A stretch of 64,000 nt of DNA from Naegleria gruberi (taxonomy: Eukaryota): assembly GCA_000004985.1 (NCBI GenBank), contig GG738896.1. One strand, given 5' to 3'. The number at the start of each line of letters is the position of its first letter. Positions within the stretch are counted from its first letter, which is position 1. Shown here in pieces: positions 1 to 64,000 of this stretch. The position numbers were made by a program, and so were the translations under genes. The notes below the pieces were generated by a model. The model searched no databases. It was given only the letters and a program-made list of their open reading frames with translations, and had not been told where the DNA came from.

Positions 1-2070
1 GTCAAGGTGAATATTCACCAATTCAATGAGTACAATAACGAATCCTCTGGTAAATAAGGAAACATTGAGGGCTTTGTGGAAAGAAACAGTAAAATTGTTC
101 CAGGCCATAAAGGAGATTGCGAATAAAATAAGTGAGAATGCATTGGATGCAATTGTTGTTGAGTAGTGATATCTGAAAAACATAATCAAAGTTGTGAAAA
201 TGTCAATATTCAGAGTAGCTTCAGCATTGCTTACATCTCCATTCGATAATTCACATCCAGAAATGAATTCAATTTGGAACTTTGAATGATTTCTATTACT
301 TTCAAAGAATTTGAGTTTGTAATTTGCCAAGTTGGAGGAAAAAGGTTCAATACGTTCCTCCTTTCCGTCGTGTGATTTGATCTTGATAATACCATCTACC
401 AAATTATTTTTACAAAAATGTTGAACTCTTAATGAATAGGCAAATTGTGGTCTAACTCCTGCAAAGTTGACTTTCAAATGATTTGAAATTCTGCTCAATA
501 AAAATGGATAAGGGTGGAAACCAACATGTGTAGACACAGTCACTTTAACATCATGAACCACCAATTGACTAGCTCTTTGACTATCTACAATAATGTAGTC
601 ATAGTCAGAAACGTGTTTTTTCTTTAAAGTGACAAAGGATTTGACTTTCTTTGGAGAAATTCTGCTCTCATCAATATCGTTATCAGATCCAACAACATCA
701 AAGAATGGAAGTGAATCAATGTGATCGTGAATGAGAACTTGTGTGGAATTTGTCTTTACGAAAACCAACTTGACCTCTGACTTTAAGCCAGTAAATAAGA
801 GTGAAAATTCATCGACTTTTTTGAGGATATTCTTCACATGAATCACTGGATTTGATGAAGTGAGTGGTGAAGATACGGAGACAGCCTTTGCAAGATTATA
901 CTTGCTAATGTCATACTTCTTTGGTGGGTTATTGTAGAATGAGAGCTCGGAATTCTTATTAGTGAAATATTTTTCAAATATCTTGACCTTCTTCTTGGTT
1001 GACAAATCCATACCACCTTCATAGGCATAATGAACTAAAAATTTGGCAATAGGAAGAATAATTTGTTTACACCATGTGATAGCTTGATGATCAGTTGAGC
1101 AATGAGTATTTGGAACTGAGGTTGTAGACATGATATGGTAGAAATTTGAATTGTTTTTTCCAAGCAAAGGATTTCCAGTGAGATCACTTCTAATTAGCTC
1201 ATCATGCCAACCACCTCCAATCGAGAAAATATCAACCTTTGGATGTGGCAAACGAACCAATTGTTGATAGAATAAATCACTATCCCTGTCCAATAAGACT
1301 GGATGTCTCTTGAATGGAGTACTCAAAGTAATTAGTGTTCTAATTGGGAGAATATCCTTTACAGTTAAAGCACTTGCTGCCTTTAAAACAATACCTCCCA
1401 TACTGTGTCCAACTGCAATAATTTCCTTTGGTTTGTTTTCCTCAGAAGTATAAAGTGATGTAATATATTTCATAACTCCCCTGACATATTTAGCTTGTCT
1501 CACAAGCACATCTCCACTCAAAGCACTCAATTGTTCATTGAAATCCACAAGAAAAACATCAAAATCTTGAGGCAATTTGGCCTTTTCCACATTCTCTCTC
1601 AAAAAACTTCCTTGAAACATGTCCAAATAAACTCTATCTTGTAATTGATACTTTTCCAATCTAGAAATAAATTCAAGTGGTGAAACCCCAAGAGCACGTC
1701 CCTGTTTCATCGATCCAGAATTTCCATGCACAAACAAAATCGGAATTCCCCTATAATACTTTGATTTTGGATCCAACTTTTGTTTTCTCTGCTGATCAAT
1801 ATCATCAACAAATCGATACAAAGTATAGGGAGGTGATTTATCATATTTAGATAAAGTACTCGCATTAGAATCATCTTCGCCAATATAATTAAAAGGCAGA
1901 GGAATATAATTCGGTCTCATCCACGACATGATACACTTGTAGGGTTCATCCTCCGATTGGTGAGAATAATTTTCAATCCAATAGTAGTACAATACCCGAC
2001 CAGCTAGGAGAAAAATCAGCGCGAAGAGTAGGCTGCCTAGAACGTGTAAAAGTTGTGAAGCTTTGGACAT
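1..2070 (-). CDS. GPI inositol-deacylase (PGAP1/Bst1-like), partial; 3' end lies beyond the window start
   Basis: Continuous minus-strand frame from the ATG at 2068-2070 (MSKASQLLHV...) to position 1. Motifs IPILFVHGNSGS and VGHSMGG match the PGAP1 lipase signature. An N-terminal TM segment is present. The ORF track misses it because no stop lies inside the window. Confidence 0.7.
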   Translation of the reverse strand, partial: MSKASQLLHVLGSLLFALIFLLAGRVLYYYWIENYSHQSEDEPYKCIMSWMRPNYIPLPFNYIGEDDSNASTLSKYDKSPPYTLYRFVDDIDQQRKQKLDPKSKYYRGIPILFVHGNSGSMKQGRALGVSPLEFISRLEKYQLQDRVYLDMFQGSFLRENVEKAKLPQDFDVFLVDFNEQLSALSGDVLVRQAKYVRGVMKYITSLYTSEENKPKEIIAVGHSMGGIVLKAASALTVKDILPIRTLITLSTPFKRHPVLLDRDSDLFYQQLVRLPHPKVDIFSIGGGWHDELIRSDLTGNPLLGKNNSNFYHIMSTTSVPNTHCSTDHQAITWCKQIILPIAKFLVHYAYEGGMDLSTKKKVKIFEKYFTNKNSELSFYNNPPKKYDISKYNLAKAVSVSSPLTSSNPVIHVKNILKKVDEFSLLFTGLKSEVKLVFVKTNSTQVLIHDHIDSLPFFDVVGSDNDIDESRISPKKVKSFVTLKKKHVSDYDYIIVDSQRASQLVVHDVKVTVSTHVGFHPYPFLLSRISNHLKVNFAGVRPQFAYSLRVQHFCKNNLVDGIIKIKSHDGKEERIEPFSSNLANYKLKFFESNRNHSKFQIEFISGCELSNGDVSNAEATLNIDIFTTLIMFFRYHYSTTIASNAFSLILFAISFMAWNNFTVSFHKALNVSLFTRGFVIVLIELVNIHLD

Positions 2071-2157
2071 TTTTTTTTAAAGTTTAATATTTAATATTAT
2101 TTAATAATATTTAATAGTATTACAAAGATTACAAAGATGCATGCTATTAAAATTGAA

Positions 2158-3126
2158 TTAATTATGAAAATTGAACTGTACATCATAGAGAGGTCGTTTC
2201 TCATTGATTCTAAATTTCATGGGTGCTTTATATCTCTTTAAACAAATCAAATTCCACATCTTGATTTTGCTCTCTGTTTCATCCATGCTCATTGTAATGG
2301 TTTTTGATATTTTCTTAATTTCAATTCCTTCCTCTTTGTAATTAATTTCACATTCCATCATGTCAATAATTTTGTAAATTGAATAGTTGGAATAAACAAC
2401 TTTTCCTTTACCTCCAAATTCAACTAGATAGTGAAGGGGAGAATAAGGAGCAATTTCACCTTTTACTTTTAACAAGATGAGTTGATTGCTATTTCTGGGA
2501 AAGTAAATCATTCCATGCACAAGTTTCCTCTTCTTGTAAAGGAATTTTCCATACATAAACTTTTTAATATTTAGAGTCACATCCACAATCACCAATTCAT
2601 TCTCAAGATTTTCAATTTGAAAAAACTTTTCATCCCTCATATTCATAACTGAAATAATGGCAAAGTTTGAATTGAGTAAGGTACAAATTTCATTTAATTT
2701 TGCCAAAATTGGATTAATAATTCTGTCCTTAATATCCTCATCCGATTCCCTGCTCAAAATATCTTGATATAACAAACTATATCTGGGCATTCGTCCACAA
2801 AACAAATGTGCCAATTGCCTTCTCAATTCAGGTTGACAAAGAGCAATGTAAGTGGAGAGAAAACCATCGATATTTAGCATTTTAATTAAATTTGATGTAA
2901 ATTCTTCTAATAAAAATTGATAATTATCGGGATTAATGGTTTTAGAATAGTTTGAAACTAATTGAGAGTTTGGCGAGATGAAATTTTGAAACTTTTGTAA
3001 ATGTGATTTGTAGAATTCAAACTGGGGTGATTTATCTGTCAGTAAGAGAGCAAATTGTATATGTTGAATGAAGGAAACTTCCGTTTCGAATAATTCACTC
3101 AATATATCAATCTTGGTTCTTGGCAT
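2158..3126 (-). CDS. RhoGEF-like protein with a DH-type domain followed by a PH-like region
   Basis: 322-aa ORF. The N-terminal SELFETEVSFIQHIQ resembles DH conserved region 1. CGRMPRYSLLYQDIL resembles the DH CR3 motif (P.QR.PRY.LLL.ELL). The domain is shorter than a canonical DH, so the call is tentative. Confidence 0.45.
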   Translation of the reverse strand: MPRTKIDILSELFETEVSFIQHIQFALLLTDKSPQFEFYKSHLQKFQNFISPNSQLVSNYSKTINPDNYQFLLEEFTSNLIKMLNIDGFLSTYIALCQPELRRQLAHLFCGRMPRYSLLYQDILSRESDEDIKDRIINPILAKLNEICTLLNSNFAIISVMNMRDEKFFQIENLENELVIVDVTLNIKKFMYGKFLYKKRKLVHGMIYFPRNSNQLILLKVKGEIAPYSPLHYLVEFGGKGKVVYSNYSIYKIIDMMECEINYKEEGIEIKKISKTITMSMDETESKIKMWNLICLKRYKAPMKFRINEKRPLYDVQFNFHN

Positions 3127-3308
3127 TTTTTAATTATTTTTATTGATAGGGTGACAGGAGATCAAGAATACTTCTATTTGAATGAGAGTAAAGATCCAGT
3201 ACAAAATTTAACTGGAATGGAACTAGGTCAACAATTTTCAGTCTTTAAAACCTTGAAAATGAATGGGCAATAGATTTGTGTATCAAGATCACAAAATAAA
3301 ACAGGTAA

Positions 3309-3380
3309 GGGGACCAGTGGGAATCGAACCCACGGCCTCTCGCACCCAAAGCGAGAATCATACCACTAGACCATGGTCCC
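3309..3380 (-). tRNA. tRNA-Pro (anticodon TGG)
   Basis: The reverse complement GGGACCATGGTCTAGTGGTATGATTCTCGCTTTGGGTGCGAGAGGCCGTGGGTTCGATTCCCACTGGTCCC is a near-canonical eukaryotic tRNA-Pro. It has a 7-bp acceptor stem, a TGG anticodon, a GGTTCGATTCC T-arm and a C discriminator. Confidence 0.9.
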
Positions 3381-3794
3381 TTCACGATTACTATCACAAA
3401 AATAGTCATTTTGACACATCAAATTTCAAGAAACCTTCAGCTTTTAACAATTCCAAAATTGGAAATTGGAAATTTTTGACTTTGGCTGGATTATTCACTT
3501 TCACTTTTATTTGTCAACACCAAAAGCGTCATTTGGAATATGCTTGTAGAATTGTAGTGTAGAATACTAAACAGCTAATGGATGTATTAATTTTTAATGA
3601 TGACATGAATTTGTATAAGTAGCCGTTGTCTTCGTAACAAAACGTCATCAAGATTTTAAAAAAAAATAACACCATAACGTACTGTGTCGTTTCCTATCGA
3701 GACGAGAAAAAAAGCGATCATCACAAATAATTAATTGATCATCATATCTTTAAAAATCCGTGGATATTGCATTATCATTATTTGAAAATAGAGA

Positions 3795-4833
3795 ATGCCA
3801 TTTTTGGATAGAACAAGCGAGATTCAATCTATTATACAGAATCAACAACAAAAGAAACAATATGAACAATCGGAAACTGTAAAAAAGACAAAGAAGAAAT
3901 CGGATAAGGATGTCACTGTGGCCGAATTTAATGGTAAGGCTAGACAAGTATCAAAAGAATTACAGGAAACTGCTGATTTATTACAAAAATTGACCAAGTG
4001 TATGTAATTCTATTAATCATATAGTAGTTTAGATTTATTATTAATAATTATAATAATAACAATGAATAACAGTGGTTAAGAAAAAGACACCCTTTGATGA
4101 TAATTCCGAATTGATAAAATCTTTAACGTTAAAAGTTAAAGAACAATTGTCAAATCAAGATTATTCCCTAAGAAGTCTTCAGGAAATTGTTGATAAAAAG
4201 CAGGAAAAGGAAAAGAAGAGTAATCAACAAACTCAACATTCTACCCAAATAATTACAGGACTTAATTCTAAACTGCTTTATGCCACTGAACAATTTCAAA
4301 ATGTCTTGAAAACAAGAACAACACAAATGAAAACTGACAAAAAAAGAAGAAATATGTATACATTCGAGTCTGGTGTCAAATCGATATCATCACTAACAGT
4401 AGCTGCATCACCAAATAACCACAGTCAATCAGGCAACAATATGATGGCAGCTGGATCGAGCGACGAGCCATCTATTCAAAATGAAAAAATTGATGAACTC
4501 ATTTCTGAAGGAAGTCAATTACAACAAGCCAACGCTTCATCAATTAATAGAAATATATTAGCCAGTAGAACAGATGATATTCTGAGTATTGAACGTGAGG
4601 TTGAAAAATTGGGAGGAATGTTCAACCATTTAGCCATGATGATCAAATCTCATGGTGAATTAACTCAGAGAATAGATCAAAACCTTACTACAGCAGCACA
4701 CGATTTAGAACAAGGTAAAGAGGAATTGTGGAATGTTTGGGAAAATACCAGAGGAAATACTGGCTTGATTCTCAAAGTTTTTGGAGTGCTCGTCATATTT
4801 ATTATCATTGTTGGCTTACTTGTTGTGAGATAA
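3795..4833 (+). CDS. Syntaxin-5/Sed5-like t-SNARE, 2 exons (3795..3999, 4073..4833)
   Basis: The N-terminus MPFLDRTSEIQ is like the Sed5 RDRT motif. A GTATGT donor sits at 4000 and the acceptor AG at 4071-4072, both phase 1. The C-terminus carries a Qa-SNARE heptad region (ILSIEREVEKLGGMFNHLAMMIKSHGELTQRIDQN) and a TM anchor. Confidence 0.8.
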
Positions 4834-4950
4834 ATAAATCATCAACAAACAAATTTTTGATTTAAGTTGAAAGTTTCTCCAGTTTAATCTTCGTATCACA
4901 AAACAACTTTACTCGCTTTTTACAAAACTCAAGAATCATAAAATATGAAA

Positions 4951-5023
4951 CGCCCACCGTGGGGGTCGAACCCACGACCACAAGGTTAAGAGCCTTGCGC
5001 TCTACCGACTGAGCTAGACGGGC
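4951..5023 (-). tRNA. tRNA-Lys (anticodon CTT)
   Basis: The reverse complement GCCCGTCTAGCTCAGTCGGTAGAGCGCAAGGCTCTTAACCTTGTGGTCGTGGGTTCGACCCCCACGGTGGGCG is 73 nt and cloverleaf-compatible. It is very close to eukaryotic tRNA-Lys-CTT. Confidence 0.9.
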
Positions 5024-5113
5024 TACATTCACAATGAAACTTATTCCTTGATATTCATTCCCGCCTTTGAAATAATTTTAGTTCCCAAGTGTTTGAGGAA
5101 CTTATTGAAAAAA

Positions 5114-7310
5114 ATGTCTCAAAATCTTTGTAATCTTCCCTCTCGAACAGGGCATTCTTGTGTGTTGTACAATAGCCATCATCACAAGAACAATTGTGTA
5201 TACATGTTCGGAGGAACTCTTTCCGATCAAAAAACATTTCCTTCCAATGATTTGATTGAAATTAATGTTGAAAATCAGGAATGGAAGGAATTTGAAAATT
5301 CAAAAGCTTCACCAGGTCCTCTCTTTCATCATTGTGCTTGTTTGCATAAATTGGAAAATCATGATGATAATGAGATGATCATTTTCGGAGGGAAATCAAA
5401 AAAGAAACATTTGCAGAACAAGGTTTGGAGCTTTAATTTCTATAGGAAGGAGTGGAAGTGCTTGAGCGAAGGAGACAAGATGGTATCGCCACGATTTGGT
5501 CATTCGGGTGTAGTTTTTGGAAATACTTTATTTGTTTTTGGTGGATTGGATGAGAAGAAGAAATTATGTAGGAATGAATTGATTGCTTTCAATTTGAAGA
5601 GCAAGCAGTGGAAATTAATTGAAATGAGTGTTTCTATTAGTGGGAGATGTCACCATGCAAGTGTTTTGGATCCAGAGAGTGGTGATTGGTATTTATTTGG
5701 TGGGCAATCTGGAAAGAATGTGTTGAATGATTTTGTGAGAATTAAGTTATCGACCTATGATGAAGGAGCTGCAAAATGTGAATCAGAAACTTTAATTTCC
5801 GATTTGAGTGAAGAATTTTCAAGATTTGGACATTCTATGGTGTTGGAGAAATTCGAAAGTGGATTGAAATTCTACTCAATTGGTGGTTATAATATGAAGA
5901 AGGATTTTTTGGATTGTGTTTCTCTCGATTTGAATAATATTTCAAAAGGATGGCAGATTGAAACTGAACATACTCTTTCAAAAACCTTTGAAAATGTCTC
6001 TCAAGATGTTGGACCTGTATTTCATGTCACTACCCCAATTATTATTACAAAAGAAAACGAAACAATTTTAACATACTTTGTATTTGGTGGACTTTATGAA
6101 AATACTAAACCTCCAAAGACAAAGGAAAAAATCAAGAAAGAAGACATTAAGAAAAAGTCAAAACTGCCCGAGTTTGATATTATCAAATTTGAAAATGAAC
6201 TCAATGATGATATTTTCAGATCTATTCTATCATTTTTGAGTATTCCAGATTTACTGAAATTGGAATTGGTTTGTAAGAGATTGAGAATTTGTAATCTCAC
6301 TACAGAAGATGAATTCTGGAAGGCGTACTATCACGACAGAATTAACTGGCTAAAAGAGGCAAGCAACACCACTAAATTGGAATTCAACAGTCAAACAGGA
6401 ACCTATGACACTATCATTGTTCCTTCTACTTTTTATGATACCTATCTTGATTCCAATAGTGATTATAAGAGGCACTTTGTTGAACTAATTGGAGATTTAA
6501 TGAAAGAAGCTGATAAGAATACAAACGAAAGATTAAACCTGATTAATAGGCTCCCAGACATTCCAAAGTATACTTTTAGAACTAGAGAAGAGGTTATGCA
6601 ACATGAATTACAACCTACTGTCAAGAGTGATATTAAGGTAGTTCTGATAGGTATGTAACTTCTAATAATTTCAATTTAATATTTGGTGATAGGAAATGCA
6701 GCTATAGGAAAGACATGTTTTTATCAAGCATTGAGGGGTATTCCTTTGGAACTTGATTACATTCCAACAGTTTTTGATAATTACTCAGTACAATGTCACA
6801 GTGAGGATGTTACTTTCAATATTGCTCTTTGGGATACAGCTGGACAAGTATGTTATAATGTTTGAATTTCTCTAACAACTACAATTAATTTTGGAATAGG
6901 CTGACTATGATAGACTTCGACCCCTTTCGTATCCACAGACGGATATATTTCTTGTTGGTTTCTGTTGTCTTTCTGAATTATCAATGAAAGAAACCATCTA
7001 TAAATGGAAAAAGGAAATAGAAACCTATATGCCAGATATAAAATTGCCAATCATTCTCATGAGCACAAAGATTGATTTAAGAGACGATCCAGTGCAGAGT
7101 AGAAAACTTTTAGTGACAGAAATGAAAAAGCCAATATCCTACCAAGAAGGTGAATTGTTGGCTAGAAAGCTTGGATGTGCAACATATGTGGAAACTAGTG
7201 CTTTGACAAATGCTGGAATGGATCGTATTTGTGAATTGATAATCAAAACGGTAGACCTTCACCGTTGTGGTGGAATCACAAAGAATGGAAAGAAGTGTCT
7301 AGTTCAATAA
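5114..7310 (+). CDS. Chimeric Kelch-repeat / F-box / Rho-family GTPase protein, 3 exons (5114..6650, 6693..6847, 6900..7310), CAAX box CLVQ
   Basis: The ATG at 5114 follows a TTG-initiated ORF start. Kelch-type repeats (FGG...W) fill the first 330 aa. An F-box-like segment reads DDIFRSILSFLSIPDLLKLELVCKRLR. Exon 1 ends KVVLIG, with a GTATGT donor at 6651. The 42-nt and 52-nt introns restore the Rho P-loop GNAAIGKT, then TVFDNY, WDTAGQ, ADYDRLRPLSYPQTDIFLV and LMSTKIDL, ending in CLVQ (a CaaX box). Confidence 0.75.
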
Positions 7311-7521
7311 TTATTAATTGTATCACAAGGTTTGAGTAGTAAATTGGAAGAAATTCTTTGAATCCAAATCATCTTTTCAATCACCCATTCATCAAAAGTG
7401 GTAAATTATTGCATTGAGTCCTTTATTCATTCTTTAGAAAGCCCAGTAACGCACATAGGAAAAGTTCTCGATTATGAAGCATCAAAATGTTGTATCAAGT
7501 ATACTTTATTGTTAAACGTAA

Positions 7522-7594
7522 GGGGATGTAGCTCACATGGTAGAGCGCTTCTTTAGCATGGAAGAGGTACGGGGATCGATACCCCGCATCTCCA
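7522..7594 (+). tRNA. tRNA-Ala (anticodon AGC)
   Basis: GGGGATGTAGCTCACATGGTAGAGCGCTTCTTTAGCATGGAAGAGGTACGGGGATCGATACCCCGCATCTCCA is 73 nt. It shows the G3:U70 Ala identity pair context and an AGC anticodon. Confidence 0.9.
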
Positions 7595-7640
7595 CTTATC
7601 CTTTTTCATCAAGGAATTAAGTATATTTTACTACATTTTA

Positions 7641-8600
7641 TTACATCAAGCCACAATTTGATAATATTGAAGTATTTTGCTTATTAATAACCTCCTTAAT
7701 GTAGTATCCATTTTTGCTTTTAGGAAAGCAAGCTGATTGAAAAAGAGCAAACCAAAAAGGAACATAACAATGTTCTACCTTCATGTCACCTTCCACAAAT
7801 ATTGACTTTTCAAATTGTAATGCCTTTTTCACAGCCTCTCGGTCAATAACTGGTTTTCCATTCCAAATTGGATTCAAATTCACAATTATTCCCAAATTCT
7901 GCAAATTCTTATTGTCTCTCAAATAAGAAAACCATTCGTCCAATTCATCAAATGAATGATGACCCATTGAAAAACATGTGATAATATTGATGGATGAAAT
8001 ACACTCTGTTTGATCGGATATATTATCTGAGAATTCATTTTTCTGAATGAACTCTAAATGACCATGGTAGTATTGAACTGGACCATCATAAATATTTCTA
8101 TAATCACGGAAACGAATAATTGAACCCAACCTTGAAGGACCAAATATTGGCATTCCAACTTTTACAAAGTTTAAGCTTTCAGTACATTCCAAATTTGGAA
8201 AATTGGAATTTTCATAAAGTATTGATCGGTAGAAATTCAATAAAGTGAATTTTGAATGATCCAAAATTTTCAACAAATTTGTTTTGGATTTTTCCAATTC
8301 TTTTTTCAAACAACATTCATACGACAATTCCAATAAATAAAATCGCATAAAATATTTCACATTTCCAATCAATCGAATCCTATTTTCAATATTTTTGCTC
8401 TTACTATTAGTATTCGATTCGAATATAAATGAAATTCTAAAATTACATTTAAAATTATTGTAAAATTTCATAATTTCATCGAAAGAAACAAAACACCTCC
8501 CGATCAATTGATAAATATTCCTATCAAGTGTCAGCAGTGAAGCCAAAACATCAATCGGAAGCATAAACTCCACCACAAGACCCCAAACATCTTGATTCAT
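7641..8600 (-). CDS. Hypothetical protein with an N-terminal F-box-like motif
   Basis: 319-aa ORF. The N-terminus WGLVVEFMLPIDVLASLLTLDRNIYQLI fits an F-box. The rest has no recognisable domain. Confidence 0.45.
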   Translation of the reverse strand: MNQDVWGLVVEFMLPIDVLASLLTLDRNIYQLIGRCFVSFDEIMKFYNNFKCNFRISFIFESNTNSKSKNIENRIRLIGNVKYFMRFYLLELSYECCLKKELEKSKTNLLKILDHSKFTLLNFYRSILYENSNFPNLECTESLNFVKVGMPIFGPSRLGSIIRFRDYRNIYDGPVQYYHGHLEFIQKNEFSDNISDQTECISSINIITCFSMGHHSFDELDEWFSYLRDNKNLQNLGIIVNLNPIWNGKPVIDREAVKKALQFEKSIFVEGDMKVEHCYVPFWFALFQSACFPKSKNGYYIKEVINKQNTSILSNCGLM

Positions 8601-8828
8601 TTTTTTTTAAAGTTATTGTAAACTGATTTGAGTTAAATAACTTCTATTTTACAAAACATCTTGTACAATTACACTTGTATTCATTCGAATAAAATAATAA
8701 GTTTCGTCCATTCTAATTTCTTTCCAGAAATATCTCAAACTCTCACGTGCATTTTCATGTATCATTCCTGAATCTCACTTTCTCTAATATATGCAAATAG
8801 ATATCATGTCAGTTAACCTTCAACTTTG

Positions 8829-9125
8829 TTACTTGATGCACTGTATAACAACCCTTTCATCTATTTTGAATCCGTGTCCAATAACGTGTCCATATCTAGT
8901 GGACATATTTGGACATGTCTCAAATTGTGCAGGATAACGAGTGTAGAATGAGGTAAATTGAATCGATGGATAGGGCCAAAATTCGACCTGAATCCAAAAT
9001 GTGACCATAATCTCAATTCCAAATTTGGAAATATTAAAATGAGTATTTATTTGCCTCTCAACAATTTGAGCTTTGGCTAATTTTTGGTAGAATGGTAAAT
9101 TGTTTGTCCTCGTTTCCTCTATCAT
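8829..9125 (-). CDS. Hypothetical small protein (98 aa)
   Basis: An isolated ORF in an otherwise gene-free 1 kb stretch. No recognisable motifs. It may be an exon of a larger unresolved gene. Confidence 0.2.
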   Translation of the reverse strand: MIEETRTNNLPFYQKLAKAQIVERQINTHFNISKFGIEIMVTFWIQVEFWPYPSIQFTSFYTRYPAQFETCPNMSTRYGHVIGHGFKIDERVVIQCIK

Positions 9126-9841
9126 TTAAAGAGCACACAACAGTTGAGTTTATATTTCATGCAAAACACAAAAAAAAACATGATTGACAATCTAATACAG
9201 TTTCTTCTGACAATTCTATTGCTACTGTTTAGTACTTTCTCGTTCTTTGAGTTGGACGAACTTGATGTGCAGGATAGAGCTCTTGTTCACATGATCAAAA
9301 GAATTGATTCATTTGATCTGATGAGTTATTAAGTTTTTTTTCTCTTTCGAATAGTTATTGTGATAGAAAACAGCAACTGTGGTTGTTGAGAACCTTCTGT
9401 GTAGAAGGTCGTTTCTCTTTACACTAACATTGCAACTAGAGAATACTACACTCTTTAGTCCTCTTTCTAATAAATCCTGAAATTATTCTAATCAGAATAA
9501 TGTTTGAAAAGCAACTTTACAATCTTTTACAGTTCTTCCAGGAATCTTTTCAATTGTAGAGCACCCTGGCTTTAAATTTTATTTAATATTGAATTAATTG
9601 AAACTCTTCAACATTCGAATAATTAAATTCAATTTGTTTACCACAAATAATTGTTAATCCTCCAAACTTGGAACTTCAATCAATCATTGTAATGGGCTTC
9701 AACAAAACCCGTCAAGGCAATGCTCCTTCACGTGTCAACGCTCAGAATTTTGTCACTGCAGTCTTTGAAATAAATTTAATTGACAAGTTGAAGCTGTCAA
9801 AATTTAAATCAAAAAAAACACAACTAAACACACTCACAAAT

Positions 9842-10959
9842 ATGTCCACTTATAAAGACGCCTCTGAAGCTGTTCTCTATGATAAGAATGGTTTGCCAAT
9901 CTATGGTATGGATTTGGAATTGGTATGTAATGATTATTCGAAACTGTTAAACTAAACAATTTTTCTTTTCCTCATTATTATTAATAATAATACAACAAAT
10001 ATTTTCCATTGCCAAATCATTAACCTCATCCATTGTATCAAACATTCCATCCACTCCACACTATTCTTTTATACGAAACCTTTCATAAATTTAAACAACT
10101 ATAGTACAAGAAACAAGCCGGTAAATACGATTCTGACAAGGAAAGAGAAGTTCAACAATGGATCGAATCTGTTGTTGGTGAAAAATTTGCTTCCAACGAT
10201 TTCCAAGAATCACTCAAGGACGGACACTTGTTGTGTAAATTGATCAACAAGATTAAACCAGGTTCCATTCCAAAAATCAACCAATCTAAATTACCATTCA
10301 TGCAAATGGAAAATATTGGTTACTTTTTGAAAGCTGCTGCTGATTTGGGTCTCCAAAAGCATGATGCTTTCATGACTGTTGACTTGTACGAATCAAAGAA
10401 TATTCCACAAGTTATTCAATCACTTTTCATTTTCGGTTCAGTTGTCCAAAAATTGCCAGGTTACAATTTGCCACGTTTAGGATTAAAGTTGGCCGATAAG
10501 AGAGAAATTGAATTCACTGAAGAACAATTGAGAAAGGCCAATGCTGAAGTTGGTCAACAATATATGGCAAGTATTAAGCACGATACTGGTCGTTCAATTT
10601 CCAGAGAAGTTGTCAAGACTCGTGATACTGGTGATGCTTCAGTTACTTCTCAATTGAGTACTGCTTCCATTAAACATGACACTGGTCGTTCAATTTCTAG
10701 AGAAGTTGTCAAGACTAGCTCTACAGGTGACAAGCGTTTCACTTCTCAACAAAATGAAAAGTCAATCTCACACGGTCAAGATAGATCTATCAGTAATGAA
10801 GTTGTCAAGATTCAACCATCTTCATCCAAGAGTCCAACAACCTCCTCTGGATCAATGGATGGTTTGGAAGAATTGGAAAAATTGGCCTCATTGAGAGATA
10901 AGGGAATTTTGACTGAAGAAGAATTCCAACAAAAGAAGAGACAAATTCTCGGATTGTAA
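9842..10959 (+). CDS. Calponin-homology (transgelin/Scp1-like) protein with a C-terminal SHOCT-like motif, 2 exons (9842..9922, 10105..10959)
   Basis: Exon 1 encodes MSTYKDASEAVLYDKNGLPIYGMDLEL. The GTATGT donor is at 9923 and the acceptor AG at 10103-10104. Exon 2 holds the CH domain (YDSDKEREVQQWIE...GHLLCKLINKIKPGSIPKIN...FMQMENIGYFLKAA...VDLYE). Three internal IKHDTGRSISREVVKT repeats follow. The tail is LASLRDKGILTEEEFQQKKRQILGL. Confidence 0.75.
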
Positions 10960-11280
10960 ATCTCATATAATCAAAGTACAAGTGAATAGAAGATTATATT
11001 CTTTTCTCAAATATATTAAATATTATAAAATAGTTAATTCAATATTAAATTTGGTTTCTTTTTGATGTAAATTATTATCGTCAATTCTGGAAATGCATTT
11101 CTTCTTTCTTCCATTTACATATCATCAATTATTAATAAATAATAATTTATTTCCGCATATTGTTGTTATTGTTTTGTAGTACAAACAAATTCATAGAGTT
11201 TAAACTACAAATCAAATTGTAAATTCATTAATCAAAAAGCAAGAATTGGGAAGTGAATATTTGTTCTTCTTGTTGATAAT

Positions 11281-11475
11281 CTATTCTTGACCAACATTTG
11301 GGAAGGCTTCCTTCAAAGTCTTCTTGTGTTTGTTTTCAGCGTGTTCAGCCAAGACTTCAACCTTTGTTGTACACAAGAAGGTTTGCTTGCAGACATCACA
11401 TTGATAAGTGAGAGCCTTTTCGTTAACCTTGGTTTGAGAGGTGTCCTTCTTGTTGAGTTGGGCCATCTTCTTCAT
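11281..11475 (-). CDS. Small C2H2 zinc-finger protein (ZNF706 / SERF-C2H2-like)
   Basis: 64-aa lysine-rich N-terminus followed by YQCDVCKQTF...HAENKHKK. The C-X2-C...H-X3-H spacing matches the ZNF706 family. Confidence 0.5.
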   Translation of the reverse strand: MKKMAQLNKKDTSQTKVNEKALTYQCDVCKQTFLCTTKVEVLAEHAENKHKKTLKEAFPNVGQE

Positions 11476-11999
11476 ATTTCTTTCTCCTATTAATTGTTGT
11501 TATTGTTGTTGAATATTCATCATTAAATATATATTATAATTCGTTTTTGGTTGTTGTTATTATTGTTCAAAAGCAATTCAATGAATATGATAAAACGTTT
11601 TTTCATAATTTCATCATCATTCCATTGTTTTTAAATTTGTTAAACGCATCGGATGGTAATATAAATGCATGAAATGCAAATTAATAATAGAGAGTTGAGA
11701 GAGAACGTACTCTTTTGCTGAGATTGGGCAGAATTTCCTTTGGCCATTGTTGTTGTTATTGATCTAAAAGAACGTTAAAATATTTTTTTAATAAAATTTT
11801 TTGTTGGAGAAATTTTCATAGTTTTTTTCTTTCTTTTCAAAATTTCCTTTTTTAAAACCTTAACGTTCATTTACCTCAATGAATGGTTGAGTATTTTGAA
11901 CAGAATGGGATGTAATTGAAATGATACATATCATTTGAAGTAATTAATTGGTTCTATTGAATAATTTTCATTTTGAAATTTTGAATATTTCAGTGATAT

Positions 12000-12598
12000 T
12001 TATTTACTGAAATATTGAGCTATGGTTTTGACTATATCTTGAGATTCCTTTTCTGAGTTTACTTGATATAAATGTTCGTAAGGGCCTTCATATTGTTGAG
12101 GTGGTTTAAATCCTTTAGCAAATTCATCCACTACCTCATCAGCCTTATCAGCTTGAAGTGTTGGATGGTTCTTTCTCGATTTTACATTTAATTTACATTG
12201 TTCAGGTGTTGTTGCAAACCAAACCAAGTCAATATGTTTCACTCCCAATTTCTTAGCTTCAGTAATCCACATTTTTCTATATCAATTTCAATATCAAAAT
12301 GTCATCGTTATTGTAAATTATTCAATAAATATACTAACCTATCCTTCGGATGAATATTACATCTATCTAATATTACTGACTTGTTATGTTTAAACGATTT
12401 TTCCATCACCTTTTTGCATTCCGAAGCATCTCCCAAAGTATCCTGATTGACTCGCACAAAATTTGTTGATTTCTTTTCTAATTGTTCCGAAAAGGTTGAT
12501 TTTCCAGATCCTGGAAATCCACAACAAATAATTAAATAAGTTTCTGGTGTTACTTTTGCTGTGCTACTACTCGATGATGATTTTTTGGTCATTTTCAA
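12000..12598 (-). CDS. P-loop kinase, polynucleotide-kinase (PNKP kinase-domain)-like, 2 exons (12598..12339, 12276..12000)
   Basis: Walker A LIICCGFPGSGKSTF. Motifs VNQDTLG and ILDRCN are as in PNK-type kinases. The minus-strand GTTAGT donor is at 12338 and the AG acceptor at 12277-12278 (62-nt intron). This joins ...HPKDR to KMWITEAKKLGVKHIDLVWF. Confidence 0.6.
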
Positions 12599-12883
12599 TG
12601 AAGTGTAATAATTATTGGATGAATTTTTATGTTTTGTTATTTTTTTGAGTTTGAATTTTATTTTTAGTTTTATCGTGAACTTTTTGAAACCACATTCAAG
12701 TTCAGAGTTGAAAAATAGTCAAAACTGAGTTTGAATGAATTGTAATTATTATTTAATGGTATTTTGTTAAAGCTTTAAATATTATTACACATGGTGGATT
12801 GTTCTAGTGTGAAAATAGTACACGTGTCGTAGAACTCTGAGTTCTGCTGTTGTTACAATTTCCAGATTTCTTCCTCTTTCTGT

Positions 12884-12897
12884 GAAGGCGCCAAAAT
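12884..12897. promoter_or_regulatory. E2F-like GC element GAAGGCGCCAAAAT, 43 bp upstream of the ATG at 12935
   Basis: GGCGCCAAAA is a half-site of the palindromic TTTGGCGCCAAA motif. It occurs 4 times in this window, always just upstream of a gene start. Confidence 0.4.
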
Positions 12898-12934
12898 TAA
12901 ATGAATTAAAAAACAAATAATTAAAAAAAATAGG

Positions 12935-15508
12935 ATGATGTTTACAAGACAAACTGCCAGAAAATCAACTGGTGGAAAGGCACCTCGCAAACAAGTTGGT
13001 TCAAAATCAGCTTTAGGATTAAATTCTTCTAATGCGAGAAAATATCAAATTAATATTAGCGAGTTGAAGGCTAAACATCAACAGCAACTTTCTGATCAGA
13101 ATAATTATAATTTGAATGATGACGCTGATTTGAAGAAATTTATTGATGATCAATATGAAAATTGTGATGATTTGGTTAAAAAGTGGATTCACGATGATTT
13201 GGTCAATCAAAAAGAGGAGATTCAACAATCGGATAGTGATGTAGAGCTTGATACAAGATTGTTGAAAGAATTGGATGAAAATACCAAGTTTGAAATTTTG
13301 CAATTCATTCCAACATTTTCACCAAATGTTGCCAATCAGTCCTTGACTGAAGAAAGAAATATTGAAATGAATCTCGATACTGAATTGATTAGATTTCACA
13401 AAATGAGATTAATTAACAAGAGTTTCAACAAGATTATGATGAAGAAAATTCTCACTCTCAAACATATTACCTTGAAAACTGCTACCAACACTTTAAATTA
13501 TATTAGTTTGCTCTCTATTGCTCAGAAGGCATACAAACAAGCAATGATGATGAACTCGAACCATGATCTAAATATTGATAATGTTTTATTATATAACCCT
13601 TATTCATCAGTAGAAATAGTTGACAACAACCAAAGTTTTGGTTTCAATAACTTTGGTGGTTTTTCAACAGGTCTCAATAGCTTTGGTGGTTTCTCAACAG
13701 GATTTGGTACTTTCGGTACTACAGCAAGCAGTATACTTCAAAACACCAATGAAATCCCATCCGATTCGAGAGAACTAATTTCTGAAGATTCTGAGGATGA
13801 GCTTATTGCAAAATTGTATTTAAAGAGAGAGGACAAGAAAAATCCCCAAAAAGTAGATATTGATTACATGCGTGAAGAGGTTTATTTATACACACATGCA
13901 TCACATACCACTTCTCAAAATCAAAGTAGTTCATATCCACCTGTTATTATGACAGTCAATGAAACTATTGAAACTTTAACTTTGGTAATGGAAGATCAAT
14001 ATCTAGCCAAAGATATTGTAGGGTTTTTTTCTAAATTGAAAAGACTTAATATTTTCATGAATAATGCAACTTTTTATTACGGAGAAGTATTCAACTTGGC
14101 TTCAGAATCTCTAGAGGAAGTTTTAGTTTGTGGTGCTGGTTTGTTAGAACTTCTTATCAACCAACCATATTTGCTAAGCTCTTTTTCTGGGGCTTCTTGT
14201 CCAAAGATGACATCAGTTACATTTTCTCCTCTACTTCCAAATATTTATGCACCAGAAAATATTCTTGATACCTACTTTTCTCAACTACAAGTCACTAATC
14301 CAACCATCCACAAGCTTAATATTTATGATAAGATTGGTAGAAATGAATCCGCATTTATCAAATCTGAAGTATTTACCACTACCAATCCTGTTCAAAGAGA
14401 GCTAAATGTTTACTGTGTTCAATACAAGTCACTTGTAAACATTGATATCTTGGAGGAACTCTATGATATATTTGGAGACCGTTTCGTGAAAACCGTAATG
14501 CCATTCATGATACTCGGATATAATTGCCCTGTAACATTGGAACATGACCAATCACTTTGGAAATCTCATTTTGTGGAACACATGAAAAAGTTCAAAGATA
14601 CTGCAAATTACTTGTTCAAGAAGAGGAAATTTCCTGTTTCAAACGTGTTGCTTTCATTTGACATTATGACAAATAATGTTTTAGAACAGAACATCAAGGA
14701 CAGCAAATTACAATACCTCATATACCTATGTAACCAGTATCAAAATTCTAAACTTTTAAGCTATCTACCTGAAAACAAACAAACTCTATCAACAATTATT
14801 GCCTCAATTTATAGAGGATGGAATTTCACAAAATATACAAATGATCTCTTGGAATTCTTTGTTAGAGCCTTTTTTCACAGAGGAGTTTCTGCCATGTTAC
14901 ATAACTTTAAGTATGATGAAAAATTTATTGTATCTCAAATTGAGTATTTGGCTACTAGTTACACGATTAGTTCTACGATTAGTTCTAGGGCCGTTATTAC
15001 TGAGATAATTATCCACCTCTTCAGAAATAACTCAAAGGTTCTCTACTCTCTTCTTGCAAAACAGGTGGAAGTTTCTGATAATAACACTACATTTACAATT
15101 CCATTTATTGCCTTCCTCTTCGGAAAGGCAGATTGCTATTTAATTGCTAAACTATTTAATGAAATGGACATGGAAACATTCAATTCTTTAGGTCAAAACA
15201 ATAGAGGCGACAACATTCTCCACATTTATGTTTACTTTCAACAAGAATTTAATTACCTCATCTTTTATTCCATACTAAACAAGAATCCAAACTTGATTAA
15301 CATGGTCAATCACAAATTGCAAACTCCGCTTCATTACTTGATGACACTAAATGACAAGAGATCACCTCTTTTACTTCCAGAAATCAATCAACTTCTTAAA
15401 CGTAATAATATTTTGTTAGATATGAATGTTACCGATTATATGGAACAAACTCCTATGAGTATTCTTAAATCAGAAGAATATGAACATGAAGATATCATGT
15501 TTGAATAA
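12935..15508 (+). CDS. Large protein with a histone H3 tail-like N-terminus, FG-type repeats and C-terminal ankyrin repeats
   Basis: 857-aa single-exon ORF. Residues 3-21, TRQTARKSTGGKAPRKQ, match the H3 tail ARTKQTARKSTGGKAPRKQ at 17 of 18 positions. FGFNNFGGFSTGLNSFGGFSTGFGTFG are nucleoporin-like FG repeats. The C-terminus holds ankyrin repeats (GDNILHIY..., QTPLHYLM..., QTPMSIL). Confidence 0.7.
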   Translation: MMFTRQTARKSTGGKAPRKQVGSKSALGLNSSNARKYQINISELKAKHQQQLSDQNNYNLNDDADLKKFIDDQYENCDDLVKKWIHDDLVNQKEEIQQSDSDVELDTRLLKELDENTKFEILQFIPTFSPNVANQSLTEERNIEMNLDTELIRFHKMRLINKSFNKIMMKKILTLKHITLKTATNTLNYISLLSIAQKAYKQAMMMNSNHDLNIDNVLLYNPYSSVEIVDNNQSFGFNNFGGFSTGLNSFGGFSTGFGTFGTTASSILQNTNEIPSDSRELISEDSEDELIAKLYLKREDKKNPQKVDIDYMREEVYLYTHASHTTSQNQSSSYPPVIMTVNETIETLTLVMEDQYLAKDIVGFFSKLKRLNIFMNNATFYYGEVFNLASESLEEVLVCGAGLLELLINQPYLLSSFSGASCPKMTSVTFSPLLPNIYAPENILDTYFSQLQVTNPTIHKLNIYDKIGRNESAFIKSEVFTTTNPVQRELNVYCVQYKSLVNIDILEELYDIFGDRFVKTVMPFMILGYNCPVTLEHDQSLWKSHFVEHMKKFKDTANYLFKKRKFPVSNVLLSFDIMTNNVLEQNIKDSKLQYLIYLCNQYQNSKLLSYLPENKQTLSTIIASIYRGWNFTKYTNDLLEFFVRAFFHRGVSAMLHNFKYDEKFIVSQIEYLATSYTISSTISSRAVITEIIIHLFRNNSKVLYSLLAKQVEVSDNNTTFTIPFIAFLFGKADCYLIAKLFNEMDMETFNSLGQNNRGDNILHIYVYFQQEFNYLIFYSILNKNPNLINMVNHKLQTPLHYLMTLNDKRSPLLLPEINQLLKRNNILLDMNVTDYMEQTPMSILKSEEYEHEDIMFE

Positions 15509-15617
15509 TTGAAACTTAATGATAGCAAGCATTTCTTCCAAGCTAATAAAATTTTTACAGTAAGGATTTCATGTATTTAATTGTTTGTTGGGCAACCAGA
15601 ATTAATCGATTAATTTT

Positions 15618-15784
15618 ACACTTAAAGGAATCCGCAAACCAATAATGAACCAAAATGAAGTGCATTAGCCGGGAGTCGAACCCGGGTCACCAGCTTGGAA
15701 GGCTGGTATGATACCGTTACACTACTAATGCTTTCTTGGTTAATTCATTCCTTAATGTTCACGATTAAGCACGATATCCCATTC
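15618..15784. repeat. Left arm of an inverted repeat carrying tRNA-Gly(TCC) plus conserved 5' and 3' flanks (partner at 17211..17377)
   Basis: The reverse complement of 15732-15784 (gaatgggatatcgtgcttaatcgtgaacattaaggaatgaattaaccaagaaa) aligns at about 85-90% with 17211-17263 (gaatgagatattgtgcttaaccgtgaatattaaggaatgaaataagcaagaaa). The 3' flanks also align (atgcacttcattttggttcattattggtttgcggattcc versus atgcatttccttttgattcttggtttgcagattccc). Confidence 0.7.
15661..15731 (-). tRNA. tRNA-Gly (anticodon TCC), copy A
   Basis: The reverse complement GCATTAGTAGTGTAACGGTATCATACCAGCCTTCCAAGCTGGTGACCCGGGTTCGACTCCCGGCTAATGCA is 71 nt. It matches eukaryotic tRNA-Gly-TCC (GCCTTCCAAGC anticodon arm, GGGTTCGA T-loop). 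Confidence 0.9.
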
Positions 15785-15912
15785 TGTTTATTCCTTTTTA
15801 ATCAATTTCTGGAACTTTCATTCTTAATTCGAATTGAACATAACGGTACTATAGCATTAGGCCTACTATTCTTGAATTCTCCTGGAGGGAATTTACATCC
15901 CATTTAAAAACA

Positions 15913-17165
15913 ATGAAAGCAAAAAAATTTCAAATCAGTAAAAAAAAAATGGAGCTATTGGAAGAATCATGCTTGCTCTCAGTGATTAATCTTCCAAAAG
16001 AGATTTGGCTCTATCAAATATGTGAATATTTAGATATTCTTGATATGATTTTTTCGCTGGGGAGAGTTTGCAAAGCATTTCGATATGAATTGGCAAACGA
16101 ATATCTTAAAAAATTCCCAAAAACAAAAAAGAAGGATTCGAATGATCAAGTCAGTTCGATAGATAGCTTTTCAATGAGAAGAGTGAAATATATTATCAGA
16201 GATGAATTACTGAAATTTATTGTAAAGTTTGAAAAATCTCTGACGAATGAAGGAATTTTCGAAAAGAAGGACACGAGCCATGTATCAGAACAGTCCAATG
16301 CTCAACAAAATGATCCAAAATCAACAAATGGTGGTCCCACAATAGAAAAAGAACGTTTAATGGAATTATTCCAATCAAGAATGGAAATATTCGACTTTTA
16401 CTTTTCACATTTCTATAAGAAATTACCAAGTGACGCTAGTGAATCAGCTATCAAGCAAACTTCCATTGCTTCTTCCCTATTTAAATCTGAAAATCAATTA
16501 GTTGAATCCTCATCAGCAAGAAACACTGAAATGAAAAAGATTTTGATTATCGGCAATGGTGGAGGTAAGTTTTCATTGTTAAATATTTCTCTAAATATTT
16601 AAAGTTGGAAAAACAACATTTTGCAGATCAATGCAGGATTTACCACTAAACGATAACCGAAATCTACCAACTATTGGTTGTGAAATCAACTCTTACCGAT
16701 TGAAAATTGCCGGTTTGGAAGCAAATATTAATTTATGGGATACAGGTATGTTCCACACTTTTTAATTGAGATTTTTATTAAAATCAAACAGTTGGTCAGG
16801 AAAAGTTTGGTTTTCTTAGAGATACCCTTTATGTGAATACTTCAGTGTGCATCATTTGTTTTGATCTTACCAGTAGATATTCCTACAAATCTATTCTGAA
16901 TTGGTTCAGGGATATCAAAAGAGTGGAACCTGAATGTGAAGTGATATTTGTCGGAACGAAACTAGATCTAACCGACAATCTGAAAGTAACACCCAAGCAA
17001 ATTACTTTTCCAATTAACAAGTATTGTCCATATATTGGATTGAGTAGTCTTCAACAGATTAATAATAGAGCAGTGTTGTGGTATGTTGCTTTTATGAATC
17101 TGTTTGTTTCCCATTTGAAAGGTATTCATGAAACTCTCATTTGTGATAAAGAAACAATAAATTGA
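15913..17165 (+). CDS. Chimeric F-box / Ras-superfamily small GTPase protein, 3 exons (15913..16564, 16605..16745, 16792..17165); 3' end uncertain
   Basis: The N-terminus LPKEIWLYQICEYLDILDMIFSLGRVCKAFRY fits an F-box. Exon 1 ends KILIIGNGG. The GTAAGT donor at 16565 and the 40-nt intron continue VGKTTFCRSMQ...NINLWDT, completing the P-loop GNGGVGKT. A second 46-nt intron gives VGQEKFGFLRD...SVCIICFDLTSRYSY...VIFVGTKLDL (G3, G4 motifs). The C-terminal tail after NKYCPY is unusual and may hide another intron. Confidence 0.65.
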
Positions 17166-17210
17166 TTTAGACTTACCTTAGTGTGGAACATTAAGGTTTT
17201 ATAATAAATA

Positions 17211-17377
17211 GAATGAGATATTGTGCTTAACCGTGAATATTAAGGAATGAAATAAGCAAGAAAGCATTAGTAGTGTAACGGTATCATACCAGCCTTCCAA
17301 GCTGGTGACCCGGGTTCGACTCCCGGCTAATGCATTTCCTTTTGATTCTTGGTTTGCAGATTCCCTTATTATTGTTA
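17211..17377. repeat. Right arm of the inverted tRNA-Gly unit repeat (partner at 15618..15784)
   Basis: See the left-arm entry. The two arms face each other across the F-box-GTPase gene at 15913..17165. Confidence 0.7.
17264..17334 (+). tRNA. tRNA-Gly (anticodon TCC), copy B
   Basis: The 71-nt sequence is identical to the other three copies. Confidence 0.9.
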
Positions 17378-17960
17378 CTGTGGTACTTAAGCAAATGAAA
17401 ATTTTCTCGCGAAAAAATATATATTAAAATACTTCAATACTCTTCTTTGACTCCTTTTGCATATTGGATTATGAACTTTGATTACCATTATTGGTGTTGA
17501 TGTCTAATGGTGAGCTAGTTGAGGGATTGTCTCTTTCAAAATGTGATATTGAGCATATTCATCCTTAATAGAGAGATACCAAGCCGAATCAATTGGCCGT
17601 TCACACACTTGTAAGCATTATTAGACCGTTAGTAGTACATGTACTTGATAAACATGGTAACTAATCGATTGGATTGTTAGTTAAACGAAACTGCTCACAA
17701 CCCATCAAAATATTCGAAAGGTGAAACAAACATCATTTCTGAAATATAGCACGTTTCTTTCGGCGATTTCACATGCATTATTTTGTGAGAACTTTCTATT
17801 TAAGTGCAACATCTTTTTAAATGGAAAGTGATGCCCGAGATGAAATCTCTGAAAAAATAGGTTACTTTCCAATAATTGAAATTTGTAAACGAAAGCACGA
17901 ACAATAACTTTCCACCTGAACCACACAAGAATCTCTTAAAAAAAACAATAACACCCAATC

Positions 17961-19062
17961 ATGAACTATCCTAAAGCTTTAGTTGTATTTCTGATATCTT
18001 TCGCTATCCTCAACGTTGGTATCTTTGCCATCACTGTTTCTCAAGATTTTACCAATGCATTTGATGCAGCTGTCCAAGCAATGATTACTGACAGCGAATG
18101 GAATAAATTCTATTCTGACACGATGTATTTTACAGTGCCAACATGTACAAGTGCAACTGTCAAATGGCCAACTAAGAATCCATTCATTGGTAGAAGTGGT
18201 TTAAACATGTGTTTCGAAACTGGAACTTTATCTCCGTGGTTAGAAACCAAGACGAAAATTGCTCAAATGGTTGTTCAAAAGATTAATTCACACTATGGAA
18301 CAAGTTATAATGCAAATATTTTGAGATTTAATACAAGTGCATTGGGATTCTTTGATACGATGAAAAATGCTGTGAATAATGGAGATTGTAAGTTTCGAAT
18401 ATATTTTTTAAGTTTCGAATATTTTGAAATAATTAATGTTTGATAATTTCGAATAGGTGATATGATAACTGCTAATATTCTTGTTACTGCCGAAAGAAGT
18501 TCATCCATTCATTATCAATGTCCATTCGGATCTGGTTCAAATGGTTGGATCAGAACTAAAAGAGATCCACAACTTTCCATTACTGATATTTCTCAATTGA
18601 ACAAGACTGGAATCATGGTTGGAGGTAAGTTATTGATCATTCATGAAATTTCTCATTCATTATTCAACAAATCTATTCGAAACACAGCTTATGAAGGAAC
18701 TGCTTTTGCAACTTATGTGAAAACTAATCTTCCAGCTGCAACTTTTGTGCCATATTCTGGTATTAACTTGCAATATGACGCTGTTTTGGATGGATCAGTT
18801 CATGCAATTATTGGAGATGGTAAGTTTAATTTAGTTTATTATTGGTATTCGAAACCTTTCAGCTATTCAATATTACAATTGGGCCAATGTTCAAATGTCA
18901 GGAAAATGTAATTGCACTGTTAAAACTTATGGAAATACATTCGGTATGGCCACTTTCACCAATGTGAATATTACAACAAGCGGAGTTGACCAAATCGGCG
19001 GAGGAAATGTTTGGACCTCCTTTTTGGTATTAATAATAGTTTCCATTTTAGTCATGTTTTAA
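17961..19062 (+). CDS. Secreted protein with a bacterial-type periplasmic solute-binding (SBP_bac_3-like) fold, 4 exons (17961..18387, 18457..18624, 18688..18819, 18902..19062)
   Basis: N-terminal signal peptide MNYPKALVVFLISFAILNVGIFA. After splicing out three GTAAGT introns (69, 63 and 82 nt) the protein reads ...DMITANILVTAERSS...GIMVG AYEGTAFATYVKTNLPAATFVPYSGINLQYDAVLDGSVHAIIGDG. This resembles amino-acid-binding SBPs. A hydrophobic C-terminus (SFLVLIIVSILVMF) suggests a GPI or TM anchor. Confidence 0.6.
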
Positions 19063-19160
19063 ATAATAATATACTAATAATTTTTGTCAAGCAACAGTAT
19101 TGTTGACTTCAATAAATCCTAAATATTAAATTAAAAAGAGAAATCTTTAAAAATCTCAAA

Positions 19161-19175
19161 TTTTGGCGCCAAAAG
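19161..19175. promoter_or_regulatory. Palindromic E2F-like element TTTTGGCGCCAAAAG, 11-25 bp upstream of the ATG at 19186
   Basis: A perfect 14-bp palindrome TTTTGGCGCCAAAA lies within an AT-rich intergenic region. Confidence 0.45.
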
Positions 19176-19185
19176 TCAAAAAAAA

Positions 19186-20760
19186 ATGTGGAATGCGAAT
19201 TCTCCTGCGCCATGCTCATCAGGATCATCGGTTGATCAGCAGCAATACAGTCCACTTCCCATCGCCTCTATTCAACAATTTACATCAACAGTAACTCATC
19301 ACGAATTTGTAATGCACTCATCAGAATTATTTGTCGAATTATTTTGAATTCCTGATCGTAAAAAGAAGAATAATTCTGATTATTTGGATGCATATTTCAA
19401 GTCTACAAAGTCTTTTGATGCAAACAAGTATCAATCACAGATTAATCCACAAATTGTACGTCAAGTCCAAATATCAAGTAATGGTATCTCAGATCATTGT
19501 ACAAATGTGCGTTCGTGGTTTATTGAAACCATCATGATGAGAATGGGTATTTTCCTACCTGAGAACATTTCGTTGGTGAAGAGAATTGGAGAGGGAGCTT
19601 ATGGCAGCGTGTATAGAATTGGTAAAGATAAAGTGTTGAAGATTGCTAAAGATGGTGAAGCCATCAAGAAGTTTGATCATCCATTATTGTTGAGTATTGA
19701 GAGGCTTTTTTGGTATGAAGCTGAGAAACTCTTGTTGATTGTTTCTCCATACTATGAATTGGGACATTTGAGAGGTCAATTCACATTAGGTCAATATTGG
19801 TCAATTCTTTGTAATTTGACAAATGCTCTCAAGTATTTACATTCCCAACAAGTTGTTCATAGAGATATCAAGCCAGCAAACATACTTGTAGAAAAAAAGG
19901 ACAAATTTGAAGTGAAAGTTGTTTTAGCTGATTTTGGATTGGCGAAATCGTTCGATTCTTGCAGTGCAGGAAGTGTAGGAACGACCTACTTTGTAGCTCC
20001 AGAATTAATGAAAGGTTATGATGGAGAACATAGTGCTAGAAGAAGAGTTGCCAATGAGAAGAGTGACATTTTTTCTCTTGGAAAGACTATTAGCGTTCTA
20101 ATTTTGAATGACAAACCTGAAGATTTGGAATTTAAGAAGGGGAATTCACTCACCGAATTGCTTAATCGTATGATGAAGTACAAGCCAGAGAATAGACCTT
20201 CGACTGATGAAATTATTTCAATATGTGAAATGGAGATTTCAAAGCTTTCAGAGACTGATTACAATGCAATTTTCAAATTATCCGACAATGATATTGAAAT
20301 ATTTGATGAAATGAGCTTTTACACTGAAAGTAGTTTGAGTGATGGTTTGTTGAAAATGTTAATAAGCGGAGAAAGTTCTCAAAGTCAATCTGCTGTTAAA
20401 CATTCATACACGTTTGATCTTCACGATGACGGTGTTGTAAATGCCAAGAAAATAATTCACATCAAGTGCACACCAGAGGCAAGATTGGCCATCGAATCAA
20501 TCTATCTCAGAATTTACAACACCAAATTCAATACAGGACTCATTGATGTAACCAATTGCTTGTCCAAATCAGTTAGAGAAATATCCAATGATAATGAAAA
20601 GAAATATGCCATCTCTGGTTCACAAAAACAATATCTCATTCCTGCCAAGTCGAAATATCAAAATGAAAAAGGAAAGGACACTATTGAATTGTATATTAAT
20701 AATAGGGATGAACATGTGGCTTCAGCCAATTATGTCGCCAAGAATAATAAAAATAATTAA
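19186..20760 (+). CDS. Ser/Thr protein kinase; the core exon 19366..20760 is certain and the proposed 5' exon 19186..19308 is tentative
   Basis: The kinase core is LVKRIGEGAYGSVYRIGKDKVLKIAK (GxGxxG and VAIK-like), HRDIKPANILV, DFGLAKS, GTTYFVAPE. The TTG-initiated ORF at 19384 has no upstream ATG. An upstream ORF from 19186 (MWNANSPAPCSS...THHEF) ends at a GTAATG donor at 19309. A 57-nt intron to the acceptor AG at 19364-19365 (or 19367-19368) keeps the frame. Confidence 0.6.
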
Positions 20761-20984
20761 TCGAATCCTAAGCTAATAAGAATCAAAAGGAAGTGCATTA
20801 GCCGGGAGTCGAACCCGGGTCACCAGCTTGGAAGGCTGGTATGATACCGTTACACTACTAATGCTTTCTTGCTTATTTATTTTCAACCGTAATGTTCCGG
20901 ATTAAGGGATGCAATATTTTCAATAATTATTTATTTCAATAATCTATTATTCAATTAAAAGTGGAATGACATGTCAGAGAACTT
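20702..20984. repeat. 283-bp direct repeat, copy 1. It spans the kinase C-terminal codons, tRNA-Gly(TCC) and the intergenic region through the 3' end of the RCC1 gene
   Basis: About 97% identical to 22902..23183, with a uniform 2200-bp offset. Confidence 0.85.
20794..20864 (-). tRNA. tRNA-Gly (anticodon TCC), copy C
   Basis: Identical 71-nt sequence on the minus strand. Confidence 0.9.
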
Positions 20985-21034
20985 ATTTATGAACATGAAT
21001 AATAATTCAATATTATTAATTATTACTAAAAAAA

Positions 21035-22714
21035 ATGAGCAAACGAAATAGACACAATTTTCCATTAATTCCGGAGAAGGAAATATTCAATAATAACACT
21101 CAAGCAAAAAAGAAAAAACTTGTACTCCATGAACAACGAGAAGAAATATTTTCAGATGATATTTGTTTTGAAATAATTTCCATGATTGATGATTCGTGGT
21201 TTATTTTAAATAATTGTACTTTAATTTCAAAACAATTCTTTAATGTGATCCGAGAACGTTCTAAACTTGTTATTCAATTTAAAAAAAAATTTACAGAGAA
21301 AAGAATTGAATTATTCATGAAAAGTCAATTCATGAATAGTATTGCTAATGTTAAATTTTCCGTTTACTCCTTAGACAATGCCAAATTCATAAGTGAAATG
21401 AAACAATTGACATCACTTGGTATTGCTGAAAATCGAATTGGTGATGAAGGAGTTAAATTCATAAGTGAAATGAAACAATTAACTTTACTTGATATATGTT
21501 GCAATGAAATTGGTGTTGAAGGAGCCACGTCAATAAGTGAAATGAAGCAATTAACATCACTTAATATTTCTGGCAATCGAATTGGTGATGAAGGAGCTAA
21601 ACTCATCAGTGAAATGAAGCAATTAACATTACTTAATATTGCTGACAACCGAATTTGTGTAGAAGGTGCAAAATCAATAAGTGAAATGAAACAGTTAACA
21701 TCACTTAGTATTTCTGACAACGAAATTGGTGTAGTAGGAGCAAAATTAATAAGTGAAATGAATCAATTAACATTACTTAATATTTCTAACAACGAAATTG
21801 GTGATGAAGGAGCCAAATTCATCAGTGAAATGAAACAATTGATATCGCTTGATATTTCTAACAATCTAATTGATATAGAAGGTGCAAAATCAATAAGTGA
21901 AATGAAACAGTTAACATCACTTGAGATTTATTACAATGAAATTGGTGATGAAGGAGTCAAATTCATAAGTAAAATGGAACAGTTAACATCGCTTGATATT
22001 TCTGGAAATCAAATTGGTGTAGGAGGAGCTAAATCAATAAGTGAGATGAAACAATTGACATTTCTTCAAATATTTTCCAATCGAATTGGTGATGAGGGAG
22101 CAAATTCAATAAGTGAAATGAAGCAATTAACATCACTTAATATTTATTACAATCAAATTGGTGATGAAGGAGTCAAATTCATAAGTGAAATGGAACAATT
22201 AACATCACTTGATATTGGTGGAAATCAAATTGGTGTAGGAGGAGCTAAATCAATAAGTGAGATGAAACAATTGACATTTCTTCAAATATTTTCCAATCGA
22301 ATTGGTGATGAGGGAGTCAAATTCATAAGTGAAATGAAGCAATTAACATCACTTAATATTTCTGGCAATCGAATTGGTGATGAAGGAGCCAAGTCAATAA
22401 GTGAAATGAAGCAATTAACATTACTTTACATTTCTAGCAACGAAATTGGTGATGAAGGAGTCAAATTCATAAGTGAAATGAAACAATTAACTTTACTTCA
22501 AATATATTCCAATCGAATTGGTGATGAGGGAGTCAAATCAATAAGTGAAATGAAGCAATTAACATCACTTAATATTTCTGGCAATCGAATTGGTGATGAA
22601 GGAGTCAAGTCAATAAGTGAAATGAAGCAATTAACATCACTTAATATTTCTAACAATCGAATTGGTGATGAAGGAGTCAAATTATTAACATCACTTAATA
22701 TTGTCTTATTTTAA
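21035..22714 (+). CDS. Leucine-rich-repeat protein (RNI-like, 24-aa repeats), intronless
   Basis: 559-aa ORF from the ATG at 21035. From about aa 120 onward there are roughly 18 tandem units of consensus ISEMKQLTSLNISGNRIGDEGAKS (72-bp DNA period). The N-terminus may contain an F-box-like stretch (ICFEIISMIDDSWFILNNCTLISKQFFNVI). Confidence 0.8.
   Translation: MSKRNRHNFPLIPEKEIFNNNTQAKKKKLVLHEQREEIFSDDICFEIISMIDDSWFILNNCTLISKQFFNVIRERSKLVIQFKKKFTEKRIELFMKSQFMNSIANVKFSVYSLDNAKFISEMKQLTSLGIAENRIGDEGVKFISEMKQLTLLDICCNEIGVEGATSISEMKQLTSLNISGNRIGDEGAKLISEMKQLTLLNIADNRICVEGAKSISEMKQLTSLSISDNEIGVVGAKLISEMNQLTLLNISNNEIGDEGAKFISEMKQLISLDISNNLIDIEGAKSISEMKQLTSLEIYYNEIGDEGVKFISKMEQLTSLDISGNQIGVGGAKSISEMKQLTFLQIFSNRIGDEGANSISEMKQLTSLNIYYNQIGDEGVKFISEMEQLTSLDIGGNQIGVGGAKSISEMKQLTFLQIFSNRIGDEGVKFISEMKQLTSLNISGNRIGDEGAKSISEMKQLTLLYISSNEIGDEGVKFISEMKQLTLLQIYSNRIGDEGVKSISEMKQLTSLNISGNRIGDEGVKSISEMKQLTSLNISNNRIGDEGVKLLTSLNIVLF
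21390..22690 (+). repeat. Intragenic 72-bp tandem repeat array (LRR units)
   Basis: The gtgaaatgaaacaattaacatcacttaatatttctggcaatcgaattggtgatgaaggagc... unit is repeated about 18 times with point variation. It produces spurious antisense ORFs at 21364..21720 and 22498..22680. Confidence 0.8.
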
Positions 22715-22901
22715 TTGGGTGTTTATTGAAACGCCTTAATCAATGATATTAATGAAGAAGGAGTTAAATATTAGAGAGACATGAAACAATTAATTGCTCT
22801 TGTTTAGTTCGTGTGATGGATCTTGACATGAACTTGATTGTTGACTTAATTTGTCTCTCATGGAATCAATGAAGTTACTAACTTTTTGTCATATATAGAC
22901 G

Positions 22902-23183
22902 ATAGGGATGAACATGTGGCTTCAGCCAATTATGTCGCCAAGAATAATAAAAATAATTAATCGAATCCTAAGCTAATAAGAATCAAAAGGAAGTGCATTA
23001 GCCGGGAGTCGAACCCGGGTCACCAGCTTGGAAGGCTGGTATGATACCGTTACACTACTAATGCTTTCTTGCTTATTTATTTTCAACCTTAATGTTCCGG
23101 ATTAAGGGATGCAATATTTTTCTTAAAATAATTATTTATTTCAATAATCTCAATTAAAAGTGGAATGACATGTCAGAGAACTT
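22902..23183. repeat. 283-bp direct repeat, copy 2 (includes a pseudo-fragment of the kinase C-terminus and tRNA-Gly copy D)
   Basis: 22903-22960 repeats the last 19 codons plus stop of the kinase gene (RDEHVASANYVAKNNKNN*). The sequence through 23183 matches 20702..20984. Confidence 0.85.
22994..23064 (-). tRNA. tRNA-Gly (anticodon TCC), copy D
   Basis: Identical 71-nt sequence on the minus strand. Confidence 0.9.
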
Positions 23184-24860
23184 GTGTAAATTATCATCTA
23201 CAGATTGATTCAATAATTTTTGTTTGAAATTGTCTGCTGAGCCACGGAATTCTGCTATCAGAAGCATATTTACATCACATCCAGATTGCACATCCAAAAT
23301 ATCGTATTTTTCTTTGAATAATAACTCGGCCAATTTTCTATCCAACATCTTATTGGTTGCAGAAAGAGAAGATGGTGAAATAACAGAGACGTATGGAGAT
23401 TGAAATGGCAGAATTTCCTTTGAAACACCCGAATATTTACCACCTTGTGTGAATAGAGTCTTCTTATTGATTGTACCAAAAGAGCAATAGTATCCGCCAA
23501 AGAGTTTAATGTCCATCGAGCCCAAATCGCAATAGCTACTGAATAAATCCTGTTGTTTTTTTTCATTACTTGTAATGACTGGTTTTTCAAGAGGAGATGA
23601 GCTATTGATCCAGTGAGAGCTGTTTGACATGTGACCACCAGCAAATGCTCTTACGTTTCTTTCAATCAAATCAAATTCATTTCGTTCCTTTCCAATGAAA
23701 TGGAGAGAATTGTCTTCCAATTGAGCATAGACTCCATTATCAGTTTGTCCAATTTTTACAATAGGATATTTCAATGCATCTAGATTTGGAACTCGGTGTG
23801 TAGTTCCAGCAGTTACTTTCCATGCAGTTTCACCACAACTATAAATCAAAAATCTGTTAAAGACCAATGCACTTGAAAATGTACCACAAGTCAAGTCTGT
23901 CACTCTATAGGTTTCGTATGGATTTTCATCATGATTACCCGATTTAAAAATGTCAAAAGAATCATTCAAAACTTGATATTGAGGATTGAAATCTGCTCCA
24001 AACAATTGTTTGAAATAAGAGTGACCAGCTCCCAAAATAATATTCCTATTCACAACAATAATGGTATGGAACCAACCACAGGCAACAAAATCAACAGTTT
24101 GAATATTACTAAAATGTTGTCTGATAAAACTTTCTTGCTTTTCACTCCAATTACGAGTTCTAATGATAGAAGGCAATGCATTAGACATGGCAGATGTTAA
24201 ATAATCATTCAATGGTGAAAATAGCTCTACATATTCAGAGGGTTCAGTTTGTAACTGATTATAATTATTCTTTCCACAGCCAAATACTTTAGCATCACTC
24301 GCTATATTTGATTAACACAACAACAGTCAATAATATTAGCTACTTACTAGCAATCAATGAGTGAGATCTTCCGCAAGCAATAATATTCACTCGACTAAGA
24401 ATTTCTTCACTTTCATTATCAGAAAGTCCTTTAATTTGTGTAACTTCCTTCCATTCTTCCATTGAACTAACATCATTCCTATCAAAACCTAATTGTGCAC
24501 TATCATTAGATCCTATTTAAATATATTTGTAACGTTAAACTTCATCATGCAAACGTTTCGAAACTTACCTGAAGTAAATATCTTGGCTCTCTTGATAGAA
24601 TTGCCTGACGAGGCTGATGGTAATTGTCTCTTGGTTGCTGGATTTCTTTCCTTTTGCTTCTTTCTATTATTATTTGATAAAGTTGAATTATTCAGTGATG
24701 GTGAGGATATTATCGATGTTTCTGATGATGAAGGAGAAGACTGATCACTAACCACCTGATTCAAATCTTCATTCTGGTCCGATCGGTTGTTATTACTACC
24801 AAATAGCGATCCAAAAAATTGCTTCATTCTTTCAATGAGTTTTTTCAAGTGTTTTTTCAA
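23154..24860 (-). CDS. RCC1-repeat (beta-propeller) protein, 3 exons (24860..24569, 24512..24348, 24301..23154)
   Basis: The ATG at 24860 starts MKKHLKKLIERMKQ.... Minus-strand donors are GTAAGT at 24568 and GTAAGT at 24347, with acceptors AG at 24514-24513 and 24303-24302 (56-nt and 46-nt introns). The spliced protein has RCC1 signatures GSNDSAQLGFD, ACGRSHSLIA, VFGCGKNNYNQL, ACGWFHTIIV, LGAGHSYFKQLG. Confidence 0.7.
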
Positions 24861-25111
24861 GTACGCGTAAAAAACTTTTGCGAATTTTTTTTAAATTTGA
24901 TTTTGCTGTTGAAAGATGCATAAATGTTTGAAATGATGAGTTCGCAATAGTTGCCTTTTTTGGGGACATTTGAGAGGGAAGTTGCTTTAGTGAGTTGTTT
25001 GGAATGTGAGTGTAAAAAACATGGTTCTAATCAGTTGAGAAACTAGTATTGATATTGAGGGAAAATATCTCTAGGAATGACGTTTTGGCGGTTGGCAGTT
25101 GGTGTGGAATT

Positions 25112-26368
25112 TTAGAGAGCTTTCCAGAATTGTCTGATACCGAGAAGGAGCATAGTAAGGGAGAAGGTATGCTTTAAAACTTGTTCGTCCATGTTGCTGG
25201 CAAGGAAACCTCCACTGTAAGCTCCTACTGCACTTCCTGTCATTAAAATTGGAGCTAGTTTGAGAATGACATTTCCAACTCTCCAATGTGAATAGAGAGC
25301 TACTGAAGAAGGGATGGTCATGGCAGCAAGTGAAGTACCAATGACTAGTTTTGTTGATGTGTGTTCCTTTTTGATTGGTGACTTGTCACTCCATAAAAAA
25401 CTCAACGCTGGAACAATTAGAATTCCACCACCAACTCCAAGTAAGCCACTCATCACACCAATGATTGAACCCAAAACAAAGAGAGCTCCTGCTTCTTGAA
25501 TGGATGGTAATTTCAATTTCTGATTTGTTTCAGATTGTTCCTTTGTGCTATCACTCACTGGTTTCTCCTTCTCATCGTCAGAATGAAGCAATGAAACAAG
25601 TGGAGCCACAAACAACATGAAACAGGCAAGAATTAATTTTAAAGTCCTATCCTGAATCGAGCTCGATAATTTGACTCCAAATCTTGCAGTAAAGGCAGCA
25701 AAAGTTGCAATCAAAATTGATGTTACAATATCTACAGAATTATCACCAACAAAATACAATGTACCAGCTCCCACAAAGCCAGCAGTCACAACAGTCACTA
25801 GACAGGTGGCTACAATCTGCTTGGCGCTCAATAAATGTGGAAATAATTGAGTAATTAATGGAATTAAAATGATATTTCCACCCAAACCAACCATTCCACC
25901 AAAAGTTCCTCCCACAATAGAAACTCCAAATAATTTTACAAAATCCCAAGTATTAAACACTGGATTTGGTTTTGTAATTTGTTCATCCTTTTTCATATTT
26001 GAATTTTCCTTATTGTCTGATGAAGAACAAGTCGAATCGGAATTGGTTTGCAAAGATGAAGCTTCCTTTTCCCTCATCAACACTCCCCTACTCCATTCTC
26101 TCTTAATAACCCTTCCAAAATTCATCAATAACCCTTCCGAAGATCCTCTATAATTAATATTCCCATGTTTCTTTTCAAATTCATCATCATGATTATTTAC
26201 AATTTTAAAATTTCTAAAATCTGGCAAAGATTTCTTCATCAACAAATTATTGTTGTTATTATGCAAAGATAATTTTGCTAATCCCGAACCCACAACAACA
26301 GTAGAAATTTTCGGTGGCATCTTACAAGAAGATGTGGAGATGAAAATGGTCGCAGATCGTTTGAGCAT
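25112..26368 (-). CDS. TauE/SafE (TSUP) family membrane permease
   Basis: 418-aa ORF. It has two copies of the TSUP motif set (GGTFGGMVGLGGNIILIPL and GLLGVGGGILIVPAL) and multiple TM segments. Confidence 0.7.
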   Translation of the reverse strand: MLKRSATIFISTSSCKMPPKISTVVVGSGLAKLSLHNNNNNLLMKKSLPDFRNFKIVNNHDDEFEKKHGNINYRGSSEGLLMNFGRVIKREWSRGVLMREKEASSLQTNSDSTCSSSDNKENSNMKKDEQITKPNPVFNTWDFVKLFGVSIVGGTFGGMVGLGGNIILIPLITQLFPHLLSAKQIVATCLVTVVTAGFVGAGTLYFVGDNSVDIVTSILIATFAAFTARFGVKLSSSIQDRTLKLILACFMLFVAPLVSLLHSDDEKEKPVSDSTKEQSETNQKLKLPSIQEAGALFVLGSIIGVMSGLLGVGGGILIVPALSFLWSDKSPIKKEHTSTKLVIGTSLAAMTIPSSVALYSHWRVGNVILKLAPILMTGSAVGAYSGGFLASNMDEQVLKHTFSLTMLLLGIRQFWKAL

Positions 26369-26765
26369 TTTTTTTTATGAATTTTCTTGTTTTTGAAAAT
26401 GTTTTTTGTAATTTTAAAGATTTTGTTTGGTGGGTGGATAATAAATTTCTCCGATTTCATTGGATTCTTGAGTGTCCTTTACAATAACTTGAAATGCTAT
26501 AATCTTCCATTTTAGTCTTTGATGTATAAAGCTCTGATGTTCAGAAATATTAAACTTCAAGTCAAGAGTAGACATACCTTGCCCACATTCTTCAAAACGA
26601 AATCCCGCGCTCAATTCCTCTTATTAAAGCTTTGGAAAACAACAAAGGAGAAAATTCAACAAGAAATTGATTCTCTCTTGGCCTTGAAATCGTGGAAGGC
26701 TTCCAAAAGCTATTATAATCTGATGACTCCAAATTCTTGGAGAATATATTTAAAAAACAAAAAAA

Positions 26766-27674
26766 ATGAATAAGGCAAAGAACAAAGCCAAGAAAACTCA
26801 AGCAAGCACTTCCTTTGCCAAAGATGTTTCCCAAGAAGGCTCTTCCTCGCCAGCTAAAAAAGTATCACAAGTAAGCGCTTCCTATCCATCAAAACAGGTT
26901 TCCCAAGAAGGGTCTTCCCCTCAAAACAAAGAGGTATCACCTACTTTCAAATGTGAATGCAACACTTCTATATACAATCAAATACGCAACGCAGATACAA
27001 CCACAGGTATCCAATTACTTGTAAACACTTTAGTTCAGTTCATAGATGATATTAACCAAGATATTGCATGTATTAAACAAGATATTGCATGTATTAAGCA
27101 AGATATTGCAAGTATTAAGAAGGATTTGAACAATCCTAACACAAATGTTGGATGTTTGTATGAGTTACAAGTTAAGAATGAATTTGAAAAGGAATACAGT
27201 CATGTCGAGTGGCCAATGATATTGCAAAGAAAACAATTTCCTAAGCAATTTTTCGAAGTAGATGCGAACAGCAGTCACTATACTAACCTGTGCAATGAAT
27301 TAGTGGAGTCCAAAGTGATGTCATTGGAGAATGCTACAGTATTGGACTTATTTATTGGCAGTGTGGAAATTAACGTTGTTAGGAAAGAAACACAATCCAA
27401 AAATGATACTCATATCATTGAAGTAACAATGTCCTCCTTTACCAATGACTGCCAGTTGATTTGTAAACTTTTACAATTGGAACGACAAGCTCTTTATTAC
27501 AGAGCTTGCTATCCAAATGACAAAATTACAACAATTGGATTGGTTTCTCCTTCCAGTTTGACTATAGACAGAATTAAGGGGGTAGTAGAGAAATATTCAA
27601 ACTTTGTTATTGTTAGATCATTTCTTGAGAGTGGAAATTTCAAGGTTCAGAGACATAGCAATAAGCCAATTTAA
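26766..27674 (+). CDS. Hypothetical protein with N-terminal KxVSQEGSS repeats and a QDIACIK heptad repeat
   Basis: 302-aa ORF from the ATG at 26766. There are three 21-bp DNA repeats (caagatattgcatgtattaaa) at 27058-27125. No known domain. Confidence 0.45.
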   Translation: MNKAKNKAKKTQASTSFAKDVSQEGSSSPAKKVSQVSASYPSKQVSQEGSSPQNKEVSPTFKCECNTSIYNQIRNADTTTGIQLLVNTLVQFIDDINQDIACIKQDIACIKQDIASIKKDLNNPNTNVGCLYELQVKNEFEKEYSHVEWPMILQRKQFPKQFFEVDANSSHYTNLCNELVESKVMSLENATVLDLFIGSVEINVVRKETQSKNDTHIIEVTMSSFTNDCQLICKLLQLERQALYYRACYPNDKITTIGLVSPSSLTIDRIKGVVEKYSNFVIVRSFLESGNFKVQRHSNKPI

Positions 27675-27848
27675 TAACCATGATAAACATTCCCATAGCT
27701 CATAAAACTCTGTAATTTCTCAATTCAGTTGCAGCATGTTTCCATCACGTTATTAATTATACCATTCCTCAACTTGATTTGCAAATGAAAATAACGATCT
27801 GTGGCAAAGCGCAATGGGTCCCAGATTTAGATAAAAAATCGAAAAAAA

Positions 27849-30800
27849 ATGATGAAAGGATATCTAACCACCCTTGTTATCTTTCTCTATTGTTGCTACT
27901 GTTTTCTCTCTTCAATAGCGTTGGTACAGGTGGGAAATTGTGCATCAATTTCACAGCAAACATTTTCATCTCTACTCAACTCGACTGAAACTCCGATTCT
28001 CTCCTTGACAATGTATCTCGGCGGAGCTAAATCTCCAACCAGTGATTCTACCAGTTGGGGTAATTTATGTGGAGTTGCAATGGAAAACCCTTGCAAAAGT
28101 TTTGGTCAATTGATGATCAGTTTTAATTCGACTTTGTTTAATTTGCATGAAAATTTCACAAATTTACAAGTTGAAAGAAATGTTTATTTGAAGATTTATT
28201 TGTTATCTAGTGATGGATCGGTTGTGTGCTCGAATAATCAGGTGGATTTGGGGATGGTTTCATCGATGAAATATTTTGTGGAAATTACAAAAATAGACGA
28301 AACTAAACCCTTGTTGATTTGTTCGAATACAGTTAATACTTACCTGAGTATTCCAATTCCACCTCAGATCAACGTCATTTACTTTCATTCTTTGAAATTT
28401 CAATCACTCTTGATCAAATATGACAATTCCAAATCAAGACCACTTGACATTTTGATTGAGGATTGTGAAATGGTGAATGTTTCAATTGAAGAATATAGAA
28501 AATCAATTCGAGATGATTGGGCAAAATATTTTATCATGGAGAATTCAAAATTTATTTCCAATATCTTTCCTCTCAAAATTCTCTATACGAATCAAGTCAT
28601 TATCGTAAAATCTCAATTTAATTACATGCTTGGAGTTCAATTTGGACACTCAGTAACTATACAAGAATCGGTAATTCTTGGACACCCTTCAATTATCTCG
28701 AATTTACAGACCTTTCGGATAACTAATTCATCCCTAGAGTCAGTTGGCATTCAAAGTGTGGAAAATGTGGATTTCATTGGTGTGTTTTTCTTTGAATCCA
28801 AATTGTATCAGACATCAATTTCAATTTCTCAGATAACTGGTTTCTCTGGCAACAAGTGGACTTTCACGGATTGCATTTCAAAACGAGTGGAAAATTTTGC
28901 ATCTATTCGCTCAGTGGAAAGTGTTCTAATTGAGAATATTTTATTGGAAAGTTCAGGTTCGATTAGTAATGGAATGGTGCCTTTTATTTATTTAGATAGT
29001 TGCAATACAGTGACCATGCTTAGGAATATCATTAAGAAAGGGGTTTCCTTCATTCAGATTAATTATTATTATACTGTGCAAATAGTTTCGTCTCAATTTT
29101 ATAATAATGCTCCGTTGCTTATTGATAGATCTTCACCAATTGAAACATCCCAAAGTAGAATTTCAATCATTAATTCAAAATTTTCTGGATCTGTTTCTAG
29201 ATATGGACCAGTCCAAATTAATTATTGCACTAATTTAAATATTTATGGTTGTGTATTTAATGATAATATAGCAACAGTGTCTGGAGGTGCTTTGTTCATT
29301 GGAAATTTAGTACATTCTTCACAAATAGCTGAAAGTTATTTTATTAATAATCAAGTGGCATGTGAAGGAATTCCAAATATGGAAAAATGTTCTGGTGGAG
29401 CAATTTCATATACCAATAGTGAAAACTCGAATGGAATTTTAATTGAAAAATGTAATTTTAGAAATAATGTTGCATCTAGAGGTGGAATTTTATATTTTGG
29501 AAAGAATAATGCCTATATTAGGGTTACTAATTCGACTATGGAAAACAATCAAGCCAAGTTGACTGGAAGCATTGCTTATTTTAATTACAAGGAAGAAAGG
29601 TATTTCCAAATGATTGATGTTAATAGGAAGAATAATTTTTCACCAACAAGCATTGATTTGGCTGAGAAGATTTCGTATAATTCAGCTTCAATTATGGGAA
29701 TTTCCAATGAGAATGATGTATATGAATTGTCCATTGGGAAAAAGTATTCACTTAACCTTACTGGTACGGATGGATATGGAAATCAAACTAATCAAGTTAT
29801 TGATCAATTATCAATAGAATCATCTGATTCTCGTTTGACAATGACATTAGATCAGCAACTAGATTCGATTACTTTCCAACTATTCTTCCTTGATTCGGCT
29901 CAGAATTTCTCATTGCTGGGTTTCAAAAATACTTTTAAAATTACAACACCTAACAACCCTGTCAATCTTTCCATTATAATCAAATCATGTGATACAGGTT
30001 TTGAAATAACAAGTACAGTTACCGAAAAAACTGGAATTTACTTGTACGATTGTCGACCTATTCCTGTATTCCCTATTGGAATATTATTGGGTTTAGTAAT
30101 TGGATGTTCATTATTTGTTTTTATTTTAGGAGTTTCTATTGGATTGGCAAGTTATTGTTTGTGGAATGTTGTTAAAAAGTTGAGAAAACTCAGACAAAAG
30201 GAAATTGCAGAGAAACAAATGGAAGACGCTTTATTGAATAAGAGAATAATATTCAACATGACAGAGGATGAGGAGGAATACTATGAGAAACGACCAGAAG
30301 CCGAATCTGGTAGTAAGAATTCAAAAGCTTCCTATCAGAAACTTCCTGATTCTGAACTAAGTTCTTCCTTAATGAATCAAAACAAGACTAAACATAGATA
30401 CAGCATGTCCTCTTCATTCATCATCCCAATAGAAGATATCACAATTATCAAAAAGATTGGTGAAGGAGGTGCTGCAAATGTTTATTACGGAACTTGGACG
30501 AATATTAAGGTTGCAATTAAATCTCTCAAATCTGAAATTAACGAAGATTTCGAACAAAATTTCGAAAGAGAAGCTTCCATTTTGAGTAATATTAGACATC
30601 CAAATGTTTTAACGTTTTATGGTGTTTGCTTAACAGATAAAAGTCGATACATTGTAACTGAATATATGGAGAAGGGAACATTGGAAAAATTTATATACGA
30701 AAGTAGAAATAGAGGAATGAATATTGAGCTTCTCAAGACTATTCTGACATTATTGTGTGGAATTTCTAATGGAATGCAATATCTTCATGCACTTAAACCT

Positions 30801-31435
30801 GCTGTCATTCACAGAGATTTGAAATCGAGTAATATTTTACTTGATGAGAGGAATAATCCAAAAGTTTCGGATTTTGGATTGGTGAAAGTTTTAGGAACGA
30901 ACACAATGCAAACTCAAATGACGAAAGCCATTGGAACCATCTTTTTCATGGTAAGTATTGTAAAATTTAATTCGAATCTCACTAATTTTCTCAAAGGCAC
31001 CAGTAAGTATTTCTATATTTCGATTGACTTGAATCAAAATTTATTGAAATTTGACAGGAATCTTTCATGACTGATCATCCAATTGATAATAAGGAAGCAG
31101 CAACCAAACTAGATGTCTACAGCTTTTCAATCTTAATGTGGGAATTATTCTTTAGGAAAAGTCCCTACCATCACGTCAAGAATACTTTCAAAATTCCACA
31201 ACTAGTTTGCGATGGTGAAAGACCTCAAATACCCTTCTCTGTTGGAAATCAAGAAGAAATTAGGGAATGGTTATTGGAAAGTAATGGAGAATCTAATTCT
31301 GATGTGGTGATACAGTGTATTGATCGATATTTTTCACTTGTTGTAAAGTGTTGGAATCACAATCCATTGGAAAGACCTTTATTTTCGAATATTAGACAAG
31401 AATTGGAAGAAATATTGTCAAGCATTAACCATTAA
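27849..31435 (+). CDS. Receptor-like TKL protein kinase: signal peptide, beta-helix-repeat ectodomain, single TM, cytoplasmic kinase; 3 exons (27849..30950, 30997..31002, 31058..31435)
   Basis: Signal peptide TLVIFLYCCYCFLSSIALVQ. The ectodomain carries repeated N..A..GGA.Y/F units (CVFNDNIATVSGGALFIG, KCSGGAISY, NNVASRGGILYFG, NQAKLTGSIAYF), typical of parallel beta-helix or Pmp-type repeats. The TM segment is IGILLGLVIGCSLFVFILGVSIGLASYCLW. The kinase shows IKKIGEGGAANVYYGTW..VAIK, HRDLKSSNILLD, DFGLVKV. The GT..MAPE motif is restored only by splicing a 6-nt micro-exon GCACCA (Ala-Pro) between GTAAGT introns of 46 and 55 nt. Confidence 0.8.
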
Positions 31436-31588
31436 TTGAACTATTTTGGAAAATGTTATTTTCATTGTAAACATGTGTTTACAATTCCAAAACGCAATTA
31501 TCATAAATTAATCTTTTCAATTCCAAAGATCTTTTTGGATATTCCTCAACTAGTTGCAAGTCTAAAATAGTTAATAATGGCTTGTACT

Positions 31589-31945
31589 TTAAAAAACTTT
31601 GAAGCTCACTGAAATTCTTCTCAAAATTTTCCTTAAATTGTAAAATATTTCCAAGTCACTAATCATTTTGACTCGTTGTTTCAATTCATTCAAGTAGACA
31701 ATCTGAGTCTTCTTTTGAGCTTCCATTTCATCCATAAACTTTTCACTATTCTTATTAACTCTAAAATAAGAATCATTCTTATATTTGGTAATAACATTTT
31801 GTTGCACTTTTGTGGAATTATTAATTTTTTGAATAATTTTAGTGAAATCAAGTTTAGTTTCCAATGAGTAGAATTCCATTTTAAGATCATTTAAGGATGA
31901 CGATGATTGAACTTGAGAATTACTCGAAACAAGTTGATCAATTTC
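31589..31945 (-). CDS. Hypothetical protein (MEIDQLVSS...), about 118 aa
   Basis: The minus ORF is closed upstream by in-frame TAG TAG. The first ATG gives MEIDQL.... No recognisable domain. Confidence 0.3.
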   Translation of the reverse strand, partial: EIDQLVSSNSQVQSSSSLNDLKMEFYSLETKLDFTKIIQKINNSTKVQQNVITKYKNDSYFRVNKNSEKFMDEMEAQKKTQIVYLNELKQRVKMISDLEIFYNLRKILRRISVSFKVF

Positions 31946-32849
31946 CATAACTGAATATTTCACTTTCGGTTGAGATGATGCTTGACTTTTGACTTGTTGT
32001 TGACCACTCGTGGATACACGAACAAGATCATCATGTGAATACTACTATTTGAATTATTACTTTTATAAAAACCTTTAGGAGCTTCCGATATCATATTGGG
32101 AAGTTGTCATAATTACATCCTATGTTTTTTGATACCCTAACCGGCTCTGTAGGAATCGTCACTTCAATTCCTACATCCTACACTCAACTTTTTAAACCCC
32201 TCCGCACTCTTTTGACCAAATTTTCAAGAAAGACTATTTCCATTATCACCAACCCCCTATCAAACCGTAGAGATTTTTTGACCAAATTTTCGACCTCCCT
32301 CCCCAATACCGTAATTATGACAAGCTCCCATTAATTATTACATGATCTGTTTTAACATTAGCCGTCCCTTCCTCTTCCCACAAATAATTACTCGTCTTAT
32401 TTTCATTCACACTATTGGTCATTAGATTACGAATATTTCTAATGAAGAACATTTTTTTTATAAAGCAAGTTTATTAAGCACATTGTGAAAATGGGCATTA
32501 AACTAGATTCAAGGTCGGTGATTGGTTCTATTCATACTAGGGCATATGTTTTGGAACTGGCAAACAATACGGCTGATTTTGTGAGCATATCTTACATTAG
32601 AATACAGAATTCTTAATACAGCCAATAAAATAAGGACAATGACATTCCTAAATAAAAACGCAAAGGAGATTCGAGGACCAAGACACTTACAGCAATATCC
32701 GCCTTTTACTGCCATCTTCCATTTTGTTGCGTGTAACACTCAATCTCTCAATAGATTGGTCTTACATGTTCTTATTTCCTCAAACACAATTTTCACAACT
32801 GATTCCTGTTGATCAATTCATTGCTCATCAGTAATAAAGTTGTGAAAAA

Positions 32850-34416
32850 ATGCAAAACAGTACAGAACAAGAACTTACCCAAACCAAGATCAAATTCACG
32901 CGATGGCTTTCTGAAATGCAATTGGGAAGTGATGTTTTACCAGGCATTGATAGCATGTTCTCCAATTCGATTGGCAATATTTTGAAAAAGTGTAGAGGAA
33001 TTAGATACATGTGTGAAAAGGACATTGAGGATTGTGCGGATCAGTTAAAATTGGCTCTCAAACTTGAAGAAGGAAGACAATTGGAAATTGTTGACGAAAT
33101 TAAAAAGAGAATTCACAAAATTAAGGAATTATTAAGGGATGAAGGAGTAAATTCTGTGGAGATTGTGAAAACAATTGAACAATTAAAGACTATTATTAAT
33201 AATGTTCCGTTAGAAAGTTTGGGAAATTTCCAATTGAATCCAAAGGAAAACTATCAAGAAAAAATTGCAGAACTTTCTTCCAATTTCTTCAAATTGAAAA
33301 GCAATGAAAGTAGTGAATCACAAGTACAAGAAACTGTTTCAGTTCAAGAGATTGTGCCAGAAGAAACTACTCAATTAATTTTAAATACTCCACTCCCATG
33401 TAAACCATTCAGTTTTAAAGAATGTTTGGTGAAGAGAATTGAAAAGGATGCGAATAGCAATCCAATAAGAAAAGGAGTTGGATTTGCCTTCTCGTATAAA
33501 CATAGGCTGTCCATATGTGGTAATGGTAACAAACTCCTCATTTATCATTTAGACACACTGTAAGTTTATCAAATTCCATTATACTAAACTGAACGAAAGT
33601 GAATTTATATGTTATGCACCATTTCCCACTTCCCCAACTGATTTGGAAATCATAAACAACTATGATGGTTTAGGAAATGATGGTTTACTGTTATCCTTTC
33701 CAAGTAAATTAACTAAATTCCAATTAGAACTCTACAATCTCCCTAATTTGGTTAAAATCAAAAAAGTGGTTCCTGACAATGAGGTCAAACCAGTTTGGGG
33801 CTATTCCACCCCCAATGAACACAGTGATATATATGGAGTATGTGTAAAACACGGCACCACACAAAATAACAATAACAATGGAAGAGGACATTTAATTTAC
33901 TTTACAAAAAAAACAGGATTTGAAAAGGGAAAGCATAGTATTGTAATAATTGACTTGAAAGGAAGTGTTATTTGTGAATTTAAACATGGAGCAGCTCATG
34001 GACTTGCTTTGGTTGATGATTGTTTGATTGCAACAGATTCAGATTATAGAATAATTACAGTTTTCCAAAATCAAGGAAATGGTCAATTAGAAAATTATGT
34101 CAATGTGAGCTCAATGAAAAGATCTGTTTCAAGCCCCATATGTTTCGATCCAATAAGCAAGTCTATCTTTATTTCAGATATTTTGAAATCGAATACTGAA
34201 AGTGTTGTCTCTGTATTCAAGTTGGAGAAGGGAAATTTAGTTTTTTCCAAACAATTGAAAACACCCGATGAATCAGGAAGTTATCGTAAAAACGAAAAAG
34301 AGTTTACAATTCACAGATTTTTTGGAATGGATTTTGATTCTAGTAATGGAAGGTTATGGATGTTTGAAACTGCTCATTTCCATAATAATCAGGGAAGTAT
34401 TATCATTTTGAGTTGA
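32850..34416 (+). CDS. Coiled-coil plus NHL-repeat beta-propeller protein, 2 exons (32850..33559, 33600..34416)
   Basis: The GTAAGT donor is at 33560 (phase 2) and the acceptor AG at 33598-33599, giving a 40-nt intron that restores the frame (...HLDT-L-EFICYAPF...). The C-terminal half has NHL repeats (GHLIYFTKKTG, IVIIDLKGSVI, GLALVDDCLIATDSDYRIITVF, IFISDILKSN..VVSVF). Confidence 0.65.
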
Positions 34417-34619
34417 TTGTAAAATTGATAAAAATGTCTTCAATGTTTAATTTCTGAAATGTTTAGTATAGAATCTCAATTGAATGTTGTTATTCTAATG
34501 GAAAGATTGGTAATAGAAAGATAACAGCTTTTGAAGAAACACCGATGACATAAAAAGTGTTTCGTATGAGATTCTTCTAAACATTCGAACAGATCAAAAA
34601 AAAAAATTCACACTGGGAA

Positions 34620-35084
34620 ATGCAAACTCCAACAAAGGTCATCCTCTCCCATAGCATTCAACTTTCTGGTGTGAAATGCAGAACAACCAACAAGGACGAA
34701 ATGAATCCTTCCACAGCAAGAATTGGTCAACTTTGGGGTCAATTCTTCCAACAATCTACTCAACCAATTCAATCCAAAATTTACAGTGTCTATACCAACT
34801 ATGAATCAGACCATAATGGAGCATATGATATCTACGTAGCCACTCCATCATCAGAAAGCAATCGAAACTTGACCGAAACTATTCAAATTCCTCAAGAAAA
34901 TGATGAAGAATTTCTCGTCTTTTCAGGCAGTGGAAAGATGCCAGAGACATGCATTAACTTATGGCAGTCCATTTGGCAATATTTTGACAAGCACCACGTA
35001 GAATATTCACGTGCCTTCTCTCTCGATTTTGAAGAGTACGACGACAAGGAAAATGTTAAGATTTACATTGCATTGAAAAAGTAA
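34620..35084 (+). CDS. GyrI-like (SbmC/AraC effector-binding type) small-molecule-binding protein
   Basis: 154 aa with no intron. ARIGQLWGQFF...YSVYTNYESDHNGAYDIYVATP...EFLVFSGSG...NLWQSIWQYFDKHHVEYSRAFSLDFEEY is collinear with bacterial GyrI-like domains. Confidence 0.55.
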   Translation: MQTPTKVILSHSIQLSGVKCRTTNKDEMNPSTARIGQLWGQFFQQSTQPIQSKIYSVYTNYESDHNGAYDIYVATPSSESNRNLTETIQIPQENDEEFLVFSGSGKMPETCINLWQSIWQYFDKHHVEYSRAFSLDFEEYDDKENVKIYIALKK

Positions 35085-35540
35085 GCAAATAATTTATTGA
35101 TGTGTTCGTTTGTTTGCGTTATGATGAGGATATTGGTATATATAATAATAAATAGTAAGCATGTAAATTTATGGCCTTGCTCCGTTAGCCGTTATCTTCA
35201 CACAAACCTCTTGGTAAATGAAATCATTGTGATGATGATGAAAATAAGGACAAATTGATACTTCTTGCATCGGACAGAAGAATATAGAGCACAAAAAAAC
35301 GAACAACAATTCGTTCGAGTTAAAAGGCTTTTCATCATCATCTTTTGTTAACAACAGTACGGTAGTTTTGTGTGTGTGGATATTAGCTCGAACGTCAAGG
35401 AGTGTCATTTTGCAAAGATTAATCTTCTTATCCGTTACATTTATCATCACAGAATCTTTTTTCAAAGCCTATTAATATTCATCATCATATTTAACAAATT
35501 AACAACAATAACTAATATATTTACAACTAATAACAACAAT

Positions 35541-35813
35541 ATGGCCATCGACACAAAATCAGAACTCAGAAAGAGAACACAACAATCCATAAAAACAGAG
35601 GATATTGCCACTACGAGTACTTCTCCCGAACAACTTAAGGATCATCAACATCAACACAATCATCATCAACATCATCATGAAGAGAATATGCATGCTCACG
35701 AACTTTTTCAATCGATGAAGGCTGAATCTAAACGTCTCATATTCGATCCAAAGAATTATCCAAAGGAAAAGGTATTTTGTTCTCAAGCCGATAAACACAA
35801 AATTCCAGTCTAG
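35541..35813 (+). CDS. His-rich ORF. It may be the 5' exon of the downstream PAQR gene, or a separate small gene
   Basis: MAIDTKSELRKRTQ...HQHQHNHHQHHHEE...KHKIPV*. It ends ...KIPV immediately upstream of the PAQR exon, which begins where the family motif P.W..DN.YI..GYR is expected. No canonical GT/AG junction that keeps the frame could be found. Confidence 0.3.
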   Translation: MAIDTKSELRKRTQQSIKTEDIATTSTSPEQLKDHQHQHNHHQHHHEENMHAHELFQSMKAESKRLIFDPKNYPKEKVFCSQADKHKIPV

Positions 35814-36043
35814 TAAGTAAGAGTTTCATCTTCACTTTTTAGATGTTAATAATTTTACTATTATGCATAATACTTGTTGTGAATATTGCATATTTAATTA
35901 TTAATCCATATCACATATATTCATCATTAACAAAATAATTGTGTGGTTGGAATATCATGAAAATCATGATCATATATTACTGTTATCAATATTACTACTT
36001 TTAAATCCTATAATTATTATTATTATTATTTGAATTAATTAGT

Positions 36044-36989
36044 ATGTATGAAAAATACGTTTGGGGAGGATATCGTATGAACCTAAGTTTCAAGGAAGCA
36101 TTCTTATCAATATTCCAGATCAATAATGAAACTGTTAACAATTGGACTGCAATACTGTCGGCTTTGGTATTCTTCTACTTTACTATAGACGTCATCTTCT
36201 TCTGGGAACCAACTTTGATTGGAGAAACAAAGAATGGTTATTCTTCATACTTTAATCATGTTGTGAGTGAAAACTTTTTGGAAAAGTCCATGTTTGTGGT
36301 TTATTGTGTATCATCAATTATAACATTTGGTGCATCTTTATTTTACCATTGGTTCAGTTGCATGTCTGAGAGTGCTTTCCATACCTTGTTGAGAATTGAC
36401 ATTAGTTCCATTGCATTATTGATTGGTGGTAGTTGTAAGTTTCAATAATTCTTATTATGGAATATCTCTAACATTATTTTGTAGACTATCCTCCATTATA
36501 TTATGCATTCTATTGTACACAATCTGTTGGAGTTTTCTACATTTCCACAATTACAATCTTGTGTTTGAGTTGTGTTGCAATGTTCATCATTCCAAGATTT
36601 TCCAGAGAAGATTATAGACAATTTAGAGTTCGAGTTTTTGGATTTACTGCACTTTATGGTTTATGTCCACTAGTTCATATCATTTATCTTTATGGATTTG
36701 ATAATGACGCCCTTAATAATAGACTGTTAGGTATCATGTACATGTATTTGTGCTATGCTGCTGGTGTCTTTTTCTATAGTACCAAATTGCCAGAAAGATT
36801 ATGGCCTGGCAAGTTTGACATTTTCTGTCATAGCCATCAATTTTGGCACATTTTTGTCTTTTCGGTATGTAGTAGTTCTATATTTTTCTTCTTATTAACA
36901 ATTAATAGGCCACATTGCTTCACTTTTACAATTGTGTCTACATGAAGACAGAGTCTGGAGTTTGTTTTGCTCCTCTTCCAAATACTTAA
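36044..36989 (+). CDS. PAQR / adiponectin-receptor / hemolysin-III family 7-TM protein, at least 3 exons (36044..36434, 36485..36864, 36909..36989)
   Basis: YVWGGYR, NETVNNWTAIL (ETxNIWTHL-like), HSHQFWHIFVF and the C-terminal ATLLHFYN are PAQR hallmarks. GTAAGT and GTATGT donors at 36435 and 36865 join to AG acceptors at 36483-36484 and 36907-36908. Confidence 0.75.
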
Positions 36990-37217
36990 TTTATGTAAAC
37001 TATAAATATTTATTATTCACTTTAATAGAGATTGTTCATCTCCTTTTCGAAATGGTTACGCAATGGACTAACAAGAGAAAAGTTTTTGCATCATTGGTAG
37101 ATTGTTGTGTCAATACACATACAGACGTTGCTATTATATTGACCAAGACACTCCAGTCAATTGTGAATAAGAGAGATACAGAGACAAGCAAAAAAAACAA
37201 ACGCAACACATCATCAC

Positions 37218-38132
37218 ATGACATGGTCAGTTTTCTCTCCAAGAGGGAACAAATCAACAAGTAAGAAGAACACCGAAGAAATGATTGATAGACTAATATC
37301 AACAACACCTCAAGATGACAATAAGCTCACTCTTCCCAGTATTTCGAGAAAGCCAATGAAAATGGATTTTCGAGTAACTGAGAGAATTCAATCAAATGAT
37401 GTCAATTGCCCACCCCTCAGAGGATCACCAACAAGTAGTCGAAAGAAAAATTCTATGCTAAACGATATTCAAAAGAGGGATTTGGATGCAACCATTCATA
37501 GGAGGCAAATGCTCAAGTCAACCAATTCGAAACGTCTCCTCGATACATTCCAGAAAACTAAGAGCAGTAGAGAAGTTCTCAAACAAGATCCCTCATTTCA
37601 GGAAAAGATTTTGGAATACGAAACTATTCAACCCATCGATGAAATTCAAGAAGCCAAACAAAAGATCTTTTCTCAACTGGATGACATAAGGAAGAAATCG
37701 AGAAATAATTCACCAGAAAATTCTCATAATGATCGTACTGGCGGACAGGAAGTTCCAAATCTCAAAATTTCAACAATTATCCCAACAAATTCTATTGGAA
37801 ATGAAACTATTTCCACTCCAAAATCATCTTCCTTAACTGTTGCTCCAGACAACATGACACCAGTGAGTAAGAAAACCAAAAAGAAGAAGCCCAGAAGATT
37901 CGAGTCGATGAGTATTGAGGAATTGACTATTTCTGATACGGACGAAGGTAAAATGTATGCCTCTGATATTGGAAAGGAGAGTTTCAAAGTGATTTGTCAA
38001 GCAAGAAGAACACTCATCAAACAGAATAGTTACTTGCAAGAAATGGATGGATATCAATCAAGTATTAAGGAAAAATTAGAAAGGAACCGAAACTTGCTGA
38101 AACCCTATTCAAATCAGAATCCTTCAGAGTAA
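37218..38132 (+). CDS. Hypothetical Ser/Lys-rich protein
   Basis: 304-aa ORF from the ATG at 37218. Low complexity, no known domain. Confidence 0.4.
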   Translation: MTWSVFSPRGNKSTSKKNTEEMIDRLISTTPQDDNKLTLPSISRKPMKMDFRVTERIQSNDVNCPPLRGSPTSSRKKNSMLNDIQKRDLDATIHRRQMLKSTNSKRLLDTFQKTKSSREVLKQDPSFQEKILEYETIQPIDEIQEAKQKIFSQLDDIRKKSRNNSPENSHNDRTGGQEVPNLKISTIIPTNSIGNETISTPKSSSLTVAPDNMTPVSKKTKKKKPRRFESMSIEELTISDTDEGKMYASDIGKESFKVICQARRTLIKQNSYLQEMDGYQSSIKEKLERNRNLLKPYSNQNPSE

Positions 38133-38559
38133 GATTCTATACACTTTATTGTTGTATTCTTCTTCTTCATTGTAAATATTTAAAAGATAATTCAGGATAA
38201 TCATACTTTTCCAGAATATCGACACCATCTGATGTATTATACAAAGTATTGAATGGGAATTCACCGAATCTAAAACTTCCACTAAGAATTTTCAGTCTGA
38301 ACAATAGAACCTAAATATTCCATTTGAAGCTATTTGATTGGATTTTACAATTCCAAACAAACATCAAATGGATTAATCGATTTTCCCGCCTCAATCGGAA
38401 TTATTTACAACTATTAATGGCCATTGAGAGGATTCAATACTACACTTTAAACTTTCAGTTGAGTAAGAACTTGTTGTATTATGAAGAGTGACTTGCTTTC
38501 TCTCTTCACTGACCCAATCTCACTACAACTTCTGACACCAGACAGCTGACATCTACGGC

Positions 38560-38567
38560 TATAAAAA
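38560..38567 (+). promoter_or_regulatory. TATA box (TATAAAAA) about 45 bp upstream of the ATG at 38612
   Basis: ggcTATAAAAAcctggcaatgcgcg precedes the start codon of the secreted K-rich protein. Confidence 0.35.
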
Positions 38568-38611
38568 CCTGGCAATGCGCGAATCATATCCAAACATCAA
38601 CAAGAAAAAAA

Positions 38612-40123
38612 ATGAACAAAATCTTCTCACTCTGCTTACTCGCATTGTTCTGTGCAGTTCTTTTCTGCGCTTCCACTTCTGAAGCCTTGAGCGTCATCAA
38701 AACCGTTCAAGCAAAGGCTGTCCCTGCCAATAAACCAAAACAACAAAAAGGAAAGAAATTTGGTAAACTCTTGAAGAAGGGTGCTTCCAAGAAGCAAATT
38801 AAGAAGGCTGCTAAGAAAGCTATCAAGAAATCAAAGAAGGAATTGAAGAAGGCTACCAAGAAGGTTAAGAAGGCTGCTAAGAAGAATCTTGCCAAGTGGA
38901 GAGCTTTGTGGGCTAAGTATAAGAGAATTGCTCAACGTGCTTTGAGAAAGTTTAGAAGAACTCAAAGGTAAGTGTCATGTCATTCGTGTTGACAATTAAC
39001 GAATAATTTTATTTGTTATCCTCTCTCTCGCTTGATGACTAAATTACGGAAAATATTCGAATGTTTATTATCATCATCATTTTGATTAACATACAACAAC
39101 AATTTGTGGACAATTTGTGTGATCATCATGTTGGAATGTCATGACTTTACAATATATTCTAAACGTATGATTAGAAAGTTGAAGAGAGCTCGTAGATCTG
39201 CTTCCAGAAAGACTGTTAGAAAGTTGAAGAAACAAGCCAAGAAGGCCAAGAAGACTGCCAAGAAGGCCCAAAAGAAGGTCAAGAAGGCTTCCAGAAAGGT
39301 TAAGAAGGCTAAGAAGCAAGTCAAGAAGGCTGCTAAGAAAGCTGCTAGAAAGCTCCAAAAGAAGGCTGCTAGAAAACTCAAGTTGAGCAAGACTTCTATC
39401 AAGAAACTCAATGCTACTGTTAAGAAGTTGTTAAAGTTGAAGAAGAAGTTGGGTAAGAAGTTCTCCAGAAAGTCAATTCCTGCCAAGATTAAATTGTTAG
39501 CTGCCAAGTTGAGAATTATTAAGAAGTGTAAGATTTCAAAGAAGTCTGCTGCTAAGAAGGCAAAGAAGGTTGCTGGTAAGAAGACTGCCAAGAAGGCCAA
39601 GAAGCAAGTTAAGAAGGCAAAGAAGGCTGAAAAGAAGGCTAAGAAGCTCGTCAAGCAAGCTAAGAAGGCTGCTAAGAGTGGAAACAAGAAGGCTGCCAAG
39701 AAGATTGCCAAGAAGGCTATTGTCAATGCTAAGAAGTCAATTGAAGTTGCCAAGAAGTCAGTTACTGTTGCTAAGGTTGCTGTTGAAAAGGCCAAGCAAG
39801 TTTTCACTACTATTGTCAACAAGCTTAAGGAATTAGTCAAGAAGGCTCAAATCACCGTTCAAACTGGTAAGACTACTGAAATCAAGAAGATTCAAAAGAA
39901 GGTTGAAGTTGTTAAGAAGACTGTCAAGAAGGCCAAGAAGAATGTCAAGAAGGCTCAAAAGAAGGCTAGAAAGGTTGTTAAGAAGGCTAAGAAGGTCATC
40001 AAGAAGGCCAAGAAGGTTCAAAAGCAAGCCAAGAGAGTTCTCAAGAATAAGGTCACTAAGAAGGGTATCAATAGACTTGTTAACAAGTTGATTAGACTCC
40101 AAAAGTGTTCCAAGAAGAACTAA
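38612..40123 (+). CDS. Secreted lysine/alanine-rich polycationic protein, 2 exons (38612..38967, 39175..40123), about 450 aa
   Basis: Signal peptide MNKIFSLCLLALFCAVLFCASTSEA. The rest is KKAxKK-type low complexity. The exon-1 frame ends at a GTAAGT donor at 38968 (phase 2). The acceptor AG at 39173-39174 continues the same KKA repeat frame of the 39104 ORF (…RTQ-R-KLKRARRSASRK…). Confidence 0.6.
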
Positions 40124-40399
40124 ATTGATGACTAGTTTTTGTATATAAATCACCTCCATATGCTACAGATGTATATTAATGTGGTATAACCAAATAATAT
40201 TGAGTTATACTTTATCAACTGTGCAATAATTGTGTATAGTTCCAATAATAATAAATCAACCTATTTGTAAATCTTGTTTTGTTTTTCCCGCCAAATTTTT
40301 TATAAAATTATAAAAAAATGCCATTACTTGCATCCCACAACAACATTGTGTTCAATTTGAAAAGCATCGGAAGAGAATGAAAAACATGCTGCTTATCTA

Positions 40400-40545
40400 T
40401 CGGCAAACGGCAAGTCGTCGTTGGGTGGATTGGAATGAATTCAGTCTCCCTCTAGGCTTCCTGTGATAACAAAATACCCCATGGTCTTGCATTTAGCCGC
40501 AGCGGCCCTCCCGACTCACGTCATGGTCGCCTCCTGAGAGATCAA
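40400..40545. ncRNA. GC-rich island, candidate structured ncRNA (class not identified)
   Basis: About 145 nt at roughly 55% GC (ggcaagtcgtcgttgggtgg...gccgcagcggccctcccgactcacgtcatggtcgcctcctgagag) inside a 550-bp AT-rich convergent intergenic region. No ORF. It contains GTGATAA (C-box-like) and CTGA (D-box-like), but no convincing terminal stem was found. Confidence 0.2.
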
Positions 40546-40678
40546 CATTATCTTTTTATTATGTACTGGATTTTACTGTGGAATGCATGTTTACAAGAGG
40601 GAGAAATTCGAATAAGAGTACCAGTTGCAATTATTTCTTTGAGTTTTTAAACAGTTTCTGATTCTATTCCTTCAGAAA

Positions 40679-42037
40679 CTATTGAACTAACATTGGTTGG
40701 TTGATTGATGGATGAAGGTGTCGATTCATCCCTAAGATCACCATAACAGATGAAATTCTCACAGGATTAGTTGATGAAGATGGAAGAACACTCTCCTTTC
40801 TCTTCATGACATTGGATCCAACAATTTCATCCTTCTTTTCCAAAATAACTTTTGTTGAGTATTTGAGTTCTTGCATAACAAATTGAACTGGATGACTCAA
40901 AACTGGTAATCTGTAAGGCCAGAAAATCAAAATAACACACAATGCAAAGGAAACATCAGGAATAGCCTTAACCAGTGGATAAATCACATAGCTCGGTAAA
41001 TCAATTGCATAAATAGCAACAGCAACCAATCTAACAATAACACCAATACCCAAAATAACTACAGCAACTGTCAATTTAACAATGGTTTGTTTCTGGAGAA
41101 TGTACAATTCACCATCTTCAGGTTGACTCTTTGAAGTGGCTTTAATCATGTGAATGATAATGGCAACACAAGCAATACTCATAGCAAGAACTGCCAACAC
41201 AGCCAATCCACCCAATGGAGCAGCCATTCCATACATTAAATAACGTCTTGTCTTTTCATAATCAATGGTTGGATGAGCCAAAGCCAAAATTGCCATCACT
41301 ACCAATGGTGCCAATCCAACAAATGCTGCAATATTACACAAAATCAAAATAACATAAATTGTAATGGTGATGGCCTTCTTTTTGGTGGTCTGACCCATCC
41401 AAGACATACAGACCTTCAACCAAATCGGCAAAATCAGTGTGTAATTAAACAGGTACCAATAAATTGAAATGTAATCGAAAATTCTTCTCACTTGTTTTGT
41501 TGTTTCAAAATCACTCTCAATTCTCTGCAATTCAAATACGTGTTGAATAATAGTCACAATTTCATGTCCAATTCTCATCAGGTAAAACACCAACAAGGAG
41601 TGTAACAATAAAAAGAAGAAACCTTTCGACTGTGTCTTTTGATTATTCTTCTTTTCATCAACTTTCACAAATCGTTTCAATAACCTCACTGGCCATGTAC
41701 TATCCTGTAAATCTCCCTTCTTTCCACAAAGTCTAGAATTAATAATCAACCAGCCCAATAACCATGATTCTCTCTTGATGTAAACAATCAGAGTTGGAAT
41801 GTAGAGTAGAATAAATGCAAGTAACGAGATGGAATCAATGACTAGATTGGCTGTTGATTCGCCCACTGAAACCCATTTAACTGTTGAATTTGTTGCTGTT
41901 GTTTGAGTTGTTGCAAATAGAGAGATTCCTTCAAAATTATTCGAATCTGGATACATGTTGTTAGTGGATGGGATTGTTGAGGAGAGAATAGAATGAGTTA
42001 GTTGAGCGGTAAAATACAATGCATTTGAAAAGTCCAT
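40679..42037 (-). CDS. Multi-pass (at least 7 TM) membrane protein, family unassigned
   Basis: 452 aa with seven or more hydrophobic helices (for example LLAFILLYIPTLIVYI, FFFLLLHSLLVFYLM, LAPLVVMAILALA, GGLAVLAVLAMSIACVAIII, LTVAVVILGIGVIVRLVAVAIYAI). Confidence 0.55.
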   Translation of the reverse strand: MDFSNALYFTAQLTHSILSSTIPSTNNMYPDSNNFEGISLFATTQTTATNSTVKWVSVGESTANLVIDSISLLAFILLYIPTLIVYIKRESWLLGWLIINSRLCGKKGDLQDSTWPVRLLKRFVKVDEKKNNQKTQSKGFFFLLLHSLLVFYLMRIGHEIVTIIQHVFELQRIESDFETTKQVRRIFDYISIYWYLFNYTLILPIWLKVCMSWMGQTTKKKAITITIYVILILCNIAAFVGLAPLVVMAILALAHPTIDYEKTRRYLMYGMAAPLGGLAVLAVLAMSIACVAIIIHMIKATSKSQPEDGELYILQKQTIVKLTVAVVILGIGVIVRLVAVAIYAIDLPSYVIYPLVKAIPDVSFALCVILIFWPYRLPVLSHPVQFVMQELKYSTKVILEKKDEIVGSNVMKRKESVLPSSSTNPVRISSVMVILGMNRHLHPSINQPMLVQ

Positions 42038-43168
42038 CTTTATGTTTAGTTTCGAATAGAATGATAAATCAACTAAATCCTTTCTTCTAACACAAAATGA
42101 AAGAGTCTATAGTTTAACAAGTTGTTTGTTTTTTTTAAAGTGTGTTTGGCTTCCTTATCAGAAACCATACGAAAAGCTATGAATCGAATAGCGAGAGATA
42201 TCTTTCCACAGTATTACTTGCGATCTTAGAAGAGAAAACTCGGTCATTGTATTCACCTCTCAATTATTCATCATTCACAAATGTCATCCAATTAAAATAA
42301 AGTTTGCATTTTTGGTTTGAATAAAAAATCAAACCTTTCCAATAAATTTTTTTAGCAATACGAAAGAGGCAACCCAAACTGTGACCATGTTTGGACTATG
42401 GAGAAATGTTGTTTGTATACGAATCATTGTATGAAGGCTCTTTGTGCATTACAACAAATTATTCGAAACTTGTCAATACATTGTGAAACTTCTTAATTAT
42501 CAAAATTGGTCTTTAATTGAAACTTATTTCACAATTTAAATATTGAATGTTACCTATACAGTTTCAAGCCTTTCCAAAATTCGAATAGCAAACCAGTTTA
42601 GTCTGAAAACGCAAAGGCTCATGTAACATGTTACTTGACCAAATATGAATACCAAAACAAAAGGTCACATCACTTGAATGTTCTCTAACCAAATATCAAT
42701 CCTGTAAATTTTTTCAATAAATACATTCTATCGGATTTTGAGAAACTACGGTTTTTAACATTATTGAATTACACTCATAAATTTCCTTAATAAACATTTC
42801 CACTTATCCTAAATGAAATTTGTTCATGTATTCAAACTCTTGAAAAGTGCCAAAACCCTGGTATTATTTCAGTTTCTGCAATAATTCACAAAATTTTGAA
42901 AAGACTAAATCCATCATTCGTATCATTGTTCGAAGGTCATCAAAGGCCATCAAAGACTGTGCCTGATCTAAAAAAGGAAACCGTAGTGTGTTTCCTTCCT
43001 TTTTAATTCTTGGAGAGGTACATCATCTATCTGTTTTTCAATGCAAAATAATCTGTTTTACATAGCTGGACTTTATGTTCTATCGAACAAAAGAACAAAA
43101 CAATTTTAATAAAAAGGCAAGACAAGCAACAACACGCACAATGATCAAGACCAATTTTCGTTCCGAAT

Positions 43169-44390
43169 ATGCTAAGCATGAGTCCACCACGATTGATTCC
43201 GAACATAATTAATCTTGATGATGATGATGATGAAGATTTGATGCAATTTTCATCATCGTCTCCTTTGCAAGACGATACTAACATCATCATCGCAAAATAT
43301 TTGGAAAATACATCAGATAAGGAAAATACTTCTGATAATGAATCGACTCGCACCACTCGTACAAGTGAAACGTTGCACTCTTCTTGGGAGAATGACACAC
43401 TATCCGAGTTATCGATGAATTCAATCTTAACAAAGCAAACAGAAGCATCCGATAATGAAGATGAAGACCTTGAGGAAGATGAAATGGAGACTAATGGATC
43501 GGAAGAAGAAACTGAAGAAGAAGAAGTAATTCAGAAAAAGAGAAGGCATGGGGAAGTTGTGAGTAAATCTAAAAGGATCAAGACAGAAGGAGAAACTAAT
43601 GAACACCACATTCCTTCACACCTACTTCTCACCTTAGGCCAAACACTTTTCATTCCATATGCAGGCGATTCTGTTTTGATTGGAAACTTATTAGACTCAA
43701 TGGTTGGCTTATCTGTTGAAGAAATGCTCGAACAAGATATGGTAAAGATGGTTCTCTCTGTAATGCAACCAAAGGAAGCTGCTGAGGAAGAATGGAATCA
43801 AAGATTGAATGAGGATAAATCAACGCAATGGACAGCTTTATTAGATACCTATCCAAAGTAAGTATTGGAATATCTCTCTCTATTAATTAACACGAATCAG
43901 ATTGAAAGAATACAGCATGTTCAATTTAAAGTATGTTCATGTGAAGGAATGCCTTGAGAACGATTTTGAATTAAGGAACAAATTTGGATATGTATACACT
44001 ATTGAAGATGAAGATGACAATATTATTTTGTGGATTGAATGTGAAAATGGAGACAAGTATGTGGATAAAGTCAGTCTTAGATCACATTTAAAGAAAAAGC
44101 GTTTGAGATCTGACAAACCACATTACAAAACAAACTGTTCTACATTTACCCAGCTACTTCTTAAGAGTTTACCATATCAAGCTGAAAAGATAATAGCAAA
44201 TGGTTACAATGAGGTGGCATTCATAAATGTTGAGGAGGCCACTAAAAGATATGGTGCATTCATTCTTCAAGACAAATACAAGTTGGATTTCAGTAAATTG
44301 GGATTAAAGGAATACCAGGTAAAAAAGAATAGAAGTAAGAAAGCAAGTAAGGAAAAGGAAGAAAAGAAATCAGTTAGCAAAAAACCATAA
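43169..44390 (+). CDS. Acidic (Asp/Glu-rich) nuclear-type protein, 2 exons (43169..43857, 43916..44390)
   Basis: The GTAAGT donor at 43858 (phase 2) and the acceptor AG at 43914-43915 (58-nt intron) join ...LDTYP-N-MFNLKYVHVKECLEND... Runs DDDDDED and EEETEEEE are present. The C-terminal tail is K-rich. Confidence 0.55.
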
Positions 44391-45498
44391 TTTCCATTGA
44401 ATCGCCATCACTTGTTGTAACATAGCAAAACCCTGTATAATTATCAATGAAAATATTTTGAATATTTGTAAATGAATCAATTTCAAATAGTTTTTTTCCT
44501 TGATCAGAAAAAACGTGCATTACATTAGTTGTACACAAATAAATGCTCTGAGAAATACAATCATAATCCATACAGAGTCCCTCATATTCATATGAAAATG
44601 TTTTTGGTTGTTTCCATTCTTGTCTAGAATCAAAAGTGTGAAATCCAATTTCATTATTGTGGTTACCAAGCTCTGTGCAAACTAGACTAAGAGTGTAGGG
44701 ATTGTATGAAATTCCAAAAAGAAAAAGGAATGTTCCAAATTTTGGAACACCATGATAAATTTCGTATAATAATTCACCATTAAGAGAATTTAGAAATTTG
44801 AAACCCTCCCTTGATCCAACTATAATTGCACTCGATCCATTCAATGAATTCATTTCCTTAATTTTCCCCAACATGGGATGTCCTCTCTCCATCAAACTCA
44901 ATGAAAAACCCTTTCCTATCTCAGAAATCCACACACATTCCTCAAGTCGAAGTGTAGTTTCCTTTCCAGAATAATCTCCAATAAATCGAGTTAAATCAAA
45001 CAAAGCAACTCCCTTATTAGTTGATAATATTGCAACCAATGAATCATTTCTCTCCTCCAAAATTAAAGTAAATGCAAAACTATCAAACCGCACTGTATTC
45101 ATCACTTTCAATTCCTCTCTCCTATATTCTCCCTTATTTTCCGTATTCAAATTATTATTATTATGTTCAATACTATTATTAATCATTGATGAAGATGAAC
45201 AGAATGTAACTCGATTTCCACATTCAATAAAACAAATCACTTGTTCCTCCTTATACATTTTACCATGCAACACATGTAACGTAAAATCTTCCATGGTTTG
45301 TTGATTGCATACTATCGTCTTTACATGCTTAAATTGATTAGAGAAGGCTTTCCGAATAGGTGAAGGCTTTCGGAATTGTTGGATAAGTCTCGGACAAGGC
45401 TGAAAATTAAAATCTACTAATTGTATAGTACATAATGATGTCGAAGAGGTTTCTTCATGTTTAAAATTGTTGAATTTTCTCTTCTTTGCTTGTTGCAT
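44374..45498 (-). CDS. Hypothetical protein (374 aa). Its 3' end overlaps the convergent gene by 17 bp
   Basis: The ATG at 45498 starts MQQAKKRKFNNF.... No recognisable domain. Confidence 0.45.
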   Translation of the reverse strand: MQQAKKRKFNNFKHEETSSTSLCTIQLVDFNFQPCPRLIQQFRKPSPIRKAFSNQFKHVKTIVCNQQTMEDFTLHVLHGKMYKEEQVICFIECGNRVTFCSSSSMINNSIEHNNNNLNTENKGEYRREELKVMNTVRFDSFAFTLILEERNDSLVAILSTNKGVALFDLTRFIGDYSGKETTLRLEECVWISEIGKGFSLSLMERGHPMLGKIKEMNSLNGSSAIIVGSREGFKFLNSLNGELLYEIYHGVPKFGTFLFLFGISYNPYTLSLVCTELGNHNNEIGFHTFDSRQEWKQPKTFSYEYEGLCMDYDCISQSIYLCTTNVMHVFSDQGKKLFEIDSFTNIQNIFIDNYTGFCYVTTSDGDSMEIMVFC

Positions 45499-45562
45499 TT
45501 TTTTTAATTATTAAATTAATATTAAAATCTTTACAAAATTATTAAATATTATTAAATAGTTT

Positions 45563-46830
45563 TTATAATTGTTCTTCTTGTTGTTTTTGTTCTTCAGTAG
45601 TGTATTCATAAACATAATCAGTAATAATTTCCTTAGCTTCATCAGATAAATATTTAGAAATTGCTTTCTGGTCAACTTTAGCGAGAGAATCCCACTCATT
45701 CGAATGTTCCTTCTTGAAATCTGCCAAAATATCCTGAACAAACAAAGCCAAACACTTATTTCTCAATTTAAATGAAGTGATAATATTACCAATTTTGGAA
45801 ATGGCAGATTCCAATCGATTATCATTCAAATATTGAACTATTAAATCGAATACTGGAGTGGAAACAGATTCATTATCAAAGGTTGGCTTTTTGGTTTTTT
45901 TTCTAGGTCTTGGTGGCTTTTTTGGTTGCACAACTTCCTTAAATGCTTCATTCTTCTTCTTGATAATAAATCGTTCTCCCTTTTCCTTTGTGAACATATC
46001 TCTGATTGGCTTAATAACCACTCCTTCACAGATATTTGGACATGATTCAACGAGTGGGAGGTTGTAGAATAATTGTGGAATTTTGGTTGGATAATTGCAA
46101 TCGTATTCTAAACATTCTTCCAAAGTTCCTCTCATCACTTCTTTGGCATATCGAGAAATTCCACATTCAGTGAGTAATTGAATCATCTTGTCATAGGCCA
46201 AATAGAATCCTTCTTCCTTCTTTGTTTCTACATTTAATCCAAATACATAGACATCGAACATATAGAAATCATAATCAGGAGTATAATACACATGTTTTTG
46301 AATTGGATATCTTCCTTTTACATTTTCTATTTGATCATGAGGATATTGACCTCCAAAACTATTTCAAGAATTCCAAAATAAATAAATTTTACACTTAAGG
46401 ACACTTACATTTCTCCATAGAAATTAGCTCTTCTCACCTTAAAATTATCATTCGAATAGATATCACAAATACTCTTAAAAACCTTCTTTATCTGTTCCTC
46501 ATATCTATTCCTCACAATCTCCACAGCCTCAGGAAAGAAATCGTCATCTTCATGAGGTGATTTTTTCTTCTTTTGTTTTTCCTCTTCATCCAATCCAACA
46601 TATTGTCTTCGGGATGCAACCTGGCATTGAATATCTTCCACAAGACACGAATTGGCAGTCTGATAATTATCCCTCCACATTACAAAACTAAAATTACATC
46701 CATGAATCTTTTCAGAGACAACCCAAGGAATTGATGGATCATAATTCTCATCACGGATTAAATTCTTGGCAAATTCTTGATAGTGATTCTCGATGGAACT
46801 GTACGCTTTGAAATGATGTTGATTCTTCAT
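45563..46830 (-). CDS. Rnl2-family ATP-dependent RNA ligase-like protein, 2 exons (46830..46409, 46358..45563)
   Basis: Motif I VVSEKIHGCNFSF is like KIHGTN of T4 Rnl2 and kinetoplastid REL1. The minus-strand GTAAGT donor at 46408 and AG acceptor at 46360-46359 (50-nt intron) join ...ANFYGE-I-FGGQYPHDQIENVKGRYPIQKHVYYTPDYDFYMFDVYVFG. Confidence 0.65.
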
Positions 46831-46875
46831 GAGTTTATTGTTGGATGTTTTTTTCTTGTTGATTTACTTGAATTT

Positions 46876-46889
46876 TGTTGGCGCCAAAT
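46876..46889. promoter_or_regulatory. E2F-like palindrome TGTTGGCGCCAAAT, about 50 bp upstream (minus strand) of the RNA-ligase ATG
   Basis: TTGGCGCCAA is a perfect 10-bp palindrome. Confidence 0.4.
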
Positions 46890-47012
46890 GTTGTGAAGTT
46901 CAAAGTGCAAACTCAGATTAGCACTTGAAGTATCACTTGGGATTTGCATTTAATAACTAAGCTCATTGAAATCTCACAAATTACTCACTTTATTTGAAGT
47001 TAATAGGAACAA

Positions 47013-47960
47013 TTAAATGGCAGTTCCAGTTTCAGTCAATTGACCAAGACATTGTCTAGCTCCAACCTTTGAAATGGTTGGCCAAACTTGATTATCAATC
47101 TTATCAATCTTTGTCTTGTTCAAAACAATGACCTTCATATATTGTAAATAATAGTAAAGTTCCTTATCTGATTTTTCACATTCTCTCAATTTCTTATCCA
47201 AATCAGAGATGGAACGACCCAAACAATTCAACTTGACATTTCCTCCCCAAACATCTTTCAACCATCCACCAAATTTGTTCATGGTAATTCTGTCAGAATA
47301 AATTGGGACGAATTGATATTCGAATTTGGTGAATTCCTTTCTAGCAATAAGTTCTGAAACGAATTTTGCAACATCTTCATAATTGGAAATTTCAAATTCT
47401 TCATCACCAGTTCCATAGAAATTCAAAGCATGTTTCTTAGTATCGACAATGAAGGAAACTTGGAGCAACTTTTCAATAAAGATACCACACAAGATGGAAA
47501 TCCATTTCAATTGAGTATTCTGATTCAAGAGTGCGTGAACCTTCTTTCTTACATCAATTCTAGGCAACATTTCTGTATTATCAAGTTTAGTAAAATCAAT
47601 ACTAAAGTCAGATGGAATGTAATACTTGACGTTGGCCTTGATACATGATTCAATGACACGAGTTTCAGCTTTCAATTCTTCTTCATGATCGAAAAAGTTC
47701 ATACAATTCAACACCAAAGTGAAATCTTTGAGAATATTAACGAAATCTTCACATGAATCTTTCAAGACATCGAAACAGAAAATCTTTCCATTAAGCTTCT
47801 TCTCCCATACGTTCAATTTGTCACGACTTTCGGATGGAACTAACAAGGAGCATTTAACATCTTTTTGATGATTTTCGCACAAGTTTTTGACTATTTGGCA
47901 ACCAAGATGACCGGAAGCACCAAGGATTAGGACATTCAAATCAGAGATTTTAGATTCCAT
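47013..47960 (-). CDS. NmrA-like / atypical SDR NAD(P)-binding Rossmann protein
   Basis: N-terminal NVLILGASGHLGCQIV (GxxGxxG), 315 aa, NmrA-like length and pattern. Confidence 0.65.
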   Translation of the reverse strand: MESKISDLNVLILGASGHLGCQIVKNLCENHQKDVKCSLLVPSESRDKLNVWEKKLNGKIFCFDVLKDSCEDFVNILKDFTLVLNCMNFFDHEEELKAETRVIESCIKANVKYYIPSDFSIDFTKLDNTEMLPRIDVRKKVHALLNQNTQLKWISILCGIFIEKLLQVSFIVDTKKHALNFYGTGDEEFEISNYEDVAKFVSELIARKEFTKFEYQFVPIYSDRITMNKFGGWLKDVWGGNVKLNCLGRSISDLDKKLRECEKSDKELYYYLQYMKVIVLNKTKIDKIDNQVWPTISKVGARQCLGQLTETGTAI

Positions 47961-48148
47961 TGGAAATGATTATGATGTAATTTTTTCTCAATGCAAATAT
48001 GAGTTTCTTATATAATTGTTGTCTTTAAAGGAAATCAACTTTTTCATTTTTGGAAAATTAACAATTTTGGCAAGAGTATTGAATTGATAATTTCCATTTT
48101 CTAAATAATTGTTAATTGTTCCAACCCTTTTTTGAAGAAATTCTGGAT

Positions 48149-49312
48149 TCAACAATTATTCATACGGTAAGCAAATGCATACTGAAGAGGAAATTGTAAA
48201 TCTTGAATTGAATCTTCCTTTGAACTAATCTCAAAATAAACTAATTTTGCATTTGAGAATTTCATTGCATCATTATATGTGGGCACAAGTTCAGCAATAT
48301 ATTCAGAAATTACTTGTTGAGAGACTTGTCTTTTCAAATCCCTCTTCATTCCCAAAATAATAAACAGTATGCTATCTTTTCTGGTATCTTCTTTCATTTC
48401 TCTGAAAATGTAAAATTGCTGGTCCAAATCGACAACTTGTTTTTTCATATCCTCAAATGAGGCGGAATCACTCAAATCAAAGCAGAAGAAAACAACACGG
48501 GCTCCTCTATAGTAAGATAATGAGTTATGTGAAAATTGTGGATCACCACTTGTGTCCCAAATTAGAAATTTCATCATACATTGACTATCGTTAAAGTATT
48601 TCGGATAGAATTCCACGCCAATTGTTGGACGATATATACTGCTAAATTCTGATTGGTGTAACCTTTTCAAATATTCACTCTTTCCACATTTCATAGGTCC
48701 TAACAATGTCACATTATGGAGATAGTCAATTTTCTTCTCTGGACGAGATTGACTCTTTCGAATTTCACTCATAAATCTTTCATACAATAAAACATAATCC
48801 CGTGGATGCACCATCTGCATCTGACTCTTCTCGTATGCAACTGGTTTGAAATGTATCCAAGTTTCATTGGCAAGCTTATTCAATTCTTGTCGCCAAAAAA
48901 TATCCAATCCCGACCAAACGTTGAAACTCTTTGAAACTCTTTCCATCATTATAACATCAAAGATTGTAAGATAATCCATAATGTGCATTTTCATCTCATC
49001 AGGTAATTTGATAATTAAAATTCCTAATTTTGTTGTTATTATTGAATTGTTAGTTTCATCATGTATACTATCAATTTGTTGTTGTTCATTGAAATTTTCA
49101 TCATGATCACAATTAATTAATTGATTATTATTCCGATCATCTTGAGAAATTAAATTATTCTCTTCTTGCTGTTCCGATGTGTTGGGAAGACTTTGAACCA
49201 ATGCTGAATATCTCGCTGATGAAACCAATTTCCAATGCGAAAATTGTTGATATCTTGAAAAATCGATTACCTTTCTAGTACTACTTGCTGGCGGCACTTG
49301 TTTTTGTCCCAT
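48149..49312 (-). CDS. Chimeric F-box / Rab-like small GTPase protein, single exon
   Basis: The ATG at 49312 starts MGQKQV.... The F-box-like stretch is LPDEMKMHIMDYLTIFDVIMMERVSKSFNVW. The GTPase domain shows GPMKCGKSEY (P-loop), YRPTIGVEF (Rab switch I), LIWDTSGD (G3), and ILGMKRDL (G4, NKxD-like). Confidence 0.65.
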   Translation of the reverse strand: MGQKQVPPASSTRKVIDFSRYQQFSHWKLVSSARYSALVQSLPNTSEQQEENNLISQDDRNNNQLINCDHDENFNEQQQIDSIHDETNNSIITTKLGILIIKLPDEMKMHIMDYLTIFDVIMMERVSKSFNVWSGLDIFWRQELNKLANETWIHFKPVAYEKSQMQMVHPRDYVLLYERFMSEIRKSQSRPEKKIDYLHNVTLLGPMKCGKSEYLKRLHQSEFSSIYRPTIGVEFYPKYFNDSQCMMKFLIWDTSGDPQFSHNSLSYYRGARVVFFCFDLSDSASFEDMKKQVVDLDQQFYIFREMKEDTRKDSILFIILGMKRDLKRQVSQQVISEYIAELVPTYNDAMKFSNAKLVYFEISSKEDSIQDLQFPLQYAFAYRMNNC

Positions 49313-49532
49313 TTTTTGTAATGCTTTCCTTTACTAGCATCACACATGGTAGAACAAACAAACTCGGCTTGTTACCTGCCTGGATGATCCTTCCACCCGT
49401 TAGTTACCTTAATATTTTTCAAATTGTCTTCTTGCAAGGCTTGTAAATTTTTTTGGCGAACAAGACTCTGCGGTAATTAAGCTTGAACTATTAAATGATT
49501 GGAAAGATATAAAAAATAATAAAACAATCATC

Positions 49533-50327
49533 ATGATGATGAAGATGGAATGTCCACTCATGTTTCTTCAAGAGGAGGTGGGAGAATTCAGTACCACTGT
49601 ATATTTCAGAGTAGCAGCATCTCAATCCGAACACCAACTCCCAACTAACTATTTTGAACCTATAAGGAGTGAGGTAATTATTGATAGTTACTTTGAAATT
49701 CCACCCTTTTGCTTACTAGAGGTGGATGGTGATTGGCCAATGGCAAGACTAATCTTTTCAGATTTGAATACATGTAAAGAGGACTTTATTTTGAAGAGTA
49801 AGAAACGAGAAGGCAACCAAATCACTGACGATTCACTAGTTCACTTTAATGTTAAACATTATGGCAGTAGCACAGATCTTGTGAATGCAATTTTGGAGAA
49901 TAAGAAAGATAAGTTAGCATTTGTGAAATCTAGTGTTTGCCAACGATTCATTGCCACCACTCACATTCTGAGATATGTACTGCAACACAAAACAGACCCA
50001 CAAGTTGAATTGCAACTGTGCAGTCTAAAGATTGGACTCGAGTATTATAATTTCGGTAAGATTAAGGTGGGAAGAAAGTGTGATGCAAATGAAATGGAAA
50101 CCTTTTTCAGTCAATTGAATCCAATGGAATTGCAATACATTATTCCAGCAAATAGTCCTGTTATTAGAAAAATGCAAAGTGAAAAATCCCTCCTTCTCCA
50201 GACCATACCATCCTCTCAAATCTACCACTTTATAGACACATCATTATCTGAAAGTCCTCTTCACTTTAAACATGAAAAATTTAATGACATTCTATTAGAA
50301 ACTCTAGAAGAAGTTTCTGAATACTGA
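49533..50327 (+). CDS. Hypothetical protein (264 aa)
   Basis: The ATG at 49533 starts MMMKMECPLMF.... No recognisable domain. Confidence 0.4.
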   Translation: MMMKMECPLMFLQEEVGEFSTTVYFRVAASQSEHQLPTNYFEPIRSEVIIDSYFEIPPFCLLEVDGDWPMARLIFSDLNTCKEDFILKSKKREGNQITDDSLVHFNVKHYGSSTDLVNAILENKKDKLAFVKSSVCQRFIATTHILRYVLQHKTDPQVELQLCSLKIGLEYYNFGKIKVGRKCDANEMETFFSQLNPMELQYIIPANSPVIRKMQSEKSLLLQTIPSSQIYHFIDTSLSESPLHFKHEKFNDILLETLEEVSEY

Positions 50328-50408
50328 GAATAAAGTAATACAACATGTGAAAGTAATATATTTAAAGTTTATATTCACTTCAAATATAGTATTATTTCCA
50401 TAAAAAAT

Positions 50409-51314
50409 TTAAGCATTGAAACCAGCAGCTCTAACAACTTGTGCAGAGGTGTATGATGAAACACTGAATCCAGAATCATTAACTTCGAAAACACCATTAG
50501 AGTAACTCTTAGCCAAAACCCAATGTCCACCATTTCTGACGTTCAAAATGACAACCTTTCCTTGACAGACCCAATTGATAATAGCTTGCTTATCAGTAGT
50601 TTGTCCAAGATAATTGAATCCAAGTCTAGAAACAGCTCCCCAAACAAACAAATTTCCATAATAACCTCCATTCTTCAACAAGTATTGGTTCAATTGACCT
50701 GGGTTCATTGAACTCTTTCCTCTACCATTCAAAGCAGAACAAACTGAATTCATCAAACAACCAACTTGACAAATAGTGGAAGAACTTCCAAGTCTATCAC
50801 CACCCCATCTAGAATCACATTGTTTAAAGAGTGGATAATTGTAATTTTGTCTACAACCAGATGTAGAACCACCACCACCACCTCCATTTTGAACAACAGT
50901 TAAGAAATTAGAGGCAGCATAACCAGTTCCAAAACTACCAGAAACCTTATACCAAGTATAACCACATCCACTTTGGACTTCACCAGTGAATTTGACAACT
51001 TGACCATTTCCAAGAGTAGTAATAATTGATTTACCAGTGCATGGTCCACTTCTGACATTCAAAGCAGTGGTTGCTTTCAAGGAAGCTCCACTAGCAATTG
51101 ATGAATCAGATTCGGCATCTGACATTTCGAAATCTTCTTCAGATTCGGATTGAACACTTTGAATGGCATTAATTGGAAGATCAATAGCGAAATTGGTGGC
51201 CAATGAAGGTTCTCCAACCAATTTGACACTTCTATTGTTTGGATAAGCACGTTGACAAGAGACAACGACAGCAAATGTCAAGAGCAATAAAATTCCCACG
51301 AAGATTTTGTTCAT
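50409..51314 (-). CDS. Secreted bacterial-type cell-wall hydrolase-like protein: signal peptide, SH3b domain, Gly linker and papain-like C39-type cysteine peptidase domain
   Basis: The ATG at 51314 starts MNKIFVGILLLLTFAVVVSCQ (signal peptide). The SH3b-like segment is LNVRSGPCTGKSIITTLGNGQVVKFTGEVQSGCGYTWYKVSGSFGTGYAASNFL. A GGGGGGS linker follows. The peptidase module has Cys in QVGCLMNSVCSAL and His in NGGHWVLA, then NDSG. No intron. Confidence 0.6.
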   Translation of the reverse strand: MNKIFVGILLLLTFAVVVSCQRAYPNNRSVKLVGEPSLATNFAIDLPINAIQSVQSESEEDFEMSDAESDSSIASGASLKATTALNVRSGPCTGKSIITTLGNGQVVKFTGEVQSGCGYTWYKVSGSFGTGYAASNFLTVVQNGGGGGGSTSGCRQNYNYPLFKQCDSRWGGDRLGSSSTICQVGCLMNSVCSALNGRGKSSMNPGQLNQYLLKNGGYYGNLFVWGAVSRLGFNYLGQTTDKQAIINWVCQGKVVILNVRNGGHWVLAKSYSNGVFEVNDSGFSVSSYTSAQVVRAAGFNA

Positions 51315-51729
51315 TTTTTTTGTGATGATTTTTTGGCAGTTGAAAGGTTGAATATTAAAATCAAATTGCTGCTCAGCCAATACGGATAATAAACATGAAC
51401 GAGATGGTAATGAAAGAATAAAAATAGAATGTTAAATAATTGGGGCATTATGATATTGAGGGGGCATTGAAACGAATCGAATAGAAAATGTGCATTTATT
51501 CCAAACAAAATACTAAGTGATGCTTGAAAGGTAATCTTGCGCTGGAGTAACCGACAACATGATCTTGAAATGCATGCTTGTTGTTTGAAGAAGGTGGTTA
51601 TTGTAATAGTTTGTGATTGTTCAAATGGATGTTAGATAGAGAAATTTCAATCTTTTTGCATCTACAGTTCTATCAAATAACTTCTTTCCAATATTCGAAT
51701 AAGATTTTTACAAAATATACAATAGGATT

Positions 51730-52806
51730 TTATGCCTCCTTGTTTGGAATTGGAGATTCAGATGGATATGTTATCTGTTCGTTTGGAGCCTCAATTGAAA
51801 ACATATCTTTACCATTATAAATAAATTTCTTACTCTTGTACATGTATTCATATTCATTCCTAAATGAATCTGCAATCTGACACCACAATGAGGCATTTTC
51901 CTCAATATCAAGTTCAGTTTTTCCATCCAACCATATCAGTGCAATTCGAATCTTGTCTCTTAATGATTCCATTGTGGCAATCTCTGAAAAGATAAACGTC
52001 CTGTTTGTAACTGTATCCTTCTGGCAATGTTCCTTTTCAAACTCTTGTTGATAAATCTTGGGTATCGACATTTTAGCCCACAAATGATACAGGTAATTCC
52101 TAGCTGATTTGTAATCATTCAATTCTCCATATTCATCTGTGAGTGAATCAATATCAAAAGAAAACCAATCGATTGGCATTTCTACTTGTTGTCTACTTCT
52201 CATTGAAGAAGACAATGGTTTGAAATTAAAAACTGGAAAATCTCCCAAATCCAATTCATCTAACATGTCTGCACTTTTCCAATACTCTTCTTCCTTTTCA
52301 AAGAAATTAGATGAAAATCCTAGAGGGCTCTTCTTATCATTACAAGGTGATCGAACATATTCATTTGGATTACTAAATGGAAATCTATTATCCCATTCCT
52401 TCTTTACAGATCTGACACTATTCGATCTCTCAATAGGTTCACAAGCCCACCTCGAAAGTAACGACGAATTCATCGTCATTGTTGATGAAGAAGGTACTGA
52501 AGATTTAGATCTTTGAGAGGAGTAGGATCTCGTCGATGGAGAGGTAGAATACATAGTCCTAGTGGTACTTGGGTTGGATCGGGATTGAGTCTTATTCATA
52601 CTATTAGATTCATACCCGATGGGATTATCAAATTTACTCCTAAATTTAGCTAGTTTTAGTCTCTTCTTTTGTTGGTAGGTGAGTTGTTGTTGTTGTGCTT
52701 GTTGTTTATCCATGCTGTTCATTCCCTTAAAGGTTTGTAGGGGTGGCGGTTGTAAATGTACAAGATGTTGATGATCCGACCTCTTTGATGACATTGTAGT
52801 GGTCAT
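51730..52806 (-). CDS. Hypothetical Ser/Thr/Gln-rich protein (358 aa)
   Basis: The ATG at 52806. The N-terminal half is low complexity and the C-terminal half is more ordered. No known domain. Confidence 0.4.
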   Translation of the reverse strand: MTTTMSSKRSDHQHLVHLQPPPLQTFKGMNSMDKQQAQQQQLTYQQKKRLKLAKFRSKFDNPIGYESNSMNKTQSRSNPSTTRTMYSTSPSTRSYSSQRSKSSVPSSSTMTMNSSLLSRWACEPIERSNSVRSVKKEWDNRFPFSNPNEYVRSPCNDKKSPLGFSSNFFEKEEEYWKSADMLDELDLGDFPVFNFKPLSSSMRSRQQVEMPIDWFSFDIDSLTDEYGELNDYKSARNYLYHLWAKMSIPKIYQQEFEKEHCQKDTVTNRTFIFSEIATMESLRDKIRIALIWLDGKTELDIEENASLWCQIADSFRNEYEYMYKSKKFIYNGKDMFSIEAPNEQITYPSESPIPNKEA

Positions 52807-53037
52807 GCTGATTCGTTATATTATTATTATATGATAGTGGGTGTAACGGTCGTTTTAAAAATGATGATTGAGGGTGAGAGGTAAGGTGGTGTCCTTTTTT
52901 TTTCGTTGAAAAAATCGTTACACGATGTTGCTGTAGTTCAAGCATGAACTATGTGACATTACCGTAACGAATGGTTGCAAATCAAGAATGGTTTGAATTC
53001 GCGAATAAGAGTAAAAAGGAATAATGGTAAGGAAAAT

Positions 53038-56000
53038 TTATTCAACCTTAGATGATTGCTCTGATTGTTCTAGAGAGAGGGATCTGAAAATAGGGAAGAA
53101 GGAAGTAACATCATCATTGTCTTCACATCGATCGTAAATGTATTGTTCTGTACCTGTGAATTCAGTCACTGATTTTTGGTAGAGGTAAATTAAAAAGTAG
53201 ACATAATTCCACAAGTAGTGTTCCTCCTTGACATGCTTTTCAAAGGTGATACCTTCATTGGCTCTTGTATCGAATTTAGTTCGTTCCAATCCACAAATAA
53301 AACACTTATCTCGAATGTCCTTCTTTCTGTCTTCTCTTTCATTTCTCAGTACTTCAAACGAATCGAGAATGACACCAAACACAACGTTAACAAGTAACAC
53401 AATAACTATCACTAAAAAGGAAAGGTCAAGTATGGCTCTCTGAACTGAAACATTTGGATCATAAATATCCTCCCAAAAAGATTCTCCTCTAAAGCCATAA
53501 TCCAACATGGTCACATAGCAAGCTAACATATCTTCACATGTCTTGTCGCCTGTCTTGGAGATTTTAAAATCTGAAGAAAAGAAGGTAAAATAGAGTGTAC
53601 CAAAGAAGAATAAGGCAATACACAACAACATTCCTGTAAAGAACAAACGTTTCACATTCGAAGTAACTGATTTCAACACATCGGTCAATGACTTGAAGAT
53701 GTAAACCATTTCAAAAAGCTGTATCGAGTAAATAATTGGAGTTATCAACAATCCAATCACAGAGACTACAATGTAAATAATAAAATACCAAATTTGAGAA
53801 TCTTGTATGGTATATAAAAAGCATTTGGTCATAAAATCAAAATCTCTTGGAATTGAGTCCCACGTTTCGTTTTTCTTTAGCTTGAATCGTTTCTTCACTT
53901 CCAACGTCAAGAAGAGTGATACATAAATGACAAATAGAATTACCAGGAAAATCAATTGTGTCACACCAACAATAATAAGAATTATATCACTTGCAAGATT
54001 TCTAGGTGCTGTAGTTTTGGTGAGAGCATATACATCAAAGTCACTGCCAGGTAAAGGTATTTGAGAATACTCTGTTGTTGCATAAATTCTCTTAAATGTT
54101 CCCAAAACAATAATATTAATAATAACAGAGAGGAAGAATGAAGACAATCTCAAGTAATCCCACCAATTGGCAATATATTCCCATGATGCTGTTTTAACCT
54201 CTTGTTTCTTCTTTTTCTTTCGTTTTGCTAGCAAATTGCTGGTTGTGGCAACGAGAGACATTGAAGGCAAAAGATTTTCCATTTCCTCCTCTGGTTCCTC
54301 TTCTTCTTTCTTGTTGAGATTCGGAATAGTAAAAGTCTTTTTCATATTTTCATAGTGACACATTTCCACATAGAATGTACTGAATGTGTCATTGTACAAT
54401 TTCCTAACTTTTTCTTGTGGAGTCATTACGTGCAACGAATTGGCATAGTTGCTTCTTGCCTTATCGATAATATTGTTACATATTGTTGGTTTGGGAAAGT
54501 AGATCTTTTCAAGTACGTTATTTCTCAATACTTCAATGCTACCAGTTCTTTGTTTGAAATAAGAGAGCTCCTTTGAATTGGTTTGGAAAAAGTTGGCTAC
54601 TCTTGATTCCTCTTCCAAAGCTTGAGTACCCTTTCTGAATTCAGTCTCACTGTCCCTGATCATGGAGAGAAGGAAAAAGATGTGAGTTCCCAAGTCATCG
54701 TATTGCAATCTAATCTTCTCGAGATTGTCCTCCATATAGTCGTCGACACGGATTGGCTTCTTTGAACTCTTCTCAGATTGATACAAAACATGGAATCCAA
54801 AGTCTTTACGCATTCTCTTTTTGAGTCTTTCAAGATCATCACAATCATCATGGTTATTACCCGATAGAGTTTCGAACAATCTCAAAATGTACAATAATTT
54901 TTGTTCAAAATCATCCAAATTCAAAGAATTTTTCATGAATTCTAATGTGACTGTGTTTCTTCCTTCCAATAGAGATATTAAGAAGAGTGTAATTTCCTTC
55001 TTGAGGTCAAGCTCTTGTTCCTTCAACAACTTGCTGTCATCGTAGGTCTTACTCATGATTTCATTGATAAGTCTTGGATAAATCTTATTGGATGTACCAA
55101 TTAAATTTTGGTTAAAGACAGCAGGTCCTTGGACAAATTCGGTCAGGGTCTTAAAACCTTGGATGGCTACTTGAACATTGTCTGCATCCAATTTCTTTTC
55201 CAAAGCAATCAAATATTCAATAATTTCCGTAATTAAATCAAAGCTGAAAATATTTCTTGGTTGATGTTTCAATAGGGCTTGATTTTTGGTATTATGGCCT
55301 TCACACAATAATCTCAAAAATTCCATAGTGTTAAAAATGAATCCCTTTTCTACAAATTCCACACCAACTTCATCTTCTTCGTTATCATGGTCAGCATTGA
55401 GGTTAGTTGTAGACTTTTTCTGGTTAGCTAGTGCCAACTCCTTGTCTCTCTTTTTCTTCAAGTGATTCTTCATTTGTTTGATTTCAATCTTTGAGAGACG
55501 GATTCTGTCTCTAAGAGACATGAAAAATTCGGTAGAGTCTTGATCTGTAAGAAGCGAATAAATATGATTCTGAACGTCAAGATCTCCGTCATTCAATATT
55601 AAAATACCAAGCTCCAAAGCTGATTTTGCAATTTGATGGTGGTTAGAGTTGAGGAATTCAATAACTACCTCAGGAATTTTCTTTTCCACCAAATCTAATT
55701 TAAGAGTTGATTCTTCGGTTTGTTGGTTTTGCCTTTCAACAATACTCTTCAAAATATCCATACCAAAGAGTCCTACCTTCATGTTCTGAAGAAGTAAACC
55801 AGAACTATTCAAGTCACGTAATACATTGACGAGTGTTTTGATAAATCCATCATATTTGATAAATATGGCAGCAAGCTCTGAAAAGTTGGAAAAGTTTCTA
55901 TTAATCTTGGAAATTATTCTGTCTTTCAAGTACTTTTTGTATGTGTTGTGGATAAGTTCGTCCTTCTCGGTACTGGTTGATGTTTGTATTCTTGATCTAT

Positions 56001-59000
56001 GTACCTTGGCTTTAGTGGCCTTATTTGAAATGAAATTAGAAATTGCTTTCTGACTAGTTGAAGACATACTTCTCTTCAACATGGCCTGAATACATTTGAG
56101 AACTTTATCCCTATTCTCTGGATTTGGTGTATGTTTGTGAAGTTCTATGAGTTTTATCAACAAATCTTCTGCAATATCCAACTGTTCTTTTGTCAGATTT
56201 GGAGGTGGGAAGTGGAGATGGAAATAATCTCTCACACAAGGAATCATAATATCAAACAAATAGGTATTATCAACTTGATAGGTTTCTTGATCTTCCTCAC
56301 TAGGTCCAACGACTTTTGGAAGTGCTACAGAGTATGTTTTCGAAGATCGTTTGGAAGCAGTTGTTGACAATCCACGGTTTTTGGTTGGAGTAGCAAACAG
56401 TGAAGTGTTTGAGAGGGTTTTGCTTGGTGTTGTTGGGGTTCGAGTATGGGCATGCATAATACTTTGTCTTTCACCTTTTTGTGTGGATAAAATCAAGTCG
56501 TTACCATCTGATTCATTTGAATAGGTCATTTCTAACACTTCCAATTCAGTAACCATTTTAGAGAATAACTTGAAAAGCATTGGATGATGAACATTTACCA
56601 TCTTGCTCTCAGATTCTGTAGAGTCATCTGATGCCTTTTCAACATTCAAGTAAATTTCATCAATAACTTTAACCAATGGATTTCTCAATACAGGTAGAGT
56701 ACAACAAATAACTTGTTCTAAAAGTTCTTCATAGCTGTAGAGGGTTTGTAATTTAAGCTCACTCTCTCTGTTTTTACCATCAGCAAGAGAGGCCAACAAG
56801 TATAAAAGGGCAATGTGATAATTTAAAATACCATCTGGTTCAGTTTTGTGTTCACCTTTGATAATTCTTTGATTACGTTCTCTGAGACCTTCTTCGTCTT
56901 TGAAAAGAATCATAATGTCCTTCTTTCTTTCGAGCAGATATTTGGTAATGAGTGATTGGTTTCGTTTGATTGGATTGCCATTATTTGTTCCCAGAATGAC
57001 ATGCAAGAACAACAACATGAAAGAGCAAGGTTGCTCAGCAATTTGGTCAATGTAGTGTTCGATTAATTTTTCTTCAATAGTACTGCACAGACCTCTATTG
57101 TCTCTTACCATTTCACAAAGGAGAATGACAATCTTCTTATCTAGACTTCTATTCTCACCAATAGTGTGAATAAAGAATTCCAATTGTTTGAACATAATCT
57201 TTTGATTGTCTTGATTTCCTCTAACAAAAGCAATTAAAATATCAATACCAATCTCTTCAATTTCCTTGCTCACAATATAATCCTTCTTGAGGAATGTGAG
57301 AATAATATCATAAATGAAGAGATTTCTCACTATTCTTTGTGATCTTTGACCATTCTTCTTGATATCTGATAGGATTTCATTGAGAGCTTTTAGGACTTTT
57401 TTCTCTTCCTGTTCTGTGAGTCTTCTAGTACCAAAATAATTGCTTTGACCATAACCAAAAACAGATCGCAACTCAACTACCTGTGAAAGTAGCAAATCGT
57501 AGGATTTAGCCATTTCTCTCGAAACGATAAGTTCAATCTTTGGAAGAACTTCACATAATTCTTGAGCAGATCTGTACTTTCTAATTAGTAAATCAAGGCA
57601 GGTTGTAGCGAGTTCCTTATTTTCATATTTGGTCAGCGAAAGAATTTTAACATCGAATCGATCCATCTTGTTGAAAATAACATCCTTTTCGAGAATATCT
57701 TTGATTACAGCATATTCATTAGAGTCAATTTCGGCAAGTCTTTTCTGTTGTAAAGCTCTATTGTCCATTGGTATCACCTCTTGTTCTCTAAGTACAGTCT
57801 CAATCTCTTCCTCTCTGTATTTCTTCCAAAAGAATTGCAAGAATTTTGTCACTCTCTTGTCTAAAATAATGTCTAGAATCATGTGGAAGATGGAAGCAAT
57901 TTCAATTTTGATCTTCATGAGGGTTAAATTTTCTTCTACGTTTTTGTGTCTTTCTTCCTCACTAAGAATTCTACCATCCTTCTTGTCATTATCTCCTCTG
58001 AGCATATCAAAGAGAGAATTCAACAAATCACCCTCCTCAAAGTCTATCAATGTAAGAACTCCAAATTCCAACATTCTCTTACACATAATTACAACGTATA
58101 ATGTAAAGTTGTTGTGATCCTTCTTTTCTAAAGACACATCCAAGCTAACATTCTCTCTAAGGAATTTCCCTAAAAAATCTTTGATTTCTGCCAAATCCTT
58201 TGAGTTGCCGTCTTCTTTTGATCTTTGATTGAGAGTACTGGTTTTTCTGGTGTAGTCAATCAGTGGTTTCTTTTCTCTCTTCTCCGTATCAATGAAAGTT
58301 TGGATCAAAAGCTTTACAAATGATGTTCTGACGGCTGGTGTTAAATTCTTATCAGAGACACATTTGTGGACAACTTCGTAGGTGAACAGAGAAACAACAG
58401 ATCTTCTCGCATCCTCAATTTCTTCATTTCTTCCTGTACAGAGGGCAGCAAAAAGACGAATTTCCTCTTGGAAGAAGATGAGTTGTTCATAATTTGGTCT
58501 TGTGTATCCATTGTATGTATCATCTGTTGCAGACTGAGAGAAACTAATCAAGTCTATTTCATCATGATTGACTTCTACCACAACCTTGTCTTCATTGTTA
58601 AGCTTTGGAATGATAAAAACTCTTCTCAATTGGTCCTTATATTTTGAAAAAAGCAAATTACCAATATATACCTGATTTTTCACCACAGTTTTACCTTCAC
58701 AAATGATCAAGCTAGTCAAAAAGGATAAATAGACAGCCTTCTTCAAGCTCTTGGAACTTTGTCGCATACCAATCTTTGATGTGTTTTCAAAGAGAAGCTT
58801 GACGAAAAAGTCAATTTGTGACTCGGTAATCTTGTTCAAAAGTGGATAATTGTTGGATAAGATTTCCAACAGAGCTTCACTTGCAGCAATGCTATGTTCA
58901 ATCAGAGTTTGGATAAAGTTGATATATTGTGCCATGTAGAGACCGTTAGATTCGTTTGAAAGGACAAACTGTCTAATGAGTCTGAAGGAGTACTGAACCA

Positions 59001-61385
59001 CATCAAAATAAAGTGCCTTCTCTGGCTTTTCATAAATTAAAGATAAATCCTCAATTGATAAATATTTCTTCAATAATAGAGTGATATTTTCCATTACAAG
59101 ACCAATGACTCCCATATCTCTGATGATATTTTGTCTAAGTTTAACAGGAATACCACCTCTTGTTAGAGGGTCTGTCTCTTCACTAATAGTACAAAATCTA
59201 ATGCAATTTGCCAATGCACCAATGTAGAGTTTGATATCTGACTTGTCAATGAGCGAGTCGTCCAACTTGGATTTGAAATACCTAATAATTGGCATGTAAC
59301 CAGCTACGGTGAGTGCATCATTCAAATCCTCATGTGAAACAGCTGAAAAATTGAAAACATCCTGTTCAAACATTTTCAAAGATGAAGTTACTCTCTGATA
59401 GGTTGAGTCAGCAAGTGGTCTAGATATGTGTACCCAAGAATTAGTGGCTTCATGCCTCAATCTAAAGTAATCGGTGGTTTGAACTTTCTCACCCTTCTTT
59501 TGTCCTCCAGTCGAGTCGGTGAAATGGAAGACACTGGTTGGTATTGGTTGTGTAATCAAGTCATCAAAGTTTTCAACATGAAGAGTCCACAATGAATCAT
59601 TTTGTGTTACGCTGCCTGATCTATTTCCTCGTGGAGTGGCTACAATTGAACTTTTTCTAGGTGCATTAACTCCAAGTTGGCTCAAGTTATCACCAGATGT
59701 TGGTGTGTTTTCTCGTTCATATCTTTCTTCAATGGCATCATCCGCTTCAATGGTTATTCCTTTAATAGGACGAATCACCATGTATTTTCCACTTGCCAAG
59801 TGTCTTAGACGGAATTTCGAAGTCCACTTTACAGTACCAGAACAGCTAGAGTCTAAAAATTCCAATTGCCACAAAGTTTGAGGACTCACATAGTCAGAAG
59901 ATTTAGATTCCATACCAGCCAAGCTTGTATCCTCAGAGTCGTTGATTTGTAGATTGCTTGATTTCTTGAAAAATTTAATTCTATCCGTTTTTTCATTCAC
60001 TCCAATATATCCTTCCAATTCCTTGTGGTATATTCTCATAATGGTGGATCCTGCTTTGAGTTTTCTATTTGTTTCATCATTTTGTGGTGTGTATTTTTGG
60101 TAGAGTTTCATTCTCCACCTAGTGAATGCAGTACTATTCGCCATGTTAACTTCTCTTCTACTATCGTAGGAATATTTTCCTCTATTTCGTGATAATTTTA
60201 CAGCTTGTTGAGCTAATTCTGTGTATGAAGAATTTTCATTCACTCTTTGATAGGTACCATCATTGTCTTCTCCAGTTGTGTATCTATAATAGGATAAGTG
60301 AATAAATTGGTTGGACTTTTTGTTGTAAAGTCTAATTTGATCAGTGAGTTTAACTTGATCTCCATCCTTTTGAAAACTGGAATATGGCATTATTTGAAAG
60401 TATGAATAGGTAGATCCTTCTTTATCGAGGGCCAATCTCATACAATCCTTTTGCATTTCTGCAGATTCTCTTGCTACTGTCAGATAGCACTGTGTTTGTA
60501 CATGATACAATTGTACTGTTTGTCCATAGACAACTGGTTTTGAAAGGTTTCTTTGTGATTCCATCCTATTTTGTTCAAGTTCTCTTTCAGCTCGTTGTTC
60601 CAATTGTTGATATTCTGTTGAGAAGGAGGCTGTCGAAGGCATTACATTATTCTTGTTATCCTTTGTTTTTTTGTTGGCCTCTTTCAACTCTTGTTCTTCT
60701 TTGAAGGTTTTGAACTTTTTCAGTGCTGAATAACTCTTTGGATGACAAATCTTGAAAACACAATTAGAAAAGTTTGGTGTAAAGAAGGAAGAATCCTTTT
60801 CTGAAATGACAGATTCCACCAGACCACATCTAGCTTGTGGTTTGTTTCTAAAATATTGATGAAATAATAAAAGTAGTATTTAACAGAGAATAAAGAAGGT
60901 GAATAATTAGTTGAATATTTAAACAATATTTACCCTTTAACATTCTCGGAACAAGTCAAATTAATACCATCCACACTCAAGAACCCAATCATTGAATTAC
61001 CAGTACTTTTTGATGACAAATCCGTATAGAAGGAAATTTCCTCTCCAATTCTCAAATAATCTCCCTTCTTTTTCATCATCATATTATTCATCCACAATTG
61101 TTGCTCATCCTCCTTCACATCACTCATCACATCTTCATCCTCATCATACAAATGATGATCAAAGCCTTGTTGTTGCTGTGCAGAAGAGGATGATGATGAC
61201 GAATATTCGGAATGTTGTTCATGATGATGATTTGATGTGGCGCCATTATTTTTAACGGCAGAAGTGGCGCTTACCGATACGATGAGTTGTTCTTGTTGTT
61301 GATGAAATAAGAGTGCATAGTCAAAGAGGTGTTGTGATGATGGTTCGGAAGAGTTGCTATTGTTATGATTATTGGATAGTGTCAT
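53038..61385 (-). CDS. Inositol 1,4,5-trisphosphate receptor (IP3R/RyR superfamily) homolog, 2 exons (61385..60934, 60847..53038), about 2750 aa
   Basis: The exon-1 tail LRIGEEISFYTDLSSKSTGNSMIGFLSVDG is like the IP3R N-terminus SFLHIGDIVSLY...GFISTLG. The minus-strand GTAAAT donor at 60933 and AG acceptor at 60849-60848 (86-nt intron) continue into NKPQARCGLVESV...FSNCVFKICHPKSYSALKKF (like [20 protein letters not shown]). A six-TM C-terminal channel region follows. The signature tail is CFICGLERTKFD...FEKHVKEEHYLWNYVYFLIYL (IP3R: CFICGLERDKFD...EEHNMWHYLCFIVLV). Confidence 0.85.
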
Positions 61386-61568
61386 GTTGTGAAAAGTCTT
61401 CCAAAACTATTTCACTTATTTTTTTTTGTTAAATGTTGACAGATGAAGGATTGTCAGCTTATCAATATTTCAAGACGTGTGTTATACAATTTAATTGATA
61501 AATATTTCCTCAATCAATACAACTATTAGCCATTGTTAATCCTAATGTTGTATTATCTGAATTATTTA

Positions 61569-61584
61569 AATTTTGGCGCCAACT
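61569..61584. promoter_or_regulatory. E2F-like palindrome AATTTTGGCGCCAACT in the divergent promoter between the IP3R gene (minus) and the 61744 gene (plus)
   Basis: TTTTGGCGCCAA lies 190 bp upstream of the IP3R ATG (minus) and 160 bp upstream of the ATG at 61744 (plus). Confidence 0.4.
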
Positions 61585-61743
61585 AGTTGAAAAAAAAGAA
61601 CAAACATCTCATCAAGGTTTTGCTTTTGATTTACAGTTTTTTTGTATTCCTTCCGATCACTGACTCACCCTGGCTACAACTTCTGTAATATTGTTATTCT
61701 TGCTACAGTAATACTCCTCCTTTTTGTAAATATATTAAAAAGA

Positions 61744-62616
61744 ATGAAATTAACAATTCGATCCGATAAACCAATTGTAAATTTGTATAATAATTTCCCA
61801 AAAGATTTAAGGGAACATTTGGAAAAGTGGGATTTAGGTACTGAGAGTACTTTCTATGAATCGTTCTATGTGGATTTGGATATGAATCAACATGATGAAG
61901 CATTAGTAAATACCGAATCTAAGGAACTGCTCCTCAAAAGGGCCCTTGCAAATTCTGATCAAATCAAGGAACTGGCTAATGAGTACTTGAATAGATTGAA
62001 AGAGAGATTTATTTGCTGTGGAGCTCTGCATCAATTAGATACTGTTCAAGATGTGTCACCTATGAACATCAAGTTGGCAGACATGACGTTAATTCAGAGA
62101 GAATTTCTAACCAATGAGTCGTTGTTATACTTGAAATCTCTCAACACCAGAAAATGCTTAGACGAACAAATTGACTCTGAAATGTATGTCTCTGATGAGT
62201 ACAGAAAGGCTATGGCATACATGTTGTGGGCTGAAGGATGTACCTATTACAATGAAGATACTTTCATTGAGAATTGTAACTTCCAACAGTACGGACTAGT
62301 GGAGGACTCTTGGACTAATATTTGTGCTCGAGAGCTACTGTTGCATATACATGCAAGATTGGTTATAGGAGGAAAATTTGGCCAGTATGAAGATAATTTG
62401 ATGCCATATTTTAATAATACCAAGTTACTATATAAGAACATTGTCTCCGTGCAGAAAGTGAGCAGTGTTGATTCAAATCAAAGTAGTCAAGGTTTTTCCA
62501 TTGCATCCAAAGCGTACAAATGCCCAGTCACCAACGATCTGGTGGATAAGAGTTACTTCCTCCTAATTGTTCATCCAATAGATAAGAAGGTTACAATCAT
62601 GTTGCATGCAGAGTGA
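61744..62616 (+). CDS. Hypothetical protein (about 290 aa)
   Basis: The ORF-track start at 61642 is TTG. The first ATG at 61744 gives MKLTIRSDKPIVNLY.... No recognisable domain. Confidence 0.45.
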   Translation: MKLTIRSDKPIVNLYNNFPKDLREHLEKWDLGTESTFYESFYVDLDMNQHDEALVNTESKELLLKRALANSDQIKELANEYLNRLKERFICCGALHQLDTVQDVSPMNIKLADMTLIQREFLTNESLLYLKSLNTRKCLDEQIDSEMYVSDEYRKAMAYMLWAEGCTYYNEDTFIENCNFQQYGLVEDSWTNICARELLLHIHARLVIGGKFGQYEDNLMPYFNNTKLLYKNIVSVQKVSSVDSNQSSQGFSIASKAYKCPVTNDLVDKSYFLLIVHPIDKKVTIMLHAE

Positions 62617-62910
62617 ACACAACATAAATTCTTTTGATTTTCCAACATGACATTTTTGCTAAAATATTGCCTTGCCTCTTTTGTAAGAAATCCAAGAATG
62701 GCACTATCGAAGGATTTTGCTGACATGAAGAAGGTCGAATAAAGATGCAGCTTGCCACACCAACAACGCGGCATTCACTGACACCAAAGTGATTAATCAA
62801 TCGAATAATTCAATTGTCAAACTGGCACAATTAAAACAAATACCAAAACACTGCTGACTCTCCTTTTTCACAACAAGAAGAGATAACGTATTGGCCTCTC
62901 GATTATTATA

Positions 62911-63864
62911 ATGAATGAAACTAGACATGTATCTTCCTCCACACCAAGAAAATTAAATACCTACTCCTCTTCTTCTTCAACAAGTCCTTCACAGCAACAA
63001 CAATCAGAATGTTCAACATCATCCTCTACATCGGTTGAAGGAACAACCATACCAGCTGCCACATCAAACTTTGGAAGCACGAGAATAACAATTGTAAGTG
63101 ACAATATTTGGTTCACACATGTGATAAAAATCCTGGTTCCTCACTATTTAATCATCTACATGTTACATTTCAATATTTCGTAATTATCGATAGACTAAAG
63201 AGGATATGGTAAGTAATTGTTTTATTGAATGATCTCATGAATTTTATGATGATGCATTTCAGAGTCGTTACTTTAATGCACCACAAGTCATGGCTGCTCG
63301 ATTATTGAATGTCAGTGTGTCAACTCTCAAGAGAAGATTTTATGAAATGTATGAAGGGAGGTGGCCCTATCAAAAAGTAAGTTTTTCTGAATGCATGCAT
63401 TTGCAACTTCAATACATCATTACATCTACAATACATGTCAAAATGTCATCATCTGTCTTGACATTTTGAAATACATAACATTCGTGGATCTACATCATCT
63501 TTGTTCCATCTCTTTCTAGATGCCAACACAAGAAAGAAAGAAAACCATCTGGTATTACATTAACGAGGAAGATGAACCTGAAAAGAACATTTCAGATCAT
63601 AGTTTAAGAGTGTTAAATTTAGCATTTACAGACCCAACTCAGCCCAAAGTCATTTTCTTTCCTGAGGAAGCTAAAGTGGATAAACCTCGTAAAAAGGATA
63701 TCACATTCCTGAGCTATGTTCCACAAAGTGGATCAGGTGAAGGAAATTTGGAAAATGTAACCAAAGACTTGGGTAAATTAAAAGGAGGTTCTCGTCAAAA
63801 GTACTCTCTTGTTGGTGTTACTGGTGTTAAAAAAACTAGAAAGATGACTTCTAAAAAAAAGTGA
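62911..63864 (+). CDS. RWP-RK domain transcription factor, 3-4 exons (62911..63093, [63194..63208], 63263..63376, 63520..63864)
   Basis: The Ser-rich N-terminus ends at a GTAAGT donor at 63094. A possible 15-nt micro-exon ACTAAAGAGGATATG (TKEDM) has perfect AG/GTAAGT flanks. Exon 3 encodes SRYFNAPQVMAARLLNVSVSTLKRRFYEMYEGRWPYQK, a good match to the RWP-RK consensus (..yF..P...AA..LgvS.T.LKR.CR..GI.RWPyRK). A 143-nt intron leads to a basic C-terminal exon. Confidence 0.65.
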
Positions 63865-64000
63865 ATTTACTGTTGACATGCTCTCCAGAAAAATAGGGCA
63901 GAAAATACCAAAAGATATAGGATGCAAAAAGCTATCAGACTGTACTTTTTTGGAGATTTCATTCCTGTTATCATAAGTGTTATCAATTAATTGGAAAAGA

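Follow-up and report, generated by a model that had tools for sequence, protein, structure and literature searches.

The Naegleria gruberi nuclear genome carries, at positions 38612 to 40123 on the plus strand of the window (the whole 64,000-nucleotide stretch of DNA analyzed here), a gene for an exceptionally lysine-rich protein with a predicted signal peptide. The best overall explanation, to which we assign a probability of roughly 50%, is that this is a genuine lineage-restricted gene whose product, a polycation that is secreted or sent to the phagosome, folds onto bacterial envelopes. The gene comprises two open reading frames (ORFs), ORF1 (38612 to 38971) and ORF2 (39104 to 40123), which are in frame once joined. 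The predicted spliced coding sequence of 1,305 nt specifies a precursor of 434 amino acids (aa). The original prediction of a long polycation behind a signal peptide is borne out by this reconstruction, at a length of 434 rather than about 450 residues. Nearby, one neighboring ORF matches an NCBI N. gruberi protein with 100% identity, and the window also contains an IP3 receptor gene and a tyrosine-kinase-like gene. These three findings dismiss a yeast origin, which the GC content and the gene density had at first suggested. The features of the locus are as follows.

38560 to 38567, plus strand: candidate TATA box TATAAAAA, 52 nt 5' of the start codon, with a putative promoter role
38612 to 38967, plus strand: exon 1, with the start codon, the predicted signal peptide, and the first 94 mature K-rich residues; ends in phase 2
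38612 to 38686, plus strand: predicted cleavable signal peptide (residues 1 to 25), as read from the sequence
38900 to 39220, plus strand: Arginine-rich module (residues 97 to 134), lying across the splice junction and holding 12 of 21 arginines
38968 to 39174, plus strand: predicted spliceosomal intron of 207 nt, with donor AAG/GTAAGT, branch-like TTCTAAAC, and acceptor ATTAG/A
39139 to 39840, minus strand: mirror ORF (233 codons, rich in F/L/A), a side effect of the AAG/GCT richness of the sense strand
39175 to 40123, plus strand: exon 2, with residues 119 to 434 and the TAA stop; predicted K-rich amphipathic helices
39185 to 39196, plus strand: RARR/S, a furin/kexin-type R-x-R-R motif inside the Arginine-rich module
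40250 to 40255, plus strand: candidate polyadenylation signal AATAAA, 127 nt 3' of the stop codon

Composition, helical pattern, and proposed function

The precursor consists of 35.9% lysine, 15.0% alanine, 8.1% valine, 7.4% leucine, and 0.7% proline, the three prolines among its 434 residues lying at positions 38, 42, and 221. The mature chain of ∼409 residues is 38% lysine and carries 176 lysines and arginines against 7 acidic residues, a net charge of ∼+169. The computed pI, 11.8 for the precursor and 12.0 for the mature chain, agrees with the earlier estimate of a pI above 11. At the DNA level, the coding sequence is built of imperfect arrays with periods of 21, 42, and 63 nt, corresponding to 7, 14, and 21 aa, besides one short 33-nt array. 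The initial description of a chain made almost entirely of KKAxKK units was accurate as to the extreme lysine content but overstated, both because the 7-, 14-, and 21-aa repeats are imperfect and because three stretches are less lysine-rich: an R-rich stretch (residues 97 to 134), an L/I-rich stretch (190 to 240), and a V/T/I-rich stretch (300 to 350).

Charge and hydrophobicity alternate with a period of 3.65 residues protein-wide, with a power of 5.7 versus a maximum of 2.6 in 300 shuffled sequences. Nine long amphipathic helices are predicted, of which the five longest (33 to 68 residues) have hydrophobic moments of 0.46 to 0.66, exceeding those of shuffled sequences with z scores of 4.2 to 6.9. 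Mean hydrophobicity is very low (<H> of −0.1 to −0.75), and the hydrophobic face is made chiefly of Ala and Val. Single-sequence AlphaFold2 modeling returned nearly all helix with a mean pLDDT of 77, a value to be read with the caveat that idealized helical sequences score high regardless. Sequence and fold comparisons with the PDB gave weak matches only, to designed helical bundles, and all of the fold matches had E > 0.05. The alternation of basic with small hydrophobic residues (A/V/L/I) is predicted to form long amphipathic helices, with breaks at G/S/P/T sites. Of the features expected of cationic amphipathic antimicrobial peptides, a functional class rather than a homology family, the protein shows a positive net charge and a predicted amphipathic helix. 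Because its face is less hydrophobic than that of typical membrane-lytic peptides, general polyanion binding is favored over lysis.

Binding of bacterial envelopes or other polyanions is our tentative proposal for the function, possible but short of probable. The roles first suggested for the protein, as a polyanion binder, an antimicrobial polycation, or an adhesive, are all still plausible. The chain would pass into the ER and from there out into the medium or to the cell surface or phagolysosome, and as a free chain it would be kept largely unfolded by its own charge. On contact with a polyanionic surface, that charge would be neutralized, helices would form, and the chain would lie flat, its lysine face against the polyanion and its narrow stripe of Ala/Val buried. 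For a bacterivorous amoeba, the likeliest targets would be bacterial envelopes (lipopolysaccharide [LPS], teichoic acids, and anionic lipids), and the outcome would be prey that is captured or agglutinated and permeabilized. The protein contains five KR/RR sites and one R-x-R-R site. Cuts at these few KR/RR sites, RARR/S included, may yield shorter cationic helices, although use of the RARR site is speculative.

Alternatively, the spliced, secreted product could have an adhesive or matrix role in place of an antibacterial one. As a natural "polylysine" coating, it might hold the amoeba to negatively charged substrates; as part of the cyst wall or of pore plugs, it might bind acidic polysaccharides; or, as a counter-ion, it might pack polyphosphate or acidic polymers in secretory organelles. 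Lysine-rich secreted matrix proteins are known elsewhere, for example, the mollusc KRMP. Here, the physical features fit this reading as they do the antibacterial one: a predicted signal peptide, a high positive charge, and a low hydrophobicity that favors electrostatic binding over membrane insertion. The mature chain also offers two cysteines potentially able to pair in a disulfide or cross-link (C237 and C430), together with a single N-glycosylation sequon (NAT at residue 198). However, Pfam and NCBIfam scans detected no carbohydrate-binding domain, Tyr/DOPA-rich adhesive motif, or cyst-wall signature, and codon bias of the growth type is not specifically expected for a gene used in encystment only. 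We regard an adhesive or matrix role as unlikely.

Predicted splicing and export

The intron call was assessed from its splice signals and from other genes in the window. The only consensus donor of the intron sits exactly on the ORF1 stop, branch-like TTCTAAAC lies at 39157 to 39164, and the acceptor is the first AG beyond this site and restores the frame. The sequence features expected of a spliceosomal GT-AG intron are present, namely a GTAAGT-type donor, a branch-like CTAA(C/A) 10 to 15 nt before the first AG, an open joined frame, and a length within the local range. For comparison, the HlyIII gene 2.5 kb upstream has GTAAGT-donor introns of 230 and 50 nt, and its spliced product, with both introns removed, aligns with the orthologous loci. 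The Arginine-rich module runs on across the splice junction, which supports a single polypeptide. We consider it probable that the locus yields one spliced 434-aa product, and the 207-nt intron at 38968 to 39174 that was originally proposed to join the two ORFs is retained here on the strength of its predicted GT-AG signals, the restored frame, and the module that spans the junction.

Read without the intron, the locus would hold two separate genes, one for a 119-aa secreted K-rich peptide (38612 to 38971) and one for a 318-aa K-rich protein that starts at ATG 39167 and lacks a signal peptide. The second product would be an intracellular, histone H1-like binder of nucleic acid, ribosomes, or the nucleolus. 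Such an arrangement accords with the true stop codon that ends ORF1, the in-frame ATG of ORF2 located 8 nt before the proposed acceptor, a feasible spacing of 195 nt (same-strand spacings in the window are 175 to 480 nt), and the separate calls made by prokaryote-style gene callers on a metagenome contig. We nevertheless find it quite unlikely. The start codon at 38612 lies in an A-run context (gaaaaaaaATG), as at most other genes of the window, whereas ATG 39167 lacks this context, and the sole TATA-like element before it is 9 nt away. Moreover, the exact overlap of the AAG/GTAAGT donor with the ORF1 stop, the open joined frame, the module across the junction, and the extreme codon bias common to both ORFs all argue against two genes. 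Even if there were two, the first would remain a signal peptide plus a polycation: because the signal peptide and the first 94 K-rich residues lie in one exon, their fusion survives a wrong intron call.

Read by eye, the N-terminus consists of an MNK n-region, the IFSLCLLALFCAVLFCA hydrophobic core, and an STSEA-LS c-region. The core has 17 residues and is followed by S at position −3 and A at position −1 relative to a predicted cut between A25 and L26. The cleavable signal peptide of ∼25 residues predicted from this reading is of the classical type originally described, with n-, h-, and c-regions and suitable residues at −3 and −1. The first nine residues past the core have a net charge of −1, and the first lysine pair occurs at residue 48. 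Together with the basic MNK flank, the net charge of −1 after the core gives a charge difference that favors translocation of the C-terminal side. That a true coding gene joins a signal peptide to a polycation is, in our judgment, highly probable. That the product is really secreted or luminal is on balance likely; a chain with a charge of +169 may be a poor substrate for translocation.

It is very unlikely that the hydrophobic N-terminal segment is instead an uncleaved signal-anchor or goes unused, leaving the protein tethered to the membrane with the polycation on the cell surface. Less likely still is a signal-anchor with the polycationic domain facing the cytosol, an arrangement known for the basic ribosome-binding domain in the ER protein p180. 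A core of 17 residues is at the long end for cleaved signals and, under the positive-inside rule, the huge downstream positive charge could favor cytosolic retention of the C-terminal part. However, the charge difference at the core itself favors translocating the C-terminal side, the serine and alanine at −3 and −1 suit signal peptidase, and the core falls below the typical membrane span of 19 to 25 residues.

Coding evidence and lineage restriction

Codon usage and polymorphism both mark the two exons as coding sequence. Avoided codons for V, I, T, Q, R, and A make up 2 of 134 in exon 2, the lowest in the window, and 3 of 45 in exon 1, compared with near 30% in most ORFs of the window and 13 to 42% in the other five frames of exon 2. 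This non-lysine codon bias of both exons is the strongest in the window and is limited to the sense frame. Lysine codons are similarly skewed, AAG accounting for 91% of those in exon 2 versus 23 to 63% elsewhere in the window. We compared the locus to a second haplotype (L003), which is ∼98% identical. Exon 1 showed no differences over 356 nt, and exon 2 differed by 0.63%, with six single-nucleotide polymorphisms (SNPs; five synonymous and one K269R) but, for all its repetitive DNA, no indels. In contrast, the intron differed by 1.9% (two SNPs and indels of +3 and −2, resulting in lengths of 207 versus 208 nt), and the flanks differed by 2.5 to 4% with many indels. Neighboring genes showed the same exon-like pattern. 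The TATA candidate TATAAAAA is identical in both haplotypes, within surrounding sequence that carries SNPs and indels, and the start context, donor, branch, and acceptor are likewise intact in both. Taking the frame-specific non-lysine codon bias together with the polymorphism pattern, we conclude that this is a real coding gene, more than AAG-rich repeat DNA. Since its codon usage is skewed like that of the window's most biased genes, the protein is probably made in large amounts. Part of the bias could come from repeat amplification of an already biased unit.

As originally reported, the repeat DNA creates long mirror ORFs on the opposite strand (233, 108, 90, and 62 aa). The longest opens with TTG, and its translation contains no internal Met and hence no ATG in frame; it is a repeat by-product and not a gene. 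The start codon, signal peptide, splice signals, and codon bias together favor the plus strand over the mirror. The codon position of SNPs was also considered as a discriminator between sense and mirror frames and was rejected, since the third codon positions of both frames coincide.

No relatives of the protein were detected. A word-indexed protein search gave no match for the full protein or for its least biased 181-aa segment, and an exhaustive phmmer search of 1.84 billion representative proteins found no homologue, the only match being the exon-1 ORF itself on a metagenome contig. In a local control, a self or exon-level match would score E = 1e-59 to 1e-209, so composition filtering does not explain the total lack of close matches, although it may still conceal diverged K-rich orthologues. 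Exact look-up in a collection of 15 billion proteins did not find the spliced 434-aa product of either allele, and exact look-up in the protein collection found neither ORF2 from its ATG nor the mirror ORF; such look-ups carry no information for ORFs that open with TTG, since the initial codon is there rendered as Leu. Neither peptide patterns nor a degenerate DNA pattern matched in the JGI metagenomes. At E ≤ 10, the Pfam scan returned only Alanine_zipper, HisKA_3, and FUSC, and the NCBIfam scan only the Ala_zip_lipo model, all under their cut-offs. In the syntenic loci of N. lovaniensis and N. fowleri, no K-rich ORF was found within 10 kb; there, HlyIII and THH1 are kept as neighbors in the other relative orientation, with a DOPA-dioxygenase gene between them. 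Literature searches found no account of such a Naegleria protein. On sequence comparison, the gene appears to be present in no related genome examined. Fast-evolving defense effectors are commonly without detectable relatives.

A nonfunctional or barely functional young ORF, in which an AAG-rich repeat is by chance open in several frames and follows a fortuitous hydrophobic start, would fit the empty homologue searches, the segment missing from the syntenic N. fowleri and N. lovaniensis loci, the further open repeat frames, and the failure to find the sequence under any N. gruberi name in the searched protein collection, but it is extremely unlikely given the window's strongest and frame-specific bias in V, I, T, Q, R, and A codons, a slippage-prone repeat that has no indels and a 5:1 synonymous excess where the flanking DNA is full of indels, and the start context, TATA box, and splice signals intact in both haplotypes.

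Significance and comparison with known systems

In its fullest form, the preferred reading of a secreted polycation would have N. gruberi produce in bulk a secreted helical polycation of ∼45 kDa, the equivalent of poly-L-lysine, derived from a recent expansion of AAG/GCT heptad repeats in this lineage, which, outside the cell or in the phagosome, captures, clumps, and permeabilizes bacterial prey or else glues the cell to surfaces and which was missed by annotation and tryptic proteomics. We hold this combined account to be doubtful. The reference annotation appears to lack a gene model for this low-complexity sequence, and tryptic proteomics would miss the protein because a chain so rich in lysine would be cut into pieces too small for identification. 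If made and exported, the protein would offer an unusually pure instance in nature of a polycation that is both genetically encoded and secreted, helical and nearly proline-free. The known toolkit of free-living amoebae centers on saposin-like pore formers and hydrolases, and a confirmed polycation of this kind would add a new effector type to this small antibacterial and adhesive repertoire. It would also be a clear-cut example of a lineage-restricted gene that arose by codon-repeat expansion, yet is under clear purifying selection, and would illustrate what annotation pipelines and tryptic proteomics can overlook. The sequence is a possible template for recombinant polylysine-like materials. 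Should it instead be an ordinary low-complexity gene that has no relatives and plays a minor part, the implications would be few; protist genomes contain many such genes.

Several known systems share parts of this design. The only profile matches lie in residues 352 to 407, which resemble the alanine zippers of Lpp and OprI in having an Ala/Val heptad core with Lys flanks (PF11839, 18.1 bits versus a cut-off of 23.1; NF040598, 19.4 versus 43). However, the host is eukaryotic and the protein has no lipobox, and the likeness is one of heptad chemistry rather than family kinship. Proteins with 11-residue-repeat helices (apolipoproteins, alpha-synuclein, perilipins, and group-3 LEA proteins) have a period near 11/3, or 3.67, like that of the Naegleria protein, whose pattern stays in register over 55 to 68 residues and would suit helices lying flat on a surface. 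These proteins are zwitterionic or mildly charged, whereas the Naegleria mature chain has only 7 acidic residues; its DNA repeat units are 21, 42, and 63 nt rather than 33 nt, save the one short array, and the Pfam scan at E ≤ 10 gave no match to apolipoprotein, LEA_4, or synuclein profiles.

The original prediction likened the composition to histone H1 C-terminal tails and AlgP. With these and with chlamydial Hc1 and Hc2, the Naegleria protein does share a very high Lys and Ala content and an extreme pI, and electrostatic binding of polyanions, with a gain of helix in the bound state, would be expected of all of them. Beyond composition, the likeness does not extend: the H1 tails, AlgP, Hc1, and Hc2 are intracellular, proline-rich (SPKK or KPAA/AAKP), and largely disordered, whereas the Naegleria protein has a predicted signal peptide, three prolines, and the 3.65-residue amphipathic pattern. 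Its 434-aa sequence contains no SPKK motifs and no KPAA units, and no linker histone H1 domain (PF00538 Linker_histone) was found in Pfam and no AlgP or Hc1 profile in NCBIfam, both at E ≤ 10.

Also similar are exported proteins with lysine-rich low-complexity repeats that grow by tandem duplication and have an anionic target, as in Plasmodium and in the extracellular K/A-rich adhesin tails of mycobacterial HBHA and laminin-binding protein. The target of mycobacterial HBHA is sulfated glycans. Exported lysine-rich repeat proteins of Plasmodium are described as acting at the erythrocyte periphery (PMC5207086). The Plasmodium repeats are short modules in larger proteins and the HBHA tail has ∼40 residues with proline, and neither is homologous to the Naegleria protein, in which, unlike in both of these, nearly the entire mature chain is polycation.

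Cationic amphipathic antimicrobial peptides, including those of the cecropin/magainin type, the designed (KLAKKLA)n and (KIAKKIA)n peptides, and the Candida Ece1/candidalysin precursor, have in common with the Naegleria protein a signal peptide (here predicted), lysine charge, and heptad-like amphipathic helices. The dibasic KR/RR sites could release shorter peptides, as in multi-peptide precursors. Antimicrobial peptides are 12 to 50 residues long, whereas the Naegleria mature part of ∼409 residues is far less hydrophobic, with an Ala/Val face and, in places, 4 Lys per heptad, and it is preceded by no acidic pro-region. Naegleria is described as already producing antimicrobial polypeptides of the secretory pathway, the naegleriapores; these are saposin-like and share neither sequence nor fold kinship with the present protein.

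Structure and coding evidence of the lysine-rich locus

The original prediction described two plus-strand ORFs joined by a 207-nt intron, and both were found as described on reading the window sequence:

38612-38971, plus strand, ORF1
39104-40123, plus strand, ORF2
38968-39174, plus strand, proposed intron between exon 1 (38612-38967) and exon 2 (39175-40123)

Intron excision joins the ORFs in frame to give a CDS of 1305 nt, although the product is 434 amino acids rather than the ~450 first estimated. We refer to this two-exon unit as the K-rich gene. The predicted mirror ORFs (open frames on the opposite strand) are also present, the longest having no ATG in frame. Because several frames of the repeat DNA are open, ORF length alone is no proof of a gene. 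Three independent lines of evidence (codon bias, polymorphism, and gene signals) show that the K-rich gene is coding in the sense frame.

Codon bias was assessed by counting avoided codons for V, I, T, Q, R, and A (GTA/GTG, ATA, ACA/ACG, CAG, AGG/CGA/CGG/CGC, and GCA/GCG). Such non-lysine codons were rare in exon 2 (2/134) and exon 1 (3/45) compared with ∼30% in most window ORFs and 13 to 42% in the remaining five frames of exon 2. Lysine was encoded by AAG in 91% of cases, versus 23 to 63% in other genes; this preference over AAA fits the stalling of ribosomes on runs of AAA codons. Comparable bias was confined to two further window ORFs, one of them a calponin-homology gene. Codon bias of this strength marks heavy expression in many microbes and suggests that the K-rich protein may be made in bulk.

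For polymorphism, the window was compared with a second haplotype represented by a metagenome contig (L003; ENA ERZ929261, run ERR1078381) and a Logan contig of the same run (L004), both carrying the locus at about 98 to 99% identity. Two neighboring genes served in the same comparison: THH1 and the following ORF directly upstream:

37218-38132, plus strand, orf304, a 304-aa S/T/K-rich ORF

Exon 1 was identical (0 differences in 356 nt). Exon 2, although tandem-repetitive, differed by 6 SNPs in 949 nt with zero indels; five SNPs were synonymous and the sixth encodes K269R. Both adjacent genes showed a similar exon-like pattern (orf304, 8 synonymous and 2 nonsynonymous SNPs, zero indels; THH1, 4 and 2). 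The flanks diverged by 2.5% (5') and 4.0% (3'), with nine indel events across both. The intron carried 2 SNPs and indels of +3 and -2; its length differs between the haplotypes (207 versus 208 nt), and it is therefore not read as protein. The SNP pattern is blind to strand because third codon positions of the sense and long mirror frames coincide. The sense strand is favored over the mirror frame by start codon, signal peptide, splice signals, and codon bias. The start ATG at 38612 lies in an A-run context (gaaaaaaaATG) common to most window starts, with TATAAAAA 52 nt upstream.

ERR1078381, although labeled a metagenome, thus contains N. gruberi-like genomic DNA ∼98 to 99% identical to the window and can serve population studies of the species. 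L003 and L004 are distinguished by several indels, located in the 5' flank and the intron, so at least two haplotypes or strains are present in the run.

Many GT/AG pairs formally keep the frame open, since exon 2 is AG-rich. However, only one consensus donor exists (AAG↓GTAAGT), overlapping the ORF1 stop codon exactly. The frame is restored by the acceptor ATTAG↓A at 39174, the first AG past a branch-like TTCTAAAC. Located 2.5 kb upstream, the HlyIII-family gene, whose spliced product aligns to orthologous loci, contains a 230-nt and a 50-nt intron, both with GTAAGT donors; in the 50-nt intron, CTCTAAC lies 13 nt ahead of the AG. The proposed 207-nt intron is therefore typical of the genome. 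ORF1 and ORF2 could instead be two separate genes, as their spacer (∼195 nt) falls in the range of same-strand gene spacings in the window. Against this, the sole ATG of ORF2 (39167) lacks the A-run context, the donor sits exactly at the ORF1 stop, and 12 of the 21 arginines cluster within residues 97 to 134 on both sides of the junction, which argues for one continuous polypeptide. From these sequence features, we estimate a probability of roughly 0.8 that the K-rich gene is a spliced single gene.

Predicted secretion and helical repeat of the product

The predicted precursor is 35.9% K, 15.0% A, and 0.7% P, with a pI of 11.8; together with the ORFs and their in-frame join, these values confirm the features first noticed at 38612-40123. 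The N terminus consists of MNK, IFSLCLLALFCAVLFCA, and STSEA↓LS, comprising a basic n-region, a 17-residue hydrophobic core, and S at -3 and A at -1. The nine residues after the core have a net charge of -1, and the earliest lysine pair is at residue 48, a layout that reads as leaving the translocated side uncharged in its vicinity. By sequence inspection, this is a predicted cleavable signal peptide, and the earlier reading is likely right on this point as on gene structure. One exon encodes both the signal peptide and the initial 94 residues of the K-rich sequence, so a polycation behind a signal peptide is independent of the intron. Basic residues number 176 after residue 25, against 7 acidic ones. 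Cysteines occur in the mature chain at 237 and 430 only, along with a single NAT sequon and five KR/RR pairs; a lone furin/kexin-type motif, R-A-R-R↓S, directly follows the exon junction.

The DNA forms imperfect 21-, 42-, and 63-nt arrays and one 33-nt array, with heptad-based units such as KKxVKKA. Basic and hydrophobic residues of the mature chain have a single dominant period of 3.65 (power 5.7 versus a maximum of 2.6 in 300 shuffles), which is an alpha-helical repeat. Single-sequence AlphaFold2 predicted eleven helical elements interrupted at G/S/P/T sites (mean pLDDT, 77; pTM, 0.42), weak evidence because idealized helical sequences score well without an alignment:

Residues 3-36 (spanning the signal peptide) and 49-55 (short)
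Nine from residue 60: 60-127, 130-186, 191-211, 222-236, 241-251, 254-286, 290-344, 352-409, 414-433

The five longest helices hold an amphipathic register over 33 to 68 residues (hydrophobic moment, 0.46 to 0.66; 4.2 to 6.9 SD above shuffles). Their nonpolar face is narrow, chiefly Ala, Val, Leu, and Ile, with low mean hydrophobicity.

Genomic setting and distribution

Word-indexed protein searches and JGI metagenome scans detected no relative of the K-rich protein, and exhaustive phmmer against 1.84 billion representative proteins returned only the exon-1 ORF from the metagenome contig. A local control put the expected score of identical or exon-level matches at E = 1e-59 or better, although composition correction could still suppress diverged K-rich orthologues. 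In the searched protein collection, no entry under the N. gruberi name contains the K-rich sequence and no entry equals the 434-aa product exactly, so this gene model is probably missing from the reference annotation.

The HlyIII and THH1/TOM1-like genes adjoin in all three Naegleria species (window 36950-40680, compared with L001, 8061-10001, and L002, 7806-10001, the loci of N. lovaniensis and N. fowleri). The N. gruberi pair is convergent and encloses orf304 and the K-rich gene; in the other two species the pair is divergent and flanks a DOPA-dioxygenase gene. Neither 21-kb locus has a K-rich ORF or similarity to window 36950-40680. The K-rich gene thus lies in a segment missing from those species, at a point of lineage-specific rearrangement or insertion. 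orf304 matched nothing in Pfam, lacks a counterpart in either locus, and looks like a real lineage-specific gene.

The window (GC, ∼33%) is N. gruberi nuclear DNA, tightly packed with ORFs and read by eukaryotic rules (ATG starts, spliceosomal introns). An NCBI "predicted protein [Naegleria gruberi]" matches the ORF directly downstream of the K-rich gene (40679-42037, minus strand) at 100% identity; the same ORF shares 58 to 60% identity with proteins of N. lovaniensis and N. fowleri. Elsewhere are tyrosine-kinase-like and LRR genes, a Ras/F-box gene, and seven tRNA genes. Individual loci of note in the window are as follows:

53038-60819, minus strand, intronless IP3-receptor/ryanodine-receptor-like channel of 2593 aa (Ins145_P3_rec, MIR, RIH, RIH_assoc, Ion_trans)
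45563-46291, minus strand, ORF with T4 Rnl2-type RNA ligase domains (PF09414, PF18043), a phage/bacterial-type enzyme family in this nuclear genome
34620-35084, plus strand, 154-aa ORF matching the bacterial-type small-molecule-binding Cass2/GyrI-like "integron-associated effector binding" domain (E = 1e-19), possibly a horizontal acquisition
50409-51380, minus strand, ORF with a bacterial SH3_3 domain and very strong codon bias (7/110 avoided codons, near the bottom of the window's range); possibly also highly expressed, its product perhaps binding bacterial cell walls
15660-23064, four tRNA-Gly(TCC) genes in 7.4 kb, interspersed with protein-coding genes
4951-5023, tRNA-Lys(CTT), the decoder of AAG

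Proposed function and relation to known proteins

The signal peptide would bring the K-rich protein into the ER and on to the medium, cell surface, or phagolysosome. With a net charge of ∼+169, the chain would be expanded when alone; on a polyanionic surface, charge neutralization would let the helices fold and lie flat, lysines down. Binding to bacterial envelopes could then lead to capture or agglutination and permeabilization, and the protein might act once cleaved at its few KR/RR sites. N. gruberi feeds on bacteria, Naegleria uses secreted-pathway antimicrobial polypeptides (the naegleriapores), and defense-type effectors often evolve fast and lack detectable relatives. Because of these points and the heavy codon bias, we tentatively favor an antibacterial role through envelope binding. 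Classical membrane lysis is disfavored by the low hydrophobicity, which points to electrostatic binding and suits an adhesive, cyst-matrix, or polyanion-packaging component equally well; we rate the matrix or packaging role as less likely than the antibacterial one.

The locus, real and unusual in degree, is apparently an unannotated gene that has no detectable relatives and whose predicted product is an extreme secreted polycation. Pfam yielded nothing above threshold and no match to linker histones, apolipoproteins, LEA proteins, or synucleins; the top-scoring model was the Lpp/OprI alanine zipper (18.1 bits; cutoff, 23.1), also the only NCBIfam match (19.4 bits; cutoff, 43). PDB sequence and fold searches gave only weak matches to designed helical bundles (fold matches all E > 0.05). 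The likeness to histone H1 and AlgP first proposed is thus superficial and compositional only, and a proline-rich disordered tail of that type is ruled out by the 3 prolines and strict helical pattern. Nearest in probable mode of action, with no homology, are antimicrobial peptides that form lysine-based amphipathic helices, together with their precursors; long surface-binding helices with an 11/3 period; and lysine-rich repeat proteins that are exported, as in Plasmodium (PMC5207086). The K-rich protein fits best as a variant within a known broad class, that of secreted lysine-rich low-complexity proteins and cationic amphipathic helices.

Follow-up and report, generated by a model that had tools for sequence, protein, structure and literature searches.

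Within a 64,000-nucleotide stretch of Naegleria gruberi contig GG738896.1 (the window), the minus-strand locus examined here is very probably a nuclear gene for a two-domain, ATP-dependent RNA ligase of the Rnl2 family, whose activity, substrate preference, and localization we infer. A reading made from the sequence alone had proposed an Rnl2-family ligase in a eukaryotic nuclear genome, and this proposal holds: the gene has an intron, and its product matches the corresponding Pfam models and carries the family motifs. The novelty implied by that reading does not hold, since the exact accession, XP_002672691.1, is named among five N. gruberi Rnl2 ligases by Unciuleac and Shuman in 2015 (PMC4408790). 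The gene and its family assignment are thus already published, and our results are mainly confirmation. The same inventory, an unusually large and expanded one, counts 13 ATP-dependent RNA ligases (5 Rnl2, 7 Rnl1 [Rnl1/Trl1-like], and NgrRnl/Rnl5) plus 2 RtcB proteins, of which only NgrRnl (Rnl5, XP_002669268.1) was characterized (PMC4408790), and Moreira et al. used another Naegleria Rnl2 paralog as a comparator for a Diplonema ligase (PMC4599027). Our search of the literature found no biochemical characterization or expression data for XP_002672691.1 and no mention of its locus tag, NAEGRDRAFT_52138. No point made here alters current understanding. Because every catalytic residue is present and the T4 Rnl2-like two-domain model is confident, the protein is a good candidate for the biochemistry of a eukaryotic, nonediting Rnl2.

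Read without splicing, the ligase frame terminates at ...FYGEM*. Removal of a single GT-AG intron gives a 1,218-nt coding sequence (CDS) in two exons, and the resulting 405-amino-acid (aa) protein shows full-length, 100% identity with XP_002672691.1/EFC39947.1 (NAEGRDRAFT_52138, "predicted protein [Naegleria gruberi]"). The positions of exons, motifs, and domains are collected in Table 1. The intron interrupts motif III, between FYGE and IFGG, which makes splicing a sharp test for the rest of the motif series. In the spliced protein, III, IIIa, IV, and V are all present, and the sequence-only reading thereby survives the condition it had set for its own refutation. The gene lies on a 331,721-bp scaffold amid eukaryotic genes, and its GC content resembles that of its surroundings (~33% throughout the window). 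Other genes in the window encode Kelch, LRR, and CH-domain proteins, protein kinases, a Ras/F-box protein, an NmrA-like protein, an IP3/ryanodine-receptor-like channel, a TauE transporter, and CFAP300.

Table 1. Coordinates of the ligase gene, the stand-alone kinase gene, and the palindrome upstream of the ligase
Feature	Coordinates (strand)	Description
Ligase gene	46830..45563 (-)	Exact gene bounds; ATG at 46830, TAA stop at 45565..45563
Ligase exon 1	46409..46830 (-)	Residues 1-140 plus 2 nt of codon 141
Ligase intron	46408..46359 (-)	50 nt, GTAAGT...AATAG, phase 2, codon 141, spliceosomal
Ligase exon 2	45563..46358 (-)	Residues 141-405 plus stop
Motif I	46713..46693 (-)	E40-N46, exon 1; adenylylation Lys41 at 46710..46708
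Motif Ia		R74, exon 1
Motif III		G139-E140 at end of exon 1, remainder in exon 2
Motif IIIa		F175-D176, exon 2
Motif IV	46027..46010 (-)	E252-K257, exon 2
Motif V	45961..45959 and 45955..45953 (-)	K274 and K276, respectively, exon 2
Basic linker		About residues 285-297, exon 2
T4_Rnl2_C domain	45871..45602 (-)	About residues 304-393, exon 2
Palindrome TTGGCGCCAA	46878..46887	48 nt upstream of ligase ATG
Kinase exon 1	12339..12592 (-)	P-loop G25-FPGSGKST; putative catalytic Asp51 in VNQD
Kinase intron	12277..12338 (-)	62 nt, GT-AG
Kinase exon 2	12000..12276 (-)	Lid Arg119, aligned to RazKIN Arg103; ends at TAA

Profile searches placed both domains in the Rnl2 family. The Pfam profile proposed for the check, PF09414 (RNA_ligase), matched residues 35 to 275 at 5.9e-21, and PF18043 (T4_Rnl2_C) matched residues 304 to 383 at 3.9e-25, each above its curated cutoff. 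NCBIfam TIGR02307 (RNA ligase, Rnl2 family) matched at 2.1e-45, with residues 7 to 387 covering model positions 1 to 318 of 326; the score of 155.7 bits lies below the equivalog cutoff of 197.15, a threshold set for naming proteins of prokaryotes and phages and not a structural definition of the family. Sequence comparison with the PDB returned TbREL1 (8.4e-13, top match) and T4 Rnl2 (3.9e-12) and no others.

The predicted structure pointed to the same family. An AlphaFold2 model built on a 44-sequence alignment had a mean pLDDT of 87.2 and placed helices at residues 304 to 404. In a Foldseek search of the PDB, its best match was full-length T4 Rnl2 (2hvr_A, 8.3e-18), with 394 aligned columns spanning both domains, followed by TbREL1 (1xdn, 8.8e-16) and the T4 nucleotidyltransferase (NTase) fragment (1s68, 3.7e-13). 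Naegleria-specific inserts fall at about residues 52 to 66 and 80 to 101, the second being acidic/basic in composition and low in pLDDT.

The motif I KIHGxN recognized in the initial reading is present as E40-K41-I-H-G-C-N46. When the protein was aligned with T4 Rnl2 (reference sequence from NC_000866), T4 E34, K35, H37, and N40 corresponded to E40, K41, H43, and N46; R55 to R74; F65 and F66 to F98 and F99; E99 to E140; Q106 to Q161; F119 and D120 to F175 and D176; R155 to R217; E204 to E252; K209 to K257; and K225 and K227 to K274 and K276. The C-domain pair R266 and D292 corresponded to R322 and D350, both conserved. In the alignment, the mapped catalytic columns were invariant across 44 homologs. 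The mapped positions are the functionally important residues of T4 Rnl2; two further T4 positions of functional importance, K54 and R33, are replaced by S73 and S39 in the Naegleria protein. Of the mapped features, PMC4599027 describes the lysine of motif I and the salt bridge between R266 and D292. On architecture, motifs, and fold, the protein is a member of the Rnl2 family, with a predicted catalytic activity.

By homology with the three-step ligase pathway, Lys41 would be adenylylated by ATP, the AMP would be passed from the ligase to an RNA 5′-phosphate, and attack by an RNA 3′-OH would then close the break. Since the C-terminal domain of T4 Rnl2 is kept, the enzyme would favor 3′-OH/5′-PO4 nicks in duplex RNA or RNA:DNA hybrids. 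Ligase residue 7 aligns with T4 Rnl2 residue 2, the ATG is preceded, 36 nt upstream, by an in-frame TAA, and heterolobosean orthologs likewise begin at a conserved FKxYSSIEN block. A mitochondrial presequence is unlikely as judged from this N terminus, and, because the protein is without an N-terminal extension, it is probably cytosolic or nuclear and not mitochondrial. The basic linker, KKPPRPRKKTKKP, resembles a nuclear localization signal, but it is basic family-wide, T4 and bacterial members included, and we do not count it as evidence for nuclear import.

The GC palindrome that had been noticed in the ligase promoter region, TTGGCGCCAA, is indeed present there (Table 1). The window holds three exact copies (at 19163, 46878, and 61573) versus 0.017 expected from base composition; with one mismatch allowed, there are four versus 0.69 expected, a count reached in 0 of 100 shuffles. 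All three exact copies are intergenic; besides the one at the ligase, one lies 15 nt upstream of the ATG preceding a protein-kinase gene and one lies upstream of the CFAP300 gene. A half-site, GGCGCCAAAA, also precedes the ATG at 12935, by 48 nt. We take the extended form, TTTGGCGCCAAA, to resemble the palindromic E2F consensus, and our literature search found nothing specific on an E2F-type element in Naegleria. Upstream of the ligase orthologs on two other Naegleria contigs (L007 and L008), we found neither TTGGCGCCAA nor any half-site or E2F-like match; GGCGCC is missing from both contigs, and the sole match in them was one TTGGCG at L008 nt 2386, downstream of the ligase. The palindrome is a real promoter-proximal element in N. 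gruberi that is not specific to the ligase.

An exhaustive HMMER search with the ligase returned 2,386 relatives at an E value of ≤0.001, the closest of which were from other Heterolobosea. Orthologs were identified in Naegleria fowleri (XP_044566651.1, 60% identity), Willaertia magna (KAL9653790.1, 48% identity), Acrasis kona (KAL0491996.1, automatically annotated as "RNA-editing ligase 1, mitochondrial"), and Percolomonas cosmopolitus (MMETSP0758). One further relative lies on a metagenomic contig with the eukaryotic neighbors Yip1, PP2C, and polyubiquitin. The position and phase of the intron are identical in L007 and L008 and so are common to three Naegleria species. Named bacterial matches were from Bacteroidota, at roughly 30 to 33% identity, and phage Rnl2 proteins were at 27 to 30%.

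The sequence-only reading had also proposed a phylogeny. In a neighbor-joining (NJ) tree (100 bootstraps, with TbREL1 entered as a 171-aa fragment), the N. gruberi ligase joined Willaertia and P0080 (87%), Bacteroidota formed a separate clade with 100% support, and the T4-like phage enzymes were the most distant; the deep nodes were without resolution. The TbREL1 fragment fell inside the group of Naegleria and bacterial "long-loop" proteins without support. In sequence comparison, that fragment matched this long-loop subfamily (45 bits to N. gruberi) and not the T4-like enzymes, and an extended GE(L/I)FGGxYxH loop after motif III is found in the ligase, its bacterial homologs, and TbREL1 and is missing from T4.

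Because the deep nodes of the tree lack resolution, we make no claim on the origin of the kinetoplastid editing ligases. The shared loop after motif III, together with a TbREL1 NTase nearer to the Naegleria subfamily than to T4 Rnl2, is compatible with a reading in which the heterolobosean two-domain Rnl2 is a vertically inherited form of discoban-ancestor type from which REL1/REL2 were recruited by a swap of the C-terminal domain; we consider this scenario unlikely, though not so remote as the alternatives that follow. It is also conceivable that the ancestor of Heterolobosea acquired the gene by an ancient transfer.

The sequence-only reading had further placed a polynucleotide-kinase-like P-loop protein at 12000..12598. 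The gene is real, and the kinase assignment is borne out by its matches and motifs; the span is slightly off, since 12598 is an upstream TTG and the annotated ATG is at 12592. Its 176-aa product is XP_002672686.1. Profile matches were to AAA_33 (1.6e-17) and to the kinase part of TIGR01663 (PNK-3′Pase; 5.2e-16), and PDB matches were to Rhizopus RazKIN (9d8a, 2.4e-22), 9drz (1.9e-19), the mammalian PNKP kinase domain (~1e-15), and then T4 Pnk. Together with the P-loop, the putative catalytic Asp, and the lid Arg, these matches indicate that the gene at 12592..12000 is, by motifs and size, a homolog of stand-alone polynucleotide 5′-kinases.

Such a kinase had been suggested to supply the healing activity of a dedicated RNA repair pair, phosphorylating 5′-OH ends that the Rnl2 enzyme would then seal. 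The kinase is credible as a polynucleotide 5′-kinase, Rnl2 requires a 5′-PO4, and N. fowleri and Willaertia each retain both genes. However, the kinase and ligase genes of this eukaryotic, nonoperonic genome are separated by 33 kb, with ~15 unrelated genes defined by open reading frames (ORFs) between them (encoding Kelch/LRR proteins, protein kinases, a TauE transporter, and others). Their orthologs lie on separate contigs in N. fowleri (ligase FDP41_011799 on an 859-kb contig, kinase FDP41_003542 on a 668-kb contig) and in Willaertia magna (ligase ABK040_012851 on a 357-kb contig, kinase ABK040_016290 on a 242-kb contig). Moreover, a scan of the window revealed no phosphatase or cyclic phosphodiesterase gene for 3′-end healing; its ORFs of ≥150 aa contain no 2H phosphoesterase, phosphatase, RtcB, or Hen1 domain. 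The nearest characterized kinases, RazKIN and MciKIN, have a Trl1-type ligase and not an Rnl2 as their partner in tRNA splicing (PMC11571804), and N. gruberi has seven Rnl1/Trl1-like ligases (PMC4408790). We reject the repair pair, very improbable on this evidence, because the kinase and ligase orthologs are not syntenic; some functional relation between the two proteins is conceivable but unsupported.

Heterolobosea are the sister group of Euglenozoa, and this relationship, the rank of TbREL1 as top PDB sequence match, the affinity of its fragment for the long-loop subfamily over T4-like phage Rnl2, and the loop common to both proteins all favor the view that the ligase is an ortholog of REL1/REL2 acting in mitochondrial RNA processing. 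We nevertheless judge this somewhat less probable even than the repair pair. The C-domain is of the T4 Rnl2 type (PF18043) and not the KREPA-binding REL type, the N terminus has no targeting extension, and the tree contained no supported group of REL and Naegleria sequences. In addition, we know of no U-insertion/deletion editing in Naegleria mitochondria. On the basis of the PF18043 domain, the missing N-terminal extension, and the in-frame stop upstream of the ATG, we rejected REL membership.

A further possibility is that the protein, one of five paralogs, is catalytically dead and kept for RNA binding only. The number of paralogs, the lineage-specific inserts, and the replacement of T4 K54 by S73 would allow for this, but the NTase motif residues, including the adenylylated Lys, are all intact and are conserved in orthologs, so that loss of activity has only a very slight chance of being correct. 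The weakest alternative, under which the gene would be a contaminant of the assembly or would have come very recently from a phage or a bacterium (Bacteroidota), accords with Bacteroidota and phage Rnl2 being the named matches outside Heterolobosea (about 30 to 33%) but is excluded, to near certainty, by orthologs in at least four heterolobosean genera and an intron position common to three Naegleria species, and the 331-kb scaffold, eukaryotic neighbors, matching GC, and separate Bacteroidota clade (100%) also stand against it. Membership in a clade that spans Heterolobosea, together with the conserved intron, speaks against the ligase having been acquired recently from bacteria or phages.

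Of the two genes, the kinase compares most closely with RazKIN and MciKIN, stand-alone, GTP-dependent RNA 5′-OH kinases implicated in Mucorales tRNA splicing (PMC11571804). The Naegleria protein shares the stand-alone size of the RazKIN type (~175 aa) and, with RazKIN/MciKIN and PNKP, the GSGKST sequence, catalytic Asp, DRCN motif, and lid Arg. In RazKIN, Arg103 is the lid residue, Arg99 stacks on guanine, and Ser146 belongs to the G-loop (PMC11571804); Arg99 is replaced by Asn115 in the Naegleria kinase, and Ser159 stands opposite Ser146 only by ungapped extrapolation past the end of the alignment. The 176-aa protein is a protist counterpart, by homology, of the tRNA-splicing kinase lately described from Mucorales; stand-alone PNKs of the RazKIN type therefore may not be limited to fungi.

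Enzymes of the Rnl5 family (NgrRnl/DraRnl) have an N-terminal OB-like domain followed by a C-terminal NTase and are without a C-terminal appendage; NgrRnl carries an N-terminal domain instead of the Rnl2 C-domain. Rnl5 membership was rejected, as the NTase of the ligase begins at residue 7, the C-domain is present, and the Naegleria Rnl5 enzyme NgrRnl, from the next family in the Foldseek search, matched the model weakly (5.6e-07, 14 to 16% identity). REL1/REL2 (1xdn) have an Rnl2-type NTase, similar sequence and fold scores, and the same loop after motif III, but their C-terminal domain is different: it recruits the OB-fold partners KREPA2/KREPA1, the RELs being subunits of the mitochondrial editosome (PMC4599027), whereas the Naegleria protein has a T4-type C-domain and no presequence. 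T4 Rnl2 (gp24.1; 2hvq/2hvr/1s68) has the same layout of an NTase and an all-helical C-domain (PF18043), the latter spanning T4 residues 244 to 329, and all of its catalytic motif residues and its C-domain Arg-Asp salt bridge are found in the ligase too. The two proteins share about 30% identity and differ in length (334 aa in T4 versus 405 aa in Naegleria). Unlike T4 Rnl2, the ligase carries a pair of inserts beyond motif I and, following motif III, a loop of 14 residues, while a T4-specific insert before motif IV is without a counterpart in Naegleria; the ligase also differs from the phage enzyme in being nuclear encoded with an intron and in scoring below the TIGR02307 equivalog cutoff.

In the contigs of two other Naegleria carrying orthologues of the N. 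gruberi Rnl2 gene, L007 (at ~nt 1677-1700) and L008 (at ~nt 341-365), the ligase reading frame is broken directly after motif I (EKIHGCN(L/F)|R...). The breaks point to an extra intron there that is absent from N. gruberi, and thus to intron gain or loss within the genus. The annotated N. fowleri orthologue (P0065, XP_044566651.1) lacks 16 residues, GVVIKPVKELVTACKK, including most of motif IV. Compared with this protein, the genomic ORF at L007:2019-2915 encodes GVVIKPVKELVTACKK contiguously; the N. fowleri gene model has probably gained a false intron, and the residues have probably not been lost in reality.

In a 690-aa Rnl2 homologue (P0019) from a 52.9-kb contig of an ENA metagenome, motif I is interrupted by an intein (PF14890 Intein_splicing and PF03161 LAGLIDADG endonuclease) inserted between EKVDG and the next N (EKVDG|C...HN|SNF). 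The Acrasis kona homologue (P0084, KAL0491996.1) of the two-domain T4-type Rnl2 of N. gruberi is automatically annotated as "RNA-editing ligase 1, mitochondrial"; because the protein starts at the conserved N-terminal block, without a presequence, this label is probably an over-annotation.

The exact palindrome TTGGCGCCAA occurs three times in the window versus 0.017 expected, and every copy is 5′ intergenic. The copy upstream of the protein-kinase gene belongs to an extended form, TTTTGGCGCCAAAA, at 19161, which is similar to the palindromic E2F consensus. Upstream of the ligase orthologues of the two other Naegleria species, TTGGCGCCAA was not conserved.

Stand-alone kinase gene and palindrome sites in the window
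Feature	Position	Strand	Context
176-aa stand-alone kinase	12000..12592	-	homologue of RazKIN/MciKIN
Half-site of TTGGCGCCAA	12887..12896		
TTGGCGCCAA copy	19163..19172		5′ intergenic, upstream of protein-kinase gene
TTGGCGCCAA copy	46878..46887		5′ intergenic, upstream of Rnl2 gene
TTGGCGCCAA copy	61573..61582		5′ intergenic, upstream of CFAP300 (flagellar) gene

Elsewhere on this eukaryotic scaffold, the ORFs at 10228..10959 (+), 34620..35084 (+), and 50409..51380 (-) carry typically bacterial domains, namely, SHOCT (in a fusion with CH), Cass2/GyrI-like, and bacterial SH3_3, and may be acquired genes. A single unbroken ORF of 2592 aa at 53038..60819 (-) has the domains of IP3 and ryanodine receptors (Ins145_P3_rec, MIR, RIH, RIH_assoc, and Ion_trans).

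The 176-aa polynucleotide-5′-kinase-like protein (XP_002672686.1) is kept in N. fowleri and Willaertia. It is a protist homologue of RazKIN and MciKIN, the stand-alone tRNA-splicing RNA 5′-OH kinases of Mucorales, a family that to our knowledge has been described to date from fungi only.

What the first reader, a model, noticed from the sequence alone, without database searches (positions are those of the whole stretch)
53038..61385. Full-length IP3-receptor homolog with a single 86-nt intron
The N-terminal suppressor and IP3-binding-like region, the long regulatory region, the six-TM channel and the diagnostic CFICGLER.KFD C-terminal motif are all present. IP3Rs are patchily distributed outside animals. 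Its presence helps constrain the lineage and implies IP3/Ca2+ signalling. The pore-loop region reads TMLDYGFRGESFWEDIYDP rather than the metazoan GGVGD selectivity filter, which is worth examining.
Basis: partly seen in the sequence, partly recalled or inferred. Interest (0 to 1): 0.5.

Follow-up and report, generated by a model that had tools for sequence, protein, structure and literature searches.

The report
Naegleria IP3-receptor-like channel, unusual pore
This is an intact, already-catalogued Naegleria gruberi gene for a giant IP3-receptor-like calcium-release channel, ordinary in its architecture, but belonging to a group of amoeboflagellate channels that have replaced the near-universal pore filter and most of the IP3-binding residues.

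Summary
On the minus strand, exon 1 (61385-60934), an 86-nt GT..AG intron (60933-60848) and exon 2 (60847-53038) encode 2753 aa. This is 100% identical to the N. gruberi "predicted protein" XP_002672696.1. The N. lovaniensis orthologue has an intron at the same site and phase.

The domain architecture and best matches are IP3R-type (IP3R1 E=7e-100). No RyR-specific domains were found. The Ca2+-activation site, S6 gate, S4-S5 linker and C-terminal zinc finger are conserved.

The reading "IP3R proper" is only partly supported. Of the ARM1 IP3 contacts, only R504, R506 and R511 stay basic. K508 is N, Y567 is N, R568 is E and K569 is S. The beta-trefoil contacts cannot be aligned reliably.

The odd pore loop is real and shared by the whole group. 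RSGGGVGD is replaced by R-x-x-[GSA]-x-[WFLP]-E-[DN] in 24 sequences. These come from at least five Naegleria/Willaertia paralogue lineages, one other heterolobosean, a jakobid and some unnamed environmental sequences. With the filter columns removed, the group has 95% NJ bootstrap support.

Best reading: a Ca2+-co-activated endomembrane cation-release channel of a heterolobosean-specific IP3R-like subfamily. Whether IP3 gates it, and which ions it passes, are unproven. Interest is moderate.

The parts
60934..61385 (-). Exon 1 (ATG at 61385; residues 1-150 plus the first 2 nt of Gly151). It encodes a low-complexity N-terminus and the first strands of beta-trefoil 1 (LRIGEEISFY 111-120, GFLSVDG 134-140).
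   Evidence: hhalign aligns residues 109-145 to IP3R1 residues 7-36. The motifs are conserved in Naegleria/Willaertia homologues.
60848..60933 (-). Intron, 86 nt, GTAAAT...TTTTAG, phase 2.
   Evidence: The N. lovaniensis orthologue has an intron at the same position and phase (141 nt). The residues across the junction (VKG|NK..RCGL) are conserved in orthologues.
53038..60847 (-). Exon 2 (residues 151-2753 plus stop codon TAA at 53040-53038).
60223..61055 (-). Suppressor-like / beta-trefoil 1 region (Pfam Ins145_P3_rec, residues 111-359). The genomic span includes the intron.
   Evidence: E 1e-23, domain 1, aligned to IP3R1 51-200.
59422..59886 (-). MIR / beta-trefoil 2 (residues 472-626). The candidate R265-equivalent dibasic motif RIKFFKKSS is just upstream, at residues 440-448.
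58939..59154 (-). ARM1 half of the IP3-pocket equivalent. GIPVKLRQNIIR (716-727) gives K720, R722, N724 and R727 at the R504, R506, K508 and R511 positions. SNESNGLY (781-788) gives N782, E783 and S784 at the Y567, R568 and K569 positions.
58645..59214 (-). RIH domain (residues 696-885, best stretch).
   Evidence: E 1.5e-27.
55123..55305 (-). ARM3 part of the conserved cytosolic Ca2+-activation site: LCEGHN 1998-2003 (E2000, H2002) and TEFVQGP 2053-2059 (E2054, Q2057). It lies within RIH_assoc (1985-2071).
   Evidence: Residue definitions are from PMC9522344.
53341..54159 (-). Six-TM channel domain (residues 2381-2653), including the S4-S5 linker SLTDVLKSVTSN 2537-2548.
53467..53529 (-). Pore helix (2591-2601) and non-canonical selectivity-filter stretch YGFRGESFWED (2601-2611). 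This aligns without gaps to rat IP3R1 2541-HGLRSGGGVGD-2551.
   Evidence: Filter definition is from PMC9663519.
53350..53442 (-). S6 pore-lining helix (2620-2650) with N2638, F2641 and L2645, equivalent to N2583 and gate residues F2586 and I2590.
53218..53304 (-). C-terminal zinc-finger motif CFIC...H....H (C2666, C2669, H2689, H2694). TEFTG 2712-2716, the LNK part of the Ca2+ site, lies just downstream.

Best explanation
The locus is the N. gruberi gene NAEGRDRAFT_52142. It encodes one subunit of a tetrameric, six-TM endomembrane cation-release channel of the IP3R/RyR superfamily, with IP3R-type architecture.

It belongs to a heterolobosean-specific clade with at least five paralogue lineages in Naegleria and Willaertia. 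In this clade the canonical GGGxGD selectivity filter is replaced by x-x-[GSA]-x-[W/F/L/P]-E-[D/N], which in this protein reads G-E-S-F-W-E-D.

Most likely mechanism, by homology:
- Cytosolic Ca2+ binds the conserved ARM3/LNK site (E2000, H2002, E2054, Q2057, T2712).
- With the N-terminal beta-trefoil/ARM1 ring, this drives opening of the conserved S6 gate (F2641, L2645), through the conserved S4-S5 linker and zinc-finger/LNK module.
- Cations then leave the store through a filter whose acidic ring is supplied by the invariant E2610, with D2611.

The N-terminal pocket keeps three ARM1 basic residues but has lost K508, Y567, R568 and K569. IP3 is therefore not a demonstrated ligand. If an inositol phosphate or another anionic ligand binds, it must bind differently from the animal receptor.

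Shown here: gene structure, family membership, conservation of the Ca2+ site, gate and zinc finger, the divergent pocket and filter, and the clade. Inferred: tetramer formation, endomembrane location, Ca2+ permeability, Ca2+ activation and the ligand.
For: - Gene model; identical to XP_002672696.1; intron position shared with N. lovaniensis.
- Architecture and similarity: Pfam Ins145_P3_rec + MIR + RIH + RIH_assoc + Ion_trans; IP3R1 E 7e-100 over 9 collinear stretches; hhalign probability 100, 2276-2314 aligned columns.
- Ca2+ site: LCEGHN, TEFVQGP, TEFTG and LLEGRN are conserved. The residues are as defined in PMC9522344.
- Pore and gate: N2638, F2641 and L2645 match N2583, F2586 and I2590; the zinc-finger C, C, H, H are conserved.
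- Pocket: K720, R722, N724, R727, N782, E783, S784.
- Filter: 24 sequences have the motif, with Y, R and E invariant, D17/N6/G1 at the last position and W15/F4/L4/P1 before the E. Of the 138 other sequences in that alignment, 124 match a permissive canonical-type pattern, G-[GA]-[IVLM]-[GAS]-x.
- Clade: 23 of the 24, plus two variants, form a clade with 95/100 NJ bootstrap once the 9 filter columns are removed.
- Taxa: Naegleria gruberi, N. fowleri, N. lovaniensis, Willaertia magna and Heterolobosea sp. BB2.
Against: - There is no functional, expression or localisation evidence of any kind.
- The beta-trefoil half of the pocket cannot be aligned reliably, so the pocket may be less degenerate than it looks.
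- Kinetoplastid IP3Rs also lack many of the canonical basic residues yet respond to IP3 (PMC3194816, PMC6027440).
- In Capsaspora, conserved Ca2+-site residues do not give mammalian-type Ca2+ regulation (PMC9522344). Conservation of the site therefore does not prove Ca2+ activation.
- The AF2 model of the channel domain was poor (pLDDT 56), so the filter geometry is unknown.
- The tree is NJ on 242 columns, and deep placement relative to IP3R and RyR is unresolved.
Confidence: 0.6

Rival explanations
1. It is a bona fide IP3-gated Ca2+-release channel. PLC-derived IP3 binds the beta-trefoil 2/ARM1 cleft and, together with Ca2+, opens a Ca2+-permeable pore. The altered residues would be lineage-specific solutions to the same chemistry.
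For: The architecture and best similarity are IP3R-type. Basic residues are kept at the R504, R506 and R511 positions across the ten closest homologues (10/10, 7/10 and 10/10). A dibasic KK sits at or next to the R265 position. The motifs GIPxKxRQ...R and NESNGLY are among the most conserved stretches of the family. Kinetoplastid homologues lacking many canonical basic residues still respond to IP3 (PMC3194816; PMC6027440).
Against: Three of the four P5-coordinating residues are lost (K508 to N, Y567 to N, K569 to S). One P1 ligand is charge-reversed (R568 to E). None of the heterolobosean paralogues examined has the RRKR/YRK signature. The filter lacks GGGxGD, and the canonical Asp is Asn in 6 of 24 family members.
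Confidence: 0.3
2. It is a channel with changed permeation: for example a mainly monovalent-cation or otherwise non-Ca2+-selective endomembrane channel, or one with much reduced conductance. The cause would be the bulky aromatic residues and the Glu that replace the glycine-rich filter.
For: In G-E-S-F-W-E-D, every position of the IP3R1 filter G2546-G2550 is substituted. That filter and D2551 and G2550 form the luminal Ca2+ site (PMC9663519). The post-filter linker is also about 5-6 residues shorter than in canonical channels. The motif is conserved across a clade, so it is a selected property and not decay.
Against: An acidic ring is retained: E is invariant and D is present in 17 of 24. R2604, N2638 and the whole S6 are conserved. 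Canonical IP3R and RyR pores are themselves only weakly Ca2+-selective (own knowledge). No structure or electrophysiology is available.
Confidence: 0.15
3. It is a pseudogene, an annotation artefact or a false intron: the two ORFs are not joined, or the gene is decaying.
For: No transcript evidence was available here. The public name is only 'predicted protein'.
Against: The ORF of 2593 codons has no stop (chance about 1e-83). The intron has canonical GT..AG ends and restores the frame. Its position and phase are conserved in N. lovaniensis although the intron sequence is not. Exon 1 supplies beta-trefoil strands that align to IP3R1 residues 7-36. Orthologue identity is 64-67% and functional motifs are invariant.
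Confidence: 0.03

Closest known systems
Animal inositol 1,4,5-trisphosphate receptors (ITPR1-3; e.g. rat IP3R1, PDB 6mu1, 3jav, 7lhe)
   Same: Size (2753 aa against ~2750). Collinear domain order: beta-trefoil 1, beta-trefoil 2/MIR, ARM/RIH, RIH_assoc, six-TM channel, zinc finger. Conserved Ca2+-activation site residues, S4-S5 linker, S6 gate (F, I/L), N2583 equivalent, and CFICGLER.KFD...H....H.
   Different: About 21-24% identity. The filter RSGGGVGD is RGESFWED. IP3 contacts K508, Y567, R568 and K569 are N, N, E and S, and the beta-trefoil contacts are not alignable. The S5-P luminal loop and the post-filter linker are short. The N-terminus has a long low-complexity extension.
Kinetoplastid acidocalcisomal IP3Rs (TbIP3R Tb927.8.2770, TcIP3R)
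   Same: They are IP3R-like channels from another Discoba lineage. They also lack many of the ten canonical basic IP3-binding residues (PMC3194816), which shows that divergence of the pocket does not by itself rule out IP3 responsiveness (PMC6027440).
   Different: They keep the GGGxGD filter (PMC3194816). Diplonemid relatives in this search also have canonical-type filters (P0088, P0090, P0092). No kinetoplastid sequence was aligned here.
Ryanodine receptors (RyR1-3)
   Same: The channel domain, Ca2+-activation site and zinc finger are shared. RyR1 matches residues 2496-2736 at E 2e-53.
   Different: No SPRY or RyR-repeat hits in Pfam at E<=0.01, half the size, and no similarity outside the C-terminal region in phmmer. 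RyRs have a GGGIGDE filter.
Oomycete and other protist 'IP3R-like' homologues with degenerate IP3 pockets
   Same: The IP3R domain architecture is present with limited conservation of IP3-binding residues (PMC9694693). In this search only 6 of about 80 diverse representatives with an ARM1 match had the full RRKR/YRK-type signature.
   Different: Those in the present sample keep a canonical-type GG[IVLM]G[DE] filter. The FWED-type filter is restricted to the heterolobosean clade, one jakobid and a few unnamed environmental sequences.

Membership tests
IP3R/RyR superfamily of intracellular cation-release channels | N-terminal Ins145_P3_rec/MIR beta-trefoils, RIH and RIH_assoc solenoid, and a C-terminal six-TM Ion_trans domain, in that order | tested here: met
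   all five Pfam families score above their curated cut-offs; 9 collinear stretches match IP3R1.
IP3R/RyR superfamily of intracellular cation-release channels | Conserved cytosolic Ca2+-activation site (rat IP3R1 E1978, E2042, T2657; RyR1 E3893, E3967, T5001) | tested here: met
   LCEGHN (E2000), TEFVQGP (E2054) and TEFTG (T2712) are aligned. Residue definitions are from PMC9522344. The RyR1 numbers are from own knowledge.
IP3R/RyR superfamily of intracellular cation-release channels | S6 gate motif N-x-x-F-G-x-I-[IL]-D-x-F and C-terminal C2H2 zinc finger CxxC...H....H | tested here: met
   NVVFGVILDSF 2638-2648 and C2666, C2669, H2689, H2694.
IP3R/RyR superfamily of intracellular cation-release channels | Selectivity filter GGGxGD (PMC3194816; rat IP3R1 2544-RSGGGVGD-2551, PMC9663519) | tested here: not met
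   An ungapped alignment gives R-G-E-S-F-W-E-D. Only the flanking R and the final D are retained.
IP3 receptor proper (IP3-gated) | ARM1 (alpha-domain) IP3 contacts R504, K508, R511, Y567, R568, K569 (plus R506) | tested here: not met
   The corresponding residues are K720, N724, R727, N782, E783, S784 (plus R722). Three of seven are retained as basic and one is charge-reversed. phmmer and hhalign give the same mapping.
IP3 receptor proper (IP3-gated) | Beta-trefoil 2 IP3 contacts R265, T266, T267, G268, R269 (and S274) | tested here: inconclusive
   phmmer places FFKKSSN on FLRTTG, so R265 aligns to K. hhalign places LAGMES on LRTTGR, so no basic residue aligns. The region borders a variable 13- to 80-residue insertion.
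IP3 receptor proper (IP3-gated) | IP3R-type rather than RyR-type architecture: ~2700 aa, no SPRY or RyR repeats, full-length similarity to IP3R | tested here: met
   (IP3R1 E 7e-100 across the whole length; RyR1 2e-53, C-terminus only).
IP3 receptor proper (IP3-gated) | Specific IP3 binding and IP3-evoked Ca2+ release | not testable with these tools
   This needs binding assays or expression in IP3R-null cells.
Ryanodine receptor | SPRY domains, RyR repeats, ~5000 aa, GGGIGDE filter | tested here: not met
   No SPRY or RyR-repeat hit at E<=0.01. The protein is 2753 aa and its filter is GESFWED.
Heterolobosean 'FWED-filter' IP3R-like clade (defined here) | Filter Y-G-[LFIV]-R-x-x-[GSA]-x-[WFLP]-E-[DN], and membership of the clade recovered without the filter columns | tested here: met
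   P0001 lies inside the 25-tip clade (95/100 NJ bootstrap) and inside the P0001-P0008 subclade (100/100). Motif census.

The most novel reading that the evidence does not exclude
The FWED-type pore marks a previously undescribed, Discoba-restricted subfamily of IP3R-like channels. It has expanded to at least five or six paralogue lineages in Naegleria and Willaertia and is perhaps shared with jakobids. On this reading the subfamily has both a different permeation pathway (an aromatic/acidic filter instead of the glycine-rich one) and an N-terminal pocket that does not bind IP3. These amoeboflagellates would then run Ca2+-induced or otherwise-liganded store release without a canonical IP3 receptor.
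Probability: 0.3. Interest if true: 0.6.

Novelty: new variant of a known kind. Interest (0 to 1): 0.42.

Why it matters
The gene itself is not new. It has been in the N. gruberi genome release as an unnamed predicted protein, and its IP3R-like domains are picked up by routine Pfam annotation.

What seems not to have been described, at least in the literature searched here, concerns the whole heterolobosean set of these channels. All of them have replaced the GGGxGD selectivity filter, which is otherwise kept from animals to ciliates, kinetoplastids and diplonemids. They have also lost most canonical IP3 contacts, while keeping the Ca2+ sensor and gate.

If confirmed, this gives a natural experiment on what the glycine-rich filter contributes to conductance and selectivity in giant release channels. 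It also cautions against scoring "IP3 signalling present" from homologue presence in comparative surveys. N. fowleri carries members of the same family. That makes them parasite-specific channel variants, though nothing here shows they are drug targets.

Tried and rejected
- AF2 of the C-terminal 384 aa with an 8-sequence alignment gave pLDDT 56 and pTM 0.29. Only the secondary structure was used (P-helix 2591-2601, loop, S6). No fold search was run on so poor a model, and the second structure job was not used.
- The search for homologous proteins with the C-terminal alignment A3 returned nothing at E<=1e-40, not even the query sequences. This looks like a candidate-selection failure and is uninformative.
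- The look-up of encoding contigs for the N. gruberi paralogue P0004 found no record. The suspected missing 5' exon of that model could not be checked.
- hhalign and phmmer disagree on the R265-R269 region, and I could not resolve it. An ungapped extension from the conserved anchor HKELEGY/FHAEQEKF favours R265 aligning to K, but a one-residue shift occurs among paralogues.
- Ten literature searches (one of them was rejected for a malformed term) found no paper describing Naegleria IP3R-like channels or an FWED-type filter. Huang et al. 2013 (PMC3562765) and Foskett et al. 2007 (PMC2901638) are not held. My recollection that comparative surveys such as Collins & Meyer 2011 list an IP3R homologue in N. 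gruberi could not be verified.
- dN/dS against N. lovaniensis was not attempted, because at 64-67% protein identity synonymous sites would be saturated.
- RyR membership, pseudogene status and a chance ORF were considered and rejected (see rival explanations).
- Monophyly of all FWED-type sequences including the jakobid Stygiella was tested and not supported (4/100).

Full report
**1. Observation**

The feature lies on the minus strand. The ORF listing gives a 2593-codon ORF at 53038..60819 and a 151-codon ORF at 60930..61385.

Reading the junction, exon 1 ends ...GTT AAA GG at 60934. Then come GTAAAT...TTTTAG (60933..60848, 86 nt), and exon 2 starts at 60847 with the A that completes a Gly codon. 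Joining them gives 8262 nt, or 2753 aa, with a single terminal stop.

There is no GGVGD or GGIGD.

At this base composition, an open frame of 2593 codons has a chance probability of about 1e-83.

**2. Identity of the locus**

The spliced protein is 100% identical over its whole length to a 2753-aa "predicted protein" of Naegleria gruberi. Its accessions are EFC39952.1, XP_002672696.1, NAEGRDRAFT_52142 and UniProt D2VTL3. The window is therefore N. gruberi DNA, and the public model already contains this intron.

There is independent support for the intron. The N. lovaniensis orthologue (P0002, 64% identity in the BLASTP alignment, 67% in the MAFFT alignment) was fetched as locus L001. Its 8544-nt gene holds one intron of 141 nt, GTATGT...GATAG. 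This lies after ...AAG GG and before A AAT AAG, the same codon and phase as here, and the intron sequence is unrelated.

The residues across the junction (VKG|NK..RCGL) and the exon-1 motifs LRxGDxISxY and GFLSVDG are conserved in Naegleria and Willaertia homologues. They align to IP3R1 residues 7-36. Exon 1 is thus needed for a complete first beta-trefoil. No transcript data could be consulted.

**3. What kind of protein**

Pfam gives Ins145_P3_rec (111-359), MIR (472-626), RIH (696-885, two stretches), RIH_assoc (1985-2071) and Ion_trans (2498-2655). All score above their curated cut-offs, and there is no SPRY or RyR-repeat hit.

Against solved structures, the best matches are IP3R1, IP3R2 and IP3R3 (E 7e-100 to 1e-93), in 9 collinear stretches from residue 175 to 2748. 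RyRs match only residues ~2470-2736 (E about 1e-53). A profile-profile comparison of ten heterolobosean homologues with eight vertebrate IP3R1s gives probability 100, with 2276-2314 aligned columns at 24% identity.

Hydropathy and the alignment place the segments as follows: S1 ~2381-2404, S2 ~2437-2465, S3/S4 2503-2536, S4-S5 linker 2537-2548, S5 2551-2577, pore helix 2591-2601 and S6 2620-2650. The AF2 model of this region was of low confidence (pLDDT 56), but its helices fall in the same places.

Superfamily membership and the IP3R-type architecture are therefore solid.

**4. Conserved functional sites**

- The Ca2+-activation site shared by IP3Rs and RyRs (rat IP3R1 E1978, E2042, T2657; PMC9522344) is intact: LCEGHN (E2000, H2002), TEFVQGP (E2054, Q2057) and TEFTG (T2712). 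The E2101 equivalent, LLEGRN, is also present.
- In S6, NVVFGVILD keeps the equivalents of N2583 and the two gate residues F2586 and I2590 (N2638, F2641, L2645) (residue roles from PMC9663519).
- The zinc-finger Cys and His residues are conserved.

**5. The IP3 pocket**

According to the IP3-bound IP3R1 structure, P5 is held by K508, R511, Y567 and K569. P1 is held by R504 and R568, and P4 by T267, R269 and S274 (PMC9663519).

For the ARM1 half, phmmer and hhalign agree. The table gives the residue in this protein and the residues in the ten closest homologues (order P0001, 2, 3, 4, 5, 6, 7, 8, 10, 11).

| IP3R1 residue | This protein | Ten closest homologues |
|---|---|---|
| R504 | K720 | KRRKKKRKRK |
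| R506 | R722 | RRRNHIRRRR |
| K508 | N724 | NNNKQTQQIN |
| R511 | R727 | RKKRRRRRRR |
| Y567 | N782 | NNNNNHNNNN |
| R568 | E783 | EEEEEEEEST |
| K569 | S784 | SSSSVVVTSE |

For the beta-trefoil half, the alignments disagree. phmmer puts K on R265, and hhalign puts nothing basic there. The segment borders an insertion that varies from 13 to about 80 residues.

None of the other heterolobosean paralogues has the RRKR/YRK signature. In the diverse sample, only 6 of about 80 representatives with an ARM1 match have it.

Three, perhaps four, basic residues remain. Three of the four P5 ligands are gone and one P1 ligand is charge-reversed.

[quoted passage not shown] I therefore treat IP3 gating as possible but unproven, at about 0.3.

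**6. The pore loop**

The stretch from the conserved YG[FL]R to S6 aligns without gaps to rat 2541-HGLRSGGGVGD-2551. The correspondence is H to Y2601, R2544 to R2604, S to G2605, G to E2606, G to S2607, G to F2608, V to W2609, G2550 to E2610, and D2551 to D2611.

This is not a peculiarity of one gene. I searched 1.84 billion representatives with the C-terminal 794 aa (4634 hits; best 150 returned). The pore alignment of 152 sequences from the two searches and the motif census on 162 show 24 sequences with Y-G-[LFIV]-R-x-x-[GSA]-x-[WFLP]-E-[DN]. In these, Y, R and E are invariant. The last position is D in 17, N in 6 and G in 1. The residue before E is W in 15, F in 4, L in 4 and P in 1. Of the other 138 sequences, 124 match a permissive canonical-type pattern, G-[GA]-[IVLM]-[GAS]-x.

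The named FWED-type sequences come from several species:
- N. gruberi: 2 sequences
- N. lovaniensis: at least 3
- N. fowleri: at least 3. A fourth N. fowleri homologue, the truncated P0009, lacks the pore region.
- Willaertia magna: 5, plus P0070 with the variant filter GGGW-D
- Heterolobosea sp. BB2
- the jakobid Stygiella incarcerata

The closest canonical relatives that could be named are Rigifila and diplonemids.

An NJ tree on 242 C-terminal match columns, with the nine filter columns removed, recovers a clade of 23 FWED-type sequences plus two variants (Willaertia P0070 with GGGW-D, and an environmental sequence). Bootstrap support is 95/100, and P0001-P0008 form a subclade at 100/100.

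Stygiella falls outside this clade (4/100). Apart from the filter, it resembles canonical channels (45% identity to human IP3R1). Its filter may be ancestral to a larger Discoba group, or it may be convergent.

The post-filter linker is also 5-6 residues shorter in the FWED-type sequences.

**7. Mechanism**

This part is inferred. The protein most likely forms a tetrameric endomembrane cation-release channel. Cytosolic Ca2+ binds at the conserved ARM3/LNK site. Coupled through the conserved S4-S5 linker, LNK/zinc-finger module and N-terminal ring, this opens the F2641/L2645 gate.

The luminal acidic ring that attracts cations would be supplied by the invariant E2610, with D2611. The aromatic F2608 and W2609 either narrow the filter or pack behind it. 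Which of these applies cannot be decided without a structure.

The ligand of the N-terminal pocket is unknown. The conservation of GIPxKxRQxxxR and NESNGLY within the family shows that this surface is constrained, but that could be for structural reasons.

**8. Comparison and novelty**

The protein works like an IP3R/RyR-superfamily channel and has the IP3R architecture. It fails two features that define an animal-type IP3R: the canonical ARM1 pocket residues and the GGGxGD filter. I therefore file it as an IP3R-like channel of a heterolobosean-specific subfamily, a new variant of a known kind.

The gene itself is already public. I found no paper in the searchable library that describes Naegleria IP3R-like channels or this filter. 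An Acrasis kona genome paper reports no IP3R detectable by BLASTp in that heterolobosean (PMC11589745).

**9. Verdict**

Interest is moderate (0.42). The find is not surprising as a gene. However, the clade-wide replacement of a near-universal pore motif, together with a degenerate IP3 pocket, is a concrete and testable lead for people working on the evolution and permeation of giant Ca2+-release channels.

Noticed in passing
window 61642-62616 (+): This ORF has a Pfam CFAP300 (cilia- and flagella-associated protein 300) match, E 6e-16. It lies 256 bp upstream of the channel gene's ATG and is transcribed divergently. A CFAP300 gene is also near the N. lovaniensis orthologue (L001 1-345), but there a PAP2 gene lies between them and the orientation differs.
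   Followed up: partly
window 48149-49312 (-): A single ORF combines an F-box (residues 101-141) with a Ras/Roc-type small GTPase domain (201-367), which is an unusual fusion.
   Followed up: no
window 50409-51380 (-): This ORF has a 'bacterial SH3' (SH3_3, PF08239) domain, E 1e-10. It could be a bacterial-type domain in a Naegleria gene.
   Followed up: no
P0004 (N. gruberi paralogue XP_002675052.1, NAEGRDRAFT_50531), not in the window: The public model starts at MISNFQQCVF. It lacks the beta-trefoil-1 start (LRxGDxISLY..GFLSVDG..RCGL) that its N. lovaniensis orthologue P0005 has. It has probably lost a 5' exon across the same conserved intron. The locus could not be fetched.
   Followed up: partly
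P0009 (N. fowleri FDP41_007007, 1767 aa): This is the closest N. fowleri homologue found for the N-terminal part of this gene (56% identity over 36% of the query). It carries only the N-terminal domains, so it looks like a truncated or split gene model.
   Followed up: no
P0099 (Stygiella incarcerata, EukProt transcriptome): A jakobid channel has the filter YGLRSGGFWEDV, but its C-terminal domain is otherwise closest to canonical channels (45% identity to human IP3R1). Its tree position is unstable. Shared ancestry and convergence are both open.
   Followed up: partly
window 21035-22714 (+) and 27849-31070 (+): There is a large leucine-rich-repeat protein, and a 1073-aa protein with a C-terminal Tyr/Ser-Thr kinase domain. 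Both are typical of the expanded Naegleria signalling repertoire.
   Followed up: no
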